In this document: positions 1 to 41,232 of the stretch, one piece after another
Layout of the letters: each line of letters starts with the position of its first letter
How positions within the stretch are numbered: position 1 is the stretch's first letter
Virus record (IMG/VR): IMGVR_UViG_2877263951_000005
Length of the DNA stretch: 41,232 bases
From: a virus
Lineage: Duplodnaviria; Heunggongvirae; Uroviricota; Caudoviricetes
Strand: one strand, 5' to 3'
Notes under the pieces: generated by a model
The model's input: only the letters and a program-made list of their open reading frames with translations
Database searches by the model: none
What the model was told of the DNA's origin: nothing
Translations under genes and position numbers: made by a program

Positions 1-47
1 TTATACCCCGCAGGGGTCATAACATGCTTGACAACTTAATAGGGGCA

Positions 48-738
48 CGTTACTCTCCGGACTCCGCACCGCCGTGTTCTTCGGTTCAAGTCCCAACATC
101 CGGGCGAACTGGCGTGTTTCATTAGCCCGGTAGCATGAACCATTATCCGTCAGCCACTCCACTGGAGACGACGGAAGATCGTTGCCGAAGCGGCGTTCCA
201 CCGCTCCCAGCATGACGTCCTGTACTGTTTCACTGTTGAAGCCGCCGGTAGTCACCGCCCAGTGCAGTGCCTCACGATCACAGCAGTCCAGCGCGAACGT
301 GACACGCAGTCTCTCTCCGTTATCACAGCAGAACTCGAACCCGTCAGAGCACCATCGCTGATTGCTTTCTTTCACGGCCACTCTGCCTGTATGTGCCCGT
401 TTCGATGGCGGTACAGCAGGTTTTCGCTCAAGCAACAGCGCATTCTGGCGCATGAGCCGGTAAACACGTTTGGCATTGATCGCAGGCATACCATCAAGTT
501 CTGCCTGTCTGCGAAGCAGCGCCCATACCCGACGATAACCATACGTGGGCAGCTCTCCGATAACATGGTGTATACGGAGAAGCACATCCGTATCATCAGT
601 GTGACGACTGCGGCGGCCATCCATCCAGTCATCGGTTCGTCTGAGAATGACGTGCAACTGCGCACGCGACACCCGGAGACAACGGCTGACTAAGCTTACT
701 CCCCATCCCCGGGCAATAAGGGCGCGTGCGCTATCCAC
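48..738 (-). pseudogene. insD: IS2 OrfB (InsD) transposase, 3'-truncated
   Basis: Same protein as the 301-aa OrfB at 32498-33403 up to ...RSPESN, then reads into unrelated sequence ([15 protein letters not shown]). Confidence 0.85.
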
Positions 739-1061
739 TTTTTTGCCCGTCCATATTCAACGGCTTCTTTGAGGAGTTCATTTTCCATCGTTTTCTTGCC
801 GAGCAGGCGCTGGAGTTCTTTAATCTGCTTCATGGCGGCAGCAAGTTCAGAGGCAGGAACAACCTGTTCTCCGGCGGCCACAGCAGTAAGACTTCCTTCC
901 TGGTATTGCTTACGCCAGAGAAATAACTGGCTGGCTGCTACACCATGTTGCCGGGCAACGAGGGAGACCGTCATCCCCGGTTCAAAGCTCTGCTGAACAA
1001 TTGCGATCTTTTCCTGTGTGGTACGCCGTCTGCGTTTCTCCGGCCCTAAGACATCAATCAT
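696..1061 (-). CDS. insC: IS2 OrfA (InsC)
   Basis: 121-aa [24 protein letters not shown]... HTH protein, identical to 33361-33726. The track ORF has a spurious N-terminal extension. Confidence 0.9.
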
Positions 1062-1152
1062 CTGTTCTCCAATGACTAGTCTAAAAACTAGTATTAAGAC
1101 TATCACTTAAATAAGTGATACTGGTTGTCTGGAGATTCAGGGGGCCAGTCTA

Positions 1153-1893
1153 GATGCCAACACAAAGGCAACTAATAAAGATACAGATAAAGATCTAAAA
1201 ACAGATCTAACCCATCCCAAACCCTTCCCTTCCGGAAGGGAGTTTCGGGATTTTGTGGCTGGAGTGCTTGAGGGGAGATTATCTGGCGGTACTGCAGCGG
1301 AATTTTGTAATTCTGCGGTGGTTGCGTTGCAGGCTGCTGGCCTGGATGTCTGTCGTGAGTATCCGGTGCCAGAGCGTGGTGACGGTTGCGGAGGGCGGAT
1401 TGATATCGTCGTGACTGACAGGAACGGTGTCCGGTGTGGGATCGAGCTTGACCGAAATTCTCCGCGACAGAAATCACTGCTCAAAATCGGTGCTGTTGAA
1501 ACCGGGATATGTGTCTTGCGGCGCAGTGATATCGCAAGGCACACCGAGCAGGGAATTCTGGTTATCGGTGGGGCTGTTCGCCAGAAAAAATTTGACCCGT
1601 TGTCAGTTGATCTGCCCGACTGGTTGCCAGAAACACTCTGGCATGAGTGGGTTCAGTTCAGGCAGGCATTGCGAAAACCGATTCGAACGGAGCTGGGCGC
1701 TAACGGGGCGATACGGGAACTGGAAAAATTCCGTCAGCAGGGTTTTACACCTGAGCAGGTGATTCGACACAGCATCGCCAATGAATACCAGGGTCTGTTC
1801 GCGCCGAAAGGTGTTCGGCCTGAGACGTTGCTCCGACAGGTTAACACCGTCTCGTTGCCGGACAGTGCGATCCCGCTAGGCTTCAGGGGGTAA
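1153..1893 (+). pseudogene. Prophage replication organiser protein (YdaU/O-like), 5'-truncated by IS2
   Basis: The frame is open from the IS2 boundary (1153). It has a low-complexity linker and then ...DLPDWLPETLWHEWVQFRQALRKPIRTELG.... It sits directly upstream of a DnaC-like loader. Confidence 0.55.
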
Positions 1894-1899
1894 CAGACC

Positions 1900-2646
1900 A
1901 TGAAAAATATTGCGACAGGAGGCGTTCTGGAGCGTATCCGCAGACTGACCCCACCACATGTAACCGCCCCATTCAGAACGGTTGCGGAGTGGCGCGAGTG
2001 GCAACTTGCTGAAGGCCAGAAACGTTGCGAGGAGATCAACCGCCTGAATCGTCAGTTGCGGGTGGAAAAAATCCTGAACCGCTCCGGCATCCAGCCGTTG
2101 CACCGGAAGTGTTCGTTTGCGAATTACCGGGCGCAGAACGACGGTCAGCGACATGCACTGAGTCAGGCGAAATCCATAGCTGACGAACTGATGACAGGCT
2201 GTACGAATTTTGTGTTCAGCGGTAAGCCCGGCACCGGAAAAAATCATCTTGCAGCCGCGATTGGCAACCGGCTGATGGCGAAGGGGCGTAGCGTGATTAT
2301 CGTCACCGTGTCCGATGTCATGAGCGTGTTGCATGAGAGCTACGACAACGGCAAATCCGGTGAAAAATTTTTACAGGAGCTTTGTGGTGTTGACCTGCTG
2401 GTCCTGGATGAAATTGGCATGCAGCGGGATACGAAAAACGAGCAGGTGGTACTGAACCAGATTGTTGATCGCCGGACGGCATCGTTACGCGGTGTGGGGA
2501 TGCTGACAAATATTAACCATGCAGCGATGAATACACTTCTCGGCGAGCGGGTGATGGATCGCATGGTCATGAACGGCGGGCGCTGGGTTAATTTTAACTG
2601 GGAGAGCTGGCGTCCGAATGTTAGCCATTCGAGGGTTGTTAAGTAG
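1900..2646 (+). CDS. DnaC-like replicative helicase loader (prophage, Rac YdaV-like)
   Basis: 248 aa with Walker A GKPGTGKNHLAAAIG and Walker B LLVLDEIG. Collinear with E. coli DnaC (…RSGIQPLHRKCSFANY…LGERVMDRM…). Confidence 0.9.
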   Translation: MKNIATGGVLERIRRLTPPHVTAPFRTVAEWREWQLAEGQKRCEEINRLNRQLRVEKILNRSGIQPLHRKCSFANYRAQNDGQRHALSQAKSIADELMTGCTNFVFSGKPGTGKNHLAAAIGNRLMAKGRSVIIVTVSDVMSVLHESYDNGKSGEKFLQELCGVDLLVLDEIGMQRDTKNEQVVLNQIVDRRTASLRGVGMLTNINHAAMNTLLGERVMDRMVMNGGRWVNFNWESWRPNVSHSRVVK

Positions 2647-2660
2647 TTTCAGGAGGATTT

Positions 2661-3083
2661 ATGGCGAAACCTTTTACTCCCGAACAGCGGGAAGAACTGA
2701 AGACGCGAATTGTGGAACTCGTGCATCAGGACGGTCGGGTCACGATTCGGCAGTTGTCCGATGAAACAGGTATCAGTCGTGCGTCTGTCGGTCGCTTATG
2801 CATAGAACTGGTCGCAAGTGGTGATGTATATAATTCTGGCTACGGCTTATTCCCGTCTGAACAGGCTCGCAAGGACTGGCAAAGCGCCCGCAAAAAACTC
2901 TCGAGAGTAAAGGTGAGGAAACCGGTTGTTGTTGATCCGGACCTTATCTGGTCATTACCTGACGGAGAAATACGCCGCTACGACAGGCGCCTGAATATAA
3001 TCTGTCGCGAGTGCCGGAAGAGCGAAGCTATGCAGCGTGTACTGGCTTTCTATCAGGGTAATTTTCAGGAGGCGATACTGTGA
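2661..3083 (+). CDS. Phage early protein with N-terminal winged-helix/HTH
   Basis: 140-aa ORF with RBS aggagg 7 nt upstream and motif VTIRQLSDETGISRASVGRL. Function not recognised. Confidence 0.55.
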   Translation: MAKPFTPEQREELKTRIVELVHQDGRVTIRQLSDETGISRASVGRLCIELVASGDVYNSGYGLFPSEQARKDWQSARKKLSRVKVRKPVVVDPDLIWSLPDGEIRRYDRRLNIICRECRKSEAMQRVLAFYQGNFQEAIL

Positions 3084-3140
3084 ATGAAATTAGCTATCAG
3101 GCTTCAATTACCGCTGGCATTCGCATCAAAGGAGAGGAGC

Positions 3141-3497
3141 ATGGAAATAAAACCAGAAGATGAGTTAAGCAATATCGTTTTATTTCCGATAAAAGAGGAT
3201 GACCCTCGTAATCAGGTTAATTTTCTTTATAAGCCATCGGAAAGACCATATTGCCATCACGCCTCTGTACGGGTTGACGAAAAAGAGCGTCAGGTCCGCT
3301 GTAAAATCTGCGGTGCGGTTGTGGAGCCGTTTGACTGGATGCTCTCTGTGGCAAAAAGAGAAACCAGACTGGCAGATGATGTAAGGCTATTGCGCCAGGA
3401 GGAACAGGAAAGGCGGAGAAATATAGAAAAGCTGATACAGATTGAGCGTAACGCGAAAGCGCGGATACGCAGGGCGACAAAATCCAGAACTGAATAA
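3141..3497 (+). CDS. Hypothetical phage protein (zinc-ribbon-like CHH...CKIC, basic coiled C-terminus)
   Basis: Start chosen at MEIKPED because of the RBS aaaggagaggagc. The track ORF 3084-3497 extends upstream. Confidence 0.5.
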   Translation: MEIKPEDELSNIVLFPIKEDDPRNQVNFLYKPSERPYCHHASVRVDEKERQVRCKICGAVVEPFDWMLSVAKRETRLADDVRLLRQEEQERRRNIEKLIQIERNAKARIRRATKSRTE

Positions 3498-3589
3498 TTA
3501 AATTTAGCACTGTTAAAAATTTAATCCTTAACCGGAGGGATTTCTGCACCCTCAAATCATCAGGAGACCGCCCGAAAGGGCGGTAATGA

Positions 3590-3808
3590 ATGGTTACATT
3601 ATTTAGAAAAAAATATCCGCGAAAGAGTAGAACAACAGAATTCCTGTTTCTCATTCTGTTTATCGTGTTGATGACACCGATATCCCCGCAAATTTTTGTC
3701 TGGATAATCGGAAAAATAATTGAGCCAGTTATTGAATTGTATAACGACGTGGTATGGGCGTCATTCAACACACTGCACAATAAAATTAATCCGTATAAGG
3801 AAAGCTGA
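3590..3808 (+). CDS. Small putative membrane protein
   Basis: 72 aa with one hydrophobic span, FLFLILFIVLMTPISPQIFVWIIG. Its stop lies 1 nt before the HNH start codon. AT-rich. Confidence 0.35.
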   Translation: MVTLFRKKYPRKSRTTEFLFLILFIVLMTPISPQIFVWIIGKIIEPVIELYNDVVWASFNTLHNKINPYKES

Positions 3809-3809
3809 T

Positions 3810-4175
3810 ATGGCACTGACGAAAAAACAACGTGCAGAACTGCGCATGAAGTTCGGTGGTCGCTGCGCTTATTGCGGCTGCGAACTTGGCGAAAAGTGGC
3901 ATGCAGACCATGTAAAACCGGTCATTCGTTTTGATGGAAATATGCTTCACCAGGAACGTGACGATATATCCAACATGGTACCAGAATGCCACCCATGCAA
4001 TCTGCACAAGCATTGCAGTAGCCTGGAAGATTATCGACGAATTATCAGTGATGGTCGTCGTGAATTCCTTGCGTCCGGGAAAGGCAAAGCGCTGGTTCGT
4101 ATGGGATTGGTTGAAATGAAATCTGACCCGGTTGTGTTCTGGTTTGAAAAATATCAAGAAGGGGCTACGGCATGA
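3810..4175 (+). CDS. HNH endonuclease
   Basis: MALTKKQRAELRMKFGGRCAYCGCEL...HADHVKP...CHPCNLHK is a CxxC...H-N-H...CxxC/H core. The start is in frame within track ORF 3720-4175. Confidence 0.8.
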   Translation: MALTKKQRAELRMKFGGRCAYCGCELGEKWHADHVKPVIRFDGNMLHQERDDISNMVPECHPCNLHKHCSSLEDYRRIISDGRREFLASGKGKALVRMGLVEMKSDPVVFWFEKYQEGATA

Positions 4176-4837
4176 CTACTATTACCAAAGAGCGACTGCA
4201 ATGGCTGGCTAACATTTCTGGCCGCGATGATATTGACGATATAGACGGCGGTGAAATTCGTGAACTGGCGCTTATCGCTCTGGCATCACTGGAAGCAGAG
4301 CCTGTAGCGGAATGCATTGTTGAAGATGGGGGCATGTGTATTGACGGGTTCGGTGAGTATGTGGGTCACTCGCTGCCTGATGGAATGCATGAGCTTTATG
4401 CTGCCCCGCGAATGCGACAACCTGATGGATGGAAAGCCGTAGCTGTAGCGTGGAAGGTGACGTTTACTCAAGTTGACCAGGAATCTAATACGTTCACTGC
4501 TATATATTTTTACAAAGCGGAAGTTGAGCGTTGGGTACGACTGCATAAAGCATGTGATTTTCGGGCAGATATAACACCGCTTTACGCAGCGCCGGCAGTG
4601 CCGGTTGCAGTAAACGACGACATGGCTTACGCATTCCATCACGCACTGTCAGATTCATCGCTTGGCTCTGATGAAATCGAAGAAATTAAAACCGGTTTGC
4701 GTGCTGCCTTTGCCAACGTCACTATCCAACCAGAGCCGATAGTGCCGGATGAAATCGGGCCAAACGATAGTAATACGTTTGATTATGTTGATGGCTGGAA
4801 CGCCTGCCGCGCTGCCATGCTTAAGGGAGATAAATAA
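4172..4837 (+). CDS. Hypothetical phage early protein
   Basis: 221-aa ORF, translationally coupled at both ends (atga overlaps). Contains repeated LYAAP motifs. Confidence 0.55.
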   Translation: MTTITKERLQWLANISGRDDIDDIDGGEIRELALIALASLEAEPVAECIVEDGGMCIDGFGEYVGHSLPDGMHELYAAPRMRQPDGWKAVAVAWKVTFTQVDQESNTFTAIYFYKAEVERWVRLHKACDFRADITPLYAAPAVPVAVNDDMAYAFHHALSDSSLGSDEIEEIKTGLRAAFANVTIQPEPIVPDEIGPNDSNTFDYVDGWNACRAAMLKGDK

Positions 4838-5202
4838 TGATTAATCGAACCAAACTGGAGCACATTCTCGAATATGCCAGGCAGCAGAAATGTATTGGGC
4901 AACTTTGTAAAATTCCACCAGGAGATATGGTTGAAATCGTGGAAATGGCCATGCGTAAGGCTGGCAACTCTCCGGTAACTCTGGCTGGCTGGATAAGCTG
5001 TAGTGATGCAGTTCCTGCTGAATATTGCGATGTGATTCTTCTCGATGATCTCGGGAATGTATTCCCCGGTTCCTGGGATAAGGTTTTTTGCCCCACTCGT
5101 GGCGGGAATAAGATGGCTTTTGTGGACAAAGACGGCGTTGAAGTAGAGAGCTCAACTCACTGGATGCCGCTACCGGAACCACCGCAGGAGGTGAATCAAT
5201 GA
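4837..5202 (+). CDS. DUF551-family phage protein
   Basis: The C-terminal ...STHWMPLPEPPQE is the DUF551 hallmark as I remember it. Confidence 0.6.
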   Translation: MINRTKLEHILEYARQQKCIGQLCKIPPGDMVEIVEMAMRKAGNSPVTLAGWISCSDAVPAEYCDVILLDDLGNVFPGSWDKVFCPTRGGNKMAFVDKDGVEVESSTHWMPLPEPPQEVNQ

Positions 5203-5282
5203 CCTGGCCTGAGGCATTCACCACGGTAGGAATTGCGATGGCGGTGGCGCTGGTGGTGTATTCGATTTGCCGTTGGGGTTAA
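5199..5282 (+). CDS. 27-aa hydrophobic peptide
   Basis: MTWPEAFTTVGIAMAVALVVYSICRWG. It has an atga overlap with the upstream gene and is followed by a strong terminator. Below the track size cutoff. Confidence 0.35.
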   Translation: MTWPEAFTTVGIAMAVALVVYSICRWG

Positions 5283-5290
5283 CAAACAAA

Positions 5291-5318
5291 AACCCCGGAT
5301 TGATGGTCCGGGGTTTTT
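5291..5318 (+). terminator. Rho-independent terminator
   Basis: aaccccgga-ttgatgg-tccggggtt followed by a T run. Confidence 0.75.
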
Positions 5319-5656
5319 GAAGGAAACAAAACAGAAACAGCAATTGCCGTTACCTGTTGTTACCATGGCAAGTAAACGTATCTCAGGCGAGCGCATTGCG
5401 CCGTTCTGACGCAGATAAATTAGCCTGGATAGAAGGTGCTGGCAATAAAAAATAGCGTTTTCTTATCGGTATCGGTAAGATTGCTGCGGGTGCTTGAGGC
5501 TGTCTGCCTCGGGCATGCCACTGTAAGGCAGACAGAGAAAAGCCCCAGTTAACATTACGCGTCCTGCAAGACGCTTAACATTAATCTGAGGCCCAATCTA
5601 TGTCTCACAAATGTAGGTTAGCCTCTTACGTGCCGAAAGGCAAGGAGAAGCAGGCT

Positions 5657-5812
5657 ATGAAGCAGCAAAAGGCGATGTTAATCGCCCTGATCGTCATCTG
5701 TTTAACCGTCATAGTGACGGCACTGGTAACGAGGAAAGACCTCTGCGAGGTACGAATCCGAACCGGCCAGACGGAGGTCGCTGTCTTCACAGCTTACGAA
5801 CCTGAGGAGTAA
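5657..5812 (+). CDS. hokD: Hok/Gef-family type I toxin (HokD/RelF-like)
   Basis: MKQQKAMLIALIVICLTVIVTALVTRKDLCEVRIRTGQTEVAVFTAYEPEE, a 51-aa canonical Hok. Track ORF 5600-5812 is an in-frame upstream extension. Confidence 0.9.
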   Translation: MKQQKAMLIALIVICLTVIVTALVTRKDLCEVRIRTGQTEVAVFTAYEPEE

Positions 5813-5880
5813 GAGACCAGGCGGGGGAGAAATCCCTCGCCACCTCTCATGTGTCAGGCATCCTCAACGCACCCGCACTA

Positions 5881-5902
5881 AACCCGCTTTGGCGGGTTTT
5901 TT
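5881..5902 (+). terminator. hok mRNA terminator
   Basis: aacccgc-tttg-gcgggtt plus a T run. Confidence 0.75.
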
Positions 5903-6048
5903 GTTGCGTGCTGAATACGCAGGGTGAAAAATAACCATATATTTGATTATATACACAACAAAAAATAAAAGTCATTGTACTTGCACATTAAACAATCAAA
6001 TATACGGCGTGAAATAAATATTTATCAGATTAATATTTTTGTCTCTAT

Positions 6049-6300
6049 GTGGATATAACCGTTTGTACTTATAAACCTGGGGGCATCGTGGAAAAAATAA
6101 AGAAACTATTTAGTAGCAAATACGCAGTCATACGTCGTGATGACCTGTCAGTTATAGTCGAAATGGATTACTTCCCTGAAACCCCAAAATCAATAATGTA
6201 TCGTAATGGTCGAAAGGCAATTTTTTTACCGATGAGGGTAAGTGACATTATGGGAAATGATAAACTGCTGGATGAATTGCGAGTCAGAGCATCCTGTTAG
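6049..6300 (+). CDS. Hypothetical protein (AT-rich moron-like ORF)
   Basis: 83-aa ORF with a GTG start after a very AT-rich leader. Its stop codon lies inside the IS1 target duplication, so the ORF is intact. No family recognised. Confidence 0.35.
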   Translation: MDITVCTYKPGGIVEKIKKLFSSKYAVIRRDDLSVIVEMDYFPETPKSIMYRNGRKAIFLPMRVSDIMGNDKLLDELRVRASC

Positions 6301-6317
6301 TAGGTAATGACTCCAAC

Positions 6318-6821
6318 TTACTGATAGTGTTTTATGTTCAGATAATGCCCGATGACCTTGTCATGCAGCTCCACCGATTTTGAGAACGACAGTGACTTCC
6401 GTACCAGCCTTGCCAGATGTTGTCTCAGATTCAGATTATGTCGCTCAATGCGCTGAGTGTAACGCTTGCTGATAACGTGCAGCTTTCCCTTCAGGCGTGA
6501 TTCATACAGCGGCCAGCCATCCGTCATCCATACCACGACCTCAAAGGCCGACAGCAGGCTCAGAAGACGCTCCAGTGTGGCCAGAGTGCGTTCACCGAAG
6601 ACGTGCGCCACAACCGTCCTCCGTATCCTGTCATACGCGTAAAACAGCCAGCGCTGACGTGATTTAGCACCGACGTAGCCCCAATGTTCGTCCATTTCAG
6701 CGCAGACAATCACATCACTGCCCGGTTGTATGCGCGAGGTTACCGACTGCGGCCTGAGTTTTTTAAGTGACGTAAAACCGTGTTGAGGCCAACGCCCATA
6801 ATGCGTGCACTGGCGCGACAT
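6318..6821 (-). CDS. insB: IS1 InsB' frame (made as InsAB' by -1 frameshift)
   Basis: 167-aa ORF identical or near-identical in all four IS1 copies. Confidence 0.9.
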
Positions 6822-7015
6822 CCGACGCCATTCATGGCCATATCAATGATTTTCTGGTGCGTACCGGGCTGAGAGGCGGTGTAAGTGAACTGTAGTTGCC
6901 ATGTTTTACGGCAATGAGAGCAGAGATAGCGCTGATGTCCGGCAGTGCTTTTGCCGTTACGCACCACGCCTTCAGTAGCGGAGCAGGAAGGACATCTGAT
7001 GGAAATGGAAGCCAC
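6740..7015 (-). CDS. insA: IS1 InsA
   Basis: 91 aa, [40 protein letters not shown]... Confidence 0.95.
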
Positions 7016-7148
7016 GCAAGCACCTTAAAATCACCATCATACACTAAATCAGTAAGTTGGCAGCATTACCCTGTTAGTATTGGCATTAATTCTGGTATAC
7101 TACATAACGGGCTGAACACCCATTCTACTGCGCCAGCGGAGAACTACG

Positions 7149-7748
7149 ATGGCGCATATACAACTGGTCAAACAAACCTCTTCCGGATTACTTCTCCCGG
7201 CGACGCCGGAGAGTTGCGATTTTTTGCATCAAATCAAAATAGGTGAGTGGATACACGCAGACTTTAAGCGTGTGCGTAACTACGCATTCCACAAGCGTTT
7301 TTTCAAACTCCTGCAACTGGGATTTGATTACTGGACTCCGGTCGGTGGGGCGATCACGCCTCGCGAACGAAAACTGGTATCAGGCTTCGTTGATTACCTG
7401 TGCGAATCAGTAGGTCGGGAACACACTCCAGCCCTGAGTGATGCCGCAGAGCAATACCTTAATACAGTTGCGACATGCAGAACCCGGGATACGGCATTGC
7501 TAAAGTCGTTTGACGCTTTCCGCGAGTGGGTAACCATTCAGGCCGGATTTTACACCGAGCATATTTATCCTGATGGTAGTCGTGGGCGCAGGGCAAAATC
7601 TATCGCATTTGCGAACATGGACGAAACCGAGTTTCAGCAGGTTTATAAATCTGTACTGAATGTGCTGTGGAACTGGATCCTGTTCCGTAAATTTTCCTCT
7701 CCGGAGGAAGTCGAAAATGTGGCCGCGCAGTTACTGGAGTTTGCGTAA
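7149..7748 (+). CDS. Lambdoid nin-region protein (DUF1367-like)
   Basis: 199-aa ORF immediately upstream of, and coupled to, a YbcO-like gene and a Q-like gene. Family name is from memory. Confidence 0.55.
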   Translation: MAHIQLVKQTSSGLLLPATPESCDFLHQIKIGEWIHADFKRVRNYAFHKRFFKLLQLGFDYWTPVGGAITPRERKLVSGFVDYLCESVGREHTPALSDAAEQYLNTVATCRTRDTALLKSFDAFREWVTIQAGFYTEHIYPDGSRGRRAKSIAFANMDETEFQQVYKSVLNVLWNWILFRKFSSPEEVENVAAQLLEFA

Positions 7749-8038
7749 TGGTGGATTTACGTAAAGCGGCGCGGGGGCAGATGTGCACCGTCAGAATTCC
7801 TGGCTACTGCAATCACAATCCCGAAACTTCTGTGCTGGCGCATTACAGGCTGGCGGGGACGTGCGGAACAGCGACAAAACCACACGATATGCAGGCAGCG
7901 ATTGCCTGTAGCTCATGCCACGATTTAATCGACGGGCGGGTAAAAACCAGCGATTACACCAAAGAAGAATTACGCCTGATGCATGCAGAAGGTGTTTTTC
8001 GCACACAAGAAATCTGGAGAAAGGAAGGTTATTTATGA
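7748..8038 (+). CDS. YbcO-like protein (DUF1364, putative nuclease)
   Basis: MVDLRKAARGQMCTVRIPGYCNHNPETSVLAHYRL...IACSSCHDLIDGR is collinear with E. coli DLP12 YbcO (96 aa). Confidence 0.8.
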   Translation: MVDLRKAARGQMCTVRIPGYCNHNPETSVLAHYRLAGTCGTATKPHDMQAAIACSSCHDLIDGRVKTSDYTKEELRLMHAEGVFRTQEIWRKEGYL

Positions 8039-8589
8039 TTTACCCAACAAATACAGGCAAAAGCGGGGAACACCTTCGTCTCACCACGCTGGAAAGTGTC
8101 TGGATTCAGGGAAAACTGCGCATGTGGGGGCGCTGGTCGTATATTGGCGGCGGTAAGACGGGAAATATGTTTAACCAGTTGCTGGCATCCAAAAAATTGA
8201 CGAAAACAGCCGTCAATGAAGCCCTGCGCAGGATGAAAAAAGCGGGAATAGAGAAACCTGAGCTGGAAGCGTTTTTGCGAGAGATGATCAATGGCAAGCA
8301 AAAGACCTGGCTGGCGCATTGTACTGATGCAGAGGCGTTATGTATTGATAGAGTCATAAGTGAGGTGCTGGCAGAGCATCCTGGATTGATTAGTGTCCTC
8401 CGGCAACGGTATGAAGGGCGGGGGATGACTAAGCGTAAAATGGCTGAATTGCTGAATGACGCACACCCTGAGTGGTGTTTCCGGACGTGCTGCAGTCGGG
8501 TAGATGTATGGCTAAATCTTGCTGAATATATGCTCTATCTACCGATGCGTGATGCATTCTCTTCCGGGGATCTAAAAACCGTTTGTTGA
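8035..8589 (+). CDS. Putative late-gene antiterminator Q-like protein (DUF1133-type)
   Basis: 184 aa starting MIYPTNTGKSGEHL (atga overlap with the ybcO-like stop). It is the last gene before a consensus-like promoter plus terminator pair. Identification rests partly on position. Confidence 0.5.
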   Translation: MIYPTNTGKSGEHLRLTTLESVWIQGKLRMWGRWSYIGGGKTGNMFNQLLASKKLTKTAVNEALRRMKKAGIEKPELEAFLREMINGKQKTWLAHCTDAEALCIDRVISEVLAEHPGLISVLRQRYEGRGMTKRKMAELLNDAHPEWCFRTCCSRVDVWLNLAEYMLYLPMRDAFSSGDLKTVC

Positions 8590-8615
8590 CTCAATCTGTT
8601 ATCCGGGGCTATATT
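8586..8615 (+). promoter_or_regulatory. Candidate late promoter (PR'-like)
   Basis: -35 ttgact (8586-8591), 18-nt spacer, -10 tatatt (8610-8615), directly after the Q-like gene. Confidence 0.5.
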
Positions 8616-8677
8616 CCTCACGCGCCAGCAAAATCTGGCGTCGGGATTGGCGTCCCGGATGTTTACGGAGCGATATG

Positions 8678-8699
8678 AGACGCGCCCGCGTCTTTTTTC
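8678..8699 (+). terminator. tR'-like terminator downstream of the late promoter
   Basis: agacgcg-cc-cgcgtct followed by tttttt, about 65 nt after the -10 element. Confidence 0.65.
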
Positions 8700-8976
8700 A
8701 TATCGTTTGCACAGTCACATTCGCGATTTATGGCGGGCTGTGTGGGGGAGCCGAAAGGCTCGCCGGTTTCCGTACCCGGTTACGCCAACCCTGCACAGTT
8801 CGCCACCAGTTCGATTGGCGTCGTCGGTGGCGATAATTTCCAAATGTACGGAGTTATCGTTATGACCACTCAAATCTCTGTTGAAACTCTCTCCCCGATC
8901 ACCCATAACCAGTGAGGTAGCCTGAGTTTAACGGACACTCCTTCCTGAAATAGAATGGCATCAGAAGGAGCTAATA

Positions 8977-9279
8977 ATGAGCAGAAAAACCCAACGTTAC
9001 TCTAAAGAGTTCAAAGCCGAAGCTGTCAGAACGGTTCTTGAAAATCAACTTTCGATCAGTGAAGGCGCTTCCCGATTATCCCTTCCTGAAGGCACTTTAG
9101 GACAATGGGTTACCGCCGCCAGAAAAGGGCTCGGTACTCCTGGTTCCCGCACGGTGGCTGAACTGGAATCTGAAATTCTGCAACTGCGTAAGGCGTTAAA
9201 TGAAGCTCGCCTTGAGCTCGATATATTAAAAAAAGCAACAGCGTATTTTGCACAGGAGTCGCTGAAAAATACGCGTTAA
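8977..9279 (+). CDS. IS600 OrfA
   Basis: 100 aa, [20 protein letters not shown]... This copy has ...ARLELDILKK where the other copies have ...[10 protein letters not shown]. Confidence 0.9.
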   Translation: MSRKTQRYSKEFKAEAVRTVLENQLSISEGASRLSLPEGTLGQWVTAARKGLGTPGSRTVAELESEILQLRKALNEARLELDILKKATAYFAQESLKNTR

Positions 9280-9314
9280 TCGAACAATGGCGACAACAAT
9301 TTCCCATTGAAGCG

Positions 9315-10133
9315 ATGTGTCAGGTATTTGGTGTATCCAGGAGCGGTTATTACAACTGGGTACAGCATGAACCCTCAGACAGAAAACAAAGTGATGAGCG
9401 GCTAAAACTGGAGATTAAGGTGGCACATATCCGCACTCGCGAAACATATGGAACCCGGCGGCTCCAGACGGAGCTGGCAGAGAATGGCATCATCGTTGGT
9501 CGTGACCGACTGGCACGTCTTCGTAAGGAGCTGAGGCTACGCTGTAAGCAGAAACGCAAGTTCAGAGCGACTACGAACCCGAACCACAATCTGCCAGTTG
9601 CGCCAAATCTGCTGAACCAGACGTTCGCTCCTACAGCACCAAATCAGGTCTGGGTGGCGGACCTGACGTATGTTGCCACACAGGAGGGATGGTTGTACCT
9701 CGCTGGCATCAAAGATGTTTATACGTGTGAAATTGTCGGCTACGCCATGGGAGAGCGCATGACAAAAGAGCTGACAGGTAAAGCCCTGTTTATGGCGCTC
9801 AGGAGCCAGCGCCCACCTGCCGGGCTAATCCACCACTCTGATCGAGGTTCACAGTACTGCGCATACGATTACCGGGTCATACAGGAGCAGTCTGGTCTGA
9901 AAACATCAATGTCGCGTAAAGGTAACTGTTACGACAACGCTCCGATGGAAAGCTTCTGGGGAACGCTGAAAAATGAGAGCCTGAGCCACTATCGTTTTAA
10001 TAACCGGGATGAAGCCATCTCAGTAATACGGGAATACATTGAGATTTTCTACAATCGTCAGCGTCGTCACTCTCGTCTGGGGAATATCTCCCCGGCAGCC
10101 TTCAGGGAAAAATATCATCAGATGGCTGCTTAA
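9315..10133 (+). CDS. IS600 OrfB (DDE transposase frame; OrfAB via -1 frameshift at A7G)
   Basis: 272-aa ORF with HHSDRGSQY and NCYDNAPMESFW motifs. Confidence 0.9.
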   Translation: MCQVFGVSRSGYYNWVQHEPSDRKQSDERLKLEIKVAHIRTRETYGTRRLQTELAENGIIVGRDRLARLRKELRLRCKQKRKFRATTNPNHNLPVAPNLLNQTFAPTAPNQVWVADLTYVATQEGWLYLAGIKDVYTCEIVGYAMGERMTKELTGKALFMALRSQRPPAGLIHHSDRGSQYCAYDYRVIQEQSGLKTSMSRKGNCYDNAPMESFWGTLKNESLSHYRFNNRDEAISVIREYIEIFYNRQRRHSRLGNISPAAFREKYHQMAA

Positions 10134-10782
10134 AAAAAGAACAAATGGTAGTGTCCGCTATTGCCAGTACACCTCACAGATTCCTGTTATTACCACCGAA
10201 CTTTTGGCGCAGCTTTACGGCACTGAGCCGGTGCGTATTCGCCAGAATCATCATGAGAACAAAGTACGCTTCGTTGAAGGGAAACACTTTTTCAAAGTTG
10301 TTGGTAATGACCTTAAAGAATTGCGGGTCGCTTTAAACTACTCACAAAATCCAGTTTCACCCAAAGCCCGCTCCCTCATCCTCTGGACAGAACGAGGCGC
10401 AGCACGCCACGGCAAAATGCTCGAAACCGATCAGGCGTGGGATGTGTTCGAAAAACTGGAAGACTGCTATTTCAGTCAAAGGGATCCGTCAACGCCAGTT
10501 TCATGCCAGAAAAGTTACGACACGCGAGTTCTCTGTTATCAGAGAGGCGGTGTCACTGTTTCCACAATTCAGTTACGGGATGATGATATTGTTATTTCCC
10601 TTGAGTCATGGCTGGAACTGGCGAGAGCCAATGGTTGGTTTGTTGTTCGCAGAGATAAACTGGTGGAAAGGTTGATGCAGCTTTAAAAAAGTTCTTGCAT
10701 TTTTGCACATAAACTGCTTCAATTCCGGTAAGCTTCGCAAAGCTGTATCGCGAGGCGAATAGCAGACATGGACACTTGAAAG

Positions 10783-10806
10783 AACCCGCTTTATGCGGGT
10801 TTTTTT
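10783..10806 (+). terminator. Rho-independent terminator
   Basis: aacccgc-tttat-gcgggtt plus a T run. Confidence 0.75.
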
Positions 10807-10894
10807 GTGCCTGAAAAATGGCACAGGGCGTTAAACGCGCTGGTGGTCAGATGAGTTTGCAGATGTGATGACATATGGTTATTATTCTGCCTCC

Positions 10895-10971
10895 GGCCCT
10901 TTAGCTCAGTTGGTCAGAGCGAGCGACTCATAATCGCCAGGTCGCTGGTTCAAGTCCAGCAAGGGCCACCA
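10895..10971 (+). tRNA. tRNA with CAU anticodon (ileX/ileZ-like tRNA-Ile2, or Met)
   Basis: 77 nt, ggcccttt...ctcataa...ttcaagtccagcaagggccacca. Very similar to E. coli ileX as I recall it. Confidence 0.85.
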
Positions 10972-10972
10972 A

Positions 10973-11049
10973 CCACCACTAGCTCATCCGGATAGAGCAT
11001 CAACCTTCTAAGTTGACGGTGCGAGGTTCGAGTCCTCGGTGGTGGGCCA
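10973..11049 (+). tRNA. tRNA-Arg (UCU)
   Basis: 77 nt with anticodon loop cttctaa, T-arm cgagg-ttcgagt-cctcg, and acceptor ccaccac/gtggtgg (C1-G72). Confidence 0.8.
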
Positions 11050-11051
11050 GC

Positions 11052-11127
<76 letters not shown>

Positions 11128-11130
11128 TAT

Positions 11131-11205
<75 letters not shown>

Positions 11206-11319
11206 TGACCTTTCTTAAAGTACTCCAACCTACTGAATCCTAAGGGATACGGCTTTAAGCCTCCTTGCAGAGTTACTTACTGTAACCCACTGTGTAACCC
11301 TCTCAGGGCATACAGACAT

Positions 11320-12924
11320 ATGATTCAGCTATCCAGTAGTCACAAACTTCCAGCAGTCTACTATCTCTACCAGCGTAACGGCGTCTACTACTTCCGTCTT
11401 AGGGTCAGACAATCAAACAATGATAGAATGACCTCAATATCATTACGGACCAAGGATAGACGCACCGCTATGGCTTACTCAAGGCACATAAAGGCAGCAC
11501 TCAAGGCAATACACGCAGACAGACCCAACGCTACCTACGAGGAAATGAGGGAACACCTTAAGGACATCGCTGAGTGTGAACTGTCTATGGGCCGTTCAGA
11601 TCTCTTTGAGCCTGACATGAGGGATATCTACCGGGACCAATACGGAGAACTTGGTGAGAGCCTTACCGATGCTCTGGCTAGTGAGCCGCTAAGCATTGAC
11701 CAGCATCGTTACATCAATGAGGCCCTGAAGGTGCTAAAAGCCTGTATGAGGCGTATCGAAGCGGGAGACAGTCAGCCTCTGATAGATTACGTCGATCTTT
11801 TTAATGATATTGATAGGCAAGATAACCAAGCAGACTCTGTGTCCCTATCTGTTAATGCTCCAGAAGTAAAACCAGAAGTTACGCCTAGCATTACCATAGC
11901 GAGCCTCTTTGAGCAATACGAAGCGGAGAACTATCAGAACTGGAAGCCTGCAACCTTAAGGGAAAACAAGGCGTCACACGCTGCGTTAATCGAAATATTC
12001 GACCATCTGGGTCTCAATGCAGACGCTAACAGGGCTGACATGCTTAGGGTCCGTGATGTGCTCCAGCAGTTACCTAGGAACCGTAAGCAGCGCTTCAAGG
12101 ATGTCCCACTTGCTGACCTGTTGAGCCGTGAAGATAAGACAGATTGTCTGGATGTCGTTACCATCAACAACAAGTATCTTATTAAGATGGCTGCTGTCTT
12201 TAGGTGGGCTGTGCGCAATGACTTGATTAAAAAGAACATGACTGAGGGTCTGGAGCTTAAAGTCCCTCAGCGTAAAGCCTCAGGGGCCCGTAACGCCTTC
12301 TCTACGGAGCAGGTGGGGCAACTACTGGTCGCAGCTAAGGCATACTCTCAGAAGACCTCTGGTAAGCCGTATCATTATTATGTTACCGCCTTGGCTGCTA
12401 TCACTGGGGCGAGACTCAATGAAATAGCCCAACTACAGGTCAAAGACGTCAGGACCACTGAGGCGGGAACCGTTTATATTCATATCAATGAAGACGATAG
12501 TAGTCTACCCGGTAAGAGCATCAAGAACGCTCATAGTGACCGCTGTGTGCCTCTGGTCGATGGGGCCTATGGTTTTATATTGGCTGACTTTATGGCGCTT
12601 GTAGAGACCCGTAGAGGCGCTGACGGTGATGACGCTATGGTGTTCGATGGTCTGCGTCTCATGAAGAACGGTTACGGTGAGCAGGTGAGTAAATGGTTTA
12701 ATCGGACGTTGTTGCCTAAAGTCCTCGTAGACCGTAGCGGCTTAGCGTTTCACTCGTTTAGACATACAGTTGCGACCCAGTTAAAACAACATGGGGTCGA
12801 GTTGGTGTATGCACAGGCGATCATGGGGCATAGTTCAGGGTCTATTACGTACGACCGTTATGCTAAAGAGGTCGAGGTTGATAGGCTGGTCAATGTGATG
12901 GCTGATGTTTATAAGGAGACCTAG
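11320..12924 (+). CDS. Tyrosine recombinase/integrase (unusually long, 534 aa)
   Basis: Catalytic signature ...ITGARLNEI..., HSFRHTVAT, GHSSGSITYDRY. It lies 114 bp downstream of tRNA-Gly. Nucleotide style is rich in cttaag/cctaagg words. Confidence 0.85.
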   Translation: MIQLSSSHKLPAVYYLYQRNGVYYFRLRVRQSNNDRMTSISLRTKDRRTAMAYSRHIKAALKAIHADRPNATYEEMREHLKDIAECELSMGRSDLFEPDMRDIYRDQYGELGESLTDALASEPLSIDQHRYINEALKVLKACMRRIEAGDSQPLIDYVDLFNDIDRQDNQADSVSLSVNAPEVKPEVTPSITIASLFEQYEAENYQNWKPATLRENKASHAALIEIFDHLGLNADANRADMLRVRDVLQQLPRNRKQRFKDVPLADLLSREDKTDCLDVVTINNKYLIKMAAVFRWAVRNDLIKKNMTEGLELKVPQRKASGARNAFSTEQVGQLLVAAKAYSQKTSGKPYHYYVTALAAITGARLNEIAQLQVKDVRTTEAGTVYIHINEDDSSLPGKSIKNAHSDRCVPLVDGAYGFILADFMALVETRRGADGDDAMVFDGLRLMKNGYGEQVSKWFNRTLLPKVLVDRSGLAFHSFRHTVATQLKQHGVELVYAQAIMGHSSGSITYDRYAKEVEVDRLVNVMADVYKET

Positions 12925-13011
12925 AGGAGACCATAGTCTAGGATGACACTTACTACAGACCTGTGTGGTCATGTTTTTGACTCATAGTTTTCTCTACTTG
13001 TCAAGGATAAT

Positions 13012-13034
13012 TAATACGACTCACTATAGGGAGA
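13012..13034 (+). promoter_or_regulatory. Phage T7 class III consensus promoter (23/23), +1 = G13029
   Basis: taatacgactcactatagggaga is an exact match to the T7 RNAP consensus from -17 to +6. The flanks do not resemble the common vector contexts I know. Confidence 0.85.
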
Positions 13035-13231
13035 AGGGACACAAAAAGTTTTCTCTTCTAGGACAACTAACCGTAACTTATCGCATCCTTTCAGGGGCGG
13101 GATGACCAATTACAGACACCAAGCGTTCTACTTAAAGTGAATGCTTCCTGTGTGCTCTGGGTCAGTCGATAAGTGAATAGCAATAAGACACAATCATCTT
13201 AATTATGGTCTCTAGTCCCTACAGGGGCTTA

Positions 13232-13371
13232 ACTTAAAGTTAACTTAAAGACACAATTAAAGATTAACTTATAGTATTACTTAAAGTTAACTTAAAGACA
13301 CAATTAGAGATTAACTTTAAGTATTAAATAAAAGATTTAATTAAAGACCAATTAAAGATTAACTCTAAGGG
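13232..13371 (+). repeat. AT-rich tandem repeat, 47-bp unit x ~2.9, built of cttaaag/attaaag words
   Basis: 13232-13278 and 13279-13325 are 44/47 identical. A degenerate third copy runs to ~13371. Confidence 0.9.
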
Positions 13372-13421
13372 AATACCTTAAGGGGTGATGATATTTATAA
13401 TAATCAATCACCAAACCTATA

Positions 13422-13492
13422 GGTCTTCTCTAGGGTCTCTCTATAGGTCTTCTCTATGGTCTCTCTATAGGTCTCTCTAGGGTCTCCTCTAG
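13422..13492 (+). repeat. Iteron array: 6 tandem 11-12-nt units ggtct(t)ctcta(t/g)
   Basis: ggtcttctcta gggtctctctata ggtcttctctat ggtctctctata ggtctctctag ggtctcctctag. Confidence 0.9.
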
Positions 13493-13512
13493 GCATTACC
13501 CCCAGAAGCTAA

Positions 13513-13552
13513 CTCTATGGCCCTCTATGGTCCTCTATGGTCCTCTATGGCC
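13513..13552 (+). repeat. 4 tandem 10-nt units ctctatgg(c/t)c
   Basis: ctctatggcc ctctatggtc ctctatggtc ctctatggcc. Confidence 0.9.
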
Positions 13553-13600
13553 CTGTACGTCATTCTTTAGGATGCCCTGTAGTTTCGTATAGCCTGATGC

Positions 13601-13646
13601 CTAGAGAGACCCTAGAGAGACCCTAGAGTGGCTCCTAGAGAGACCC
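13601..13646 (+). repeat. Inverted iteron array: ctagagagacc x3 plus one degenerate copy
   Basis: ctagagagacc is the exact reverse complement of the ggtctctctag unit at 13470-13480. A further inverted copy, ctagaggagacc, overlaps the integrase stop codon at 12921-12932. Confidence 0.9.
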
Positions 13647-13807
13647 TCCCAGTAGCTCCGCACAGCTACATCGTCATCATCATAGTATTCAATCTCAAAG
13701 TCATTCTGTTTGCATCCTGTTGTCCTGCTGGTCTCCCTTCGCTTGGGGACTTTGAGTAGGTCAGTGGGGGTGCGACTTCAGGGTGCAAACAAAAAGGAAA
13801 TCAAGCG

Positions 13808-13990
13808 ATGTCTCAACAACCACAACAACCACAACAACCACAACAACCACAACAACCACAACAAGAAATCAGCATCATTAACCTCGACCAGCTTGTGTCC
13901 ATGACCTCAGTTGAAATTGCTGAGCTGACAGGCAAGGAGCACCGAAATGTCCTTCGTGATATTCGTAAGATGCTCGAAGAACTTAACGCG
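13808..13990 (+). pseudogene. Rha-family (Phage_pRha-like) regulatory protein, N-terminal 61 codons only, cut by IS1
   Basis: MSQ(QPQ)n...MTSVEIAELTGKEHRNVLRDIRKMLEELNA, then an IS1 end at 13991. RBS aaggaaa is upstream. Confidence 0.65.
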
Positions 13991-14045
13991 GGTAATGCTG
14001 CCAACTTACTGATTTAGTGTATGATGGTGATTTTAAGGTGCTTGC

Positions 14046-14321
14046 GTGGCTTCCATTTCCATCAGATGTCCTTCCTGCTCCGCTACTGAAGGCGTGGTGC
14101 GTAACGGCAAAAGCACTGCCGGACATCAGCGCTATCTCTGCTCTCATTGCCGTAAAACATGGCAACTACAGTTCACTTACACCGCCTCTCAGCCCGGTAC
14201 GCACCAGAAAATCATTGATATGGCCATGAATGGCGTCGGATGTCGCGCCAGCGCACGCATTATGGGCGTTGGCCTCAACACGGTTTTACGTCACTTAAAA
14301 AACTCAGGCCGCAGTCGGTAA
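14046..14321 (+). CDS. insA: IS1 InsA
   Basis: Identical 91-aa InsA. Confidence 0.95.
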
Positions 14322-14743
14322 CCTCGCGCATACAACCGGGCAGTGATGTGATTGTCTGCGCTGAAATGGACGAACATTGGGGCTACGTCGGTGCTAAATC
14401 ACGTCAGCGCTGGCTGTTTTACGCGTATGACAGGATACGGAGGACGGTTGTGGCGCACGTCTTCGGTGAACGCACTCTGGCCACACTGGAGCGTCTTCTG
14501 AGCCTGCTGTCGGCCTTTGAGGTCGTGGTATGGATGACGGATGGCTGGCCGCTGTATGAATCACGCCTGAAGGGAAAGCTGCACGTTATCAGCAAGCGTT
14601 ACACTCAGCGCATTGAGCGACATAATCTGAATCTGAGACAACATCTGGCAAGGCTGGTACGGAAGTCACTGTCGTTCTCAAAATCGGTGGAGCTGCATGA
14701 CAAGGTCATCGGGCATTATCTGAACATAAAACACTATCAGTAA
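14240..14743 (+). CDS. insB: IS1 InsB' frame
   Basis: 167 aa. This copy has MSRQRTHYG where the others have MSRQCTHYG. Confidence 0.9.
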
Positions 14744-14758
14744 GTTGGAGTCATTACC

Positions 14759-15707
14759 AAAAAAAGCAACAGCGTATTTTGCACAGGAGTCGCTGAAAAA
14801 TACGCGTTAATCGAACAATGGCGACAACAATTTCCCATTGAAGCGATGTGTCAGGTATTTGGTGTATCCAGGAGCGGTTATTACAACTGGGTACAGCATG
14901 AACCCTCAGACAGAAAACAAAGTGATGAGCGGCTAAAACTGGAGATTAAGGTGGCACATATCCGCACTCGCGAAACATATGGAACCCGGCGGCTCCAGAC
15001 GGAGCTGGCAGAGAATGGCATCATCGTTGGTCGTGACCGACTGGCACGTCTTCGTAAGGAGCTGAGGCTACGCTGTAAGCAGAAACGCAAGTTCAGAGCG
15101 ACTACGAACCCGAACCACAATCTGCCAGTTGCGCCAAATCTGCTGAACCAGACGTTCGCTCCTACAGCACCAAATCAGGTCTGGGTGGCGGACCTGACGT
15201 ATGTTGCCACACAGGAGGGATGGTTGTACCTCGCTGGCATCAAAGATGTTTATACGTGTGAAATTGTCGGCTACGCCATGGGAGAGCGCATGACAAAAGA
15301 GCTGACAGGTAAAGCCCTGTTTATGGCGCTCAGGAGCCAGCGCCCACCTGCCGGGCTAATCCACCACTCTGATCGAGGTTCACAGTACTGCGCATACGAT
15401 TACCGGGTCATACAGGAGCAGTCTGGTCTGAAAACATCAATGTCGCGTAAAGGTAACTGTTACGACAACGCTCCGATGGAAAGCTTCTGGGGAACGCTGA
15501 AAAATGAGAGCCTGAGCCACTATCGTTTTAATAACCGGGATGAAGCCATCTCAGTAATACGGGAATACATTGAGATTTTCTACAATCGTCAGCGTCGTCA
15601 CTCTCGTCTGGGGAATATCTCCCCGGCAGCCTTCAGGGAAAAATATCATCAGATGGCTGCTTAAAAAAAGAACAAATGGTAGTGTCCGCTATTGCCAGTA
15701 CACCTCA
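14759..15707 (+). mobile_element. IS600 copy 2, 5'-truncated (last 949 bp)
   Basis: It begins at the first A of the orfA/orfB slippery run aaaaaaag (equivalent to 9228 in copy 1). The normal right end ...gtacacctca is at 15707. Confidence 0.9.
14846..15664 (+). CDS. IS600 OrfB frame (orphan, no OrfA)
   Basis: 272 aa, identical to copy 1 OrfB. Confidence 0.85.
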   Translation: MCQVFGVSRSGYYNWVQHEPSDRKQSDERLKLEIKVAHIRTRETYGTRRLQTELAENGIIVGRDRLARLRKELRLRCKQKRKFRATTNPNHNLPVAPNLLNQTFAPTAPNQVWVADLTYVATQEGWLYLAGIKDVYTCEIVGYAMGERMTKELTGKALFMALRSQRPPAGLIHHSDRGSQYCAYDYRVIQEQSGLKTSMSRKGNCYDNAPMESFWGTLKNESLSHYRFNNRDEAISVIREYIEIFYNRQRRHSRLGNISPAAFREKYHQMAA

Positions 15708-16060
15708 GTAATCCATCCAGGCCTGTTGTTGCAGAGCTTGGCGATGATTCAGGCTGGCATTTTTTCAGCCAGAGAAACCCGGATAACAGCATAGTGTTCA
15801 CTGTTAACGGACAGGTAATTCCGTTAAATTACGGAAACTTCGATGCCCGCTATAAATATCGAACAGAGGGGGTACAGGATGTACGGTATGGCCATGAAAT
15901 GTATTACAGCCCCGGCAGTAACACCGTTTCGTGGAGATTTTGCGCACCTTCGGGACACGGGCTGTCAGGGATGGCGATATCGGATACCGGCCGTAACTCA
16001 GCGGATAACGTTGACGGTGTGTATTACCGACCACTGCAAAAACTGATTAATGGCACCTAG
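15708..16060 (+). pseudogene. Phage tail-fibre protein, C-terminal fragment (5' part removed at IS600 junction)
   Basis: ...NGQVIPLNYGNFDARYKYRTEGVQDVRYGHEMYYSPGSNTVSWRF...YYRPLQKLINGT, followed by a tail-fibre assembly gene. Confidence 0.6.
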
Positions 16061-16083
16061 TATAACGTAGCGAGTATTTAACA

Positions 16084-16628
16084 ATGTTGCATTTAAAAAA
16101 TATTACTACGGGTAATCCGAAAACAGCAGAACAATATCAGATGACAAAACGATATTCGGTCACCTGGCTTTTTTCAGAAGACGGAAAAAACTGGTATGAA
16201 GAGCTGAAGAATTTCGCCAGGACACAATTAAAATAACTTACACCGGAGACGGTCGCGTGGTGTGGGTCGGTAAGGATGTGACAGGCATTGAACCCCGTAA
16301 CGCCAGTGTTATTGAAGTTCCTGATATTACCGCCAACCGCCGCATTACCGCGCCGGGTTACTGGTTTTACCGCAATGATGAATTTGTCTTTGACTACAGA
16401 CTCAAAGCGGAAGATGAGCGTGATGCCCTTCTGGCTCAGGTCAGTGCCCGGACAGGGGAATGGGAAGAAGACCTGTTGCTGGGGCTAATCAGCGACGAAG
16501 ACCGGGAAAAACTGAAAGCGTACCGCATTTACGCGAAATCGCTGCAGGCGATGGATTTCAGTGTCATCACTGATAAAACCTCATACAACGCCATTGAATG
16601 GCCCGCTTCTCCGGAAATTTCTTCCTGA
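16084..16628 (+). pseudogene. Tail-fibre assembly protein (Tfa/TfaE-like), frameshifted
   Basis: [44 protein letters not shown]... stops at 16234-16236. It continues in another frame as ...[37 protein letters not shown]... A 1-nt loss near 16210 is inferred. Confidence 0.75.
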
Positions 16629-16651
16629 TTTAATTTATCGCGAGAAAAACT

Positions 16652-17837
16652 ATGTCTGTAGTGATATCAGGTGCGCTGACTGATGGCGCAGGTATCTCCA
16701 TGTCCGGATACCATATTATTCTGAAATCCCGGGTAAACACCCCGGAAGTGGTGATGCACACTGTTGCTGATGTGATGACAGGAAACGATGGTGAATACTG
16801 TTTCCATGCGCGGACTGGAAAATATGGTGTGTATCTGAAACAGGACTGGCACAACGAGTACAACGTTGGCGACATTGCTGTATATGAGGACTCAAAGCCC
16901 GGTACGCTGAATGACTTTCTGATTGCTCCTGATGAGGGCGACCTGAAACCAGATGTCGTCAAACGCTTTGAGGAAATGGTGGCGCAGGCGCAGCAGAGCA
17001 GGCCAAAAATGACATTGATGCTGCGCTGACCGGCACTCTGAAAACGGCTAACCATCTGTCTGAAATCGCAGCAGCAGGCGAAAAGGCACAACAGAAGTCC
17101 CGGGATAATCTGGGGCTGAAAAGTGCGGCCACGATGGAAGCACAGAGCGACATTTACGACCGGACAAAAGGCCGTCTGGCGATACCCGGCGCATTCGGCT
17201 TTGGGTGTGCTTTTCTGCCTGAAGATGTTATCCGTTTTGACACTAAGAGTGATTTCCTGGCCTGGGTAAGGAATGCGCTGCCAGGTGAATATTCCGTTGC
17301 TGGCCCCTACGGCATCATCATACCCGACACACGGTTTGAAGGGGTGCTCAGCATCCGGTGGACTGATGCACGCCCTGAGACAACAGAACCGCGGTACAGA
17401 GCCAAATCCCTTACTTTTTACGGCATTAACGGCCCCATTTATCACACCCGCTACCGCTACTGGCCCATATCCAGACTGACTGGGTGAAAATAAATATAAC
17501 CACAGAAGATATTATTTACAGAATCGTGGCGAGCTCTGTCCGCAACAGATGGGGAGACCCTGACATTGGCGGGCTGATTATTGCTGCGTACCAGGGAGAA
17601 GCTGACGGTGATAAAGTCATCAGACTTGTCAGGGGGCAGTCATACAGAGGCTCACGACTGGGACCGGTGGGGATTTCAGTGCCCAGTACTCCCACCGGAA
17701 CGTATATAGCATCCCCACAATTTTTCATTACGGGATGTTCAGAGCATTCATTACCGGGGTCATATTGCGCCCTGTCCGGGGTGCCGGATGCTCATGTCTC
17801 TGGCGCAATGCCCGGGCTTTTTATTCGCACATCGTGA
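16652..17837 (+). pseudogene. Side tail-fibre protein (lambda Stf-like N-terminus), at least two frameshifts
   Basis: MSVVISGALTDGAGISMSGYHIILKSRVNT...VYEDSKPGTLNDFL matches the prophage tail-fibre N-terminal domain. The frame breaks near 17027 and at 17485, and three consecutive ORF pieces cover the span. Confidence 0.7.
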
Positions 17838-17847
17838 GGAATGCACC

Positions 17848-18411
17848 GTGGAAATTAAAAAAATCATTAATCCCCGTTATACCGAAAGTGGCGCAGTAGA
17901 CTGTGACGTTTTTTTTGACGACAGGGACCAGGCAGTTCCCTACACAGCCACCGCTGATGATGTTGCACCGACGGGTCAGCAAATCTGGCAGGAACTGCAA
18001 AGTGGCAAATGGGGTGAGATAGCCCCATTCACTGTGACACCAGAAATGCTGGAAGCGGCCAGAGAGGCCAGACGTCAGGAAATTGAAGCATGGCGCACAG
18101 AACAGGAGGCGAAGCCGTTCACGTTTGAATGGAACGGTCGTATCTGGAATGCTGGCCCCGACTCACTGGGCCGCCTGTCCCCGGTAGTCATGCTGGCAAA
18201 ATCTGTCACAGCACAAACACATATGGCGTGGAGCGATGCCGATAATCAGCAGGTGAAACTGTCGATGCCGGAACTGGAAGAACTGGCGGCAGCAATGGTG
18301 CAGGCGCAGGTCGATCGCAACGATGAGATTTATCGCCGTCAGCGGGAGCTGAAGGAAGAGCTGAATAGTCTGAAGGATTTGAATTCGGTTAGGAATTTTA
18401 TCGTGGAATAA
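17848..18411 (+). CDS. Putative tail-fibre chaperone/assembly protein (DUF4376-like), copy 1
   Basis: GTG start with RBS gagga. VEIKKIINPRYTESGAVDCDVFFDD...WSDADNQQVKLSMPELEELAAAMV... A paralogue lies at 35833-36396. Confidence 0.5.
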   Translation: MEIKKIINPRYTESGAVDCDVFFDDRDQAVPYTATADDVAPTGQQIWQELQSGKWGEIAPFTVTPEMLEAAREARRQEIEAWRTEQEAKPFTFEWNGRIWNAGPDSLGRLSPVVMLAKSVTAQTHMAWSDADNQQVKLSMPELEELAAAMVQAQVDRNDEIYRRQRELKEELNSLKDLNSVRNFIVE

Positions 18412-18611
18412 CAGAAGCTGCGGCACGTCGTATGCAGGAACGTGCCGCGGTTGGCTGGTAAACTTTCGATAGTGCGAGTATTGAATGATTTCTAGGCGTT
18501 ATCGATTTTACGTATTTTTTGCATGATAGAATTCGTACCTCCTCCCAACGACCTTCCATGGCTTTCCGGACTTCTGTAGGCTGGCGGACGATGCTGTCCT
18601 CGGATGTTGTG

Positions 18612-19469
18612 CTAATTGGGTGATAACAGATCCTGTGTATGGGCGTTTCCCTTTGTGCGTGCGTTGATGCTGGTAACGGTAAACGTCATGATGAACACGA
18701 CCGCGAATAAGACGACAATCGTCGGAGCTGGTGCGCTGTCGATAAAAAAGGACAGCCAGACACCAGTCATTGACACTATTACCGATATGCCAGTCGCCAG
18801 TAGGAGCGCAATATGAAAGCGTTGTGTCAGGAGTACTGCAATGGCGCCAGGCGCAATGAGCAGAGAAATAGAGAGAATGATACCTACTGCTTTCAGCGTC
18901 GCCACAATGGTCAGGGAAACCATGCACAGCAGCCCATAATGCAGCCATCTCGTATGCAAACCGCTTACCTGCGCCTGTTGATAATCAAAGCTGAACAGCA
19001 AAAAATCCCGCCATTTTACGCTAATAACAAGTGTAACCAGCCCGGCAATAATCACCGTCTGGATTATATCGCCGATGGTTATCCCGAGCATGTCGCCGAA
19101 AAGAATATGGTCAAGATGTACGTCTGGTTTAATTGCAATATACAAGATCAGACCTGCGGCAAACATGCCAGAAAAAACAATCCCCATAACTGTATCTTGC
19201 TTGATTCGGCTGTTGTCTTTCAGGTATCCCGTCGCCACCGCGCAGAATACTCCGGCGACGAATGCCCCTGTAGCCAGAGGTAACCCCAGAATCCAGGTAA
19301 GCACGATGCCAGGAAAAACCGCATGACTCATCGCGTCACCCATCAGTGCCCAACCTTTCAGGACCAGAAAGACCGACAGCAGCGCACAGGGTATGGAAAC
19401 TACCAGTGAAATCAGCAGTGCGTGACTCATAAAGGTGAACTGCAGTGGCTCCAGTAATAATGCCATCAT
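18612..19469 (-). CDS. sitD: SitD, Mn/Fe ABC transporter permease
   Basis: 285-aa polytopic ABC-3 permease, last gene of the four-gene operon, with 4-nt overlap with sitC. Confidence 0.9.
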   Translation of the reverse strand: MMALLLEPLQFTFMSHALLISLVVSIPCALLSVFLVLKGWALMGDAMSHAVFPGIVLTWILGLPLATGAFVAGVFCAVATGYLKDNSRIKQDTVMGIVFSGMFAAGLILYIAIKPDVHLDHILFGDMLGITIGDIIQTVIIAGLVTLVISVKWRDFLLFSFDYQQAQVSGLHTRWLHYGLLCMVSLTIVATLKAVGIILSISLLIAPGAIAVLLTQRFHIALLLATGISVIVSMTGVWLSFFIDSAPAPTIVVLFAVVFIMTFTVTSINARTKGNAHTQDLLSPN

Positions 19470-20323
19470 GAGCGATCCTCCAGCGCTTTATGCGCACGCC
19501 GACGATTTGCCAAAAGTCCATGGGTGGGCGCAAATACAAATGCTAAAAGAAACAGCAGTGTCTGCGCCACCACGATGATTCCACCTGTCGCGCCGTCCAG
19601 AAAGTAACTGACCCACGCGCCGAGGAAACTGGTTACACTGCCAATAGTTACAGCAATTATGAGCAGGCGGGGAAAACGATCGGTTAACAACCATGCTGTT
19701 GCACCGGGAGTCACCACCAGACAGATCACCAGAAAGGCACCAACCGTTTGCAGCGCCGCAACGGTCGAAACCGACAGCAGGGTGAAGAAGAGGATTTTTA
19801 ATCTGCCCGGATGTAATCCAATAGCACGGGCGTGATTCTCGTCGAAAAAGGTCACCATAAGATCTTTCCATTTGAAAAAAAGCACGATGATCGAGAGAAT
19901 GCCAATGATAGTGAGTTGCAGGATATCCGCCGGATCGATTGCCAGAATATTGCCCAGGACGATGGTCTGAATGTTCACGGATGTCGGGTTCAATGACACC
20001 ATAAACAGCCCCAGGCCAAAAAAGGACGAGAAGATCAGGCCGATGATGGCATCTTCTTTTAAGCGGGTGCGTTGGTTAAGAAACAGCATGCTGCCCGCTG
20101 CCAGTCCGCCGGAAAAGAAGGCTCCCAGAGAAAACGGAAGCCCCAGCATATATGCCCCCGCAACACCCGGGACAATAGAGTGCGACAGCGCATCGCCAAT
20201 CAGCGACCAGCCTTTTAGCATCAGATAGCATGACAGGAAAGCGCAGAGACCGCCGACCATTGCCGAGACCCACATCGCATTGAGCATATATTCATAGCTG
20301 AAGGGTTCCAGTAGCACGTTCAT
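19466..20323 (-). CDS. sitC: SitC, Mn/Fe ABC transporter permease
   Basis: 285-aa ABC-3 permease paralogous to SitD. Confidence 0.9.
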
Positions 20324-21147
20324 CTTGCTTCCCTCTGCACCGCTGACGGTCGATGTGCCACAAAAGGGCGTTCATCGTCAGTAATAATGCTTTCTTCCGA
20401 GCCGTTAAGTGTGACATGGCGCAGTACGCCGCTAAAAGCCAGCTCCAGGTTCTCGGCTGTAAAAGTGGTGTCTGTCGGCCCGCTTGCCAGGACGGTGCCT
20501 TTGACCATGACCGTATAATCGCAAAATGTCGTGACTGAGCCGAGATTGTGCGTTGAGACAAGCATCGTTTTGCCTTCCGCGCGTAACTCCCTCAACAGGC
20601 TGATGATTTTCGCTTCGGTTTTCACATCAACGCCGGTAAAAGGTTCATCCAGCAGGATCACATCACCCTGCTGTGCAATTGCTCTCGCCAGAAAGACGCG
20701 TTTCTTTTGTCCACCGGAAAGCTCGCCGATTTGACGATGGCGAAAATCCACCATATCGACACGTTCCAGCGCATCGGTGACAATCTGACGATCCCTCTTT
20801 TTGGCTATACGCAACATACCCATATGCCCATAGCGGCCCATCATCACCACATCTTCCACCAGTACAGGAAATGACCAGTCAACCTCTTCTGACTGAGGGA
20901 CGTAGGCAACCAGGTTTTTCTGTAGCGCCTGTCGCGTGGGAATACCCAGAACAGATATCTTTCCGCTGGTCAGACGCACAAATCCCATAATCGCTTTAAA
21001 CAACGTCGATTTTCCGGAACCGTTTACCCCAACCAGAGCGGCAATAGATCCACTTGGTACTGTGAAGGATGCATCGCGCAGTGCTGTGTGCCCGTTACGC
21101 CAGGTGACAGTAACATCATTAACGACAATGCCTGCAGATTGCATCAT
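20320..21147 (-). CDS. sitB: SitB, ABC transporter ATP-binding protein
   Basis: Walker [10 protein letters not shown], signature LSGGQKKR, Walker B ILLDEPF. Confidence 0.92.
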
Positions 21148-22061
21148 TATTTCTCCCTTTTCCCGGCTTTAATTCCCTGTACCAGCGTACTGGTAGTAAC
21201 CTTAAGAAGGTCGATATACGTAGGTACCGGGCCGTTTTCTGTGCTCAGGGAATCGACATAGAGCACACCGCCGTAGTGTGCGCCGGTTTCACGCGCAACC
21301 TGACGCGCTGGTTTATCGGAAATCGTACTCTCGCTAAAGACTGCCGGGATATGATTTTTCTTAACTATATCAACAACCTTACGTACCTGCTGCGGTGTTC
21401 CTTGTTGATCGGCATTAATCGGCCACAGATAAAGCTCTTTTAGCCCCAAATCGCGTGCGAGATAAGAAAAAGCCCCTTCACTGGTGACCATCCATCGCTG
21501 ATTCTCAGGGAGTTCCGTAATCTGCTTACGCAGGGGGGCAAGGGTTTGGGTAATCTTGGCTTTATAAGTATCGGCATTACGTTGGTAGGTTTGTGCATTT
21601 GCCGGATCGTATTTTATCAACGCATCACGAATATTATCGACGTAAATCAGAGCATTATCTGGCGACATCCATGCATGGGGATTAGGTTTGCCCTCATAGG
21701 GTCCTTCGGTGATCCCTACTGGCGTCACACCCGAAGAGACAATTACTTCTGGAACCCCATTGAGATGCTGGTAAAAGCGTTGGAACCACAATTCCAGATT
21801 CATACCATTGGCGAGAATCAGTTGTGCCCCCTGCGCACGTTTAATATCGCCAGGGGTAGGCTGATACTCATGAATTTCTGCACCAGGCTTGGTTATGGAT
21901 GAGACTTCTGCAGCATCTCCAGCCACGTTTTTGGCCATATCCGCGATGATGGTAAATGTTGTAATGACCTTGAATTTTTCAGTTGCACTTGCCTGAAATG
22001 CGATCGAGCAGGTGAGGGCGAGGCACCCCAAGAGCATGGTTACTTTTTTTATTGAGTGCAT
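21147..22061 (-). CDS. sitA: SitA, periplasmic Mn/Fe-binding protein
   Basis: 304 aa with a signal peptide and a cluster-9 (PsaA/MntC-type) SBP. It is the first gene of the operon. Confidence 0.92.
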
Positions 22062-22093
22062 AATTTAGTACCTATAGTGAGCAAAATTAGAAC

Positions 22094-22115
22094 AAACATA
22101 GCAACGGCTATGTTT
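22094..22115. promoter_or_regulatory. MntR box upstream of sitA
   Basis: The palindrome aaacatagc-aac-ggctatgttt matches the MntR operator known from mntH/sitA promoters. Confidence 0.75.
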
Positions 22116-22137
22116 TATAGCATAACCTATACAAAAT

Positions 22138-22156
22138 GAAAATAATTATCATTAAC
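22138..22156. promoter_or_regulatory. Fur box upstream of sitA
   Basis: gaaaataattatcattaac matches 15/19 positions of GATAATGATAATCATTATC. Confidence 0.65.
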
Positions 22157-22269
22157 AGCTTTGAGGCCTAAAACAGGGATTAGGTTGTTTCCTGCTGGCG
22201 ACATGATATTGAGGAAAAAAGTAGAGCAGCTATTAGGCTTTGAAATGACTTTATGAGGAAAATTGTTGA

Positions 22270-22514
22270 TGGCAAAAATGGGGCAAAACGCTGTATAAGG
22301 GGCAAAAAAGGGGCAAAAAAGAGTGGGTTATCGTAGCTTATTGTTGTCGCTGATAATGTTTAACATATTGAAAAATAAATAAAATACTTATGAGTCAGAT
22401 AGTTGTGATTTTTGCCCTTACTTGTTCAGGTTGTATTGTTCTTTCTTTGTAATTTGTTGATTTTCTTGCATTATTTCAGTTCTCTGGTACTAAATGGGGC
22501 AAATTGGGGGCAAA
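22270..22514. repeat. Dispersed GGGGCAAA(A) motif, 6 direct plus 1 inverted copy (candidate integrase arm-type sites)
   Basis: Copies at 22280, 22299, 22310, 22496 and 22507, a degenerate copy at 22270, and an inverted copy at 22409-22417. All lie within 250 bp just past the 3' end of the integrase gene. Confidence 0.6.
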
Positions 22515-22522
22515 CTTTGCAA

Positions 22523-23162
22523 CTACGATAACCGCGCATTCAACATGGCTATCTGTTCGTCGTTCATGTCATCAATCCACATACCGTAAATTTCATACAC
22601 CATTTGCGCAGTTTCATGCCCCATCTGGCTGGCTATAAATGCCGGGTTCGCTCCTGCCGTCAACAGCCAGCAGGCAAAAGTATGTCGCGTGTGGTACGGA
22701 TTACGGCGGCGAATACCAGCACGTTTTACTGCTGCATTCCATCTTGTACCCAAACTGCTTACCGAGTAATAAGGTTTCTGTTTTTCGTTACACACCCTGG
22801 GCATGAAAACAAAATGCAGTTTTTGTTTTTCAGTTCTGCCGTACTCCCGATGATAAAAAGTGATTTCGCTTTTGCGATGATGCCCGGTCAGTTTGTATTG
22901 CTCCTTCAGTGCTTCAAGAGCCGGCTGCAGTAATGTTACCGTCCGGATCCCGGCATTTGTTTTTGGGGGACCGAACATATCAAGTATCGTCAGGTTTCTT
23001 CTGACATTCACAATTCCCTTCTCGAAATCCACATCCTCCCACGCCAGAGCTGCCAGTTCCCCGTGACGAAGCCCGGAGTAAACGGCAAATTTCCACAAGT
23101 TTTGGCTCTGTCCTTTTTCACTTTCCATTAATGCATTGAATTCTGTTTTAGATAACGGGTCA
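22523..23162 (-). pseudogene. Lambdoid prophage integrase, C-terminal catalytic fragment
   Basis: ...YSGLRHGELAALAWEDVD..., HTRHTFACWLL, GHETAQMVYEIY. Interrupted at 23162/23163 by IS1. Confidence 0.85.
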
Positions 23163-23217
23163 GGTAATGCTGCCAACTTACTGATTTAGTGTATGATGGT
23201 GATTTTAAGGTGCTTGC

Positions 23218-23493
23218 GTGGCTTCCATTTCCATCAGATGTCCTTCCTGCTCCGCTACTGAAGGCGTGGTGCGTAACGGCAAAAGCACTGCCGGACATCA
23301 GCGCTATCTCTGCTCTCATTGCCGTAAAACATGGCAACTACAGTTCACTTACACCGCCTCTCAGCCCGGTACGCACCAGAAAATCATTGATATGGCCATG
23401 AATGGCGTCGGATGTCGCGCCAGTGCACGCATTATGGGCGTTGGCCTCAACACGGTTTTACGTCACTTAAAAAACTCAGGCCGCAGTCGGTAA
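23218..23493 (+). CDS. insA: IS1 InsA
   Basis: Identical 91-aa InsA. Confidence 0.95.
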
Positions 23494-23915
23494 CCTCGCG
23501 CATACAACCGGGCAGTGATGTGATTGTCTGCGCTGAAATGGACGAACATTGGGGCTACGTCGGTGCTAAATCACGTCAGCGCTGGCTGTTTTACGCGTAT
23601 GACAGGATACGGAGGACGGTTGTGGCGCACGTCTTCGGTGAACGCACTCTGGCCACACTGGAGCGTCTTCTGAGCCTGCTGTCGGCCTTTGAGGTCGTGG
23701 TATGGATGACGGATGGCTGGCCGCTGTATGAATCACGCCTGAAGGGAAAGCTGCACGTTATCAGCAAGCGTTACACTCAGCGCATTGAGCGACATAATCT
23801 GAATCTGAGACAACATCTGGCAAGGCTGGTACGGAAGTCACTGTCGTTCTCAAAATCGGTGGAGCTGCATGACAAGGTCATCGGGCATTATCTGAACATA
23901 AAACACTATCAGTAA
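23412..23915 (+). CDS. insB: IS1 InsB' frame
   Basis: 167-aa ORF. Confidence 0.9.
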
Positions 23916-23930
23916 GTTGGAGTCATTACC

Positions 23931-24102
23931 CACCGGAACTGATTTGATGAACTATCAACGCTCTTAAATTCCCGGCCTTTTTAATGTTACTGTTAGTAAT
24001 CTCCCAGCCTTTCAATGTTTCCCGACATCGTTTTCCTCGAAACATGAACCAGATGCGAATGTATTTACCTCGAATCTCGACACCTGTTGGTAATTTAGAC
24101 AT
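23931..24102 (-). pseudogene. Integrase N-terminal fragment (57 codons)
   Basis: MSKLPTGVEIRGKYIRIWFMFRGKRCRETLKGWEITNSNIKKAGNLRALIVHQISSG is a typical arm-binding N-terminus. Confidence 0.75.
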
Positions 24103-24103
24103 A

Positions 24104-24276
24104 TCATGAGTCTTTGATAAACTGATTTATCTTCGGATAGTTGTACCAGATAATCCCTCGCTTACTGTCTGGCTTCCCTAAAGGAGATACTCGTTTGAAG
24201 TGGAAGCCTTCCACCCAACAGTTCTGGCGGTATGCTTCAATTTGTCTGGCACCCAGACCAGTGCGAAGCATCAGGC
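24104..24276 (-). pseudogene. Excisionase-like protein (DUF1233-type), 5'-truncated by IS629
   Basis: ...[52 protein letters not shown]. Its stop lies 1 nt from the int start codon. Confidence 0.6.
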
Positions 24277-24318
24277 TGAACCGCCCCGGGTTTCCTGGAG
24301 AGTGTTTTATCTGTGAAC

Positions 24319-25050
24319 TCAGGCTGCCAGATCATCGTTTCCGATGGAAGCATAATAAGCTTTTTCTGCTTCTGCCGGAGGGATGTGGCCCAGCCTTTCC
24401 AGCAATCGTCGATTGTTATACCAGTCCACCCACGTGAGTGTGGCCAGTTCCACTTCTGCACGGTTTTTCCAGCTCTTACGGTGTATTACCTCCGCTTTGT
24501 AAAGACCATTGATGCTCTCCGCCATCGCGTTGTCATACGAGTCGCCTGTACTTCCTGTTGATGCCAGTAATCCGGCTTCCTTAAGCCGCTGTGTGTAGGC
24601 CAGCGATACATACTGAGAACCTTTATCACTGTGATGGACCGTGCCGGACGGTCGACGGGCCCATAACGCCTGCTCCAGTGCATCCAGCACGAATGTCGTT
24701 TCCATGGACGATGAGACCCGCCACCCCACGATGTATCCGGCAAACACATCAATGATGAACGCCACATAGACGAAGCCCCGCCATGAGACGTGCCACAGTG
24801 CATCTGGCCACTCTGATACCTTCCCGTAACAACTGACGCCAGACTTTACACCGTATACCTTGTGATTTTCATCGTATACGCGCTGTATCTCTTTCTTCAG
24901 CCAGTCATCGCGCTGCGCACGGGCACTGCGTTTATCCGGATGATGTCGCTGTTGCTGACAGTGGTAATACGTTGACGGGGCAATATGCAGTTCGCTGCAT
25001 AGCGGTCCGACCCCGTACTGCTCACGCAGCTTATCCAGCAGTGGCATCAT
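24319..25050 (-). pseudogene. IS629 OrfB, internally deleted (243 vs ~296 aa)
   Basis: ...DENHKVYGV then an aberrant KSGVSCYGKVSEWPDALWHVSW, rejoining at ...RGFVYVAFIIDVF.... The segment before the first DDE aspartate is lost. Confidence 0.7.
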
Positions 25051-25373
25051 TTTTTCCAGAGGCGGTCGAACTCCGCCTTCGCAAAATAAGCGGAAGCCTG
25101 GCGAAGGATATCGTTACTGCGGTGCAGTTCACGATTTTCACGCTCCGGCTCTTTCAGACGCTGACGTTCAGCGGTGGTGAGCCCTCCATCACCGCCCCCG
25201 GTATCCCGCTCATGCTGGCGAACCCAGACACGCAGAGTCTCCGGCGTACAGCCAATCTTTGGGGCAATGGAACAAATTGTCGCCCATTGTGAGTCATATT
25301 CGCCCTGACTTTCCAGAACCATACGGACTGCCCGTTGACGGACTTCGGGGGAAAAACGAGTATTTTTAGTCAT
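25047..25373 (-). CDS. IS629 OrfA
   Basis: [57 protein letters not shown]... Confidence 0.85.
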
Positions 25374-25447
25374 CCTGTTTACCTCTTTCTCAGGAAGTTT
25401 AGTCTCCAGGATTCCCGGGGCGGTTCATTCCCAAAATGCACTTGGTT

Positions 25448-26559
25448 TTACACCGGAATATTCTCATCGTATCCTGCTTGTTGCGTTTCGTTTTGTGTTT
25501 GTGGATCCGGGAATGCATATTCAACGCCTTCCAGTTCAATCCATAGTGCATTACGACCAGCTTTGATTGTCGGCCAGTCCATACCTTTGATTCTTTCCCA
25601 TGAGCGGGAGGTGAATGTTTTTTCCAGCAAATCAGCTTTTGCGCGTTTGGCGTCGTTACTGGTGCCCCCATGGTGCTTGTTGAGCAACTCGATAATTTCA
25701 TCAAGTTAATTTCATCAAGTGCGATTTCTTTTGCACGCTTTTCTTTTAGCCATGTCGGTGTACCGTCGTTGGCAAATAATTCACTGTTATCCCGTGAGGT
25801 ATCGATGCCGGGGTGTTCACCTCCCAGGTTAAGAGACTCGATATGAGGAAGAAAGTTTTTAAATGTTGGGTTTGAAAATACCTGTCCATCAATACGGGTG
25901 GAGCGATCTTTTAGTATTCTGGCGGTGCGCCACACCTGACCGGTTTCTATGTTCATTTGCTTCTCCATCTGGATCCGGATGGAGGGTTCATAACCGGTTT
26001 CTGTTTCTGCTTTCATTTTTATACCGGTTTTTGCCAACTGGCGTTTGCCATCATCACCTTCGAAAAAGTCATACTCATATCCTGCACGCCCGCACATAAT
26101 AATGTGCGCCTGACTGTTAACAAATCGATCGGTAAAGCGTCGCCACTCCTGTTTGAGCCACGCCCAGTCTGAAAATTCCAGTCCTCGTTTACGGTTTCGG
26201 CGTCTGGCATACTCGTCGCATAATCCGGTCCAGAAGTGACTGATGGAGTCGATGATCATTACGGAACCGCTGCTTTCCGCTTCATTAATGGCTTCAAGCA
26301 GATCAACAAACGAGCGGGTTTTTGCCGTAAATAATTCGATATTTTCCGCATCAAAGCGGGGTTTAACCCAGTCAGAGCCTGTTTCTGTGTCCAGAAACAT
26401 TACCGGGCGGTTACCAGCTTCAATTCCCCGTTGCCGCATAAGCATTACCAGACCAATAGCCAGTTCGCTTGCTGTGTAGGTTTTGCCGTCGCCAGCAAAC
26501 CCCATAATTCCTGCTTTTAGATAGGCCTGTGTGTTTATTGCTCGTTGAAAAAGCGCCAT
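25448..26559 (-). pseudogene. Sak4-like RecA-fold ATPase (AAA_24), frameshifted by a 14-bp tandem duplication
   Basis: Walker A GFAGDGKTYTA and Walker B VMIIDSISHFW. The frame breaks at 25693-25720, and the true C-terminus is ORF 25448-25687. Confidence 0.75.
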
Positions 26560-26619
26560 AGATTTTAGTCCTCCAAATCAATATCAACCTGGTGGTGGGC
26601 AATGGTTTCAGTGAAGTGG

Positions 26620-27788
<1,169 letters not shown>

Positions 27789-28175
27789 TGGAGCACCTGT
27801 GTTGTTCTGAGGTGAGCATATCACCTCTGTTCAGGTGGCCAAATTCAGTGTGCCACTTCACAGCCATGTACCGGATGTGTTCTGCCATGCGCTCCTGAAA
27901 CTCAACATCATCATCAAATGCGTGGCTGATTGCCTGTTTATTGGCACCGTGGCGTTGCAAATGGTCGATGCAGAGCGATTCAAACAGGTGCTGAGGCAGA
28001 CCTTTTTCCAGGTCGTCCGCCAGTTCCGTTTCTTTTTCTTCACGAACGATCTGCTGGTAGTGACGAGCCCATGCCATTTCTTCAATACGATCAAAAATCG
28101 GATAAGCGCTCTGAGGTAGCCTGAGTTTAACGGACACTCCTTCCTGAAATAGAATGGCATCAGAAGGAGCTAATA

Positions 28176-28478
28176 ATGAGCAGAAAAACCCAACGTTACT
28201 CTAAAGAGTTCAAAGCCGAAGCTGTCAGAACGGTTCTTGAAAATCAACTTTCGATCAGTGAAGGCGCTTCCCGATTATCTCTTCCTGAAGGCACTTTAGG
28301 ACAATGGGTTACCGCCGCCAGAAAAGGGCTCGGTACTCCTGGTTCCCGCACGGTGGCTGAACTGGAATCTGAAATTCTGCAACTGCGTAAGGCGTTAAAT
28401 GAAGCTCGCCTTGAGCGCGATATATTAAAAAAAGCAACAGCGTATTTTGCACAGGAGTCGCTGAAAAATACGCGTTAA
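28176..28478 (+). CDS. IS600 OrfA
   Basis: 100-aa ORF. Confidence 0.9.
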
Positions 28479-28513
28479 TCGAACAATGGCGACAACAATT
28501 TCCCATTGAAGCG

Positions 28514-29332
28514 ATGTGTCAGGTATTTGGTGTATCCAGGAGCGGTTATTACAACTGGGTACAGCATGAACCCTCAGACAGAAAACAAAGTGATGAGCGG
28601 CTAAAACTGGAGATTAAGGTGGCACATATCCGCACTCGCGAAACATATGGAACCCGGCGGCTCCAGACGGAGCTGGCAGAGAATGGCATCATCGTTGGTC
28701 GTGACCGACTGGCACGTCTTCGTAAGGAGCTGAGGCTACGCTGTAAGCAGAAACGCAAGTTCAGAGCGACTACGAACCCGAACCACAATCTGCCAGTTGC
28801 GCCAAATCTGCTGAACCAGACGTTCGCTCCTACAGCACCAAATCAGGTCTGGGTGGCGGACCTGACGTATGTTGCCACACAGGAGGGATGGTTGTACCTC
28901 GCTGGCATCAAAGATGTTTATACGTGTGAAATTGTCGGCTACGCCATGGGAGAGCGCATGACAAAAGAGCTGACAGGTAAAGCCCTGTTTATGGCGCTCA
29001 GGAGCCAGCGCCCACCTGCCGGGCTAATCCACCACTCTGATCGAGGTTCACAGTACTGCGCATACGATTACCGGGTCATACAGGAGCAGTCTGGTCTGAA
29101 AACATCAATGTCGCGTAAAGGTAACTGTTACGACAACGCTCCGATGGAAAGCTTCTGGGGAACGCTGAAAAATGAGAGCCTGAGCCACTATCGTTTTAAT
29201 AACCGGGATGAAGCCACCTCAGTAATACGGGAATACATTGAGATTTTCTACAATCGTCAGCGTCGTCACTCTCGTCTGGGGAATATCTCCCCGGCAGCCT
29301 TCAGGGAAAAATATCATCAGATGGCTGCTTAA
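28514..29332 (+). CDS. IS600 OrfB frame
   Basis: 272 aa. This copy has DEATSVIRE where the others have DEAISVIRE. Confidence 0.9.
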   Translation: MCQVFGVSRSGYYNWVQHEPSDRKQSDERLKLEIKVAHIRTRETYGTRRLQTELAENGIIVGRDRLARLRKELRLRCKQKRKFRATTNPNHNLPVAPNLLNQTFAPTAPNQVWVADLTYVATQEGWLYLAGIKDVYTCEIVGYAMGERMTKELTGKALFMALRSQRPPAGLIHHSDRGSQYCAYDYRVIQEQSGLKTSMSRKGNCYDNAPMESFWGTLKNESLSHYRFNNRDEATSVIREYIEIFYNRQRRHSRLGNISPAAFREKYHQMAA

Positions 29333-29379
29333 AAAAAGAACAAATGGTAGTGTCCGCTATTGCCAGTACACCTCACAGG

Positions 29380-30804
29380 CTACCTCAAGGCAGCCAGTAA
29401 TTTGTCTGCATCGACAGGATTTTTGGGCGGAATGTTTTTCCGGGCTTCATGGAGTTCTGCCCGTAGTTCCTGATATTTCTCATCAACAGAATTTACCTGT
29501 GACTGAGCATCCAGCGGCTGCGTGTTCTGATGATGTTCAGTTGCATCCGGTTCCATTGTTTCAGCCGTTGCCTGTTCATCTGCCATTGCGCCAGATGGCT
29601 GCGTTTTTTCTTCATCATCCTGTTTTCCTTCTTCTGTTACACGTTGCGGCATCGGGGCAGAGGAGCGACCGCAGGCAATATCCACGATTTCCGGATCAGG
29701 GTTGGCATGATCGGTTTCAGTCAGTACCTTGTTCAGATATTCAGTGACGTGAGCGGGGATGACCTCGATACCAATCGGTGCTTCTTTCACTGACGCAACC
29801 ACGATGGCGCGGGAATAATCCATCCCGCCAGGCATGGTGATGAATTTGTCGCGGAAAACAGAAAAGGGCGGTTTATTTTCAGCGATAATTTCCTCGACAC
29901 GTTTAGCGTGTGCCGGATGAAGGTTATAAATGTCCACGTCCATTGAACGAGCCAGTACGCCAGTGGCTACGTCGCGCGCCAGTGACGTCAGATCGTGAAC
30001 GAAACCTTCGCCGCGATCGGTGAGGTTCCCGCCGCCAGCATTAGCGCCGGAAGCCGTGCGCGTGATGCGTGAAACACGATTTCCTTTCATCCACTCTTTT
30101 GTCAGCAGACCGCGATCGGTGTAGTCTGCGTCCATGTATGCTTCGAAAAAAGCAGTCATCAGCCCCAGGCTTGAATTGCCTGGATTAGGGAAAACTCTGT
30201 CAGTATCACGCACCAGTTTGTGGAGATCGCGAATTTCCAGCGGATCGAGCAGGCTGGTTTTGTGGGAAACAGCCAGGGCAGTAACAGCTGGTAGTTCTTC
30301 ATCCCGAGCAATGTGTAATGCCTGGAGTTCGTCGCGTGAAACGTGCGTTACTGGTTTTTCGCTGCCGTGTTGCGCAAGCCAGCGAATGGGCAGTTCCTGA
30401 CCGGAAACTGGCAGGAGCATGTTCTCCTCAATTTCTGTCATGTCTTCGCCGTTGACGTTGGTATTGTCAGTGCTGGCCGGTTTGTCCTGAACAGAGGGAG
30501 AAGATGCGATAAATACCATTGTGATGCCATCTTCCCCGCCTTTTTCGTAACGGTTGCAGAATTCCGTATCAAATACGCCTTCTGGCGGGAGGTCATCAAC
30601 AACGGGCAAATTGACGCGAACAGGTTTTTTAAAGTCATCTTCATCGTAGCCTGCATCGTCAATCGCAACAGCACCACGGGAGATGGCAATGGATAATTTT
30701 TTCGCTTCAGCCCAGTAAAAACCGCCTTTAATACCGAGACGTTTTCTTACTTTGTCATTTTTTGCTTCGTAATACAGTGGGTAAACTTGTTTATCGGTGT
30801 TCAT
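29380..30804 (-). CDS. Large acidic phage early-region protein, family not recognised (C-terminus possibly altered by IS600-derived sequence)
   Basis: 474-aa ORF with RBS ttgaggttaaaaaaca. Its last codons ttg agg tag fall inside the 12-nt IS600-IRL-like sequence at 29376-29387. Confidence 0.55.
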
Positions 30805-30956
30805 TGTTTTTTAACCTCAACTCAGATTAAAATTACTGCGAGTGATGAATAAATGTCCCAGGTTCTTCATTCAGGCCTGCACAGTGTGCAGGCTTTCTTT
30901 TTTTCAGATTTCACCTTTTAATTTCATTGCAATCAGAGTTGGGTAATGACTCCAAC

Positions 30957-31460
30957 TTACTGATAGTGTTTTATGTTCAGATAATGCCCGATGACCTTGT
31001 CATGCAGCTCCACCGATTTTGAGAACGACAGTGACTTCCGTCCCAGCCTTGCCAGATGTTGTCTCAGATTCAGATTATGTCGCTCAATGTGCTGAGTGTA
31101 ACGCTTGCTGATAACGTGCAGCTTTCCCTTCAGGCGTGATTCATACAGCGGCCAGCCATCCGTCATCCATACCACGACCTCAAAGGCCGACAGCAGGCTC
31201 AGAAGACGCTCCAGTGTGGCCAGAGTGCGTTCACCGAAGACGTGCGCCACAACCGTCCTCCGTATCCTGTCATACGCGTAAAACAGCCAGCGCTGACGTG
31301 ATTTAGCACCGACGTAGCCCCAATGTTCGTCCATTTCAGCGCAGACAATCACATCACTGCCCGGTTGTATGCGCGAGGTTACCGACTGCGGCCTGAGTTT
31401 TTTAAGTGACGTAAAACCGTGTTGAGGCCAACGCCCATAATGCGTGCACTGGCGCGACAT
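30957..31460 (-). CDS. insB: IS1 InsB' frame
   Basis: 167 aa. This copy carries the substitutions ...YTQHIERH... and ...LARLGRKS... Confidence 0.9.
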
Positions 31461-31654
31461 CCGACGCCATTCATGGCCATATCAATGATTTTCTGGTGCG
31501 TACCGGGCTGAGAGGCGGTGTAAGTGAACTGTAGTTGCCATGTTTTACGGCAATGAGAGCAGAGATAGCGCTGATGTCCGGCAGTGCTTTTGCCGTTACG
31601 CACCACGCCTTCAGTAGCGGAGCAGGAAGGACATCTGATGGAAATGGAAGCCAC
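31379..31654 (-). CDS. insA: IS1 InsA
   Basis: Identical 91-aa InsA. Confidence 0.95.
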
Positions 31655-32029
31655 GCAAGCACCTTAAAATCACCATCATACACTAAATCAGTAAGTTGGC
31701 AGCATTACCCAGAGTTGCCAGAAATTCGGCTTTTTTTTCTGCGGGCAGATTCTTTCCTATGTGCACCAGACACATTTTTTTTACACCATCGTTAAGTGTT
31801 TTAACGTTGCCTGATGGACCGTCGATATCAACCACAGTGAATGGGGTTTCTTTATTTTCTGTCTTAATCACGTAGCCAATACGCTTTCCTTCCAGATTAA
31901 CCTCGTGAACAATGTCATCAGTAGTTACAACAGTGGCTTCATAACTGGTAATCATGTTTTTCTCCTTAATTAAGGTTGAGCGAATCCCTGCCATTGCTGG
32001 CATAAATTCAGTTTCGGATAGTCAGTTAA

Positions 32030-32206
32030 TTAAAGTTCGTGTGCCATCTGGTCTTTTTCGGCACAGATTTCACTACAATATTTTTTCATTTCCGTCGTTG
32101 GTATAACTCCACGCATGAAATGAAGTGGTCTTGTAATGATTTTGCTTTCTTCAATTTCTTTATTGCAAAGGTGATAAGCACATTTTATTTTCTTAGTCAT
32201 TACCAT
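32030..32206 (-). CDS. 58-aa Cys-rich (zinc-ribbon-like) phage protein
   Basis: [58 protein letters not shown]. Its start overlaps the upstream stop (atggtaatg). Below the track size cutoff. Confidence 0.4.
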
Positions 32207-32421
32207 GACTCCGCCTTTACAGGTAAACCATCACGACCGAGGAAGACTTTAATCATGCAGTCAGAAATGCATGTTTTTGTAGTCAGGCTACGAATATAAA
32301 GTTTTCGCTTTTTAATATTGTTTGCCGAGGCGATATATGTCCGACCTTCATGAAGAACATAATCGCCAGGAGTCACACACTGACGTGGTATTTCATCAGT
32401 TCCGAAGTGATGAGCAATCAT
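32200..32421 (-). CDS. Hypothetical phage protein (73 aa)
   Basis: RBS taaggagg 6 nt upstream of the ATG. No family recognised. Confidence 0.5.
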
Positions 32422-32497
32422 GGAAGCCTCCTTAATAAACAGTCTTACAAAGGAAATCTCAGGAAAGTTATTTAATACTTAGCAGCTGGATTTGCCC

Positions 32498-33403
32498 CTA
32501 TATTTCCAGACATCTGTTATCACTTAACCCATTACAAGCCCGCTGCCGCAGATATTCCCGTGGCGAGCGATAACCCAGCGCACTATGCGGATGCCATTCG
32601 TTATAATGCTCGAACGCCTCTGCAAGGTTCTTTGCTGCCGTTAACCCGTCTGGTTTGGGCATGATACTGATGTAGTCACGCTTTATCGTTTTCACGAAGC
32701 TCTCTGCTATTCCGTTACTCTCCGGACTCCGCACCGCCGTGTTCTTCGGTTCAAGTCCCAACATCCGGGCGAACTGGCGTGTTTCATTATCCCGGTAGCA
32801 TGAACCATTATCCGTCAGCCACTCCACTGGAGACGACGGAAGATCGTTGCCGAAGCGGCGTTCCACTGCTCCCAGCATGACGTCCTGTACTGTTTCACTG
32901 TTGAAGCCGCCGGTAGTCACCGCCCAGTGCAGTGCCTCACGATCACAGCAGTCCAGCGCGAACGTGACACGCAGTCTCTCTCCGTTATCACAGCAGAACT
33001 CGAACCCGTCAGAGCACCATCGCTGATTGCTTTCTTTCACGGCCACTCTGCCTGTATGTGCCCGTTTCGATGGCGGTACAGCAGGTTTTCGCTCAAGCAA
33101 CAGCGCATTCTGGCGCATGAGCCGGTAAACACGTTTGGCATTGATCGCAGGCATACCATCAAGTTCTGCCTGTCTGCGAAGCAGCGCCCATACCCGACGA
33201 TAACCATACGTGGGCAGCTCTCCGATAACATGGTGTATACGGAGAAGCACATCCGTATCATCAGTGTGACGACTGCGGCGGCCATCCATCCAGTCATCGG
33301 TTCGTCTGAGAATGACGTGCAACTGCGCACGCGACACCCGGAGACAACGGCTGACTAAGCTTACTCCCCATCCCCGGGCAATAAGGGCGCGTGCGCTATC
33401 CAC
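32498..33403 (-). CDS. insD: IS2 OrfB (InsD)
   Basis: 301-aa full-length DDE transposase frame. Confidence 0.92.
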
Positions 33404-33726
33404 TTTTTTGCCCGTCCATATTCAACGGCTTCTTTGAGGAGTTCATTTTCCATCGTTTTCTTGCCGAGCAGGCGCTGGAGTTCTTTAATCTGCTTCATGG
33501 CGGCAGCAAGTTCAGAGGCAGGAACAACCTGTTCTCCGGCGGCCACAGCAGTAAGACTTCCTTCCTGGTATTGCTTACGCCAGAGAAATAGCTGGCTGGC
33601 TGCTACACCATGTTGCCGGGCAACGAGGGAGACCGTCATCCCCGGTTCAAAGCTCTGCTGAACAATTGCGATCTTTTCCTGTGTGGTACGCCGTCTGCGT
33701 TTCTCCGGCCCTAAGACATCAATCAT
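33361..33726 (-). CDS. insC: IS2 OrfA (InsC)
   Basis: 121 aa starting MIDVLGPEK. Confidence 0.92.
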
Positions 33727-35129
33727 CTGTTCTCCAATGACTAGTCTAAAAACTAGTATTAAGACTATCACTTAAATAAGTGATACTGGTTGTCTGGAGA
33801 TTCAGGGGCCAGTCTAGCAGCTGCTCTACGGTCATATTTTTAATTGCGCTCCGGTTTACAAGAGCCCACCCCTGTTTTTCCAGATAAAACTGGAAAGTAT
33901 CCAGGGTACAGACCAGTGCACCGTCAGGAACAGTTTCGGTGAATCTGATATTGCCGTGTTCGTCGAAGTGCACAACCAGAGTGCGACCGTTACCCGGAAT
34001 CATCTTGTCAGCGGACGGGGTATTATTCTGGTGCAGTTCTGCCTCCATGCGGTCGAACATCAGCGATGTAGGCCTCTTTGAATGCAGCGGCTTTTTTCCC
34101 AGTGAAGCCCATCACCAGGAAAACGAAGCCGTTTTTGGTGATTTGGTACATTGGGCGTTTTTCGCCTTTGGTGTCGGTGTAGGTGACGTCCTCAAAATTG
34201 AGGGCGTTAAATTCAGGTGAGCATTCAGTATTTGCGATGGCACGTAACACATTGTCGTGTCGTTTGTGGAAGAACTCTGCAACCGCAACAGACGTAGTGA
34301 CAGCGCGACCGTTTTCGATGGTTACGTCAGGGTGAGAAAGGGCAGGGATAGTAGCCATGATGGCATCCTCGAGTGATAAGTTAATTAACTCACCACCGAG
34401 GTTTTCCACGACCATAAGGGTGGTGAGACGTACAGGGGTGGAAATACCGGTCACTCGAGAACCCGGCCAGTCTTGCGACTGCCCTGCACATCCCACCATA
34501 ATTTGAATGGAGCTGTGCATTACGCATAAAAAAACCGCTTCAGCGCGGCTATGCGCTCGAGTAACGTTCGGGTTTCCACGCCCGGCCCCCGTTTTATGAG
34601 GTGCAGATGCACTATAATTCCACCCGTTCTGGTTTTCAATAGCTACATTCAACATTTTCTCTTACCTTTCATCACCGAAGTGAACTTTGTTGATGCGGTG
34701 CCTGGTGCCTCCAGGTGACGTTAACCAGTTAACAATTAACGCCGGATACAGGGAAACCCATAACCACCCGATACGTGGGAACTAATCGCTTTTTAACTGT
34801 TCCGCGTGCGCTCAGCCGCATTCACCGCATCACAAAATTCACTTTAAAAAGGGCGGACATCAGCCAGCAATGAAACTGATGCCGCCAAAGGTACCAATCA
34901 ACATGGAGTGTTGTGGCGTGGTTGTCACTTAAGCGTATGGTCAACCTGACAACCCGGTGTCCTCAACGGGGAAGGAATAACTCCGCCATACTTACCGCCG
35001 CGTCATTTCGCGTTGTGTGCCTGCTTTTAACTACGTCAGGCGAGGTGGTTCCTGTTATTCCCCAACAACAAGAAATTTGTATAATCTGAATACCCCAACA
35101 ATAAGAAGAGTGAGCAAGTGATGTATTAG

Positions 35130-35190
35130 TGAAGTGGCACACTGAATTTGGCCACCTGAACAGAGGTGATATGCTCACCTCAGAACAACA
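35130..35190 (+). mobile_element. Solo IS911 left-end remnant (61 bp)
   Basis: tgaagtggcacactgaatttggccacctgaacagaggtgatatgctcacctcagaacaaca is identical to the IRL end of the full copy (27800-27860, inverted). Confidence 0.9.
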
Positions 35191-35654
35191 GTAAGCGCCC
35201 CATCAGCGACGTCTTGTGAAAATTGTCCTGTCTGGCAACAATCGCGCCCATCTATATTGATGGACACGAACGATGAATTCCCAGACAACAAAAGATATTC
35301 CCTGCTTCCGTTCTTATTTGCCTGATGCCCTGCGTTTAAGATTTGAAGATAAACTGACCATCCGGGCCATCGCTCAGCGTCTGGGTCTCAGTCATTCCAC
35401 AATACATACGCTTTTTCAGCGATTTCTTGCATCCGGTATCGCATGGCCATTGCCCGATTCAGTTTCATTCGCTCAACTTGACGCCATCCTTTATGCCAAC
35501 AGAAAGAAGGAATTAACAGAGCCTCAAATCAGAGAAGGCTCATGGCGAAAAGAACGGCGAACCAGCTATAGCCGTGAATTTAAGGTCCGTCTGGCTAAGC
35601 AGGCGTTACAGCCTGGGGCTGTTGTTGCCCGGATCGCCAGAGAACACGATATCA
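35191..35654 (+). mobile_element. IS66-family element, left-end fragment with truncated tnpA-like ORF
   Basis: It starts with gtaagcgcccc, the GTAAGCG terminus typical of IS66-family IRs. ORF 35273- encodes HTH ...IRAIAQRLGLSHSTIHTLFQRF... and ...RRTSYSREFKVRLAKQALQPGAVVARIAREHDI. Homology ends at 35654. Confidence 0.55.
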
Positions 35655-35822
35655 GGGATTTCAGTGCCCAGTACTCCCACCGGAACGTATATAGCATCCC
35701 CACAATTTTTCATTACGGGATGTTCAGAGCATTCATTACCGGGGTCATATTGCGCCCTGTCCGGGGTGCCGGATGCTCATGTCTCTGGCGCAATGCCCGG
35801 GCTTTTTATTCGCACATCGTGA
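35655..35822 (+). pseudogene. Tail-fibre C-terminal fragment, copy 2
   Basis: Duplicate of 17670-17837 (offset 17985): ...GISVPSTPTGTYIASPQFFITGCSEHSLPGSYCALSGVPDAHVSGAMPGLFIRTS. Confidence 0.7.
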
Positions 35823-35832
35823 GGAATGCACC

Positions 35833-36396
35833 GTGGAAATTAAAAAAATCATTAATCCCCGTTATACCGAAAGTGGCGCAGTAGACTGTGACGTTTTTTT
35901 TGACGACAGGGACCAGGCAGTCCCCTACACAGCCACCGCTGATGATGTCGCTCCGACGGGTCAGCAAATCTGGCAGGAACTGCAAAGCGGCAAATGGGGT
36001 GAGATAGCCCCATTCACTGTGACACCAGAAATGCTGGAAGCGGCCAGAGAGGCCAGACGTCAGGAAATTGAAGCATGGCGCGCAGAACAGGAGGCGAAAC
36101 CGCTCACGTTTGAATGGAACGGTCGTATCTGGAATGCTGGTCCCGATTCACTGGGCCGCCTGTCCCCGGTAGTCATGCTGGCAAAATCTGTCACAGCACA
36201 AACACATATGGCGTGGAGCGATGCCGATAATCAGCAGGTGAAACTGTCGATGCCGGAACTGGAAGAACTGGCGGCAGCAATGGTGCAGGCGCAGGTCGAT
36301 CGCAACGATGAGATTTATCGCCGTCAGCGTGAAATGAAAGAGGAGCTGAGCGGTCTGGATGATTTGGCTTCAATTCGGGCGTTTGACGTTGAGTAA
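35833..36396 (+). CDS. Putative tail-fibre chaperone (DUF4376-like), copy 2
   Basis: Near-identical to 17848-18411 except for the last ~25 codons (…REMKEELSGLDDLASIRAFDVE). Confidence 0.5.
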   Translation: MEIKKIINPRYTESGAVDCDVFFDDRDQAVPYTATADDVAPTGQQIWQELQSGKWGEIAPFTVTPEMLEAAREARRQEIEAWRAEQEAKPLTFEWNGRIWNAGPDSLGRLSPVVMLAKSVTAQTHMAWSDADNQQVKLSMPELEELAAAMVQAQVDRNDEIYRRQREMKEELSGLDDLASIRAFDVE

Positions 36397-36511
36397 TGAA
36401 TAAGCCGCAACTGGCGGAATCACAGAAGACCGCTTTGCTTACCGAAGCGGAGTCTGTCATCCGGCAGCCGGGGCGTGCTGTCAGGCTGAACAGGGAAACG
36501 GATGAATCCGG

Positions 36512-36539
36512 GGAGGCCCGGGGGCGGGCCTCCGTTTTT
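36512..36539 (+). terminator. GC-rich hairpin terminator
   Basis: ggaggccc-gggggc-gggcctcc followed by gttttt. It lies between the tail module and the convergent ipaH gene. Confidence 0.6.
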
Positions 36540-36575
36540 CCGGAGTCAGTCCGGTCTGTGGTTTATGCGATGTGA

Positions 36576-38291
36576 TTATGAATGGTGCAGTTGTGAGCCG
36601 TTTTCAGACAATCGCAGGGCCAGTACCTCGTCAGTCAGCTGACGGTAAATCTGCTGTTCAGTCTCACGCATCACCTGTGCTCCTGCTTCCCTCTCCGCAT
36701 CCGCATCATCGCTCAGACCGGATGCTTTCAGCCGGTCAGCCACCCTCTGAGGGTACTCATTCTCCAGCATCTCATATTTCTGCTCTTCTGCCTGCGCCCA
36801 GCGGTCAGCTTCCGTACGCTTCAGTACAGCATGCCATGGTCCCCAGAGGGAGAACCAGTCCGTAAATTCATTCTCTTCACGGCTTCTGACCATGGCTTCG
36901 GCAGTGCGGAGGTCATTTGCTGTCACTCCCGACACGCCATAGAAACGCATTTCCTTCACGGCAGTGGAGAGCTGAAGTTTCTCTGCGAGCATGGTCTGGA
37001 AGGCCAGGTAGACTTCTATCTCATCCACAAAATGGAGAGTTCTGACTTTATCCCGGGCAATATCCTCCAGAATTTCGAGGCGGAACATTTCCCTGCCCAG
37101 GGAGAGCAGAGCGCCGGTATCATTATCGAAAAGGCCTTCTGATGCCTGATGGACCAGGAGGGTTTTCCGGAGATTGTTCCATGTGAGCGCGACACGGTCC
37201 TCACAGCTTTCAGTGGCATCAGCAGCAACAGCGAAAGACTGCTGTCGAAGCTCTGCAGAGGTACTGAGTTTTTCCAGCCATGCAGCGACCTGTTCACGGA
37301 ATCCGGAGGTATTGCGTGCAGAGACGGTATCGGAAAGGCGGTCAAGGAACGCGGAAAAGGTGTTGGCGTGCTCTTCATGTTCAAAAGCATGCCATATCTG
37401 TGATACATCAGATTGTTTGTTTTCCGGGAACCATGCTGTCACGGCATCAGCCAGGGGGCGATGGAGTGTATTCTGTTGTCCGTCACTCATGGAGAAGTAA
37501 ATCCGTGGGCCGTGGTAGTCCGGTTGGGCGGTTTGTTGCGACAGAGACTCCCTGATCCGTGAGGACAGAGGATTGTCTTCGAGGATGATAGTGCAGGTCG
37601 GATCAAGGCTAAGTATATTTTCCGGAATGTGTGTGATGCGATTCTCGCGGCACCGGAAAAATATCTCGGTTTCCTCTGAGTGATGATTTCTTACAGGTAC
37701 GGCTGGTAGGCTTTCCAGAAGATTAGTACTTACATCGAGCGCTTCCAGTGATTCAGGTAACTCAGGGAGAAATGTCAGCTGGTTATTTCTTACTGAGAGC
37801 ACTTCCAGCGATGTAGGTAATTCAGGAAGCATGGTTAGCTGATTGTTATCTGCATTAATATATTCCAGCAATGCAGGCAATTCAGGAAGCATGGTTAGTT
37901 GGTTGTTATCTACATCAAGATGTTTCAGAGATGCGGGTAATTCAGGAAGTGTTGACAGGCGATTGTCACAGGCGTCAAGGTATTCCAGCGATGCTGGCAA
38001 TTCTGGTAATGATATTAGGGCATTCTGAGTAATTTCCAGAACAGTGATTTGAGGTGGTAAGTTGTCAGGTAGCGAGGACAGATTTAAACGATTCAGTTGA
38101 AGCTCACTGAACTGATTGATGAGACATTCTTTAAGTAGGGAGACCGCTTCATTCCGATTTTCACCGGGGAGCGCTTGTTTTTCCCATTTATCCCATGCTG
38201 AAAAGTAATCAGCATATGTACCGGAAATAGTGTTATAAAAAGAATTTTGGGACAATGAAAAGTTATTATTTATCGGTAACATGATGGACAT
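36576..38291 (-). CDS. ipaH: IpaH-family T3SS effector, LRR plus novel E3 ubiquitin ligase (NEL) domain
   Basis: 571 aa with an N-terminal secretion region and LRR repeats (L..LPELP.SL..L). The conserved C-terminus carries the catalytic Cys in ...ADATESCEDRVALTWN... It is an intact ORF. Confidence 0.95.
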   Translation of the reverse strand: MSIMLPINNNFSLSQNSFYNTISGTYADYFSAWDKWEKQALPGENRNEAVSLLKECLINQFSELQLNRLNLSSLPDNLPPQITVLEITQNALISLPELPASLEYLDACDNRLSTLPELPASLKHLDVDNNQLTMLPELPALLEYINADNNQLTMLPELPTSLEVLSVRNNQLTFLPELPESLEALDVSTNLLESLPAVPVRNHHSEETEIFFRCRENRITHIPENILSLDPTCTIILEDNPLSSRIRESLSQQTAQPDYHGPRIYFSMSDGQQNTLHRPLADAVTAWFPENKQSDVSQIWHAFEHEEHANTFSAFLDRLSDTVSARNTSGFREQVAAWLEKLSTSAELRQQSFAVAADATESCEDRVALTWNNLRKTLLVHQASEGLFDNDTGALLSLGREMFRLEILEDIARDKVRTLHFVDEIEVYLAFQTMLAEKLQLSTAVKEMRFYGVSGVTANDLRTAEAMVRSREENEFTDWFSLWGPWHAVLKRTEADRWAQAEEQKYEMLENEYPQRVADRLKASGLSDDADAEREAGAQVMRETEQQIYRQLTDEVLALRLSENGSQLHHS

Positions 38292-38410
38292 TCAGTTAAA
38301 GCCGATGGACAAATGGCTTTGTTAAAAGAAATAAGTAGGAGTTTTTATGAAGTTCATTCCATGAAATGAACTTCAGCACTTTTTTATTATAAAAGGACAA
38401 ACAAAATTGG

Positions 38411-38427
38411 CTGTAAAAAAACGATAC
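38411..38427 (-). promoter_or_regulatory. MxiE box upstream of ipaH
   Basis: The minus strand reads gtatcgtttttttacag, matching all defined positions of the consensus GTATCGTTTTTTTANAG. It lies 120 nt upstream of the ipaH ATG. Confidence 0.85.

Positions 38428-41232: not shown

Follow-up and report, generated by a model that had tools for sequence, protein, structure and literature searches.

A broken T7 island in the Shigella sit region and the control signals of its relatives, candidate satellites of T7-type phages

The T7 islands, a class noticed in 2006 by Chen and Schneider, were reportedly defined through promoter scans and gene comparison as regions bearing tandem T7-like promoters, and are said to be enterobacterial elements of 4-13 kb that have an integrase adjoining a tRNA gene, a few phage-like genes and promoters of T7 type, but no polymerase gene. 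In T7 itself, DNA replication relies on a primary origin, in which the promoters phi1.1A and phi1.1B are accompanied by an AT-rich segment (~5.85-6.0 kb), and on secondary origins at phiOL and phiOR. With regard to packaging, T7 was reported by Chung and Hinkle in 1990 to transduce plasmids that carry an origin plus the concatemer junction, and both edges of the terminal repeat, together with a phiOR-like promoter and its spacer, make up the cis set said to be sufficient for T7 packaging of plasmid concatemers. The segment analyzed here is the non-coding, cis-acting control region of one T7 island. It lies in a 41,232-nucleotide stretch of DNA (IMG/VR record IMGVR_UViG_2877263951_000005, hereafter the window) that contains the Shigella sit island, with sitABCD at 18612-22061; for this island a later report (PMC7545054) cites Chen & Schneider 2006.

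The window copy is a broken island inside the Shigella sit/ipaH prophage-remnant region. On its left side lies a tRNA-Gly(UCC) gene (11131..11205, + strand; ARAGORN), the last of a Met-Arg-Thr-Gly tRNA cluster that sits in a lambdoid prophage remnant, and the 3' end of this gene (11183-11205, +) constitutes the attL core. A tyrosine integrase of 534 aa (11320..12924, +; Pfam Phage_integrase, E 1e-17, with a DUF6538 match slightly below its cut-off) starts 115 nt past the tRNA gene, has 256 homologues at 65-99% identity across the Enterobacterales and shares 83-99% identity with integrases from islands located at tRNA-Gly(CCC). Between the att core and int lie paired TGTAACC words (CTGTAACCCACTGTGTAACC; 11280..11299, +), which flank attL and attR alike in nine intact islands and are probably integrase arm-type sites; their presence at both att sites implies that the GGTC arrays discussed below are not. 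At the other end, the first gene 3' of the promoter, a Rha-family (antirepressor-like) gene of which the 5' end is present (13808..13990, +; Pfam Phage_pRha, E 8e-10) and whose intact homologues encode 230-248 aa, is cut together with the island by an IS1 from 13991 onwards (the IS1 end reads GGTAATGCTGCCAACTTACTGATTTAGTG), and the remainder of the island to the right of 13990 is absent from the whole window. Since no second copy of the 23-bp att core is found in the window, attR is missing, and the direct repeats of the tRNA 3' end that delimit the relatives at distances within 4-13 kb are not seen in this copy. No open reading frame of polymerase size is present in the window's island. Because everything to the right of 13990 has been lost to IS1, the window copy can be neither mobilized nor packaged, and is capable at most of transcription and, perhaps, of replication in place.

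The promoter of the island (13012..13034, +; TAATACGACTCACTATAGGGAGA) is a perfect T7 class III promoter and lies where an initial annotation of this DNA had placed it. The exact 23-mer (0 mismatches) is the sole match in the window at up to three mismatches, with 0 in 100 shuffles, and occurs six times in T7 (phi6.5, 9, 10, 13, 17 and OR), the best T7 match of the extended promoter being phiOR (36/42 nt). Transcription is predicted to start at the G at 13029 and to proceed rightwards, and neither an excess of sigma-70 promoters nor an intrinsic terminator was detected in 12850-13850. A co-oriented T7-group promoter 3' of int, without a polymerase gene, is a trait of T7 islands, but the window copy, besides being truncated, departs from the class in having a single promoter instead of a tandem set; in two close relatives (L002 and L025) a promoter segment of 118-127 bp is present twice. 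Of 17 species-representative islands, 16 are devoid of promoter-like sites on the minus strand of the 3 kb that follow int, and 13 of them have T7-group promoters, one to four in number, on the + strand of this stretch. The island promoters share a common CACTATAGG core and differ at positions -17 to -8. In K. pneumoniae, the island harbors a K11-type promoter (identical to phi9, phi10 and phi13 of K11) plus the T7 type, and the promoter of the Proteus island is of the type that the vibriophages ICP3 and N4 employ 12-15 times in each genome. Islands also occur in publicly available strains, with the promoter type of T7 in E. coli NCTC10973 and NCTC9967 and that of K11 in K. pneumoniae ATCC 13883.

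Downstream of the promoter lies an AT-rich block (13225..13383, +; ~84% A+T) made up of 2.9 copies of a 47-bp unit, which Tandem Repeats Finder delimits at 13229-13364 (period 47, 86% matches) and two copies of which (13232-13278 and 13279-13325) are 44/47 identical (94%), exactly as first annotated. The resemblance to T7 origins that had been proposed for the promoter and AT-rich block is likewise supported, the best matches of the block being promoter-linked origins of T7 and K11 (z 7-9). In a genome-wide scan of T7, the best match is the primary origin (5901-6050, z 8.9) and the best loci are 5901, 401 (phiOL) and 176, with z 7.4 against the segment 3' of phiOL, while the best match in the K11 genome is the segment 3' of phiOR (z 8.4). 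Local alignment yields z 6.3 against the T7 origin and z 10.4 against the IME15 origin, with 0 of 300 shuffles reaching the score, and the AT-rich block of a Klebsiella island is 74.6% identical to T7 5930-6000 over 71 nt (E 6.5e-6). These alignments argue for homology between the block and the AT-rich half of T7-group replication origins. As in T7 origins, a phage promoter is thus followed by an AT-rich segment similar to the origin segments of T7, IME15 and K11; unlike in T7, a conserved, hairpin-forming leader of ~190 bp separates both elements in the island, whose AT-rich block is triplicated and whose origin function is putative. A TTAAAG-type vocabulary is common to T7 intergenic DNA and may be partly reflected in the similarity of AT-rich segments. 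Directly 3' of the block, a palindrome (GGTGATGATATTTATAATAATCAATCACC; 13384..13412, unstranded) is kept in islands with T7 or K11 promoters. Together with its flanks, it finds its best genome-wide T7 match at 39276-39365, between phiOR and gene 19.5 (score 21 vs 7.5 +/- 1.4, z ~9.6), and K11 has a GTGATGATAATATCAC palindrome at the corresponding place.

The leader contains a series of conserved blocks (13068..13229, +), including H1 (CCTTTCAGGGGCGGGATG; 13087-13104, +), GGTCAGTCGATAAGTGAATAG (13160-13180, +) and the hairpin H2 (13217-13229, +), the order of which is kept and the sequence of which is near-identical in islands of E. coli, Klebsiella, Rouxiella, Edaphovirga and one unclassified member of the Enterobacteriaceae; their predicted fold is weak (z -1.9). 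A further conserved leader hairpin (13704..13794, +; inverted repeat I6) lies directly 5' of the first gene's ribosome-binding site and is found in islands of every promoter type. For this hairpin, RNAalifold predicts 31 pairs over 10 islands, five of them with compensatory changes, and a search of Rfam returned no match. The most over-represented pentamer in island leaders is TGGTC (40 observed vs 11 expected), with GTGTC observed 27 times (9.6 expected), and the window segment harbors 21 primase sites against an expected 4.3; the T7 primase site is 5'-(G/T)(G/T)GTC (PMC12839067).

The initial annotation had suggested that the region could be a cis-acting module for replication and/or packaging by T7 machinery, which fits the anatomy of the family; the end-like signals, however, are not where they had been placed, but outside those coordinates, in int and near attR of intact relatives. 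The former, a copy of the T7-group concatemer junction (CTCTGTGTCCCT followed by ATCTGTT; 11835..11853, +), comprises the right edge of the terminal repeat and the ATCTGTT class II pause signal, a combination expected of a packaging substrate, and is 19/19 identical to T7 149-167 and K11 170-188, unique in the window and found 0 times in shuffles. It encodes S-V-S-L-S-V, which is conserved at the codon level (CTA in 14/16, TCT in 15/16) within an integrase linker that is otherwise hypervariable and indel-rich. An 86-nt junction query matches 124 phage records, most of them at marginal E-values, and the best 25 of the 124 are all ~40-kb Klebsiella phages. Its counterpart, the left terminal-repeat edge (AAAAATCTGAGTG..CTA|TCTCACAGT), is absent from the window because the island is truncated, and lies ~200-255 nt 5' of attR in ten intact islands. 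This copy aligns with T7 and K11 through the cut site (z 12.1 vs K11 for the Klebsiella island); a 116-nt left-edge query matches 83 phage records, the best 25 of the 83 being genomes of 37.6-40.4 kb, and, among the matches listed, those in annotated records or at a genome end lie at the terminal repeat. From edge to edge, the resulting pseudo-repeat spans 847-958 bp in ten islands, with conserved geometry, and on the excised circle the two end signals would bracket attP. Intact islands have homologues of both terminal-repeat edges in phage order and orientation, as well as a phiOR-like promoter with its spacer, which corresponds to the cis set described for plasmid concatemers packaged by T7. 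Unlike in a T7 junction, what lies between the island edges is not a phage terminal repeat but 0.85-0.96 kb containing attP and the 5' third of int, about five times the length of the T7/K11 repeat (160-180 bp), and one edge, the only one left in the window, is written into coding sequence.

In around 60 related loci the order is the same: the integrase comes first, then T7-group promoters (one to four, with a specificity that varies among the T7, K11 and ICP3 types), hairpins, the AT-rich block, the palindrome, the leader hairpin and a Rha/KilA-N gene. Between their tRNA-Gly direct repeats, intact islands are 4,195-7,619 bp long, and islands at tRNA-Gly(CCC) have a direct repeat of 17-27 bp at the distal end. 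Related non-coding DNA is present in 210 of 5,426 complete E. coli genomes, chromosomal every time, and island att flanks in 304 of them. A search of 72,556 plasmids returned one integrase fragment, 50,697 phage records contain no copy of the island, and the copies in IMG/VR are prophages called in isolate genomes. No rep or primase gene and no excisionase were recognised in related islands, polymerase, portal, terminase and tail genes were not found in the islands examined, and no attP junction was detected in JGI metagenome contigs or in the 304 complete E. coli genomes that bear an island. Islands that are 99.7-99.9% identical over 6.4 kb lie beside core flanks only 74-96% identical, and sequence comparison thus places near-identical islands in different species without transfer genes. 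Horizontal spread in the absence of full virion and autonomous replication genes is a trait that the islands share with satellites. In islands of 6-8 kb, the final gene is predicted to encode an HK97-fold capsid protein; the quality of its model is moderate (pLDDT 64, TM-scores 0.3-0.45), the best 50 PDB matches are all phage capsids or encapsulins (E down to 1e-9), and nearly all named BFVD matches are capsid or head proteins, with 148 and 154 matches at E <= 0.001. This gene is absent from the 4.2-4.4 kb E. coli islands. In many islands, though not in that of the window, RAZR/PD-T7-4 (E 8e-99) follows int directly, overlapping it. The product has been shown experimentally to be an anti-T7 RNase, and the discovery paper states that the gene 'often overlaps an integrase gene' (PMC9519451, PMC13017515); the text of the RAZR paper mentions no integrase, island or genomic T7 promoter near the gene.

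The window locus is, in our estimation, probably a truncated satellite of T7-type phages, derived from a small integrative element in a tRNA-Gly gene that carries neither an RNA polymerase of its own nor recognisable replication genes. Upon infection by a T7-group phage, the phage RNA polymerase would fire the promoter at 13012-13034, a switching-on that we infer from the exact consensus of this promoter and from the differences in promoter type among host genera. Transcription would then enter the AT-rich block at 13225-13383, where its homology to the origins at phi1.1A/B, phiOL and phiOR suggests that the phage polymerase and primase-helicase could start DNA synthesis, and the same transcripts would express the Rha/KilA-N gene and cargo behind the conserved leader hairpin. 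Intact islands would be excised by the integrase to yield a circle or concatemer in which T7 end signals bracket the 0.85-0.96 kb pseudo-terminal repeat with attP, and which the phage terminase could cut and package, the 6-8 kb islands contributing their own HK97-fold capsid protein. Finally, the particles would bring the island to new hosts, with integration at tRNA-Gly.

The proposition that virulent phages of the T7 group have true satellites in the T7 islands, which would imitate the cis signals of the helper instead of encoding regulators, seems to us evenly balanced. Helper polymerase promoters would then act as the induction switch, with several specificities possible per island, replication would use a borrowed, transcription-activated origin and packaging a pseudo-terminal repeat. 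Since the phage-like edges bracket attP, one of them inside the integrase frame, only the excised or concatemeric form would be packageable; forms of 6-8 kb would make an HK97-fold capsid themselves, and those of 4.2 kb would travel as multimers. Several points count against the interpretation of the window locus as a truncated satellite, including the negative searches for attP junctions and for island copies in phage records reported above, and the length of the pseudo-repeat. Transcription, replication, excision and packaging are all deduced here from sequence. In the integrated state the island promoters face away from int, and phage polymerase hence cannot drive excision. T7 breaks down host DNA early in infection, which counts against a satellite. 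For the islands of 4.2-4.4 kb, which have no capsid gene, packaging would call for multimers of about nine units; multiplying island size by whole numbers and adding the repeat gives 37.9-40.6 kb, a range too wide to serve as evidence.

It is unlikely, albeit conceivable, that the islands are purely defensive devices, in which the promoter would be an infection sensor from which T7 RNA polymerase expresses a toxic Rha/KilA-N product (abortive infection), and the origin-like and end-like DNA would be decoys for the phage replisome and terminase, without transfer in particles. Such a role would agree with RAZR/PD-T7-4 being standard cargo of many islands (PMC9519451, PMC13017515), with the gene directly behind the promoters being always an antirepressor-type DNA binder preceded by no outstanding sigma-70 promoter, and with the failure to find an excised form in JGI metagenome contigs or the 304 complete E. 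coli genomes. It leaves unexplained, however, the conservation of both terminal-repeat edges around attP with the order seen in phages and a constant spacing, the capsid protein of the larger islands and the near-identical islands across species without transfer genes; moreover, RAZR sits 5' of the promoters and is therefore not the gene that they drive. Given that defence and satellite lifestyles often coexist, a defensive role is closer to a partial account than to a genuine alternative. Quite improbable, in turn, is the decay of a temperate T7-like prophage whose polymerase and structural genes were lost and whose leftovers are functionless. Promoter, origin, phiOR spacer, repeat edges and capsid-fold gene could all stem from one phage ancestor, and the window copy is demonstrably decaying via IS1, but the islands form a uniform 4-8 kb class with intact att repeats in many genera, and none of those examined has a polymerase, portal, terminase or tail gene. 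Furthermore, promoter specificity has diversified, with several specificities possible in one island, block order is conserved, the junction copy has been kept at the codon level within a variable linker, and transfer between species is recent.

The short-repeat arrays, and an additional inverted copy at the integrase stop codon, are all located where the initial annotation had reported them and exceed chance. Array A, with six units of CTATAGGTCT(T)CT / CTAGGGTCTCT (13417..13496, +; from repeat finding), is resolved by Tandem Repeats Finder at 13417-13491 (period 12, 6.2 copies); array B, with four CTCTATGG(C/T)C units (13513..13554, +; also from repeat finding), has period 10 and 4.2 copies, with 2-4 units in relatives; and array C, whose GGGTCTCTCTAGG units (three to four) lie on the minus strand (13597..13647; 13600-13647, period 11, 4.3 copies), contains three exact copies of CCTAGAGAGACCCT and is the inverted partner of array A, its reverse complement, with arms reaching 29 nt (83%) and, for exact pairing, 17 nt (100%). 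At the int stop codon, inverted GGTC-word copies (GAGACCTAGAGGAGACCATAG; 12916..12936, unstranded; inverted repeats I7, I10 and I13) include a stretch overlapping the stop codon (12920-12936) that is complementary (94%) to 13477-13493, and relatives carry there 3 to ~13 tandem GATGACCATAGGC. RNA folding of 13376-13660 yields -118 kcal/mol vs -84 +/- 5 for shuffled sequences (z = -6.65), arrays A and C pairing as a long stem, while the single-copy version reaches z -2.0. The idea of conserved iterons does not hold, given that array A is a single unit (CCTATAGGTCTCC) in E. coli islands, where array C is also single-copy, and that copy number differs among Shigella strains; array A reaches seven units in the related island L026, and an IS splits it in L029. 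Likeness of the arrays to T7 ends is at background level (z 5.2 vs up to 5.9 for unrelated queries), and ctcatagtt (12981-12989), once suggested to be a T3/T7-like terminus, is not a terminus but lies in the spacer of a short inverted repeat (TTGAC...GTCAA) 5' of the promoter, with nothing else around it matching T3 or T7 ends. Arrays A-C are lineage-specific slippage expansions of single-copy GGTC-containing words flanking a conserved 100-bp core, and could be primase sites, a long hairpin or nothing. The iteron-type plasmid origin with binding sites for a lost Rep initiator, which had been offered as an alternative, is hardly credible: short direct and inverted repeats adjoining an AT-rich region do have a textbook look, but no rep or primase gene was recognised in any intact relative, the arrays are single-copy or variable among close strains, the element is chromosomal (a lone integrase fragment in 72,556 plasmids) and the resemblance of the AT-rich block is specifically to the origins of T7.

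Literature searches returned no satellite described for T7 or the T7 group. If the satellite interpretation is correct, the islands would be the first satellite system for this group, present in ~4-6% of complete E. coli genomes and associated with the best-understood virulent phage, a workhorse of biotechnology and phage therapy, and would provide a simple and directly testable model of molecular piracy based on nearly all borrowed cis signals. The spread of the anti-T7 nuclease RAZR would be explained, and phage therapy of Klebsiella, E. coli and Shigella would be affected; islands could blunt therapeutic T7-like phages and move genes across species. The window itself, holding a broken copy only, carries a more modest message. 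Phage satellites often carry defence genes; PLE (V. cholerae) and PICMI use virulent helpers, and cf-PICI (capsid-forming) makes its own capsid. T7 islands resemble PICIs, PICMIs and PLE in being small integrase-bearing islands at a fixed att site, with a helper dependence suggested here by their sequence features, and PICMIs of the Vibrionaceae package as concatemers (PMC10803314). Unlike PICI, PICMI and PLE, to which they bear no sequence relationship, T7 islands have no recognisable dedicated primase or Rep, and their activation would use promoters for the RNA polymerase of the helper and their replication a borrowed origin.

All of the sequence elements that the initial annotation listed between 12921 and 13646 are present, in a region bounded upstream by the gene for a 534-aa tyrosine integrase (11320-12924) and downstream by a Rha-family gene, of which the initial 61 codons (13808-13990) are present before the end of an IS1 element cuts it off. 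The T7 promoter proposed for this region is a 23/23 match to the class III promoter at 13012-13034 and is the sole match in the window even when three mismatches are allowed, with none in 100 shuffles. [quoted passage not shown] The promoter core CACTATAGG(G/A) is conserved and the specificity region, from -17 to -8, varies. The Klebsiella pneumoniae ATCC 13883 island (L008) carries AATTAGGGCACACTATAGGGAGA, which is exact at phi9, phi10 and phi13 of the Klebsiella phage K11 and does not occur in T7, together with the T7 consensus and a third promoter type; the Proteus island carries AATTAACCCACACTATAGGGAGA, used 12-15 times per genome in vibriophages ICP3 and N4, and further types are found in other genera. 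When the promoter is extended by its first 20 transcribed bases, its closest T7 counterpart is the end-proximal promoter phiOR (36/42). Neither sigma-70 promoters nor intrinsic terminators rise above shuffles in 12850-13850, and expression of the genes downstream therefore seems to rely on a polymerase supplied by a phage. Some strains (L002, 13910-14114; L025, 5633-5880) carry a promoter-bearing stretch of 118-127 bp twice in tandem, yielding two perfect T7 promoters; since the stretch is single in the window, the number of promoters changes by simple duplication.

The AT-rich repeat described downstream of the promoter is equally real, with 2.9 copies of a 47-bp unit at 13229-13364. It aligns with the AT-rich segment 3' of phi1.1B in T7 (z 6.3) and in IME15 (z 10.4), a score that none of 300 dinucleotide shuffles reaches. 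When T7 was scanned in 150-nt windows on both strands, the best matches were 5901-6050, at the primary origin (z 8.9), and 401-550, 3' of phiOL (z 7.4), followed by 176-325 (z 5.9) and 39226, 3' of phiOR (z 4.3). The best K11 match also lies 3' of phiOR (z 8.4), and the AT-rich block of the Klebsiella island is 74.6% identical to T7 5930-6000 over 71 nt (E 6.5e-6). In established T7 biology, the matched T7 promoters and AT-rich segments are the primary and secondary origins (Tamanoi, Saito, Fuller, Rabkin and Richardson). The palindrome that follows the block has, with its flanks, a single best T7 match at 39276-39365, in the spacer that separates phiOR from gene 19.5 (score 21; mean over the T7 genome 7.5, sd 1.4), and K11 bears a similar palindrome in the same place. 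The T7, IME15 and K11 matches lend support to the suggested likeness between the promoter with its AT-rich region and a T7 origin, and the most economical reading is that the flagged region would be the promoter-origin module of T7 islands.

The order of these non-coding elements is shared across genera: promoter(s), block H1 (CCTTTCAGGGGCGGGATG), GGTCAGTCGATAAGTGAATAG, hairpin H2, AT-rich block and palindrome, then in some islands a further promoter, and finally a leader hairpin of about 90 nt ahead of the Rha or KilA-N gene and its ribosome-binding site. The CCTTTCAGGGGCGGGATG 18-mer was found at 19 loci in IMG/VR, many on contigs of 38-42 kb; the matches outside islands, which have only a hairpin-like stretch in common with the island, were rejected as chance hits in unrelated contigs. 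The leader hairpin (window 13704-13794; also in L001, L008 and L013-L028), directly 5' of the ribosome-binding site of the first gene, occurs in islands of all promoter types and is modeled by RNAalifold with 31 pairs, five of them showing compensatory changes. A search of Rfam returned no family for it, only sub-threshold plant microRNA noise. The hairpin may serve in RNA processing, like the RNase III sites of T7 mRNAs, or in the control of translation.

Signals resembling T7 genome ends do exist in the family, as had been suggested, at locations other than those proposed: within int and before the attR of intact islands. The ctcatagtt was rejected as a T3/T7 terminus: it belongs to a TTGAC...GTCAA inverted repeat, and the region 5' of the promoter matches T7 ends at background level. 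When complete islands were compared with T7 and K11 by word-7 BLAST, a right edge, CTCTGTGTCCCTATCTGTT (...GTGTCCCT/ATCTGTT, the slash marking the edge), was located at 11835-11853 inside int; it is unique in the window, and its 19 nt are identical to T7 149-167 and K11 170-188. In the phages this site is the right edge of the terminal repeat, and after it comes ATCTGTT, the concatemer-junction pause signal of class II (Lyakhov; Zhang and Studier). In the integrase the word encodes S-V-S-L-S-V with near-invariant codons (CTA 14/16, TCT 15/16), inside a linker that, apart from this word, cannot be aligned among integrases and is rich in indels, and the preservation of six codons almost to the nucleotide in such a variable linker points to selection on the DNA. 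A left-edge homologue, about 200-255 nt before attR in intact islands, reads TTTAA.AATTTCCCACAAAAATCTCAGTGCCTA/TCTAACAGT..N15..TTCCCCC, with the predicted cut position at ...CTA/TCTAACAGT; the T7 version is TTTAAAATATACCATAAAAATCTGAGTGACTA/TCTCACAGT..N14..TTCCCCC, and the two agree at 83% of positions over 41 nt (E 1.7e-5). In the Klebsiella island the left edge matches K11 at 40951 and at no other place (z 12.1). A 116-nt left-edge query matched 83 phage records; the 25 listed are all genomes of 37.6-40.4 kb, and these listed matches lie at the terminal repeat wherever the record is annotated or the match falls at the genome end. Both edges are on the transcribed strand, and in a circular or concatemeric island they would follow in phage order, left then right, enclosing a stretch of 847-958 bp in which attP and the 5' third of int lie. 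Because this pseudo-terminal repeat has its edges at opposite ends of the integrated island, only an excised form would mimic a concatemer junction. The window retains only the right-edge site in int.

The last gene of the 6-8 kb islands codes for a protein of 326-402 aa (L008 10629-11837; L022 10493-11590; L014 10901-11881; L072 14881-16020; L080 14287-15408) that is predicted to fold as an HK97-type major capsid protein, in a model of moderate quality (pLDDT 64, pTM 0.64). The fold search was the only informative route to this identity: its best 50 PDB matches are all phage capsids or encapsulins (E down to 1e-9), named BFVD matches are nearly all capsid or head proteins, and 148 PDB and 154 BFVD matches have E <= 0.001. 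By sequence the gene has no Pfam or NCBIfam match, hhalign against T7 gp10 gives a probability of 0.2%, and a PDB sequence search was empty. No trace of it was found in the 4.2-4.4 kb E. coli islands or in the window. Ahead of the capsid gene lies a DUF6971 gene and, in a subset of islands, an ORF of about 163 aa too; these could be candidates for scaffold or size-determination functions. A further gene, overlapping the 3' end of int in many islands and lying upstream of the phage promoters (L008 7624-8256; L006 1861-2502; L052-L059, L072-L079 and L080-L089), is RAZR/PD-T7-4, a DUF4145 HEPN RNase (E 8e-99), and is standard T7-island cargo. This RNase has been shown experimentally to defend against T7 (PMC9519451, PMC13017515). 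On its context, the PD-T7-4 discovery paper remarks only that the gene 'often overlaps an integrase gene', and the text of the RAZR paper mentions no integrase, island or genomic T7 promoter.

The most economical reading of T7 islands is that they would be satellites of T7-group phages. Against it stand the length of the pseudo-repeat, the small size of minimal islands and the lack of any identified route by which the phage polymerase could act on int ahead of excision. Likewise, the data sets searched showed no excised, tandem or encapsidated form: the integrase scan of IMG/VR returned only prophage calls from isolate genomes, the attP junction had no match in metagenome contigs and its full-length form was found in 0 of 304 island-bearing E. 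coli genomes. A purely defensive island, acting as sensor and decoy, is a possible alternative, partly compatible with the satellite reading.

Related non-coding DNA is present in 210 of 5,426 complete E. coli genomes, chromosomal in every case. The E. coli islands span 4.2-4.4 kb between 23-bp direct repeats of the tRNA-Gly(CCC) 3' end, beside actS; the strains NCTC10973 and NCTC9967 have the 4.2-kb form. From the integrase, the islands continue across roughly 1 kb of non-coding DNA, or across RAZR and roughly 0.5 kb, to a KilA-N gene and one small gene. The integrase family, at 65-99% identity, extends over E. coli, Shigella, Klebsiella, Citrobacter, Enterobacter, Serratia, Yersinia, Pectobacterium, Lonsdalea, Proteus, Buttiauxella and other genera. 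Intact islands measure 4,195-7,619 bp; size quantisation was considered and set aside, as whole multiples of island size near 39 kb fit the data without reaching significance. At the same tRNA, some E. coli and Klebsiella genomes carry a second, different element directly upstream of the T7 island (L056 8539-9759; L078 5277-9730), which encodes a DUF6538 integrase of 406-409 aa; the L078 element has a Phage_cap_E capsid gene too. One 6.4-kb island, 99.7-99.9% identical, is found beside core DNA only 74-96% identical between genomes, a pattern that speaks for recent inter-species transfer; no recognisable transfer gene was found in the islands examined. That elements of this kind are dead prophage remnants is unlikely.

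The repeat sets interpreted in the initial annotation as iterons are also as described: array A (13417-13496) has 6.2 copies of a 12-bp unit at 13417-13491, array B 4.2 copies of a 10-bp unit at 13513-13554, and array C (13597-13647) 4.3 copies of an 11-bp unit at 13600-13647 that is the reverse complement of array A, with an extra inverted copy across the integrase stop codon (inverted repeat I7). In E. coli islands each is one word: CCTATAGGTCTCC for array A, two to three copies of CTGTATGGCC for array B and GCTCAGAGACCC for array C. The corresponding counts in Shigella-type islands are 6-7, 3-4 and 3-4, with numbers varying by strain and an IS within array A of one strain, and other islands have expanded different words elsewhere, such as about 13 copies of GATGACCATAGGC 3' of the int stop. 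Since the words are single in E. coli and copy number is strain-variable, the arrays are expansions, prone to slippage and specific to lineages, that surround an ancestral inverted repeat GGTCTC...GAGACC, and a Rep-iteron origin, despite the inverted sets of the window, is unlikely. As RNA, the window expansion would form a very stable long stem (z -6.65, against -2.0 for the single-copy version). The resemblance of the arrays to T7 ends is not upheld either: their top windows are the right- and left-end repeat regions at z 5.2, a level also reached by unrelated queries, and the single-copy E. coli version has no match there. Integrase arm sites were likewise rejected as an explanation, because the arms carry pairs of TGTAACC words beside the att cores. 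The core common to all array units is (G/T)GGTC, and T7 primase recognizes 5'-(G/T)(G/T)GTC (PMC12839067, PMC2910064). The window segment contains 21 such sites against 4.3 expected; of all pentamers in leaders from six islands lacking large arrays, TGGTC shows the strongest over-representation (40 against 11.2 expected), and GTGTC occurs 27 times against 9.6. This enrichment in primase words is solid, and may be linked to priming. Downstream of the arrays, E. coli islands have one to three AATCAATACGA and then CTTACTAATAGGAGACA (L001 14642-14664; L002 14628-14674), a degenerate promoter-like site at the position of a genuine second promoter in the islands of Klebsiella and Proteus; the roughly 90-bp segment carrying it is deleted in the window. 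In sum, the origin and the general purpose put forward initially stand, and the iterons and the site of the end-like signals do not.

In the window, the island integrase follows tRNA-Gly(UCC), last of a Met-Arg-Thr-Gly cluster (10895-11205) that lies 3' of the Q-antiterminator region of a prophage. The tRNA was checked for three further islands, from E. coli, Klebsiella and Proteus; all three are in the chromosomal tRNA-Gly(CCC), glyU, and the 23-bp att core differs from theirs at 3 positions, so that tRNA-Gly(UCC) is a secondary att site inside a prophage remnant. Overall the window is DNA of Shigella type, with lambdoid remnants (a DnaC-like protein, DUF977, DUF1367 and the Q antiterminator) and many IS copies, and the protein-database cluster nearest to the island integrase carries the name Shigella flexneri. 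Because sitABCD (sitDCBA, Mn/Fe ABC transporter; 18612-22061) and an ipaH-type NEL E3-ligase gene (36576-38291) share one IS-riddled prophage-remnant region, we identify the window as the Shigella sit/ipaH island area. The IS1 starts at 13991, and the window lacks the remainder of the Rha gene as well as any cargo, the left-edge site and attR. This copy is a stranded remnant that might at most be transcribed still, and perhaps replicated in place, during T7 infection. The 5' end of its cut Rha gene contains a perfect 9-bp tandem repeat, CAACAACCA x 5.7 (13814-13864), which encodes (QQP)n and is absent from the relatives L016 and L018. Insertion sequences have repeatedly landed in the non-coding region of islands (window 13991; L063 about 12660; L029 10354-11600; L060 and L062), with IS1 in the Rha gene of the window, IS1 at the expected palindrome position in L063 and an IS3-family element within array A in L029.

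Chen and Schneider reportedly proposed, in 2006, prophage-like islands of 4-13 kb dependent on the polymerase of T7-like phages, and the element class is therefore already known. PMC7545054 cites Chen & Schneider 2006 for the Shigella sit island. Our search of the literature on T7 islands and on satellites of T7 or Autographiviridae found no experimental follow-up. What may be new is the satellite anatomy, comprising the origin homology, the two-part pseudo-terminal repeat that brackets attP, the capsid gene, the link with RAZR and the signs of inter-species transfer, which, once assembled, is directly testable.

Follow-up and report, generated by a model that had tools for sequence, protein, structure and literature searches.

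Among virulent phages T7 has been studied best, and both phage therapy and biotechnology make heavy use of it. Islands carrying T7 promoters were reportedly first described in 2006 by Chen and Schneider, who are said to have proposed T7-like phages as their carriers. These islands reportedly measure a few kb between short direct repeats. A tyrosine integrase gene is said to precede T7-group promoters arranged in tandem, and the phage-like genes that follow are small and few, none of them encoding an RNA polymerase. The class of "T7-like promoter islands" is already known, because it was published in 2006: the title of that paper appears in reference lists (Chen and Schneider, Nucleic Acids Res 2006, 34:1133-1147), and a review cites the same paper for the Shigella sit region. 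The idea that connects these islands to T7, now 20 years old, appears to have had no uptake in the current satellite literature; our literature searches found no experimentally proven T7 satellite and no experimental test of helper dependence of the islands on T7. A second described system is that of the PICMI, experimentally proven minimal satellites of virulent Vibrio phages, which integrate next to fis, encode three core proteins of their own and are packaged as concatemers of helper-genome length (Nat Commun 2024, PMC10803314). PICMI and T7 islands are both very small integrative elements with few genes and no capsid-remodelling genes, a virulent helper being only proposed for the islands. 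They differ in that PICMI are described without phage-RNA-polymerase promoters (no T7-like or Autographiviridae terms occur in PMC10803314). As for the recombinase, the reference systems are lambda Int and Tn916/Tn1549 Int, in which a small N-terminal DNA-binding module precedes the core-binding and then the catalytic domain; lambda-type heterobivalent integrases have, on both arms of their attachment site, arm-type repeats distinct from the core.

The locus studied here lies in a 41,232-nt stretch of DNA (the window; IMG/VR record IMGVR_UViG_2877263951_000005) that contains the Shigella sit region, and it is inserted in a tRNA-Gly gene that belongs to the remains of a lambdoid prophage in Shigella flexneri. 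Its ORF 11320-12924 very probably encodes the intact, putatively arm-binding integrase of a T7-like promoter island, and the island itself is probably a phage satellite, an anti-phage defence element, or both. The features of the locus are the following:

11131-11205, + strand: tRNA-Gly(UCC) gene, the last of the prophage tRNA cluster (ARAGORN)
11183-11205, + strand: attL core, the tRNA-Gly 3' end TTCGATTCCCGCTGCCCGCTCCA; the island starts at 11206
11281-11298, + strand: candidate arm-type integrase sites of the P' arm; TGTAACCCACTGTGTAAC contains TGTAAC twice at a 12-nt spacing and lies 39 nt before the int start
11320-12924, + strand: tyrosine integrase ORF (int), ATG start, 534 aa, intact, TAG stop at 12922-12924
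Integrase residues 12-63, 73-160 and 166-189: DUF6538 beta-beta-beta-alpha module, acidic helical bundle and disordered linker
Integrase residues 193-300 and 324-531: core-binding domain and catalytic domain (R365, H478, R481, H504, Y514)
12920-12932, + strand: repeat copy CCTAGAGGAGACC over the int TAG stop, an inverted-repeat pair with 13477-13493
13012-13034, + strand: perfect T7 class III promoter TAATACGACTCACTATAGGGAGA, 87 nt past the int stop, 0 expected by chance
13225-13400, + strand: AT-rich (68-80% AT) CTTAAAG-repeat region resembling the AT-rich parts of the two T7 replication origins
13417-13647: short-repeat ("iteron") clusters, with CTATAGGTCTTCTCTAGGGTCTCT two to three times (13417-13493), CTCTATGGYC four times (13513-13562) and inverted CCTAGAGAGACCCT three times (13600-13647)
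13707-13791, + strand: conserved hairpin, preceding the first promoter-driven gene
13808-13990, + strand: Rha-family regulator gene, 5' portion only, with a (QQP)n expansion; IS1 interrupts it
13991 onwards: IS1, inverted repeat GGTAATGCTGCCAACTTACTGAT, InsA/InsB ORFs 14046-14743

Homology between the window and the uninterrupted prophage of E. coli VL40 stopped exactly at 11205, marking the empty site, and islands of other genomes begin with the same TGACCTTTCTTAAAG... immediately after glyU. These observations bear on the origin of the gene. As the integrase sits inside prophage-derived DNA, it might be taken to belong to the surrounding lambdoid prophage, an assignment that we consider next to inconceivable, as the gene lies between the late-gene tRNA cluster and the expected place of the lysis genes, E. 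coli VL40 carries this prophage without any gene at that position, and the homologues have their own att sites at glyU. The candidate was in fact discarded on the evidence of the empty site. At the other end, the Rha-family gene is broken: residues 1-41 of the homologous protein from the related locus L001 aligned to 13868-13990 with 88% identity, and IS1 follows. Everything to the right of 13990 in this island, attR included, was later lost to IS1. Because IS1 cuts the island at 13991 there is no attR, and only attL was detected in a search of the window for a second copy of the att core. Hence, the layout reported for T7-like promoter islands, which was re-found independently in the relatives of this locus, is displayed by the window copy in truncated form: the same-strand promoter past int is present, though a single one, polymerase and virion genes are absent, and terminal repeats at both ends are missing. 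Judged by this architecture, the integrase gene is intact, yet the truncated element can no longer excise and is immobile.

The reading frame and its motifs were exactly as given in the first-pass annotation of this DNA, with TGARLNEI at residues 362-369, HSFRHTVAT at 478-486, GHSSGSITYDRY at 503-514 and YYLYQRNGVYYFRLRV at 14-29. The protein is a member of the tyrosine recombinase / phage integrase family PF00589, the Pfam match to Phage_integrase covering residues 329-516 with an E-value of 1.2e-17. Alignment of 39 sequences, including relatives with 30-98% identity, revealed that R365, H478, R481, H504 and Y514 are invariant and that the conserved tyrosine is Y514, not Y511. The catalytic residues are all C-terminal, as first annotated, since R365 to Y514 fall within the last 170 aa. 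Upstream of them, AlphaFold2 predicted helices at 193-300 that correspond to the core-binding domain, and Phage_int_M (PF22022) was detected in 13 of the 39 aligned relatives. Moreover, Foldseek matched both C-terminal domains, over ~360-390 columns, to Tn1549 Int (3e-5), Cre and XerH, Tn1549 Int being the best structural match for these two domains.

The annotation had described the integrase as unusually long, with a first part of ~200 aa unlike any family. Compared to typical integrases of 350-420 aa the protein is indeed long, because of a real and conserved N-terminal extension, but within its own family a length of 516-563 aa is standard. The N-terminus is not family-less either, because DUF6538 is present: residues 15-63 matched this Pfam family with an E-value of 1.4e-5 and 25.1 bits, against a cut-off of 27, and it was detected in 17 of the 39 aligned relatives. 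The absence of resemblance was upheld for residues 65-190, which gave no match in Pfam, PDB sequences, PDB folds or BFVD folds. Residues 1-190 had no match in the PDB by phmmer, and the model of the N-terminal module gave no specific fold match in the PDB or BFVD. This module, residues 12-63, was predicted to be formed by three strands and a helix with moderate model confidence (pLDDT 69-73), and residues 1-64 are strongly basic (13 K+R vs 2 D+E). Residues 65-165 are acidic (24 D+E vs 11 K+R) and were modelled by AlphaFold2 as helical with pLDDT 80-92, in agreement with the acidic, helical N-terminal region first proposed, and the acidic helical bundle at 73-160 is conserved throughout the integrase lineage. 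The island integrase shares with lambda Int and Tn916/Tn1549 Int the order of a small N-terminal module, predicted here to bind DNA, and core-binding and catalytic domains. It differs from lambda and Tn916 in that the module is DUF6538 and not one of their arm-binding families, and in the extra ~90-aa acidic helical bundle and ~25-aa disordered linker that precede the core-binding domain. No convincing sigma-70 promoter for int was found between the tRNA and the start codon.

Relatives of 516-563 aa with 65-99% identity are spread across Enterobacterales in islands of 4.3-7.6 kb. Close full-length homologues were present in small genomic islands of 388 out of 5426 complete E. coli genomes (~7%), and such islands are also carried by many Klebsiella, Citrobacter, Serratia, Yersinia, Pectobacterium and Proteus genomes. 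The first-pass annotation had linked the integrase to T7-like sequences, and had named close homologues common in ordinary islands without such a link as the finding that would speak against it. The homologues are common, but nearly every island examined has T7-group promoters. Furthermore, the only full-length phage homologues in the phage collection were integrases of Pseudomonas phages of the T7 subfamily (Studiervirinae), encoded at genome ends and collinear with the window integrase over 97-98% of its length (30-32% identity, E 2e-46 to 8e-63). When 39-42 kb viral contigs were considered together with these phages, the full-length collinear homology extended over 30-37% identity; in such genomes and contigs int lies beside the gp19 terminase gene or at the RNA-polymerase-bearing contig end, a few kb apart. 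Other integrase matches in viral contigs, identical or 73-75% identical plus two of the more distant ones, were from isolate genomes. Cyanophage, pelagiphage and P4-type integrases of the phage collection gave no match at E<=1e-5.

The Studiervirinae phages in question (vB_PsyP_3MF5; phTUNSm/v, of the genus Warsawvirus; vB_PaeM-G11) encode integrases of 480-502 aa in complete ~40 kb T7-like genomes, beside the terminal repeat or the terminase, and these proteins have in common with the island integrase the N-terminal motif YxYRRxGVYYLRLR...SLRT, the helical bundle, an SLSV linker and the catalytic residues. The enterobacterial integrases differ by two extra insertions of ~23 and ~17 aa, and their islands lack any T7 gene. 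On the basis of these alignments, the integrase shares its lineage with those that Pseudomonas T7-like phages encode at their genome ends. The window integrase itself is not encoded inside a T7-like phage genome, there being no T7 genes in the window and the surrounding prophage being lambdoid. Ten T7 proteins (RNA polymerase, DNA polymerase, primase-helicase, gp2.5, portal, scaffold, capsid, tail fibre and both terminase subunits) were used as tblastn queries, and none had a homologue in the window or in the enterobacterial islands.

The location of homologous integrases at the very ends of complete T7-like genomes, by the terminal repeat, together with the visible decay of the window copy (IS1 cut, no attR), would also agree with the integrase and promoter being the decayed left or right end of a once complete temperate T7-like prophage and not part of a distinct element. 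We hold this to be very improbable. Direct repeats of the tRNA-Gly 3' end (17-27 nt) bound elements of 4.3-7.6 kb in 10 related loci; at a minimum of 10 loci, in different genera, compact elements that share one gene order lie between intact attL and attR, and random decay would not repeatedly produce elements that all lack the ten T7 core genes. Moreover, in the phage collection this integrase was not seen in any enterobacterial T7-like phage. Gene order in the islands is constant across genera, with all genes on one strand.

Candidate arm sites were sought over 921 kb with the pattern TG[TC][AG]AC-N6-TG[TC][AG]AC. All of the 37 matches were on the + strand and in att-proximal arms, 35-120 nt upstream of int in 22/24 loci and just inside attR in 15 loci, and none fell in the iteron region. 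The tandem TGTAAC pairs are likely, as candidates, to be the arm sites of the integrase, and in related loci arm-type repeats distinct from the core lie on both arms of attP, as in lambda-type heterobivalent systems. The window retains only the int-proximal pair (11281-11298). A difference from lambda-type systems is the excisionase: scans of the island proteins with Pfam and PHROGs gave no Xis-like match. The islands also encode a conserved small protein of 64-76 aa.

It had also been suggested that the iterons (CCTAGAGRGACC-type repeats) are read by the integrase or a partner protein, either as arm sites or as a regulatory operator. The observation behind this proposal was accurate, as CCTAGAGGAGACC at 12920-12932 does overlap the int stop codon. 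Its reverse complement matches GGTCTCCTCTAGG at about 13481-13493 exactly, its orientation is shared by the three CCTAGAGAGACCCT copies at 13600-13647, and the motif recurs in inverted clusters at a distance of 500-700 nt downstream. In another locus (L003) a 13-nt unit is repeated ~13 times directly past the int stop, which would fit the same idea. The proposal itself was not borne out by comparison, since the repeats after the stop differ greatly, in unit sequence and in number, between the window and L003, islands with ~85% identical integrases. In contrast, the TGTAAC pair is conserved with the integrase, confined to the att arms and absent from the iteron region. From this pattern the iterons are not good candidates for integrase arm sites, and a role for them as sites read by the integrase or its partner appears improbable. 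Downstream of the iterons, the hairpin at 13707-13791 has 77-93% identity in 16 islands, and 8 of its 27 pairs display compensatory changes. Its covariation score was 0.243, compared to 0.155+-0.011 in shuffles (0/500 reached 0.243) and 0.02-0.06 in slid controls; no Rfam match was found in 12900-14000, hairpin included.

The promoter of the window, with its flanks, is identical to T7 phi13 over 27 nt and to phi6.5, phi10 and phiOR over 26 nt. One to four T7-group promoters were located just downstream of int, on the int strand, in 22/24 loci; Pectobacterium islands have variant promoters and the Morganella locus (L013) has no recognisable one. The 2.6 kb that follow int in the 24 loci contained 49 CACTATAGG-type promoters, compared to 1 in the remaining 863 kb scanned, an enrichment of ~720-fold. 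The specificity region varies among islands, with T7-type, T3-like and further types, one of which we take to be that of Klebsiella phage K11. The variant AACTATCACTATAGGGAGA was found in 22 viral contigs, 20 of them T7-like genomes of 39-41 kb and 2 of them islands. To the right of the promoter, the AT-rich region was compared with the entire T7 genome on both strands, with a shuffle control. The best local alignments were at T7 5851-6150 (score 39) and 301-600 (38), with a genome median of 16 and a 95th percentile of 23. The iteron block reached 29-30 where the 95th percentile was 22, in part at the repeats of the T7 left end, and this resemblance was judged too weak to use. Beyond the promoter and the AT-rich block, no further homology to T7 ends was detected in the non-coding region, and the islands do not conserve ATCTGTT, the pause signal of the T7 concatemer junction.

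As a whole, the islands comprise int, sometimes PD-T7-4/RAZR, one to four T7-group promoters, an AT-rich T7-origin-like region, repeat arrays, the hairpin, a gene for a KilA-N/Rha-type protein and then a few small genes. RNA polymerase, replication and virion genes were absent from them. Pfam, PHROGs and PADLOC scans of the island proteins returned only KilA-N, Rha/Ant, DUF6971, DUF4145/PD-T7-4 and a weak PD-T4-2_B match (the KilA-N protein of L003), and none of the satellite marker genes (primase-replicase, capsid-size or packaging redirection, small terminase). For an island protein of 326-402 aa, Pfam, PHROGs, PADLOC and the PDB gave no match, and a profile comparison revealed no similarity to the T7 capsid protein gp10.

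Two accounts of what the islands do have to be weighed against these data. Tentatively, as a possibility with real substance, the islands could be true satellites of virulent T7-group phages, in which the helper RNA polymerase fires the promoters, the T7 replisome copies the DNA and T7 heads package it. Under such a scheme the T7-type origin, made up of promoter and AT-rich block, would be replicated by the T7 replisome, and concatemers of six to nine island copies would be packaged in T7 heads; concatemer packaging as in PICMI would also suit islands of 4-7 kb and a T7 head of 40 kb. The integrase, inherited from temperate Studiervirinae, would reinsert the island at tRNA-Gly, the acidic helical domain may be a lineage-specific control or multimerisation module, and islands with two or three promoter specificities could use several helpers.

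Somewhat doubtful, in our estimation, is that the islands are integrase-borne defence islands not mobilised by T7, with phage-polymerase promoters that act only as infection sensors and activate genes for toxicity or abortive infection (KilA-N/Rha, DUF6971, the 326-402 aa protein), while the integrase serves only for occasional horizontal transfer by other routes. Many islands do carry PD-T7-4/RAZR, an anti-T7 defence gene shown experimentally, the promoter-driven genes are without virion, terminase or replicase signatures, and no T7 packaging signal was recognised. Excised forms were not seen either: the small homologue-bearing contigs were chromosomal fragments that start in or before glyU without terminal overlap, two island-size gut-metagenome contigs start in glyU and have no circular overlap, and the sequence data examined contained no circular or particle-associated (packaged) forms. 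However, PD-T7-4/RAZR, which overlaps the int stop in many islands, lies upstream of the promoters and is therefore not driven by them, and it is absent from many islands, including those of the window and L003. Moreover, the best matches of the AT-rich region downstream of the promoters are the two T7 origins, a pure sensor would have no obvious use for the extensive arrays of short repeats, which follow the style of the T7 genome ends, and the finding of integrases >82% identical in many genera points to efficient recent transfer.

In any case, for an integrase of a T7-like promoter island, our preferred reading, a sequence of events can be proposed. Judging from topology, charge and the arm repeats, the basic DUF6538 module most likely binds the TGTAAC pairs to either side of attP as its arm sites. 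The core-binding and catalytic domains would then exchange strands in the 17-27 nt core at the tRNA-Gly 3' end via Y514, as suggested by the family chemistry and by the att repeats of the relatives. Most likely, the island stays silent until infection by a T7-group phage brings in the phage RNA polymerase, which would then transcribe the island and probably prime its replication. The island would probably be a satellite of that phage, a defence element against it, or both.

What this analysis contributes is a sharper set of testable parts for the island idea of 2006, not a new discovery. In practical terms, the integrase offers a defined, compact recombinase that targets tRNA-Gly and for which the candidate arm and core sites are clear. 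Should T7-group RNA polymerases act on the islands, therapeutic infections with T7-like phages would have their outcome altered; the islands would also disseminate defence genes such as PD-T7-4/RAZR, and would represent a natural cassette for phage-triggered expression and replication.

The integrase gene encodes an intact tyrosine integrase whose extended N-terminus is conserved. The reading frame lies exactly where the first-pass annotation had placed it (11320-12924, + strand, ATG start, TAG stop, 534 aa), and the motifs quoted there are all present: TGARLNEI at residues 362-369, HSFRHTVAT at 478-486 and GHSSGSITYDRY at 503-514. Alignment with 39 relatives of 30-98% identity revealed that R365, H478, R481, H504 and Y514 are invariant, and the Pfam Phage_integrase domain covers residues 329-516 (E 1.2e-17). 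An AlphaFold2 model built with this 39-relative alignment was of moderate confidence (pLDDT 73 over the full length and 69 for residues 1-190) and predicted the following parts.

Predicted parts of the integrase (AlphaFold2, residue numbers)
12-44, three beta strands
47-63, helix after the strands
73-160, helical bundle, predicted with more confidence (pLDDT 80-92) than the rest of the N-terminal half
166-189, disordered linker
193-300, helical core-binding domain
324-531, catalytic domain

The two C-terminal domains superpose on the Tn1549 integrase, Cre and XerH. For residues 1-190, no specific match was found in PDB sequences, PDB folds or BFVD folds. The earlier description of the N-terminal half as unlike any nameable family holds overall, except that the first 50 residues belong to a named, uncharacterised family, DUF6538; the match (residues 15-63) falls slightly below the Pfam cut-off for the window integrase. 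DUF6538 was detected in 17 of the 39 relatives and the Phage_int_M central domain in 13. Residues 1-64 are strongly basic (13 K+R vs 2 D+E) and residues 65-165 acidic (24 D+E vs 11 K+R), the latter, with the bundle predicted at 73-160, agreeing with the acidic, probably helical region proposed from the sequence.

Window positions 3111-11205 align collinearly with the late-regulatory part of a lambdoid prophage in E. coli VL40, with interruptions of the window's lambdoid region by IS copies (gaps at 6302-7070 and 8818-10177). VL40 has the prophage in uninterrupted form: a four-tRNA cluster is followed directly by holin and lysozyme genes, which makes this the empty site of the island. This empty site refutes an assignment of the gene as the integrase of the surrounding lambdoid prophage. 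The features of the window copy are as follows.

Features of the window copy
11131-11205, tRNA-Gly(UCC), last tRNA of the cluster; homology to VL40 ends exactly at its CCA end
11281-11298, TGTAAC pair upstream of int, candidate arm site
13012-13034, T7 promoter TAATACGACTCACTATAGGGAGA, 87 nt past the int stop in the non-coding region; 0 expected by chance
13225-13400, AT-rich block of CTTAAAG repeats, 68-80% AT
13707-13791, conserved 85-nt hairpin between the T7-type promoter and the first downstream gene
13808-13990, Rha-family gene, starting at 13808 and cut by IS1 at 13990

The same sequence lies 3' of the tRNA-Gly in the window (TGACCTTTCTTAAAG...) and 3' of chromosomal glyU in E. coli strains whose genomes encode close relatives of the integrase. 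Because homology to VL40 ends at the CCA and gives way to this glyU-type continuation, the integrase is part of a separate element inserted in the prophage-borne tRNA-Gly. A 99% identical protein is on record as a Shigella flexneri integrase. The att core occurs only once in the window, and the window element is a truncated, immobile remnant in which the integrase gene remains intact.

Other features of the window were recorded. Five copies of CAACAACCA at 13816-13862 encode (QQP)n near the beginning of the Rha-like frame that IS1 truncates, an expansion absent from relatives. The tRNA at 10895-10971 was called tRNA-Met(CAT) by ARAGORN and tRNA-Ile by RefSeq in the 99.7% identical VL40 region; we take it to be a lysidine-type tRNA-Ile, presumably of the kind common in lambdoid prophage tRNA clusters. 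The iron/manganese transporter genes sitABCD lie at 18400-22500 (about 18.4-22.4 kb), and regions beyond 24000 match aerobactin-bearing (iuc/iutA) ColV-type plasmids, both being interleaved with many IS copies. One passage of a review, its paragraph on the Shigella / E. coli sit island, cites Chen and Schneider (2006); the window contains this sit region.

Among the best 120 matches, close relatives of the integrase (at least 82% identity, 487-552 aa) were found in Shigella, Escherichia, Yersinia, Citrobacter, Klebsiella, Raoultella, Serratia, Lonsdalea and Cedecea. When a single genome was scanned for each species, further relatives turned up in Pectobacterium, Rouxiella, Morganella, Enterobacter, Buttiauxella, Shimwellia, Kluyvera, Proteus and Edaphovirga, at 65-87% identity. 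Matches were present in 388 of 5426 complete E. coli genomes, chromosomal every time. At ten loci, elements of 4.3-7.6 kb are bounded by direct repeats (17-27 nt) of the 3' end of tRNA-Gly. Gene order is constant, with all genes on one strand.

Order of parts in the islands
1, int
2, DUF4145 gene overlapping the int stop, in some islands
3, non-coding DNA of 0.6-1.3 kb
4, KilA-N, Rha or Ant-like protein
5, protein of 64-76 aa
6, DUF6971 protein
7, protein of 326-402 aa without a family

The smallest intact island, that of E. coli FT130 (L003, 4.3 kb), is reduced to int, the non-coding region and genes for a KilA-N protein and a small membrane protein. The 326-402 aa protein is kept in enterobacterial and Pseudomonas islands at 27-55% identity (enterobacterial L007 12629-13837 and L015 12781-13776; Pseudomonas L031 13877-14878); Pfam, PHROGs, PADLOC and PDB left it unmatched, and profile comparison revealed no similarity to the T7 capsid protein.

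In 22 of the 24 enterobacterial loci a tandem TGTAAC pair, 12 nt apart, precedes the int start by 35-120 nt, and in 15 a second pair lies immediately inside attR. The pattern has 37 matches in 921 kb, all on the + strand and all upstream of int or inside attR. Pairs on both arms are the arrangement expected for arm-type sites when an integrase has its own N-terminal DNA-binding module; DUF6538 is probably the arm-binding module that binds these candidate sites. The first-pass annotation had instead suggested that the integrase or a partner protein may read the iterons 3' of int. The repeat it saw over the int stop does exist: CCTAGAGGAGACC at 12920-12932 is the reverse complement of the copy at about 13481-13493 and is oriented as the three copies at 13600-13647. 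As arm sites the iterons are nevertheless poor candidates, because they lack TGTAAC and their unit and copy number vary among islands with ~85% identical integrases. In L003, ~13 tandem copies of GATGACCATAGGC directly follow the int stop (21813-21975), vs a single related GACCATAG in the window, at 12929-12936.

The window promoter with its flanks matches T7 phi13 without a mismatch over 27 nt, and phi6.5, phi10 and phiOR over 26 nt. Across the 24 loci, the 2.6 kb after int contain the core CACTATAGG and its upstream context 49 times on the int strand, vs once in the other 863 kb scanned, a ~720-fold enrichment. At least one such promoter is present in 20 of the 24 loci; two Pectobacterium loci carry variant promoters, none was recognised in the Morganella locus, and one further contig was too short. 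The specificity part varies among islands (T7-type, AATTAGGGCACACTATAGGGAGA, which we take to be the Klebsiella phage K11 type, T3-like AATTAACCCACACTATAGGGAGA, and others), with two or three kinds in some. The variant AACTATCACTATAGGGAGA was found in 22 viral contigs, 20 being genomes of 39-41 kb in which capsid, portal and polymerase genes are T7-like and two being islands. The integrase is consistently accompanied by tRNA-Gly att repeats, TGTAAC arm pairs and T7-group promoters. Ten T7 proteins (RNA polymerase, DNA polymerase, primase-helicase, gp2.5, portal, scaffold, capsid, tail fibre and both terminase subunits) had no homologue in the window or any enterobacterial island. That the islands are decayed T7-like prophages is unlikely, as ten of them are compact, with both att sites and without any T7 gene.

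Local alignment of the AT-rich block against both strands of the whole T7 genome gave the best scores at 5851-6150 (39) and 301-600 (38), vs a genome median of 16 and a 95th percentile of 23. We take these regions to be the primary origin (phi1.1A/B and its AT-rich region) and the secondary origin at phiOL. A T7-type origin has the form of a promoter followed by such an AT-rich block, and the island promoter and block may act as one. The hairpin, 77-93% identical in 16 islands from eight genera, has 27 pairs, 8 of which show compensatory changes; its covariation clearly exceeds that of shuffled and slid controls, and it matches no Rfam family. By analogy with T7 transcripts, it might serve in RNase III-type processing. 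The islands do not conserve the T7 concatemer-junction pause motif, and a search for homology to the T7 terminal repeat was negative.

Sixteen records of the phage collection match the integrase. The five full-length matches (97-98% coverage, 30-32% identity) are all Pseudomonas phages of Studiervirinae, the T7 subfamily, with the integrase at a terminus of a genome of ~40 kb. This layout recurs in metagenomic viral contigs of 39-42 kb, where the integrase either adjoins a gp19 terminase 62-66% identical to that of T7 or shares its contig end with an RNA polymerase gene (56-58% identity to that of T7) located a few kb from it. Phage and island proteins are collinear from the N-terminal YxYRRxGVYYLRLR motif through the catalytic tyrosine, differing by two extra insertions in the enterobacterial proteins. 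Sequence comparison places the window integrase in a lineage shared with Studiervirinae integrases. The T7-like link first suspected for the integrase is borne out by these full-length homologues and the promoters after int; no cyanophage, pelagiphage or P4-type integrase in the phage collection matched. With the N-terminal 320 residues as query, 437 of 1.84 billion cluster representatives matched at E<=1e-3 but only 52 at E<=1e-10; among the nearer matches over the full length, many are 480-500 aa proteins of Pseudomonas-type size. Islands of ~6 kb in Pseudomonas chromosomes encode a homologous integrase along with Bro-N and Rha proteins and contain AAAACCCTCACTATGGC twice; this sequence resembles promoters annotated in the Pseudomonas T7-like phage vB_PsyP_3MF5. 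These islands lie beside nadB (L031 10001-15907) and have a 477-aa integrase and a pair of genes (133 aa and 333 aa) that resembles its enterobacterial counterpart.

In many islands the DUF4145 gene overlapping the int stop is PD-T7-4 (PADLOC, E 8e-99; L007 9624-10256, L014 9616-10275 and L028 10741-11373); it is absent from the window copy and from L003. PD-T7-4 was discovered through selection against T7 and 'often overlap[s] an integrase gene', the relevant passages of that paper leaving the island undescribed (Vassallo et al., PMC9519451). Now called RAZR, it is an RNase switched on by ring-forming phage proteins, a portal included, according to a paper whose main text contains neither 'integrase' nor 'satellite' (PMC13017515). 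The main alternative to mobilisation by phage is a pure defence island in which the phage promoters serve only as a sensor; the two readings are compatible.

The feature is a member of an element class published in 2006 and is therefore already known. Chen and Schneider reportedly described a dozen islands of 4-13 kb in enteropathogens, each said to have two or three tandem T7-like promoters without a polymerase gene, a tyrosine integrase upstream and terminal repeats of 17-24 nt, and reportedly proposed that they depend on T7-like phages. Our independent results match this description. In the literature searched, no experimental follow-up of T7-like promoter islands was found. In the mechanism we favour, a T7-group RNA polymerase would activate the island, and the phage would package it or mobilise it otherwise. 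The island class is under-studied, and the parts list assembled here eases testing of the 2006 hypothesis.

Follow-up and report, generated by a model that had tools for sequence, protein, structure and literature searches.

The question raised by the locus considered here is how a perfect promoter for the RNA polymerase (RNAP) of phage T7 comes to lie in bacterial DNA, and which polymerase it is meant for. The window, i.e., the whole stretch of 41,232 nucleotides that was analysed (IMG/VR record IMGVR_UViG_2877263951_000005), bears the sequence TAATACGACTCACTATAGGGAGA, which agrees with the T7 class III consensus at 23 of 23 positions and has no second occurrence in the window even if three mismatches are allowed; 100 dinucleotide-preserving shuffles gave no match at all. 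The same 23-mer constitutes the T7 promoters phi6.5, 9, 10, 13, 17, and phiOR (NC_001604), and, when the flanks are included, the best match in the T7 genome is phiOR (42 nt, 86% identity, E = 7e-8 in a sensitive local blastn). The exact promoter with its start point at G13029, first noticed in a preliminary description of this DNA, has thus been reproduced in every detail, as has the distance of 88 nt between the last base of an integrase gene (12924) and the promoter start, the integrase ORF being supported by Pfam. The promoter was also said to stand in an 883-bp stretch free of ORFs of 60 aa or more (12925-13807); this region is indeed non-coding, except that a mechanically called 64-aa ORF with a TTG start (13710-13904) begins inside it. 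As had been noted, the promoter is directed at repeat arrays, recognised by TRF, and at an ORF with a Rha-type start (13808-14017), which matches Pfam Phage_pRha but turned out to be a stump cut by IS1. Consequently, all that the promoter now precedes in the window is about 960 nt of non-coding DNA and this stump. A single-subunit RNAP gene, whose lack had been pointed out, was found neither in the ORF list of the window (the longest ORF has 571 aa) nor by tblastn with T7 RNAP, which returned only noise (E > 1).

Judging by its conserved surroundings, the perfect promoter is no artefact but belongs naturally to a small integrative island as one of its control elements, and it is practically certain that the locus is a natural member of an island family marked by T7-type promoters. 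The features of the window on which this view is built are collected in Table 1.

Table 1. Features of the island relic and its borders (positions refer to the window)
Feature	Position	Strand	Evidence or remarks
tRNA-Gly(TCC), integration target	11131-11205	+	ARAGORN; last of the prophage-type cluster Met/Ile-Arg-Thr-Gly
attL core = tRNA-Gly 3′ end	11183-11205	+	family att repeat with 3 mismatches
Tyrosine recombinase (integrase), 534 aa	11320-12924	+	Pfam Phage_integrase E = 1e-17 plus DUF6538; PHROG integrase E = 1.5e-45
T7 class III consensus promoter (-17 to +6)	13012-13034	+	exact TAATACGACTCACTATAGGGAGA, +1 = G13029
Conserved block, predicted to be transcribed	13070-13185	+	hairpin CATCC-TTTCAGGGGC-GGGATG (13083-13105); GGTCAGTCGATAAGTGAATAGC (~13160-13185)
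AT-rich array (78% A+T) of TTAACTTAAAG-type/CTTAAAG repeats	13229-13364	+	TRF periods 11, 23, 47
AT-rich palindrome GGTGAT...ATCACC at the array end	13384-13412	+	window sequence
Tandem CTATAGGTCTCT, 6 copies	13417-13491		TRF
Tandem CTCTATGGCC, 4 copies	13513-13554		TRF
Inverted CCTAGAGAGAC, 4 copies	13600-13647		TRF
Structured leader	13694-13807	+	14-island alignment; then RBS AGGA 13795, ATG 13808
Helix A, predicted	13694-13702 paired with 13748-13756	+	hand-drawn
Helix B, predicted	13707-13719 paired with 13779-13791	+	per-sequence stem search
Rha-family N-terminal stump	13808-13989 (ORF to 14017)	+	Pfam Phage_pRha positions 1-31 of 91, E = 8e-10; cut by IS1
IS1, truncating the island	13990-14758		Pfam DDE_Tnp_IS1; 769-bp unit mapped by self-similarity in L028

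The comparison of the window with its relatives shows that islands of this family insert at the 3′ ends of tRNA-Gly genes by means of their tyrosine integrase. The tRNA-Gly(TCC) gene of the window closes a tightly packed tRNA cluster of the prophage type, and the similarity to islands associated with glyU begins inside this gene, at about 11162. The same cluster without an island, i.e., an empty site, is present in E. coli VL40. Orthologues of the integrase (65-87% identity) adjoin tRNA-Gly in 20 Enterobacterales genomes; the target of the att-bounded relatives described next is tRNA-Gly(CCC), while the window copy sits at tRNA-Gly(TCC) instead. Intact islands are bordered on both sides by direct repeats of 17-31 bp derived from the tRNA-Gly 3′ end and measure 4.2-7.6 kb: in L001 a 23-bp repeat encloses 4,182 bp only, and the ten other att-bounded relatives (11 with L001) have 5.5-7.6 kb. 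No second att copy exists anywhere in the window, which therefore holds a truncated member of the family and no intact island; its attR is missing because IS1 and later rearrangement took away the right part.

What has been lost can be judged from the relatives. Only the 60-codon Rha stump, which opens with 5.7 copies of CAACAACCA (TRF), is left of the downstream island genes in the window, while the full-length homologue in E. coli strain 21AR0133 (L002) has 234 aa. On the far side of IS1 there are IS600-type elements, lambdoid tail-fibre remnants, and sitABCD, none of which belongs to the island. The copy in the window, located in a S. flexneri chromosome beside sitABCD, is a relic in which everything past the first 60 Rha codons is gone. 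The exact protein sequence of its integrase is annotated in Shigella flexneri records, and three further S. flexneri-type contigs reproduce the locus at 99.4-99.8% identity with the same IS1 and IS600 copies, varying in the number of promoter units (one or three) and in the lengths of the repeat arrays.

The comparison with other Enterobacteriaceae suggested in the preliminary description proved to be productive, since close relatives of the integrase, the promoter, and the repeats reside in natural E. coli chromosomes at tRNA-Gly (glyU, beside the ETT2 region). The perfect promoter is present once in NCTC10973 (L001) and twice, 119 bp apart, in strain 21AR0133, in both cases within flanks shared with the window; two other loci (L024 and L028) have three tandem promoter units of about 120 bp. 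Altogether, 210 of 5426 complete E. coli genomes (~4%) have a match to the 883-bp non-coding region, always in chromosomes and never in plasmids. The conservation of the promoter flanks after the same integrase in E. coli isolates, and in chromosomes only, bears out the earlier view of a natural chromosomal promoter foreign to vectors.

The wider family was assembled from 20 loci found by the integrase search together with L001 and L002, which gives 22 relatives (L001-L022). The genera hit are Klebsiella, Lonsdalea, Rouxiella, Pectobacterium, Morganella, Enterobacter, Citrobacter, Buttiauxella, Shimwellia, Kluyvera, Proteus, Serratia, and Edaphovirga, as well as E. coli and Shigella. T7-group promoters, from one to five in each island and all on the integrase (+) strand, occur in 20 of the 22 relatives; the other two are uninformative because the contig of L005 ends about 950 bp past the integrase, with no promoter seen, and that of L021 ends within the integrase. 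The specificity regions of these promoters (-17 to -8) differ between islands, and in several islands promoters are paired at two positions, one ahead of the AT-rich block and one ahead of the first gene, the partners differing in specificity and standing 27 bp apart. In the island of K. pneumoniae ATCC 13883, AATTAGGGCACACTATAGGGAGA occurs twice, a T7-type promoter once, and AATTAGGTAGCACTATAGGGAGA once. The first of these is identical over 26 of 26 positions to annotated promoters of the Klebsiella phages K11, KP32, and K5, and AATTAGGTAGCACTATAGGGAGA is likewise identical (26/26) to promoters of a second group of Klebsiella phages (Whistle, HALO_ER43); 66 of the 67 phage hits of the Klebsiella island promoters are Klebsiella phages. 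Two distant islands found through their large protein (see below) extend the series: L038 carries TTAATTCCTACCACTATAGGGAGAC three times, and the high-GC island L037 has AAAAACCCTCACT motifs, which resemble the consensus of Pseudomonas phage gh-1.

Thus, in the sequences compared, the promoters vary in type in accordance with the phages of their hosts, and the matching polymerase is never carried. That islands lacking any polymerase gene bear host-matched arrays of several specificities speaks strongly, on comparative grounds, for phage polymerases as the readers for which the promoters are meant. This agrees with the earlier proposal that the window locus is wired to a phage polymerase absent from the cell, and we infer that transcription from the window promoter would depend on T7 RNAP.

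The gene content of the family is small and ordered. The integrase is followed by an optional DUF4145 gene, about 1 kb of non-coding DNA, a Rha/KilA-N/Ant-like gene that varies between islands, and genes for a protein of ~65 aa, a DUF6971-type protein of 136-163 aa, and a protein of 330-400 aa, after which comes attR. The optional gene (~215 aa) overlaps the integrase end and matches the PADLOC model of PD-T7-4 end to end (E = 1e-102 in L011); it was found in the relatives L003, L009-L012, and L035 but not in the window island, where non-coding DNA lies directly 3′ of the integrase. PD-T7-4 came from a selection for T7 resistance, and it was noted that the gene in many cases overlaps that of an integrase (Vassallo et al., PMC9519451). 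It now bears the name RAZR, and its product is an RNase that phage ring proteins activate (PMC13017515).

Neither an RNAP gene nor a recognisable structural gene is present in any island examined. The ~65-aa, DUF6971-like, and 330-aa proteins have no match in Pfam (DUF6971 itself apart), PHROGs, PADLOC, or NCBIfam. A structural model of the DUF6971-like protein (pLDDT 70) has as its sole structural match the uncharacterised Shigella protein SF216 (5EUR), and the AlphaFold model of the 329-aa protein (pLDDT 37) is unusable. For the large protein there is no match among PDB sequences and no similarity to T7 gp10 (capsid) or gp9 (scaffold) by hhalign. A profile search of 1.84 billion representatives brought 62 relatives of the large protein, some of which end in Big_2 or He_PIG Ig-like domains; these domains match the PHROG families "structural protein with Ig domain", major-tail, and Hoc-like, and the proteins that bear them are encoded in the same type of integrase island, beside a DUF6971-like gene. 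Such relatives hint that the 330-400 aa protein may be exposed on a virion.

The non-coding DNA downstream of the promoter is organised no less regularly, with five features recurring across genera: a hairpin block, an AT-rich array, short repeats, often a second promoter set, and a leader. The conserved hairpin block is shared with E. coli L001 and L002, Klebsiella L003, and Morganella L009 and is diverged in Proteus L020. The short repeats (13417-13647) are iteron-like and rich in GGGTC/TGGTC, the recognition sites of the T7 primase. The motif [GT]GGTC or GTGTC occurs at 21 sites in 12925-13807 versus 4.2 ± 1.9 in dinucleotide shuffles, an enrichment inflated by tandem repeats, which are not independent; with the same reservation, 12 of 17 islands reach z values of 2.9 or more, and no enrichment is seen in 4 of the 17. 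Searched against Rfam, the non-coding DNA of the window matched no known RNA family, and the transcribed leader predicted from 13029 has no significant structure (z = -1.7).

In T7, the primary origin of replication consists of two promoters (phi1.1A/phi1.1B) followed by AT-rich DNA. Both this origin and the secondary ones (phiOL, phiOR) resemble the island layout in that a promoter, sometimes in tandem, precedes AT-rich DNA with words of the CTTAAAG/ACTTTAAG type and primase-type sites, and the promoter flanks of the island match phiOR best. Unlike in T7, the AT-rich block does not follow at once but lies about 200 nt from the promoter. Promoters aside, the best T7 matches of the array are the AT-rich DNA after phi1.1B (5912-5995) and phiOL; the similarity is weak (E 0.01-0.1), it recurs in three islands, and base composition confounds it because the T7 regions matched are the most AT-rich of that genome. 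The chances that the AT-rich block is a T7-type origin or unwinding region appear to be about even.

These observations are brought together if the family is regarded as phage-RNAP-gated mobile islands, most likely satellites, a statement which as a whole is probably correct. The module behind the promoter would lie silent in the uninfected cell and await a T7-group phage that, once inside, makes RNAP of its own. This polymerase would then transcribe the AT-rich, primase-site-rich stretch, whose origin-like layout would make the island a template for the replication machinery of the phage, and it would express the Rha/KilA-N-type DNA-binding protein, the ~65 aa protein, the DUF6971 protein, and the 330-400 aa protein. 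The islands would most likely live as satellites ("hitchers") on virulent T7-like phages, and many members carry RAZR (PD-T7-4) as additional cargo. The parts of this scheme are not equally secure. Transcription of the island gated by a phage RNAP is very likely; phage-dependent replication from the AT-rich region stands in even balance, and packaging and transfer as a true satellite may occur with a chance that at best reaches even and could lie somewhat below it. The most elaborate version, in which helper RNAP would be the induction signal, arrays of promoters with different specificities would set the range of helpers, the origin would be of T7 type, and true satellites, many of them armed with RAZR against the helper, would expose their own 330-520 aa protein (of the family whose distant members end in Ig-like domains) on the virion, is put forward tentatively, its chance being somewhat below even.

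At the family level, the islands show one of the marks of a satellite: they are integrated, possess an integrase and att sites, and lack most virion genes. Other results count against a satellite. No excisionase, replication, or packaging protein was recognised in the islands with Pfam, PHROGs, PADLOC, and NCBIfam. When the non-coding DNA of the window island, Klebsiella L003, and Proteus L020 was compared by megablast and blastn with 50,697 phage records, only promoters matched. The sequence ATCTGTT, the T7 class II pause signal needed at the concatemer junction of that phage, is absent downstream of the promoters in every island. Mimicry of the T7 concatemer junction or pac was considered and rejected, given phage matches limited to promoters, the weakness of the AT-rich T7 matches, and the lack of ATCTGTT; nevertheless, the lack of similarity to T7-group genome ends is indecisive because packaging signals of the T7 type are short and poorly defined. 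Episomal forms of the islands were likewise discarded as an interpretation, the unit-length contigs being chromosomal fragments without terminal overlap. A search of IMG/VR and JGI metagenomes with an attP-junction pattern yielded no match. In Morganella L009 two islands stand in tandem, an arrangement that would itself mimic attP, so that such a junction could not be taken as proof of excision.

The absence of detectable pac- or concatemer-junction-like sequences, of packaging, capsid, or replication genes, and of any episomal or virome trace would suit an island for defence or abortive infection, in which the phage polymerase would switch on genes that harm the phage or the cell and the element would travel in some other way and never be packaged. 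Many members do carry RAZR/PD-T7-4, a proven anti-T7 defence gene. However, RAZR is located upstream of the phage promoters, where it overlaps the integrase, and so it is not the gated gene, while the genes that are gated match no PADLOC model. The integrase, the intact att sites, the tiny size, the spread over at least 13 genera, and the host-matched promoters imply frequent horizontal transfer, which is hard to conceive for a non-mobilised element of 4-7 kb, and neither the origin-like AT-rich block nor the repeat arrays have an obvious role in a pure expression switch. Taking both sides into account, a purely defensive island is unlikely, though it deserves to be kept in mind.

It is very improbable that the islands descend by decay from a temperate T7-like prophage formerly equipped with a polymerase and structural genes of its own. 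T7-like prophages with an integrase do exist in other bacteria, the promoter with its flanks resembles phiOR, and the distant island L038 has an HNH endonuclease gene and a precomputed tag of the T7 gp0.4 family, all of which would fit such an origin. The tag, however, was not reproduced in our own Pfam scan of L038, and among the PHROG families of T7-like phages none is matched by the conserved proteins. Moreover, a decaying prophage would hardly leave att-bounded units of 4.2-7.6 kb with the same gene order in many genera, devoid of RNAP, capsid, portal, and terminase. Finally, although the 23-mer is identical to the promoter of laboratory vectors, a contaminating vector, an assembly error, or a chance match can practically be dismissed, given the shuffling result, the non-vector flanks, of which at least 40 nt of context recur after the same integrase in natural isolates of independent origin (NCTC strains among them), the agreement of the three sister contigs, and the variant promoters at the same position in other genera.

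Islands of this kind are already known: the family is that of the islands with tandem T7-like promoters described by Chen and Schneider (2006, Nucleic Acids Res 34:1133-1147, PMID 16493139). These authors are said to have found 12 clusters of such promoters in nine enteropathogen genomes. The islands were reportedly prophage-like, 4-13 kb long, with a tyrosine integrase upstream, terminal direct repeats of 17-24 bp, and no RNAP gene, and they are said to have been proposed as satellite phages activated by a T7-like RNAP. The present family is alike in the upstream integrase, the T7-like promoters without an RNAP gene, the few small phage-related genes, the short terminal direct repeats, the size of a few kb, and the occurrence in enteric pathogens. 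The window itself has the T7-group promoter without RNAP and, directly upstream in the same orientation, the integrase; att repeats at both ends are found in 11 relatives and not in the window, which also differs in having a single promoter unit (sister loci have three) and in the loss of attR and the downstream genes to IS1. In a 2020 review, Chen and Schneider are cited in the section on the sit pathogenicity island, a context that fits the position of the window beside sitABCD. The literature searched yielded no experimental follow-up of these islands, and neither the phrase "T7-like promoters" nor the island family appears in the satellite literature returned by the search.

Among the better-known elements, the PLE of Vibrio cholerae, the PICI, and P4 are comparable as chromosomal islands that are silent until helper infection and have anti-phage functions, traits which the present family would share by analogy. 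They sense helper proteins (anti-repressors, PexA-type, Cox/Ogr-type activators) and encode replication or packaging factors of their own. The sensor proposed for the window family is different, namely, promoter specificity for the RNA polymerase of the helper. The PICMI (phage-inducible chromosomal minimalist islands) of Vibrionaceae (PMC10803314) are similar in being very small integrase islands with minimal genes and no capsid-remodelling genes, and in their dependence on virulent helper phages, which for the window family is only proposed. Their proteins and hosts are unrelated, they are not reported to carry helper-RNAP promoters, and their packaging as concatemers has been demonstrated, a step that for the window family is a proposal.

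The satellite idea itself dates from 2006. As far as can be told, the novelty would lie in regarding promoter arrays as a code for helper range and in the putative virion protein. The host-matched identities of the promoters, the link to RAZR as cargo, the origin-like anatomy with its primase sites, the leader, the Ig-domain relatives, and the extension of the family beyond Enterobacterales also appear to be new, and they should be regarded as leads and not as established results. Should the satellite model be true, these islands would be minimal parasites of strictly virulent T7-like phages, widespread in Enterobacterales, with an unusual mode of helper sensing through promoter specificity for a phage RNA polymerase. 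The family also accounts for where the RAZR/PD-T7-4 defence gene resides in genomes. It is of relevance wherever T7-like phages are to be used therapeutically against E. coli, Shigella, and Klebsiella, and for anyone expressing T7 RNAP in natural isolates. At the level of the window the message is modest: the promoter is a real island relic, being neither contamination nor a new discovery.

A last element concerns the leader that precedes the first gene. Helix B is represented by a contiguous stem of 9-19 bp in all 14 leaders aligned, versus 6.1 ± 1.4 in shuffles, and at least five different stem sequences form it, e.g., TTTGCATCCTG/CAGGGTGCAAA, TATGTCTCCT/AGGAGACATA, and TATGTGACGCC/GGCGTCACATA. 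RNAalifold favoured a different nested fold with little covariation and did not reproduce the hand-drawn helices, and no Rfam family matched the leader. The element itself is real, and both a processing site and a translational control element are candidates for its role. Aside from helix B, the leader has an inner stem of 10-12 bp, and its upstream strand can pair into the enclosed loop, as exemplified by CTCAAAGTC/GACTTTGAG, CACAAAGTC/GACTTTGTG, and AACCAG/CTGGTT.

The anti-T7 defence gene PD-T7-4/RAZR (DUF4145) is located in many islands between the integrase gene and the phage promoters, and it overlaps the integrase stop codon (coordinates are collected in the table). A published study had remarked on frequent overlap of PD-T7-4 with an integrase gene (PMC9519451), and the T7-promoter island is thus identified as the mobile element behind this remark. 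The island copy in the window does not carry PD-T7-4/RAZR.

Coordinates of cargo genes, the tRNA cluster and features surrounding the island
Feature	Locus	Position	Detail
PD-T7-4/RAZR	L003 (Klebsiella pneumoniae ATCC 13883)	9624-10256	
PD-T7-4/RAZR	L009 (Morganella psychrotolerans)	9559-10200	
PD-T7-4/RAZR	L010, L011, L012 (related loci)	about 9610-10275	
PD-T7-4/RAZR	L035 (related locus)	1765-2418	
tRNA cluster, prophage-type	window	10895-11205	Met/Ile-CAT, Arg-TCT, Thr-TGT, Gly-TCC
Antiterminator Q-like gene	window	7915-8589	lambdoid prophage remnant
Tail-fibre assembly genes	window	16257-16628	lambdoid prophage remnant
sitABCD	window	18612-22061	- strand
IS600-type copies	window	about 8977, 14846, 28176, 39544	paired ORFs, 100 aa + 272 aa

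The T7-promoter unit of about 120 bp is present in one, two or three copies in loci that are otherwise 99.5-99.8% identical, as follows from a comparison of window 12937-13063 with the corresponding regions of two contigs bearing near-identical copies of the locus (L024, 5586-5850; L028, 11739-11990). The unit behaves like a VNTR, and the copy number in the window may reflect assembly collapse. The repeat arrays 3′ of the unit differ in length between these loci as well. The 4.2-kb island of E. coli NCTC10973 (L001) has a second promoter-like site, the divergent CAATACGACTTACTAATATGAGA, at 17541-17565, with the repeat region on one side and the KilA-N gene on the other. It may represent a promoter with another specificity or a decayed promoter.

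The T7 primase recognition pentamers GGGTC, TGGTC, and GTGTC are 3-5-fold over-represented in a survey that covered window 12925-13807 and the non-coding regions of 17 islands, four of which showed no enrichment. The excess comes from the short tandem repeats, whose units are built around these pentamers. In the window, they occupy the + strand at 13417-13560 and the - strand at 13600-13647. The Rha ORF begins with another repeat, a perfect CAACAACCA in 5.7 copies (13814-13864), which encodes (Gln-Gln-Pro)n; the Rha homologue of E. coli 21AR0133 (L002) lacks it.

Directly 5′ of the first gene of the island, a stretch of about 100 nt (window 13694-13807) is conserved as a leader in an alignment of 14 loci; its long stems covary, and a pseudoknot may form. 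The leader is kept across islands while the gene 3′ of it differs, being Rha, KilA-N or other. A comparison of the leader with Rfam families gave no match.

The target in the window is the Gly(TCC) gene of a cluster of four tRNA genes spaced by only 1-3 nt, while the usual island target is chromosomal glyU (CCC). In other E. coli strains, the same cluster ends with either tRNA-Val or tRNA-Gly. Insertion sequences are dense across the whole window (1-41232): IS1 is present several times and IS600-type elements at least four times, around sitABCD and the lambdoid prophage remnants. This setting fits the unstable sit island of Shigella.

In the Morganella locus (L009, 7856-13420), two islands, or at least their ends, are arranged in tandem. 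Beyond the attR core, the left end of the island occurs a second time, and repeats of 55 nt and 32 nt are spaced at 5,492 bp. A larger relative of at least 11 kb (L038, Logan ERR5982074 contig, 430-10986) encodes an integrase, a ParE-like protein, an HNH endonuclease, DUF6971, and a 527-aa Ig-tailed homologue; T7-type promoters stand 5′ of successive gene blocks, in the manner of a miniature T7 genome. One of its genes carries a precomputed Pfam tag, Phage_T7_GP04, for which our own Pfam scan gave no match. Finally, a contig with 59% G+C (L037, Logan SRR18106139) from a high-GC host shows the same island architecture with repeated motifs TAAAAACCCCCACT and AAAAACCCTCACTACAAGAC, which resemble the promoter consensus of Pseudomonas phage gh-1; these findings suggest that the island family reaches beyond Enterobacterales.

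Follow-up and report, generated by a model that had tools for sequence, protein, structure and literature searches.

Inspection of the window (the whole stretch of 41,232 nucleotides of tailed-phage DNA that was analyzed) revealed a sitDCBA operon at 18612-22061 on the minus strand, bordered by phage sequences on both sides (Table 1). All four reading frames are intact and overlap by 4, 4, and 1 nt, in agreement with the preliminary description (1-4 nt), and the lengths of the encoded proteins equal both those annotated by RefSeq in the 99.8% identical locus of E. coli FDAARGOS_944 and the gene calls in 10 other genomes. Pfam assignments (ZnuA, ABC_tran, and ABC-3 twice) returned the operon order of binding protein, ATPase, permease, and permease. 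SitB scored 593.7 bits against the NCBIfam model NF011630, "manganese/iron ABC transporter ATP-binding protein" (cutoff 393), while SitA matched the Yersinia pestis YfeA structures with an E value of 3.7e-125. In a gap-free alignment with YfeA (chain 5uxs_A), H64, H129, E195, and D270 of SitA are the same residues in YfeA, where they correspond to H76, H141, E207, and D282, which we take to be the His/His/Glu/Asp metal ligands of this cluster A-I protein. By this alignment, the metal site of cluster A-I binding proteins is kept in SitA, and the predicted product of the operon is a SitABCD/YfeABCD-type cluster A-I ABC importer for Mn2+ and Fe2+. The transport of both metals by SitABCD is taken from the literature (PMC3852070, PMC4746246).

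Table 1. Features of the sit locus and its surroundings (positions in the window).
Feature	Position	Strand	Basis or remark
Intact DUF4376 gene of the tail region (207 aa); final late gene of the phage ahead of the cargo zone	17788-18411	plus	PF14301
Conserved lambdoid segment, downstream of tail genes	18409-18565		Likeness to copy 2 and other phages
sit cassette as a mobile unit (sitDCBA and about 197 bp of promoter region), 3.67 kb	18592-22258	minus	Colinear with phage 1H12
sitD, ABC permease, 285 aa	18612-19469	minus	PF00950 (ABC-3); RefSeq name on 99.8% identical DNA
sitC, ABC permease, 285 aa	19466-20323	minus	PF00950 (ABC-3); RefSeq name on 99.8% identical DNA
sitB, ATPase, 275 aa	20320-21147	minus	NCBIfam equivalog NF011630
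sitA, periplasmic Mn/Fe-binding protein, 304 aa	21147-22061	minus	Match to Yersinia pestis YfeA structures
MntR operator (predicted), perfect 9-N4-9 palindrome	22094-22115		Half-sites as upstream of K-12 mntH
Putative sigma-70 promoter: -35 TTTTCA (22142-22137), 17-nt spacer, -10 TATAAA (22119-22114)	22114-22142	minus	By eye
Second MntR-like box (candidate), imperfect, TATAGGTTATGCTATA on the operon strand	22116-22131		Directly upstream of the perfect palindrome
Fur operator (predicted), two overlapping 19-mers 6 bp apart	22132-22156		Match to the 19-bp Fur consensus
P arm of Rac-type attachment site	22259-22421		GGGGCAAA repeats at 22280, 22299, 22310
att core TTGTTCAGGTTGTATTGTTCTTTCTT, 26 bp, 5' end of ttcA	22422-22447		Common to K-12 attL and attR
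P' arm	22448-22522		GGGGCAAA repeats at 22496, 22507; phage-borne ttcA start codon at 22471-22469, minus
intR-type tyrosine integrase, inactivated	22523-24102	minus	96-97% to K-12 intR over retained parts

The region upstream of sitA retains predicted sites for both MntR and Fur, as first described. The MntR palindrome, AAACATAGC-AACG-GCTATGTTT, is one of two perfect 9-N4-9 inverted repeats in the window, against 0.16 expected per shuffled window, and its half-sites show 0 mismatches to the palindrome AAACATAGCaaagGCTATGTTT upstream of E. coli K-12 mntH, reportedly the MntR site that Patzer and Hantke defined experimentally in 2001. Alignment of sitA upstream regions showed that the ATAGC-N4-GCTAT core is kept in Salmonella, Citrobacter, Enterobacter, Erwinia, and Shimwellia; a second ATAGC-N4-GCTAT box is kept in other Enterobacterales sitA promoters at the position of the imperfect box at 22116-22131, which probably also serves as a MntR site. 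The Fur box at 22138-22156 matches 15 of 19 consensus positions on the plus strand, the value given earlier, and 16 on the operon strand, and it overlaps another 15/19 match at 22132-22150; these are the only matches of at least 15/19 in the 41 kb window (0.13 expected). In several other genera too, a Fur-like box precedes sitA, lying around -92 to -105 in several other sit loci. The distant sit homologs used for operator conservation came from a genome-contig search and included no E. coli or Shigella locus. Both kinds of predicted operator are thus far above chance and positionally conserved upstream of sitA across Enterobacterales.

A simple promoter/terminator scan, which demands a T at the last -10 position, returned no convincing sigma-70 promoter between the operators; hence, the promoter hexamers were proposed by eye. 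They are weak (9/12), yet conserved in the sitA promoter alignment of other Enterobacterales, and the putative -10 falls between the two MntR boxes. The same scan called the MntR palindrome a terminator-like hairpin, which we rejected as a mis-call, and an Rfam search of the sit leader and cassette returned no cis-regulatory RNA. In the promoter position and repressor occupancy that we infer, the Fur operator would overlie the -35 element, while the two adjacent MntR boxes would bracket the -10 element and cover the likely start site, so that RNA polymerase could be kept off by either Fe2+-Fur or Mn2+-MntR, and joint scarcity of the two metals (within host cells, for instance) would induce the operon. 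In line with such a mode of control, dual Fur/MntR repression of sit was reported for Salmonella (PMC8970401), and a review (PMC3852070, citing Runyen-Janecky 2006, Ikeda 2005, and Boulette and Payne 2007) describes MntR repression and anaerobic repression of Shigella sit.

The limits of the cassette emerged from comparison with the coliphage 1H12, which is 98.1% identical and colinear over exactly 18592-22258; plasmid copies mostly cover 18605-22276. The cassette lies between a lambdoid tail-fibre/DUF4376 gene and a phage attachment arm, is transcribed on the strand opposite to the phage late genes, convergent with the DUF4376 gene, and probably has a separate promoter, independent of the late operon. 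The DUF4376 product scored 62.4 bits against PF14301 and has the length of the RefSeq CDS in E. coli FDAARGOS_944; a second copy of the gene, 97.3% identical, is found at 35773-36396. The adjoining conserved segment is also duplicated (copy 1, 18409-18488; copy 2, 38562-38640; 79-85% identical), although the likeness of copy 1 to other phages extends to about 18565. It contains a hairpin (GCGGCACGT...ACGTGCCGC), occurs near the att end of other prophages too, is 80% identical to its counterpart in 1H12, and gave a partial, weak, sub-threshold match to CssrB in Rfam. The end of copy 1 and the sitD stop codon are 124 bp apart, which fits the earlier figure of about 120 bp. The proposal that sit and ipaH occupy equivalent cargo positions at the two prophage ends holds at map level, but relative to the conserved segment, ipaH is found toward the tail genes and sit toward att; moreover, the ipaH prophage end abuts the core gene pphA, an attachment site different from ttcA.

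Phages differ in which end of the sit cassette faces the conserved lambdoid segment: it is the sitA end in 1H12 and the sitD end in the window. This placement hints at a possible mechanism of cassette exchange at this hotspot.

The preliminary description had raised the doubt that the flanks of sit might be core genome in sit-negative relatives. A sit-less but otherwise colinear prophage end was identified in 225 genomes, including E. coli W, where the DUF4376 gene, the conserved segment, the P arm, and uspF follow in order and the cassette (18592-22258) is absent. In the prophage-free E. coli WB61, ttcA directly adjoins uspF, and only a 47-bp core (22418-22464, within ttcA) is common with the window. 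Since WB61 has this core only and E. coli W and 224 others carry the flanks contiguously inside a prophage, the flanks are phage DNA and not core genome. The match of the right flank (22270-22464) to K-12 had made it a core-genome candidate, which we rejected: in K-12, this stretch is the P arm of the Rac prophage.

Carriers of the cassette are widespread. It was detected in about 43% of complete E. coli genomes, in 27 phage records covering at least 80% of the sit query, and in 1080 plasmid records, of which 976 reach a coverage of at least 80%; it is common on conjugative plasmids. E. coli FDAARGOS_944 is 99.8% identical over 18412-22464 and 99.45% over 16988-22464. The carriers include phages cultured from infant-gut E. 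coli, where sitABCD was reported on 70% of lambda phages, each with a fur box (PMC6969025). The record named "Salmonella phage SPF_0923" first looked like a sit-carrying Salmonella phage but was discarded, being a prophage prediction that takes in host genes (uspF, ompN, and nifJ).

Beyond sit, homology to K-12 attR and attL indicates a complete Rac-type attP composed of a P arm, the ttcA core, and a P' arm. From 22270, the P arm is 94% identical to the K-12 DNA between the right end of Rac and uspF, while the P' arm matches the ttcA-intR interval of K-12 attL and the junction of E. coli Jnd12. The sequence GGGGCAAA has five plus-strand copies, all inside 22280-22514, and its copy number in the P arm varies by strain (1, 3, or 4). 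The earlier assignment of these arm-type-like repeats to the next prophage applies to the two in the P' arm by the integrase, but the other three belong to the sit prophage's own P arm. The integrase noted beyond the repeats is real, though interrupted: a 3' part (22523-23162) is followed by IS1 (23163-23933) and a 5' stub (23926-24102), and compared with K-12 intR the gene has lost about 422 bp (positions 3243 to 3666 of locus L005 are absent). With the IS1 insertion and this deletion, the integrase beside attP is not functional. The same sit-attP-int' block, with the phage attP and 43 nt of intR, is carried by pAPEC-O2-ColV, which points to phage-to-plasmid transfer. If the attP beside sit can still serve IntR supplied in trans, for example from a resident Rac-like prophage, sit might therefore move between phage, chromosome, and virulence plasmid by site-specific recombination at ttcA, beyond phage infection or IS activity, a route that we consider unlikely.

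How did the sit-attP-intR order arise? The carrier phage would have integrated at the Rac site at the 5' end of ttcA (the ttcA and uspF genes lie outside the window), and the succession of sit end, complete attP-type junction, and IS1-killed intR would most simply reflect the tandem integration of a second Rac-type phage. Alternatively, instead of tandem prophages, the window may hold one phage genome in vegetative (circularly permuted) order, whose entry into or rearrangement in the chromosome was due to homologous or IS-mediated recombination and not to IntR acting at attP. From left to right, its modules (O-like, DnaC-like, Ren, NinB, Q, tail-fibre fragments, sit, attP, int, xis, Gam, RecE, kil region, Rha/Ash) indeed make up one lambda-like genome's worth in that order, and the same IS lies near both window ends (1-1106 and 32498-33771); the far end abuts pphA and not uspF, so large rearrangements clearly occurred. 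However, E. coli Jnd12 has a Rac-like right end followed contiguously by attP and a complete intR-xisR-recET region, and sit-attR-uspF is found in genomes with identical SitA (loci L089, L091, L092, L094, and L096), a state in which one IntR-mediated integration into attR yields exactly the present junction. The permuted order is therefore a possible but doubtful origin.

The preliminary description had further stated that nearly every phage gene in the window is broken, a pattern that it called consistent with selection acting on the cargo only. The former was overstated: the tail-fibre and integrase genes are broken and no morphogenesis module remains between Q and the tail fibres, but open frames persist for DUF4376, DnaC-like, Ren, NinB, Q, and anti-repressor genes. 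Deletion and IS activity would account for the lost morphogenesis genes. As to selection, sit might owe its intactness to a short elapsed time or a low number of mutations instead, and its difference from the broken phage genes would then be a sampling effect. The operon makes up about 12% of the non-IS DNA of the window, and we estimate the chance that its 3.5 kb stayed intact among about 12 IS insertions at roughly 0.2; several phage frames of unknown value are likewise intact. Intactness in the window alone is thus not significant, and it is the comparative data that make the case for selection. Relative to phage 1H12, the dN/dS of sit is about 0.11 over 53 substitutions, and exact copies of the SitA protein are indexed in 16362 collection blocks, which together support purifying selection. 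The operon is also intact in genomes where the phage side decayed differently and was replaced by IS elements (L089 and L092). Relative to FDAARGOS_944, sit differs at 2 of 3450 bp, each a third codon position, versus 4 substitutions in the 624 bp of DUF4376 and a 4-bp deletion in the tail-fibre part, although the lower divergence of sit relative to the tail-fibre genes could in part reflect recombination mosaicism of the latter. In addition, a review (PMC3852070, citing Fisher 2009) describes sitA mutants as attenuated or outcompeted in cells and a mouse lung model. A sampling effect is, therefore, very improbable; retention of the cargo probably has a selective cause, with purifying selection keeping sit in the decaying prophage. 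That sit did not arrive as phage cargo but entered a prophage remnant that was already dead, within the Shigella lineage and by a route such as IS-mediated transposition from a ColV-type plasmid, is hardly credible despite the many plasmid copies and the IS-rich window, as the cassette here has no IS at its flanks, the FDAARGOS_944 prophage, with its full tail gene set, holds this cassette in these flanks, cultured phages carry the cassette as well, and the pAPEC-O2-ColV copy bears phage attP and intR sequence.

Taken together, the evidence supports sit as a self-contained moron (b-region cargo) at the att-proximal end of a lambdoid prophage, keeping both predicted repressor sites. The joint reading, a Fur/MntR-controlled sitABCD importer carried as a lambdoid moron at the Rac site and kept by purifying selection while the phage decayed, has in our estimate a probability of about 0.9. 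Since sitABCD aids the fitness of Shigella and pathogenic E. coli under host metal withholding, its persistence while the prophage decays is a textbook example of phage cargo that became domesticated.

The operon architecture is that of the SPI-1-adjacent sitABCD of Salmonella enterica and of yfeABCD of Yersinia pestis. SitA is 76% identical to the S. arizonae homolog and about 70% to YfeA (counted from the alignment). Upstream of Salmonella sitA, a Fur box precedes MntR boxes, as in the window; yet, Salmonella sit is a diverged ortholog that, according to the literature, lies in a pathogenicity island and not in a lambdoid prophage, while Yersinia is without MntR and uses Fur for both metals (PMC3852070). 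The E. coli K-12 mntH promoter has identical MntR half-sites and the same order of Fur box, MntR box, and start codon, but mntH is a core-genome NRAMP transporter gene with only one full MntR palindrome. In the Rac prophage of K-12 (IntR, ttcA), attR and attL match the P arm, core, and P' arm, and what is retained of the integrase shares 96-97% identity with intR. Unlike K-12 Rac, the window has both arms joined as attP between two prophage remnants, an IS1-disrupted integrase, and sit as cargo in place of pinR-ydfK-ynaM.

Closer relatives are found among the cultured lambdoid coliphages 1H12, ev207, ev017, and Perceval (Mathieu et al. 2020, PMC6969025), whose cassettes are 98.1-98.2% identical and likewise placed between tail-fibre genes and int, opposite to the late genes. 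The Fur box upstream of sit in 1H12 scores 17/19. These phages are viable and have a different integrase, whereas the prophage in the window has decayed. A comparable sitABCD moron is that of prophage 042p3 of EAEC 042 (PMC2808357).

The closest known system is the sit locus of Shigella flexneri, the named island "PAI sit" (PMC7545054), with the same four genes on a phage-like island at differing chromosomal sites in Shigella and E. coli; we found no substantive difference from it. The sit neighborhood of CP097828.1 is 99.2-99.98% identical to the window in aligned blocks totaling about 17 kb. Regulation of the island by iron and manganese and its role in intracellular growth have been published (Runyen-Janecky 2003, 2006, and Fisher 2009, as cited in PMC4746246, PMC3852070, and PMC7545054). 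Sit as prophage cargo under Fur/MntR control is thus already published, and the locus is ordinary, with no new biology. What the analysis adds to the published island is the precise extent of the cassette, the full Rac-type attP junction at ttcA, and a second MntR-like box; together with the empty-site allele, these are of value for annotation, and such fine-scale results help to trace the movement of sit among phages, chromosomes, and ColV plasmids.

The sit genes, which encode a Mn/Fe ABC importer, are present as four intact ORFs that together span 18612-22061 on the minus strand, and neighbouring ORFs overlap by 4, 4 and 1 nt, as the preliminary description had it (1-4 nt). SitB scored above the NCBIfam equivalog cutoff for manganese/iron ABC ATPases (593.7 bits against 393), and structures of Yersinia pestis YfeA were matched to SitA with E = 3.7e-125. 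In the alignment, H64, H129, E195 and D270 of SitA are the same residues in YfeA, and we take them to be the metal ligands. RefSeq names SitA-D on 99.8% identical DNA, with protein lengths equal to those encoded in the window, and the exact SitA protein is present in 16362 indexed blocks of a public assembly collection.

Features of the sit operon and of the ipaH end
Feature	Position	Strand	Remark
sitD	18612-19469	minus	intact ORF
sitC	19466-20323	minus	intact ORF
sitB	20320-21147	minus	intact ORF
sitA	21147-22061	minus	intact ORF
Copy 2 DUF4376	35773-36396		first in order, before terminator-like hairpin
ipaH	36576-38291	minus	after terminator-like hairpin
CssrB (Chromosome-encoded Shigella sRNA B)	38420-38602	+	full-length Rfam match, 151.6 bits vs gathering score 76
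Conserved segment, copy 2	38562-38640		after CssrB

The operon had been regarded as prophage cargo, and a synteny check with an in-silico junction lacking sit (18412-18591 fused to 22259-22464) bears this out. The junction was found contiguous in 225 genomes. In E. coli W its neighbours are a DUF4376 tail gene and uspF, which puts it inside a prophage, and in the prophage-free WB61 ttcA adjoins uspF and only a 47-bp core is common with the window. Given these sit-less genomes, the E. coli W context and the empty site of WB61, the flanks of sit are phage DNA and not core genome. Compared with the E. coli W empty site, the window has additional DNA whose two borders, 18509-18530 and 22260-22279, display a loose similarity (ATTTTTTGCATGATAGAA versus AAATTGTTGATGGCAAAA); this may be left over from the recombination event by which the cassette was placed, or be due to chance.

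Judged by its matches to K-12, the right flank of sit is a full attP. In particular, 22270-22447 matches the Rac attR, P arm included, 22422-22522 matches attL beside intR, and both stretches hold the 26-bp core TTGTTCAGGTTGTATTGTTCTTTCTT, the 5' end of ttcA. The octamer GGGGCAAA occurs five times on the plus strand of the window, each time within this region: the P arm has three copies and the P' arm two. The P-arm repeats (22280-22320) are present in one, three or four copies in otherwise near-identical strains (loci L088, L089, L090, L092 and L095), which suggests that an attachment arm now out of use has undergone slippage. The adjoining integrase is of the IntR type (96-97% identity), interrupted by IS1 and missing ~422 bp. 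The same attP-intR junction is found in E. coli Jnd12, and the arrangement sit-attR-uspF in other genomes with identical SitA, among them CP000036.1, presumably S. boydii Sb227. The simplest reading is a second Rac-type phage integrated in tandem; a permuted single phage genome, a less simple possibility, is compatible with the window because ttcA and uspF fall outside it. A related block is carried by the ColV virulence plasmid pAPEC-O2-ColV (NC_007675.1), where 4001-7932 matches window 18605-22565 and comprises sit, a complete Rac-type attP (P arm, core and P' arm) and the final 43 nt of intR, which points to a phage origin of that sit copy. In the other plasmids among the matches listed, similarity stops at window 22252-22276.

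The proposal that sit occupies a position equivalent to that of ipaH holds for the gene map only. At the ipaH end the order is DUF4376, terminator-like hairpin, ipaH, CssrB and the conserved segment, a lambdoid segment downstream of the tail genes, so that ipaH lies on the tail side of this segment, whereas sit lies on its att side. Moreover, core pphA (38868-39479), a gene found in all 5426 E. coli genomes but truncated in the window by an IS at 39480, starts ~230 bp past the conserved segment; since the ipaH prophage end adjoins pphA, its chromosomal site is not the ttcA/Rac site occupied by the sit end. The 3' end of CssrB, located between ipaH and copy 2, overlaps the hairpin of the segment, and a CssrB remnant (30 bits) is all that is found at copy 1 (18394-18449).

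Both operators described upstream of sitA were recovered. The MntR site (22094-22115, AAACATAGC-AACG-GCTATGTTT) is a perfect 9-N4-9 palindrome, of which 0.16 are expected by chance per shuffled window, and its half-sites are those of the palindrome upstream of K-12 mntH, which we take to be the MntR site defined by Patzer and Hantke (2001). The Fur box (22138-22156) matches at 15/19 on the plus strand and at 16/19 on the operon strand, and there is another 15/19 match at a distance of 6 bp; apart from these two, no Fur match of at least 15/19 was found in the 41 kb (0.13 expected). When the DNA upstream of sitA in phage 1H12, Salmonella arizonae, Citrobacter, Enterobacter, Erwinia amylovora and Shimwellia was aligned with that upstream of K-12 mntH, a conserved block emerged, in which the Fur box is followed by two adjacent ATAGC-N4-GCTAT boxes. 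The window holds a second, imperfect MntR-type box (22116-22131, ATAGG-TTAT-GCTAT) directly upstream of the perfect palindrome, which was absent from the preliminary description; tandem boxes upstream of sitA are kept in Salmonella, Citrobacter, Enterobacter, Erwinia and Shimwellia. A putative promoter, TTTTCA-17-TATAAA (22142-22114), is placed tentatively, since it was picked by eye and not listed by an automatic promoter scan; its -35 would lie within the Fur box and its -10 between the MntR boxes. Repression of sit by both Fur and MntR has been established experimentally in Salmonella (PMC8970401), and for Shigella, reviews describe sit as repressed by MntR and regulated by metals (PMC3852070, PMC4746246).

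Selection on the cargo had been proposed from its intactness among broken phage genes. In this one window alone, an intact sit gives no support to selection, as the probability of this by chance is ~0.2 (a rough estimate), but comparisons between genomes support purifying selection on sit. Against phage 1H12, 39.5 synonymous and 13.5 non-synonymous differences yield a dN/dS of ~0.11. The closest E. coli prophage (FDAARGOS_944) differs from the window by 2 substitutions, each at a third codon position, over the 3450 bp of sit, by 4 over the 624 bp of DUF4376, and by 18 alignment columns, a 4-bp deletion included, in the tail-fibre part. Furthermore, sit is still intact in genomes where IS elements replaced the phage flank.

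In the first remnant, which carries sit at its tail end, the DnaC-like, Ren, NinB, Q and anti-repressor ORFs are still open, head/tail morphogenesis genes are absent, and the tail-fibre gene is reduced to three fragments; the second remnant, beyond attP, holds early-left genes only, interrupted by IS elements. The tail-fibre ORFs (16988-17837, beside DUF4376) carry the 4-bp deletion at 17473 and lack ~67 bp near 16988-16999, and in close relatives (L088, L093, L095 and L097) the gene is an unbroken ORF of 422-429 aa. At 10895-12924 and 13229-13364, a cluster of four tRNA genes (Met-CAT, Arg-TCT, Thr-TGT and Gly-TCC) runs directly into an uninterrupted ORF for a 534-aa tyrosine recombinase (Phage_integrase and DUF6538), and then come AT-rich arrayed TTAACTTAAAG-like repeats, which may together form a separate integrative element within the prophage remnant. 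A sok antitoxin RNA (CssrC) match lies at 5488-5662. Two copies of an isrK and C4 antisense RNA pair (8609-8810, plus; 34416-34604, minus), one upstream of the anti-repressor ORF (10039-10686), look like P1/P7-style c4/ant immunity modules of both prophage remnants.

Overall, the sit observation is confirmed, and its interpretation is supported once small corrections are made. The locus is not novel, because it is the already described prophage-borne sit operon of Shigella/E. coli, for which the name 'PAI sit' is used in a review (PMC7545054). At least 80% of the query was covered in 27 phage records, 2336 of 5426 complete E. coli genomes and 976 plasmids, and among infant-gut E. coli 70% of lambda phages carried sitABCD, each with a fur box (Mathieu et al., PMC6969025). 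A parallel in a cultured coliphage is Escherichia phage 1H12, with which 18592-22258 is 98.1% colinear and in which the sit unit is situated between the tail genes and int.
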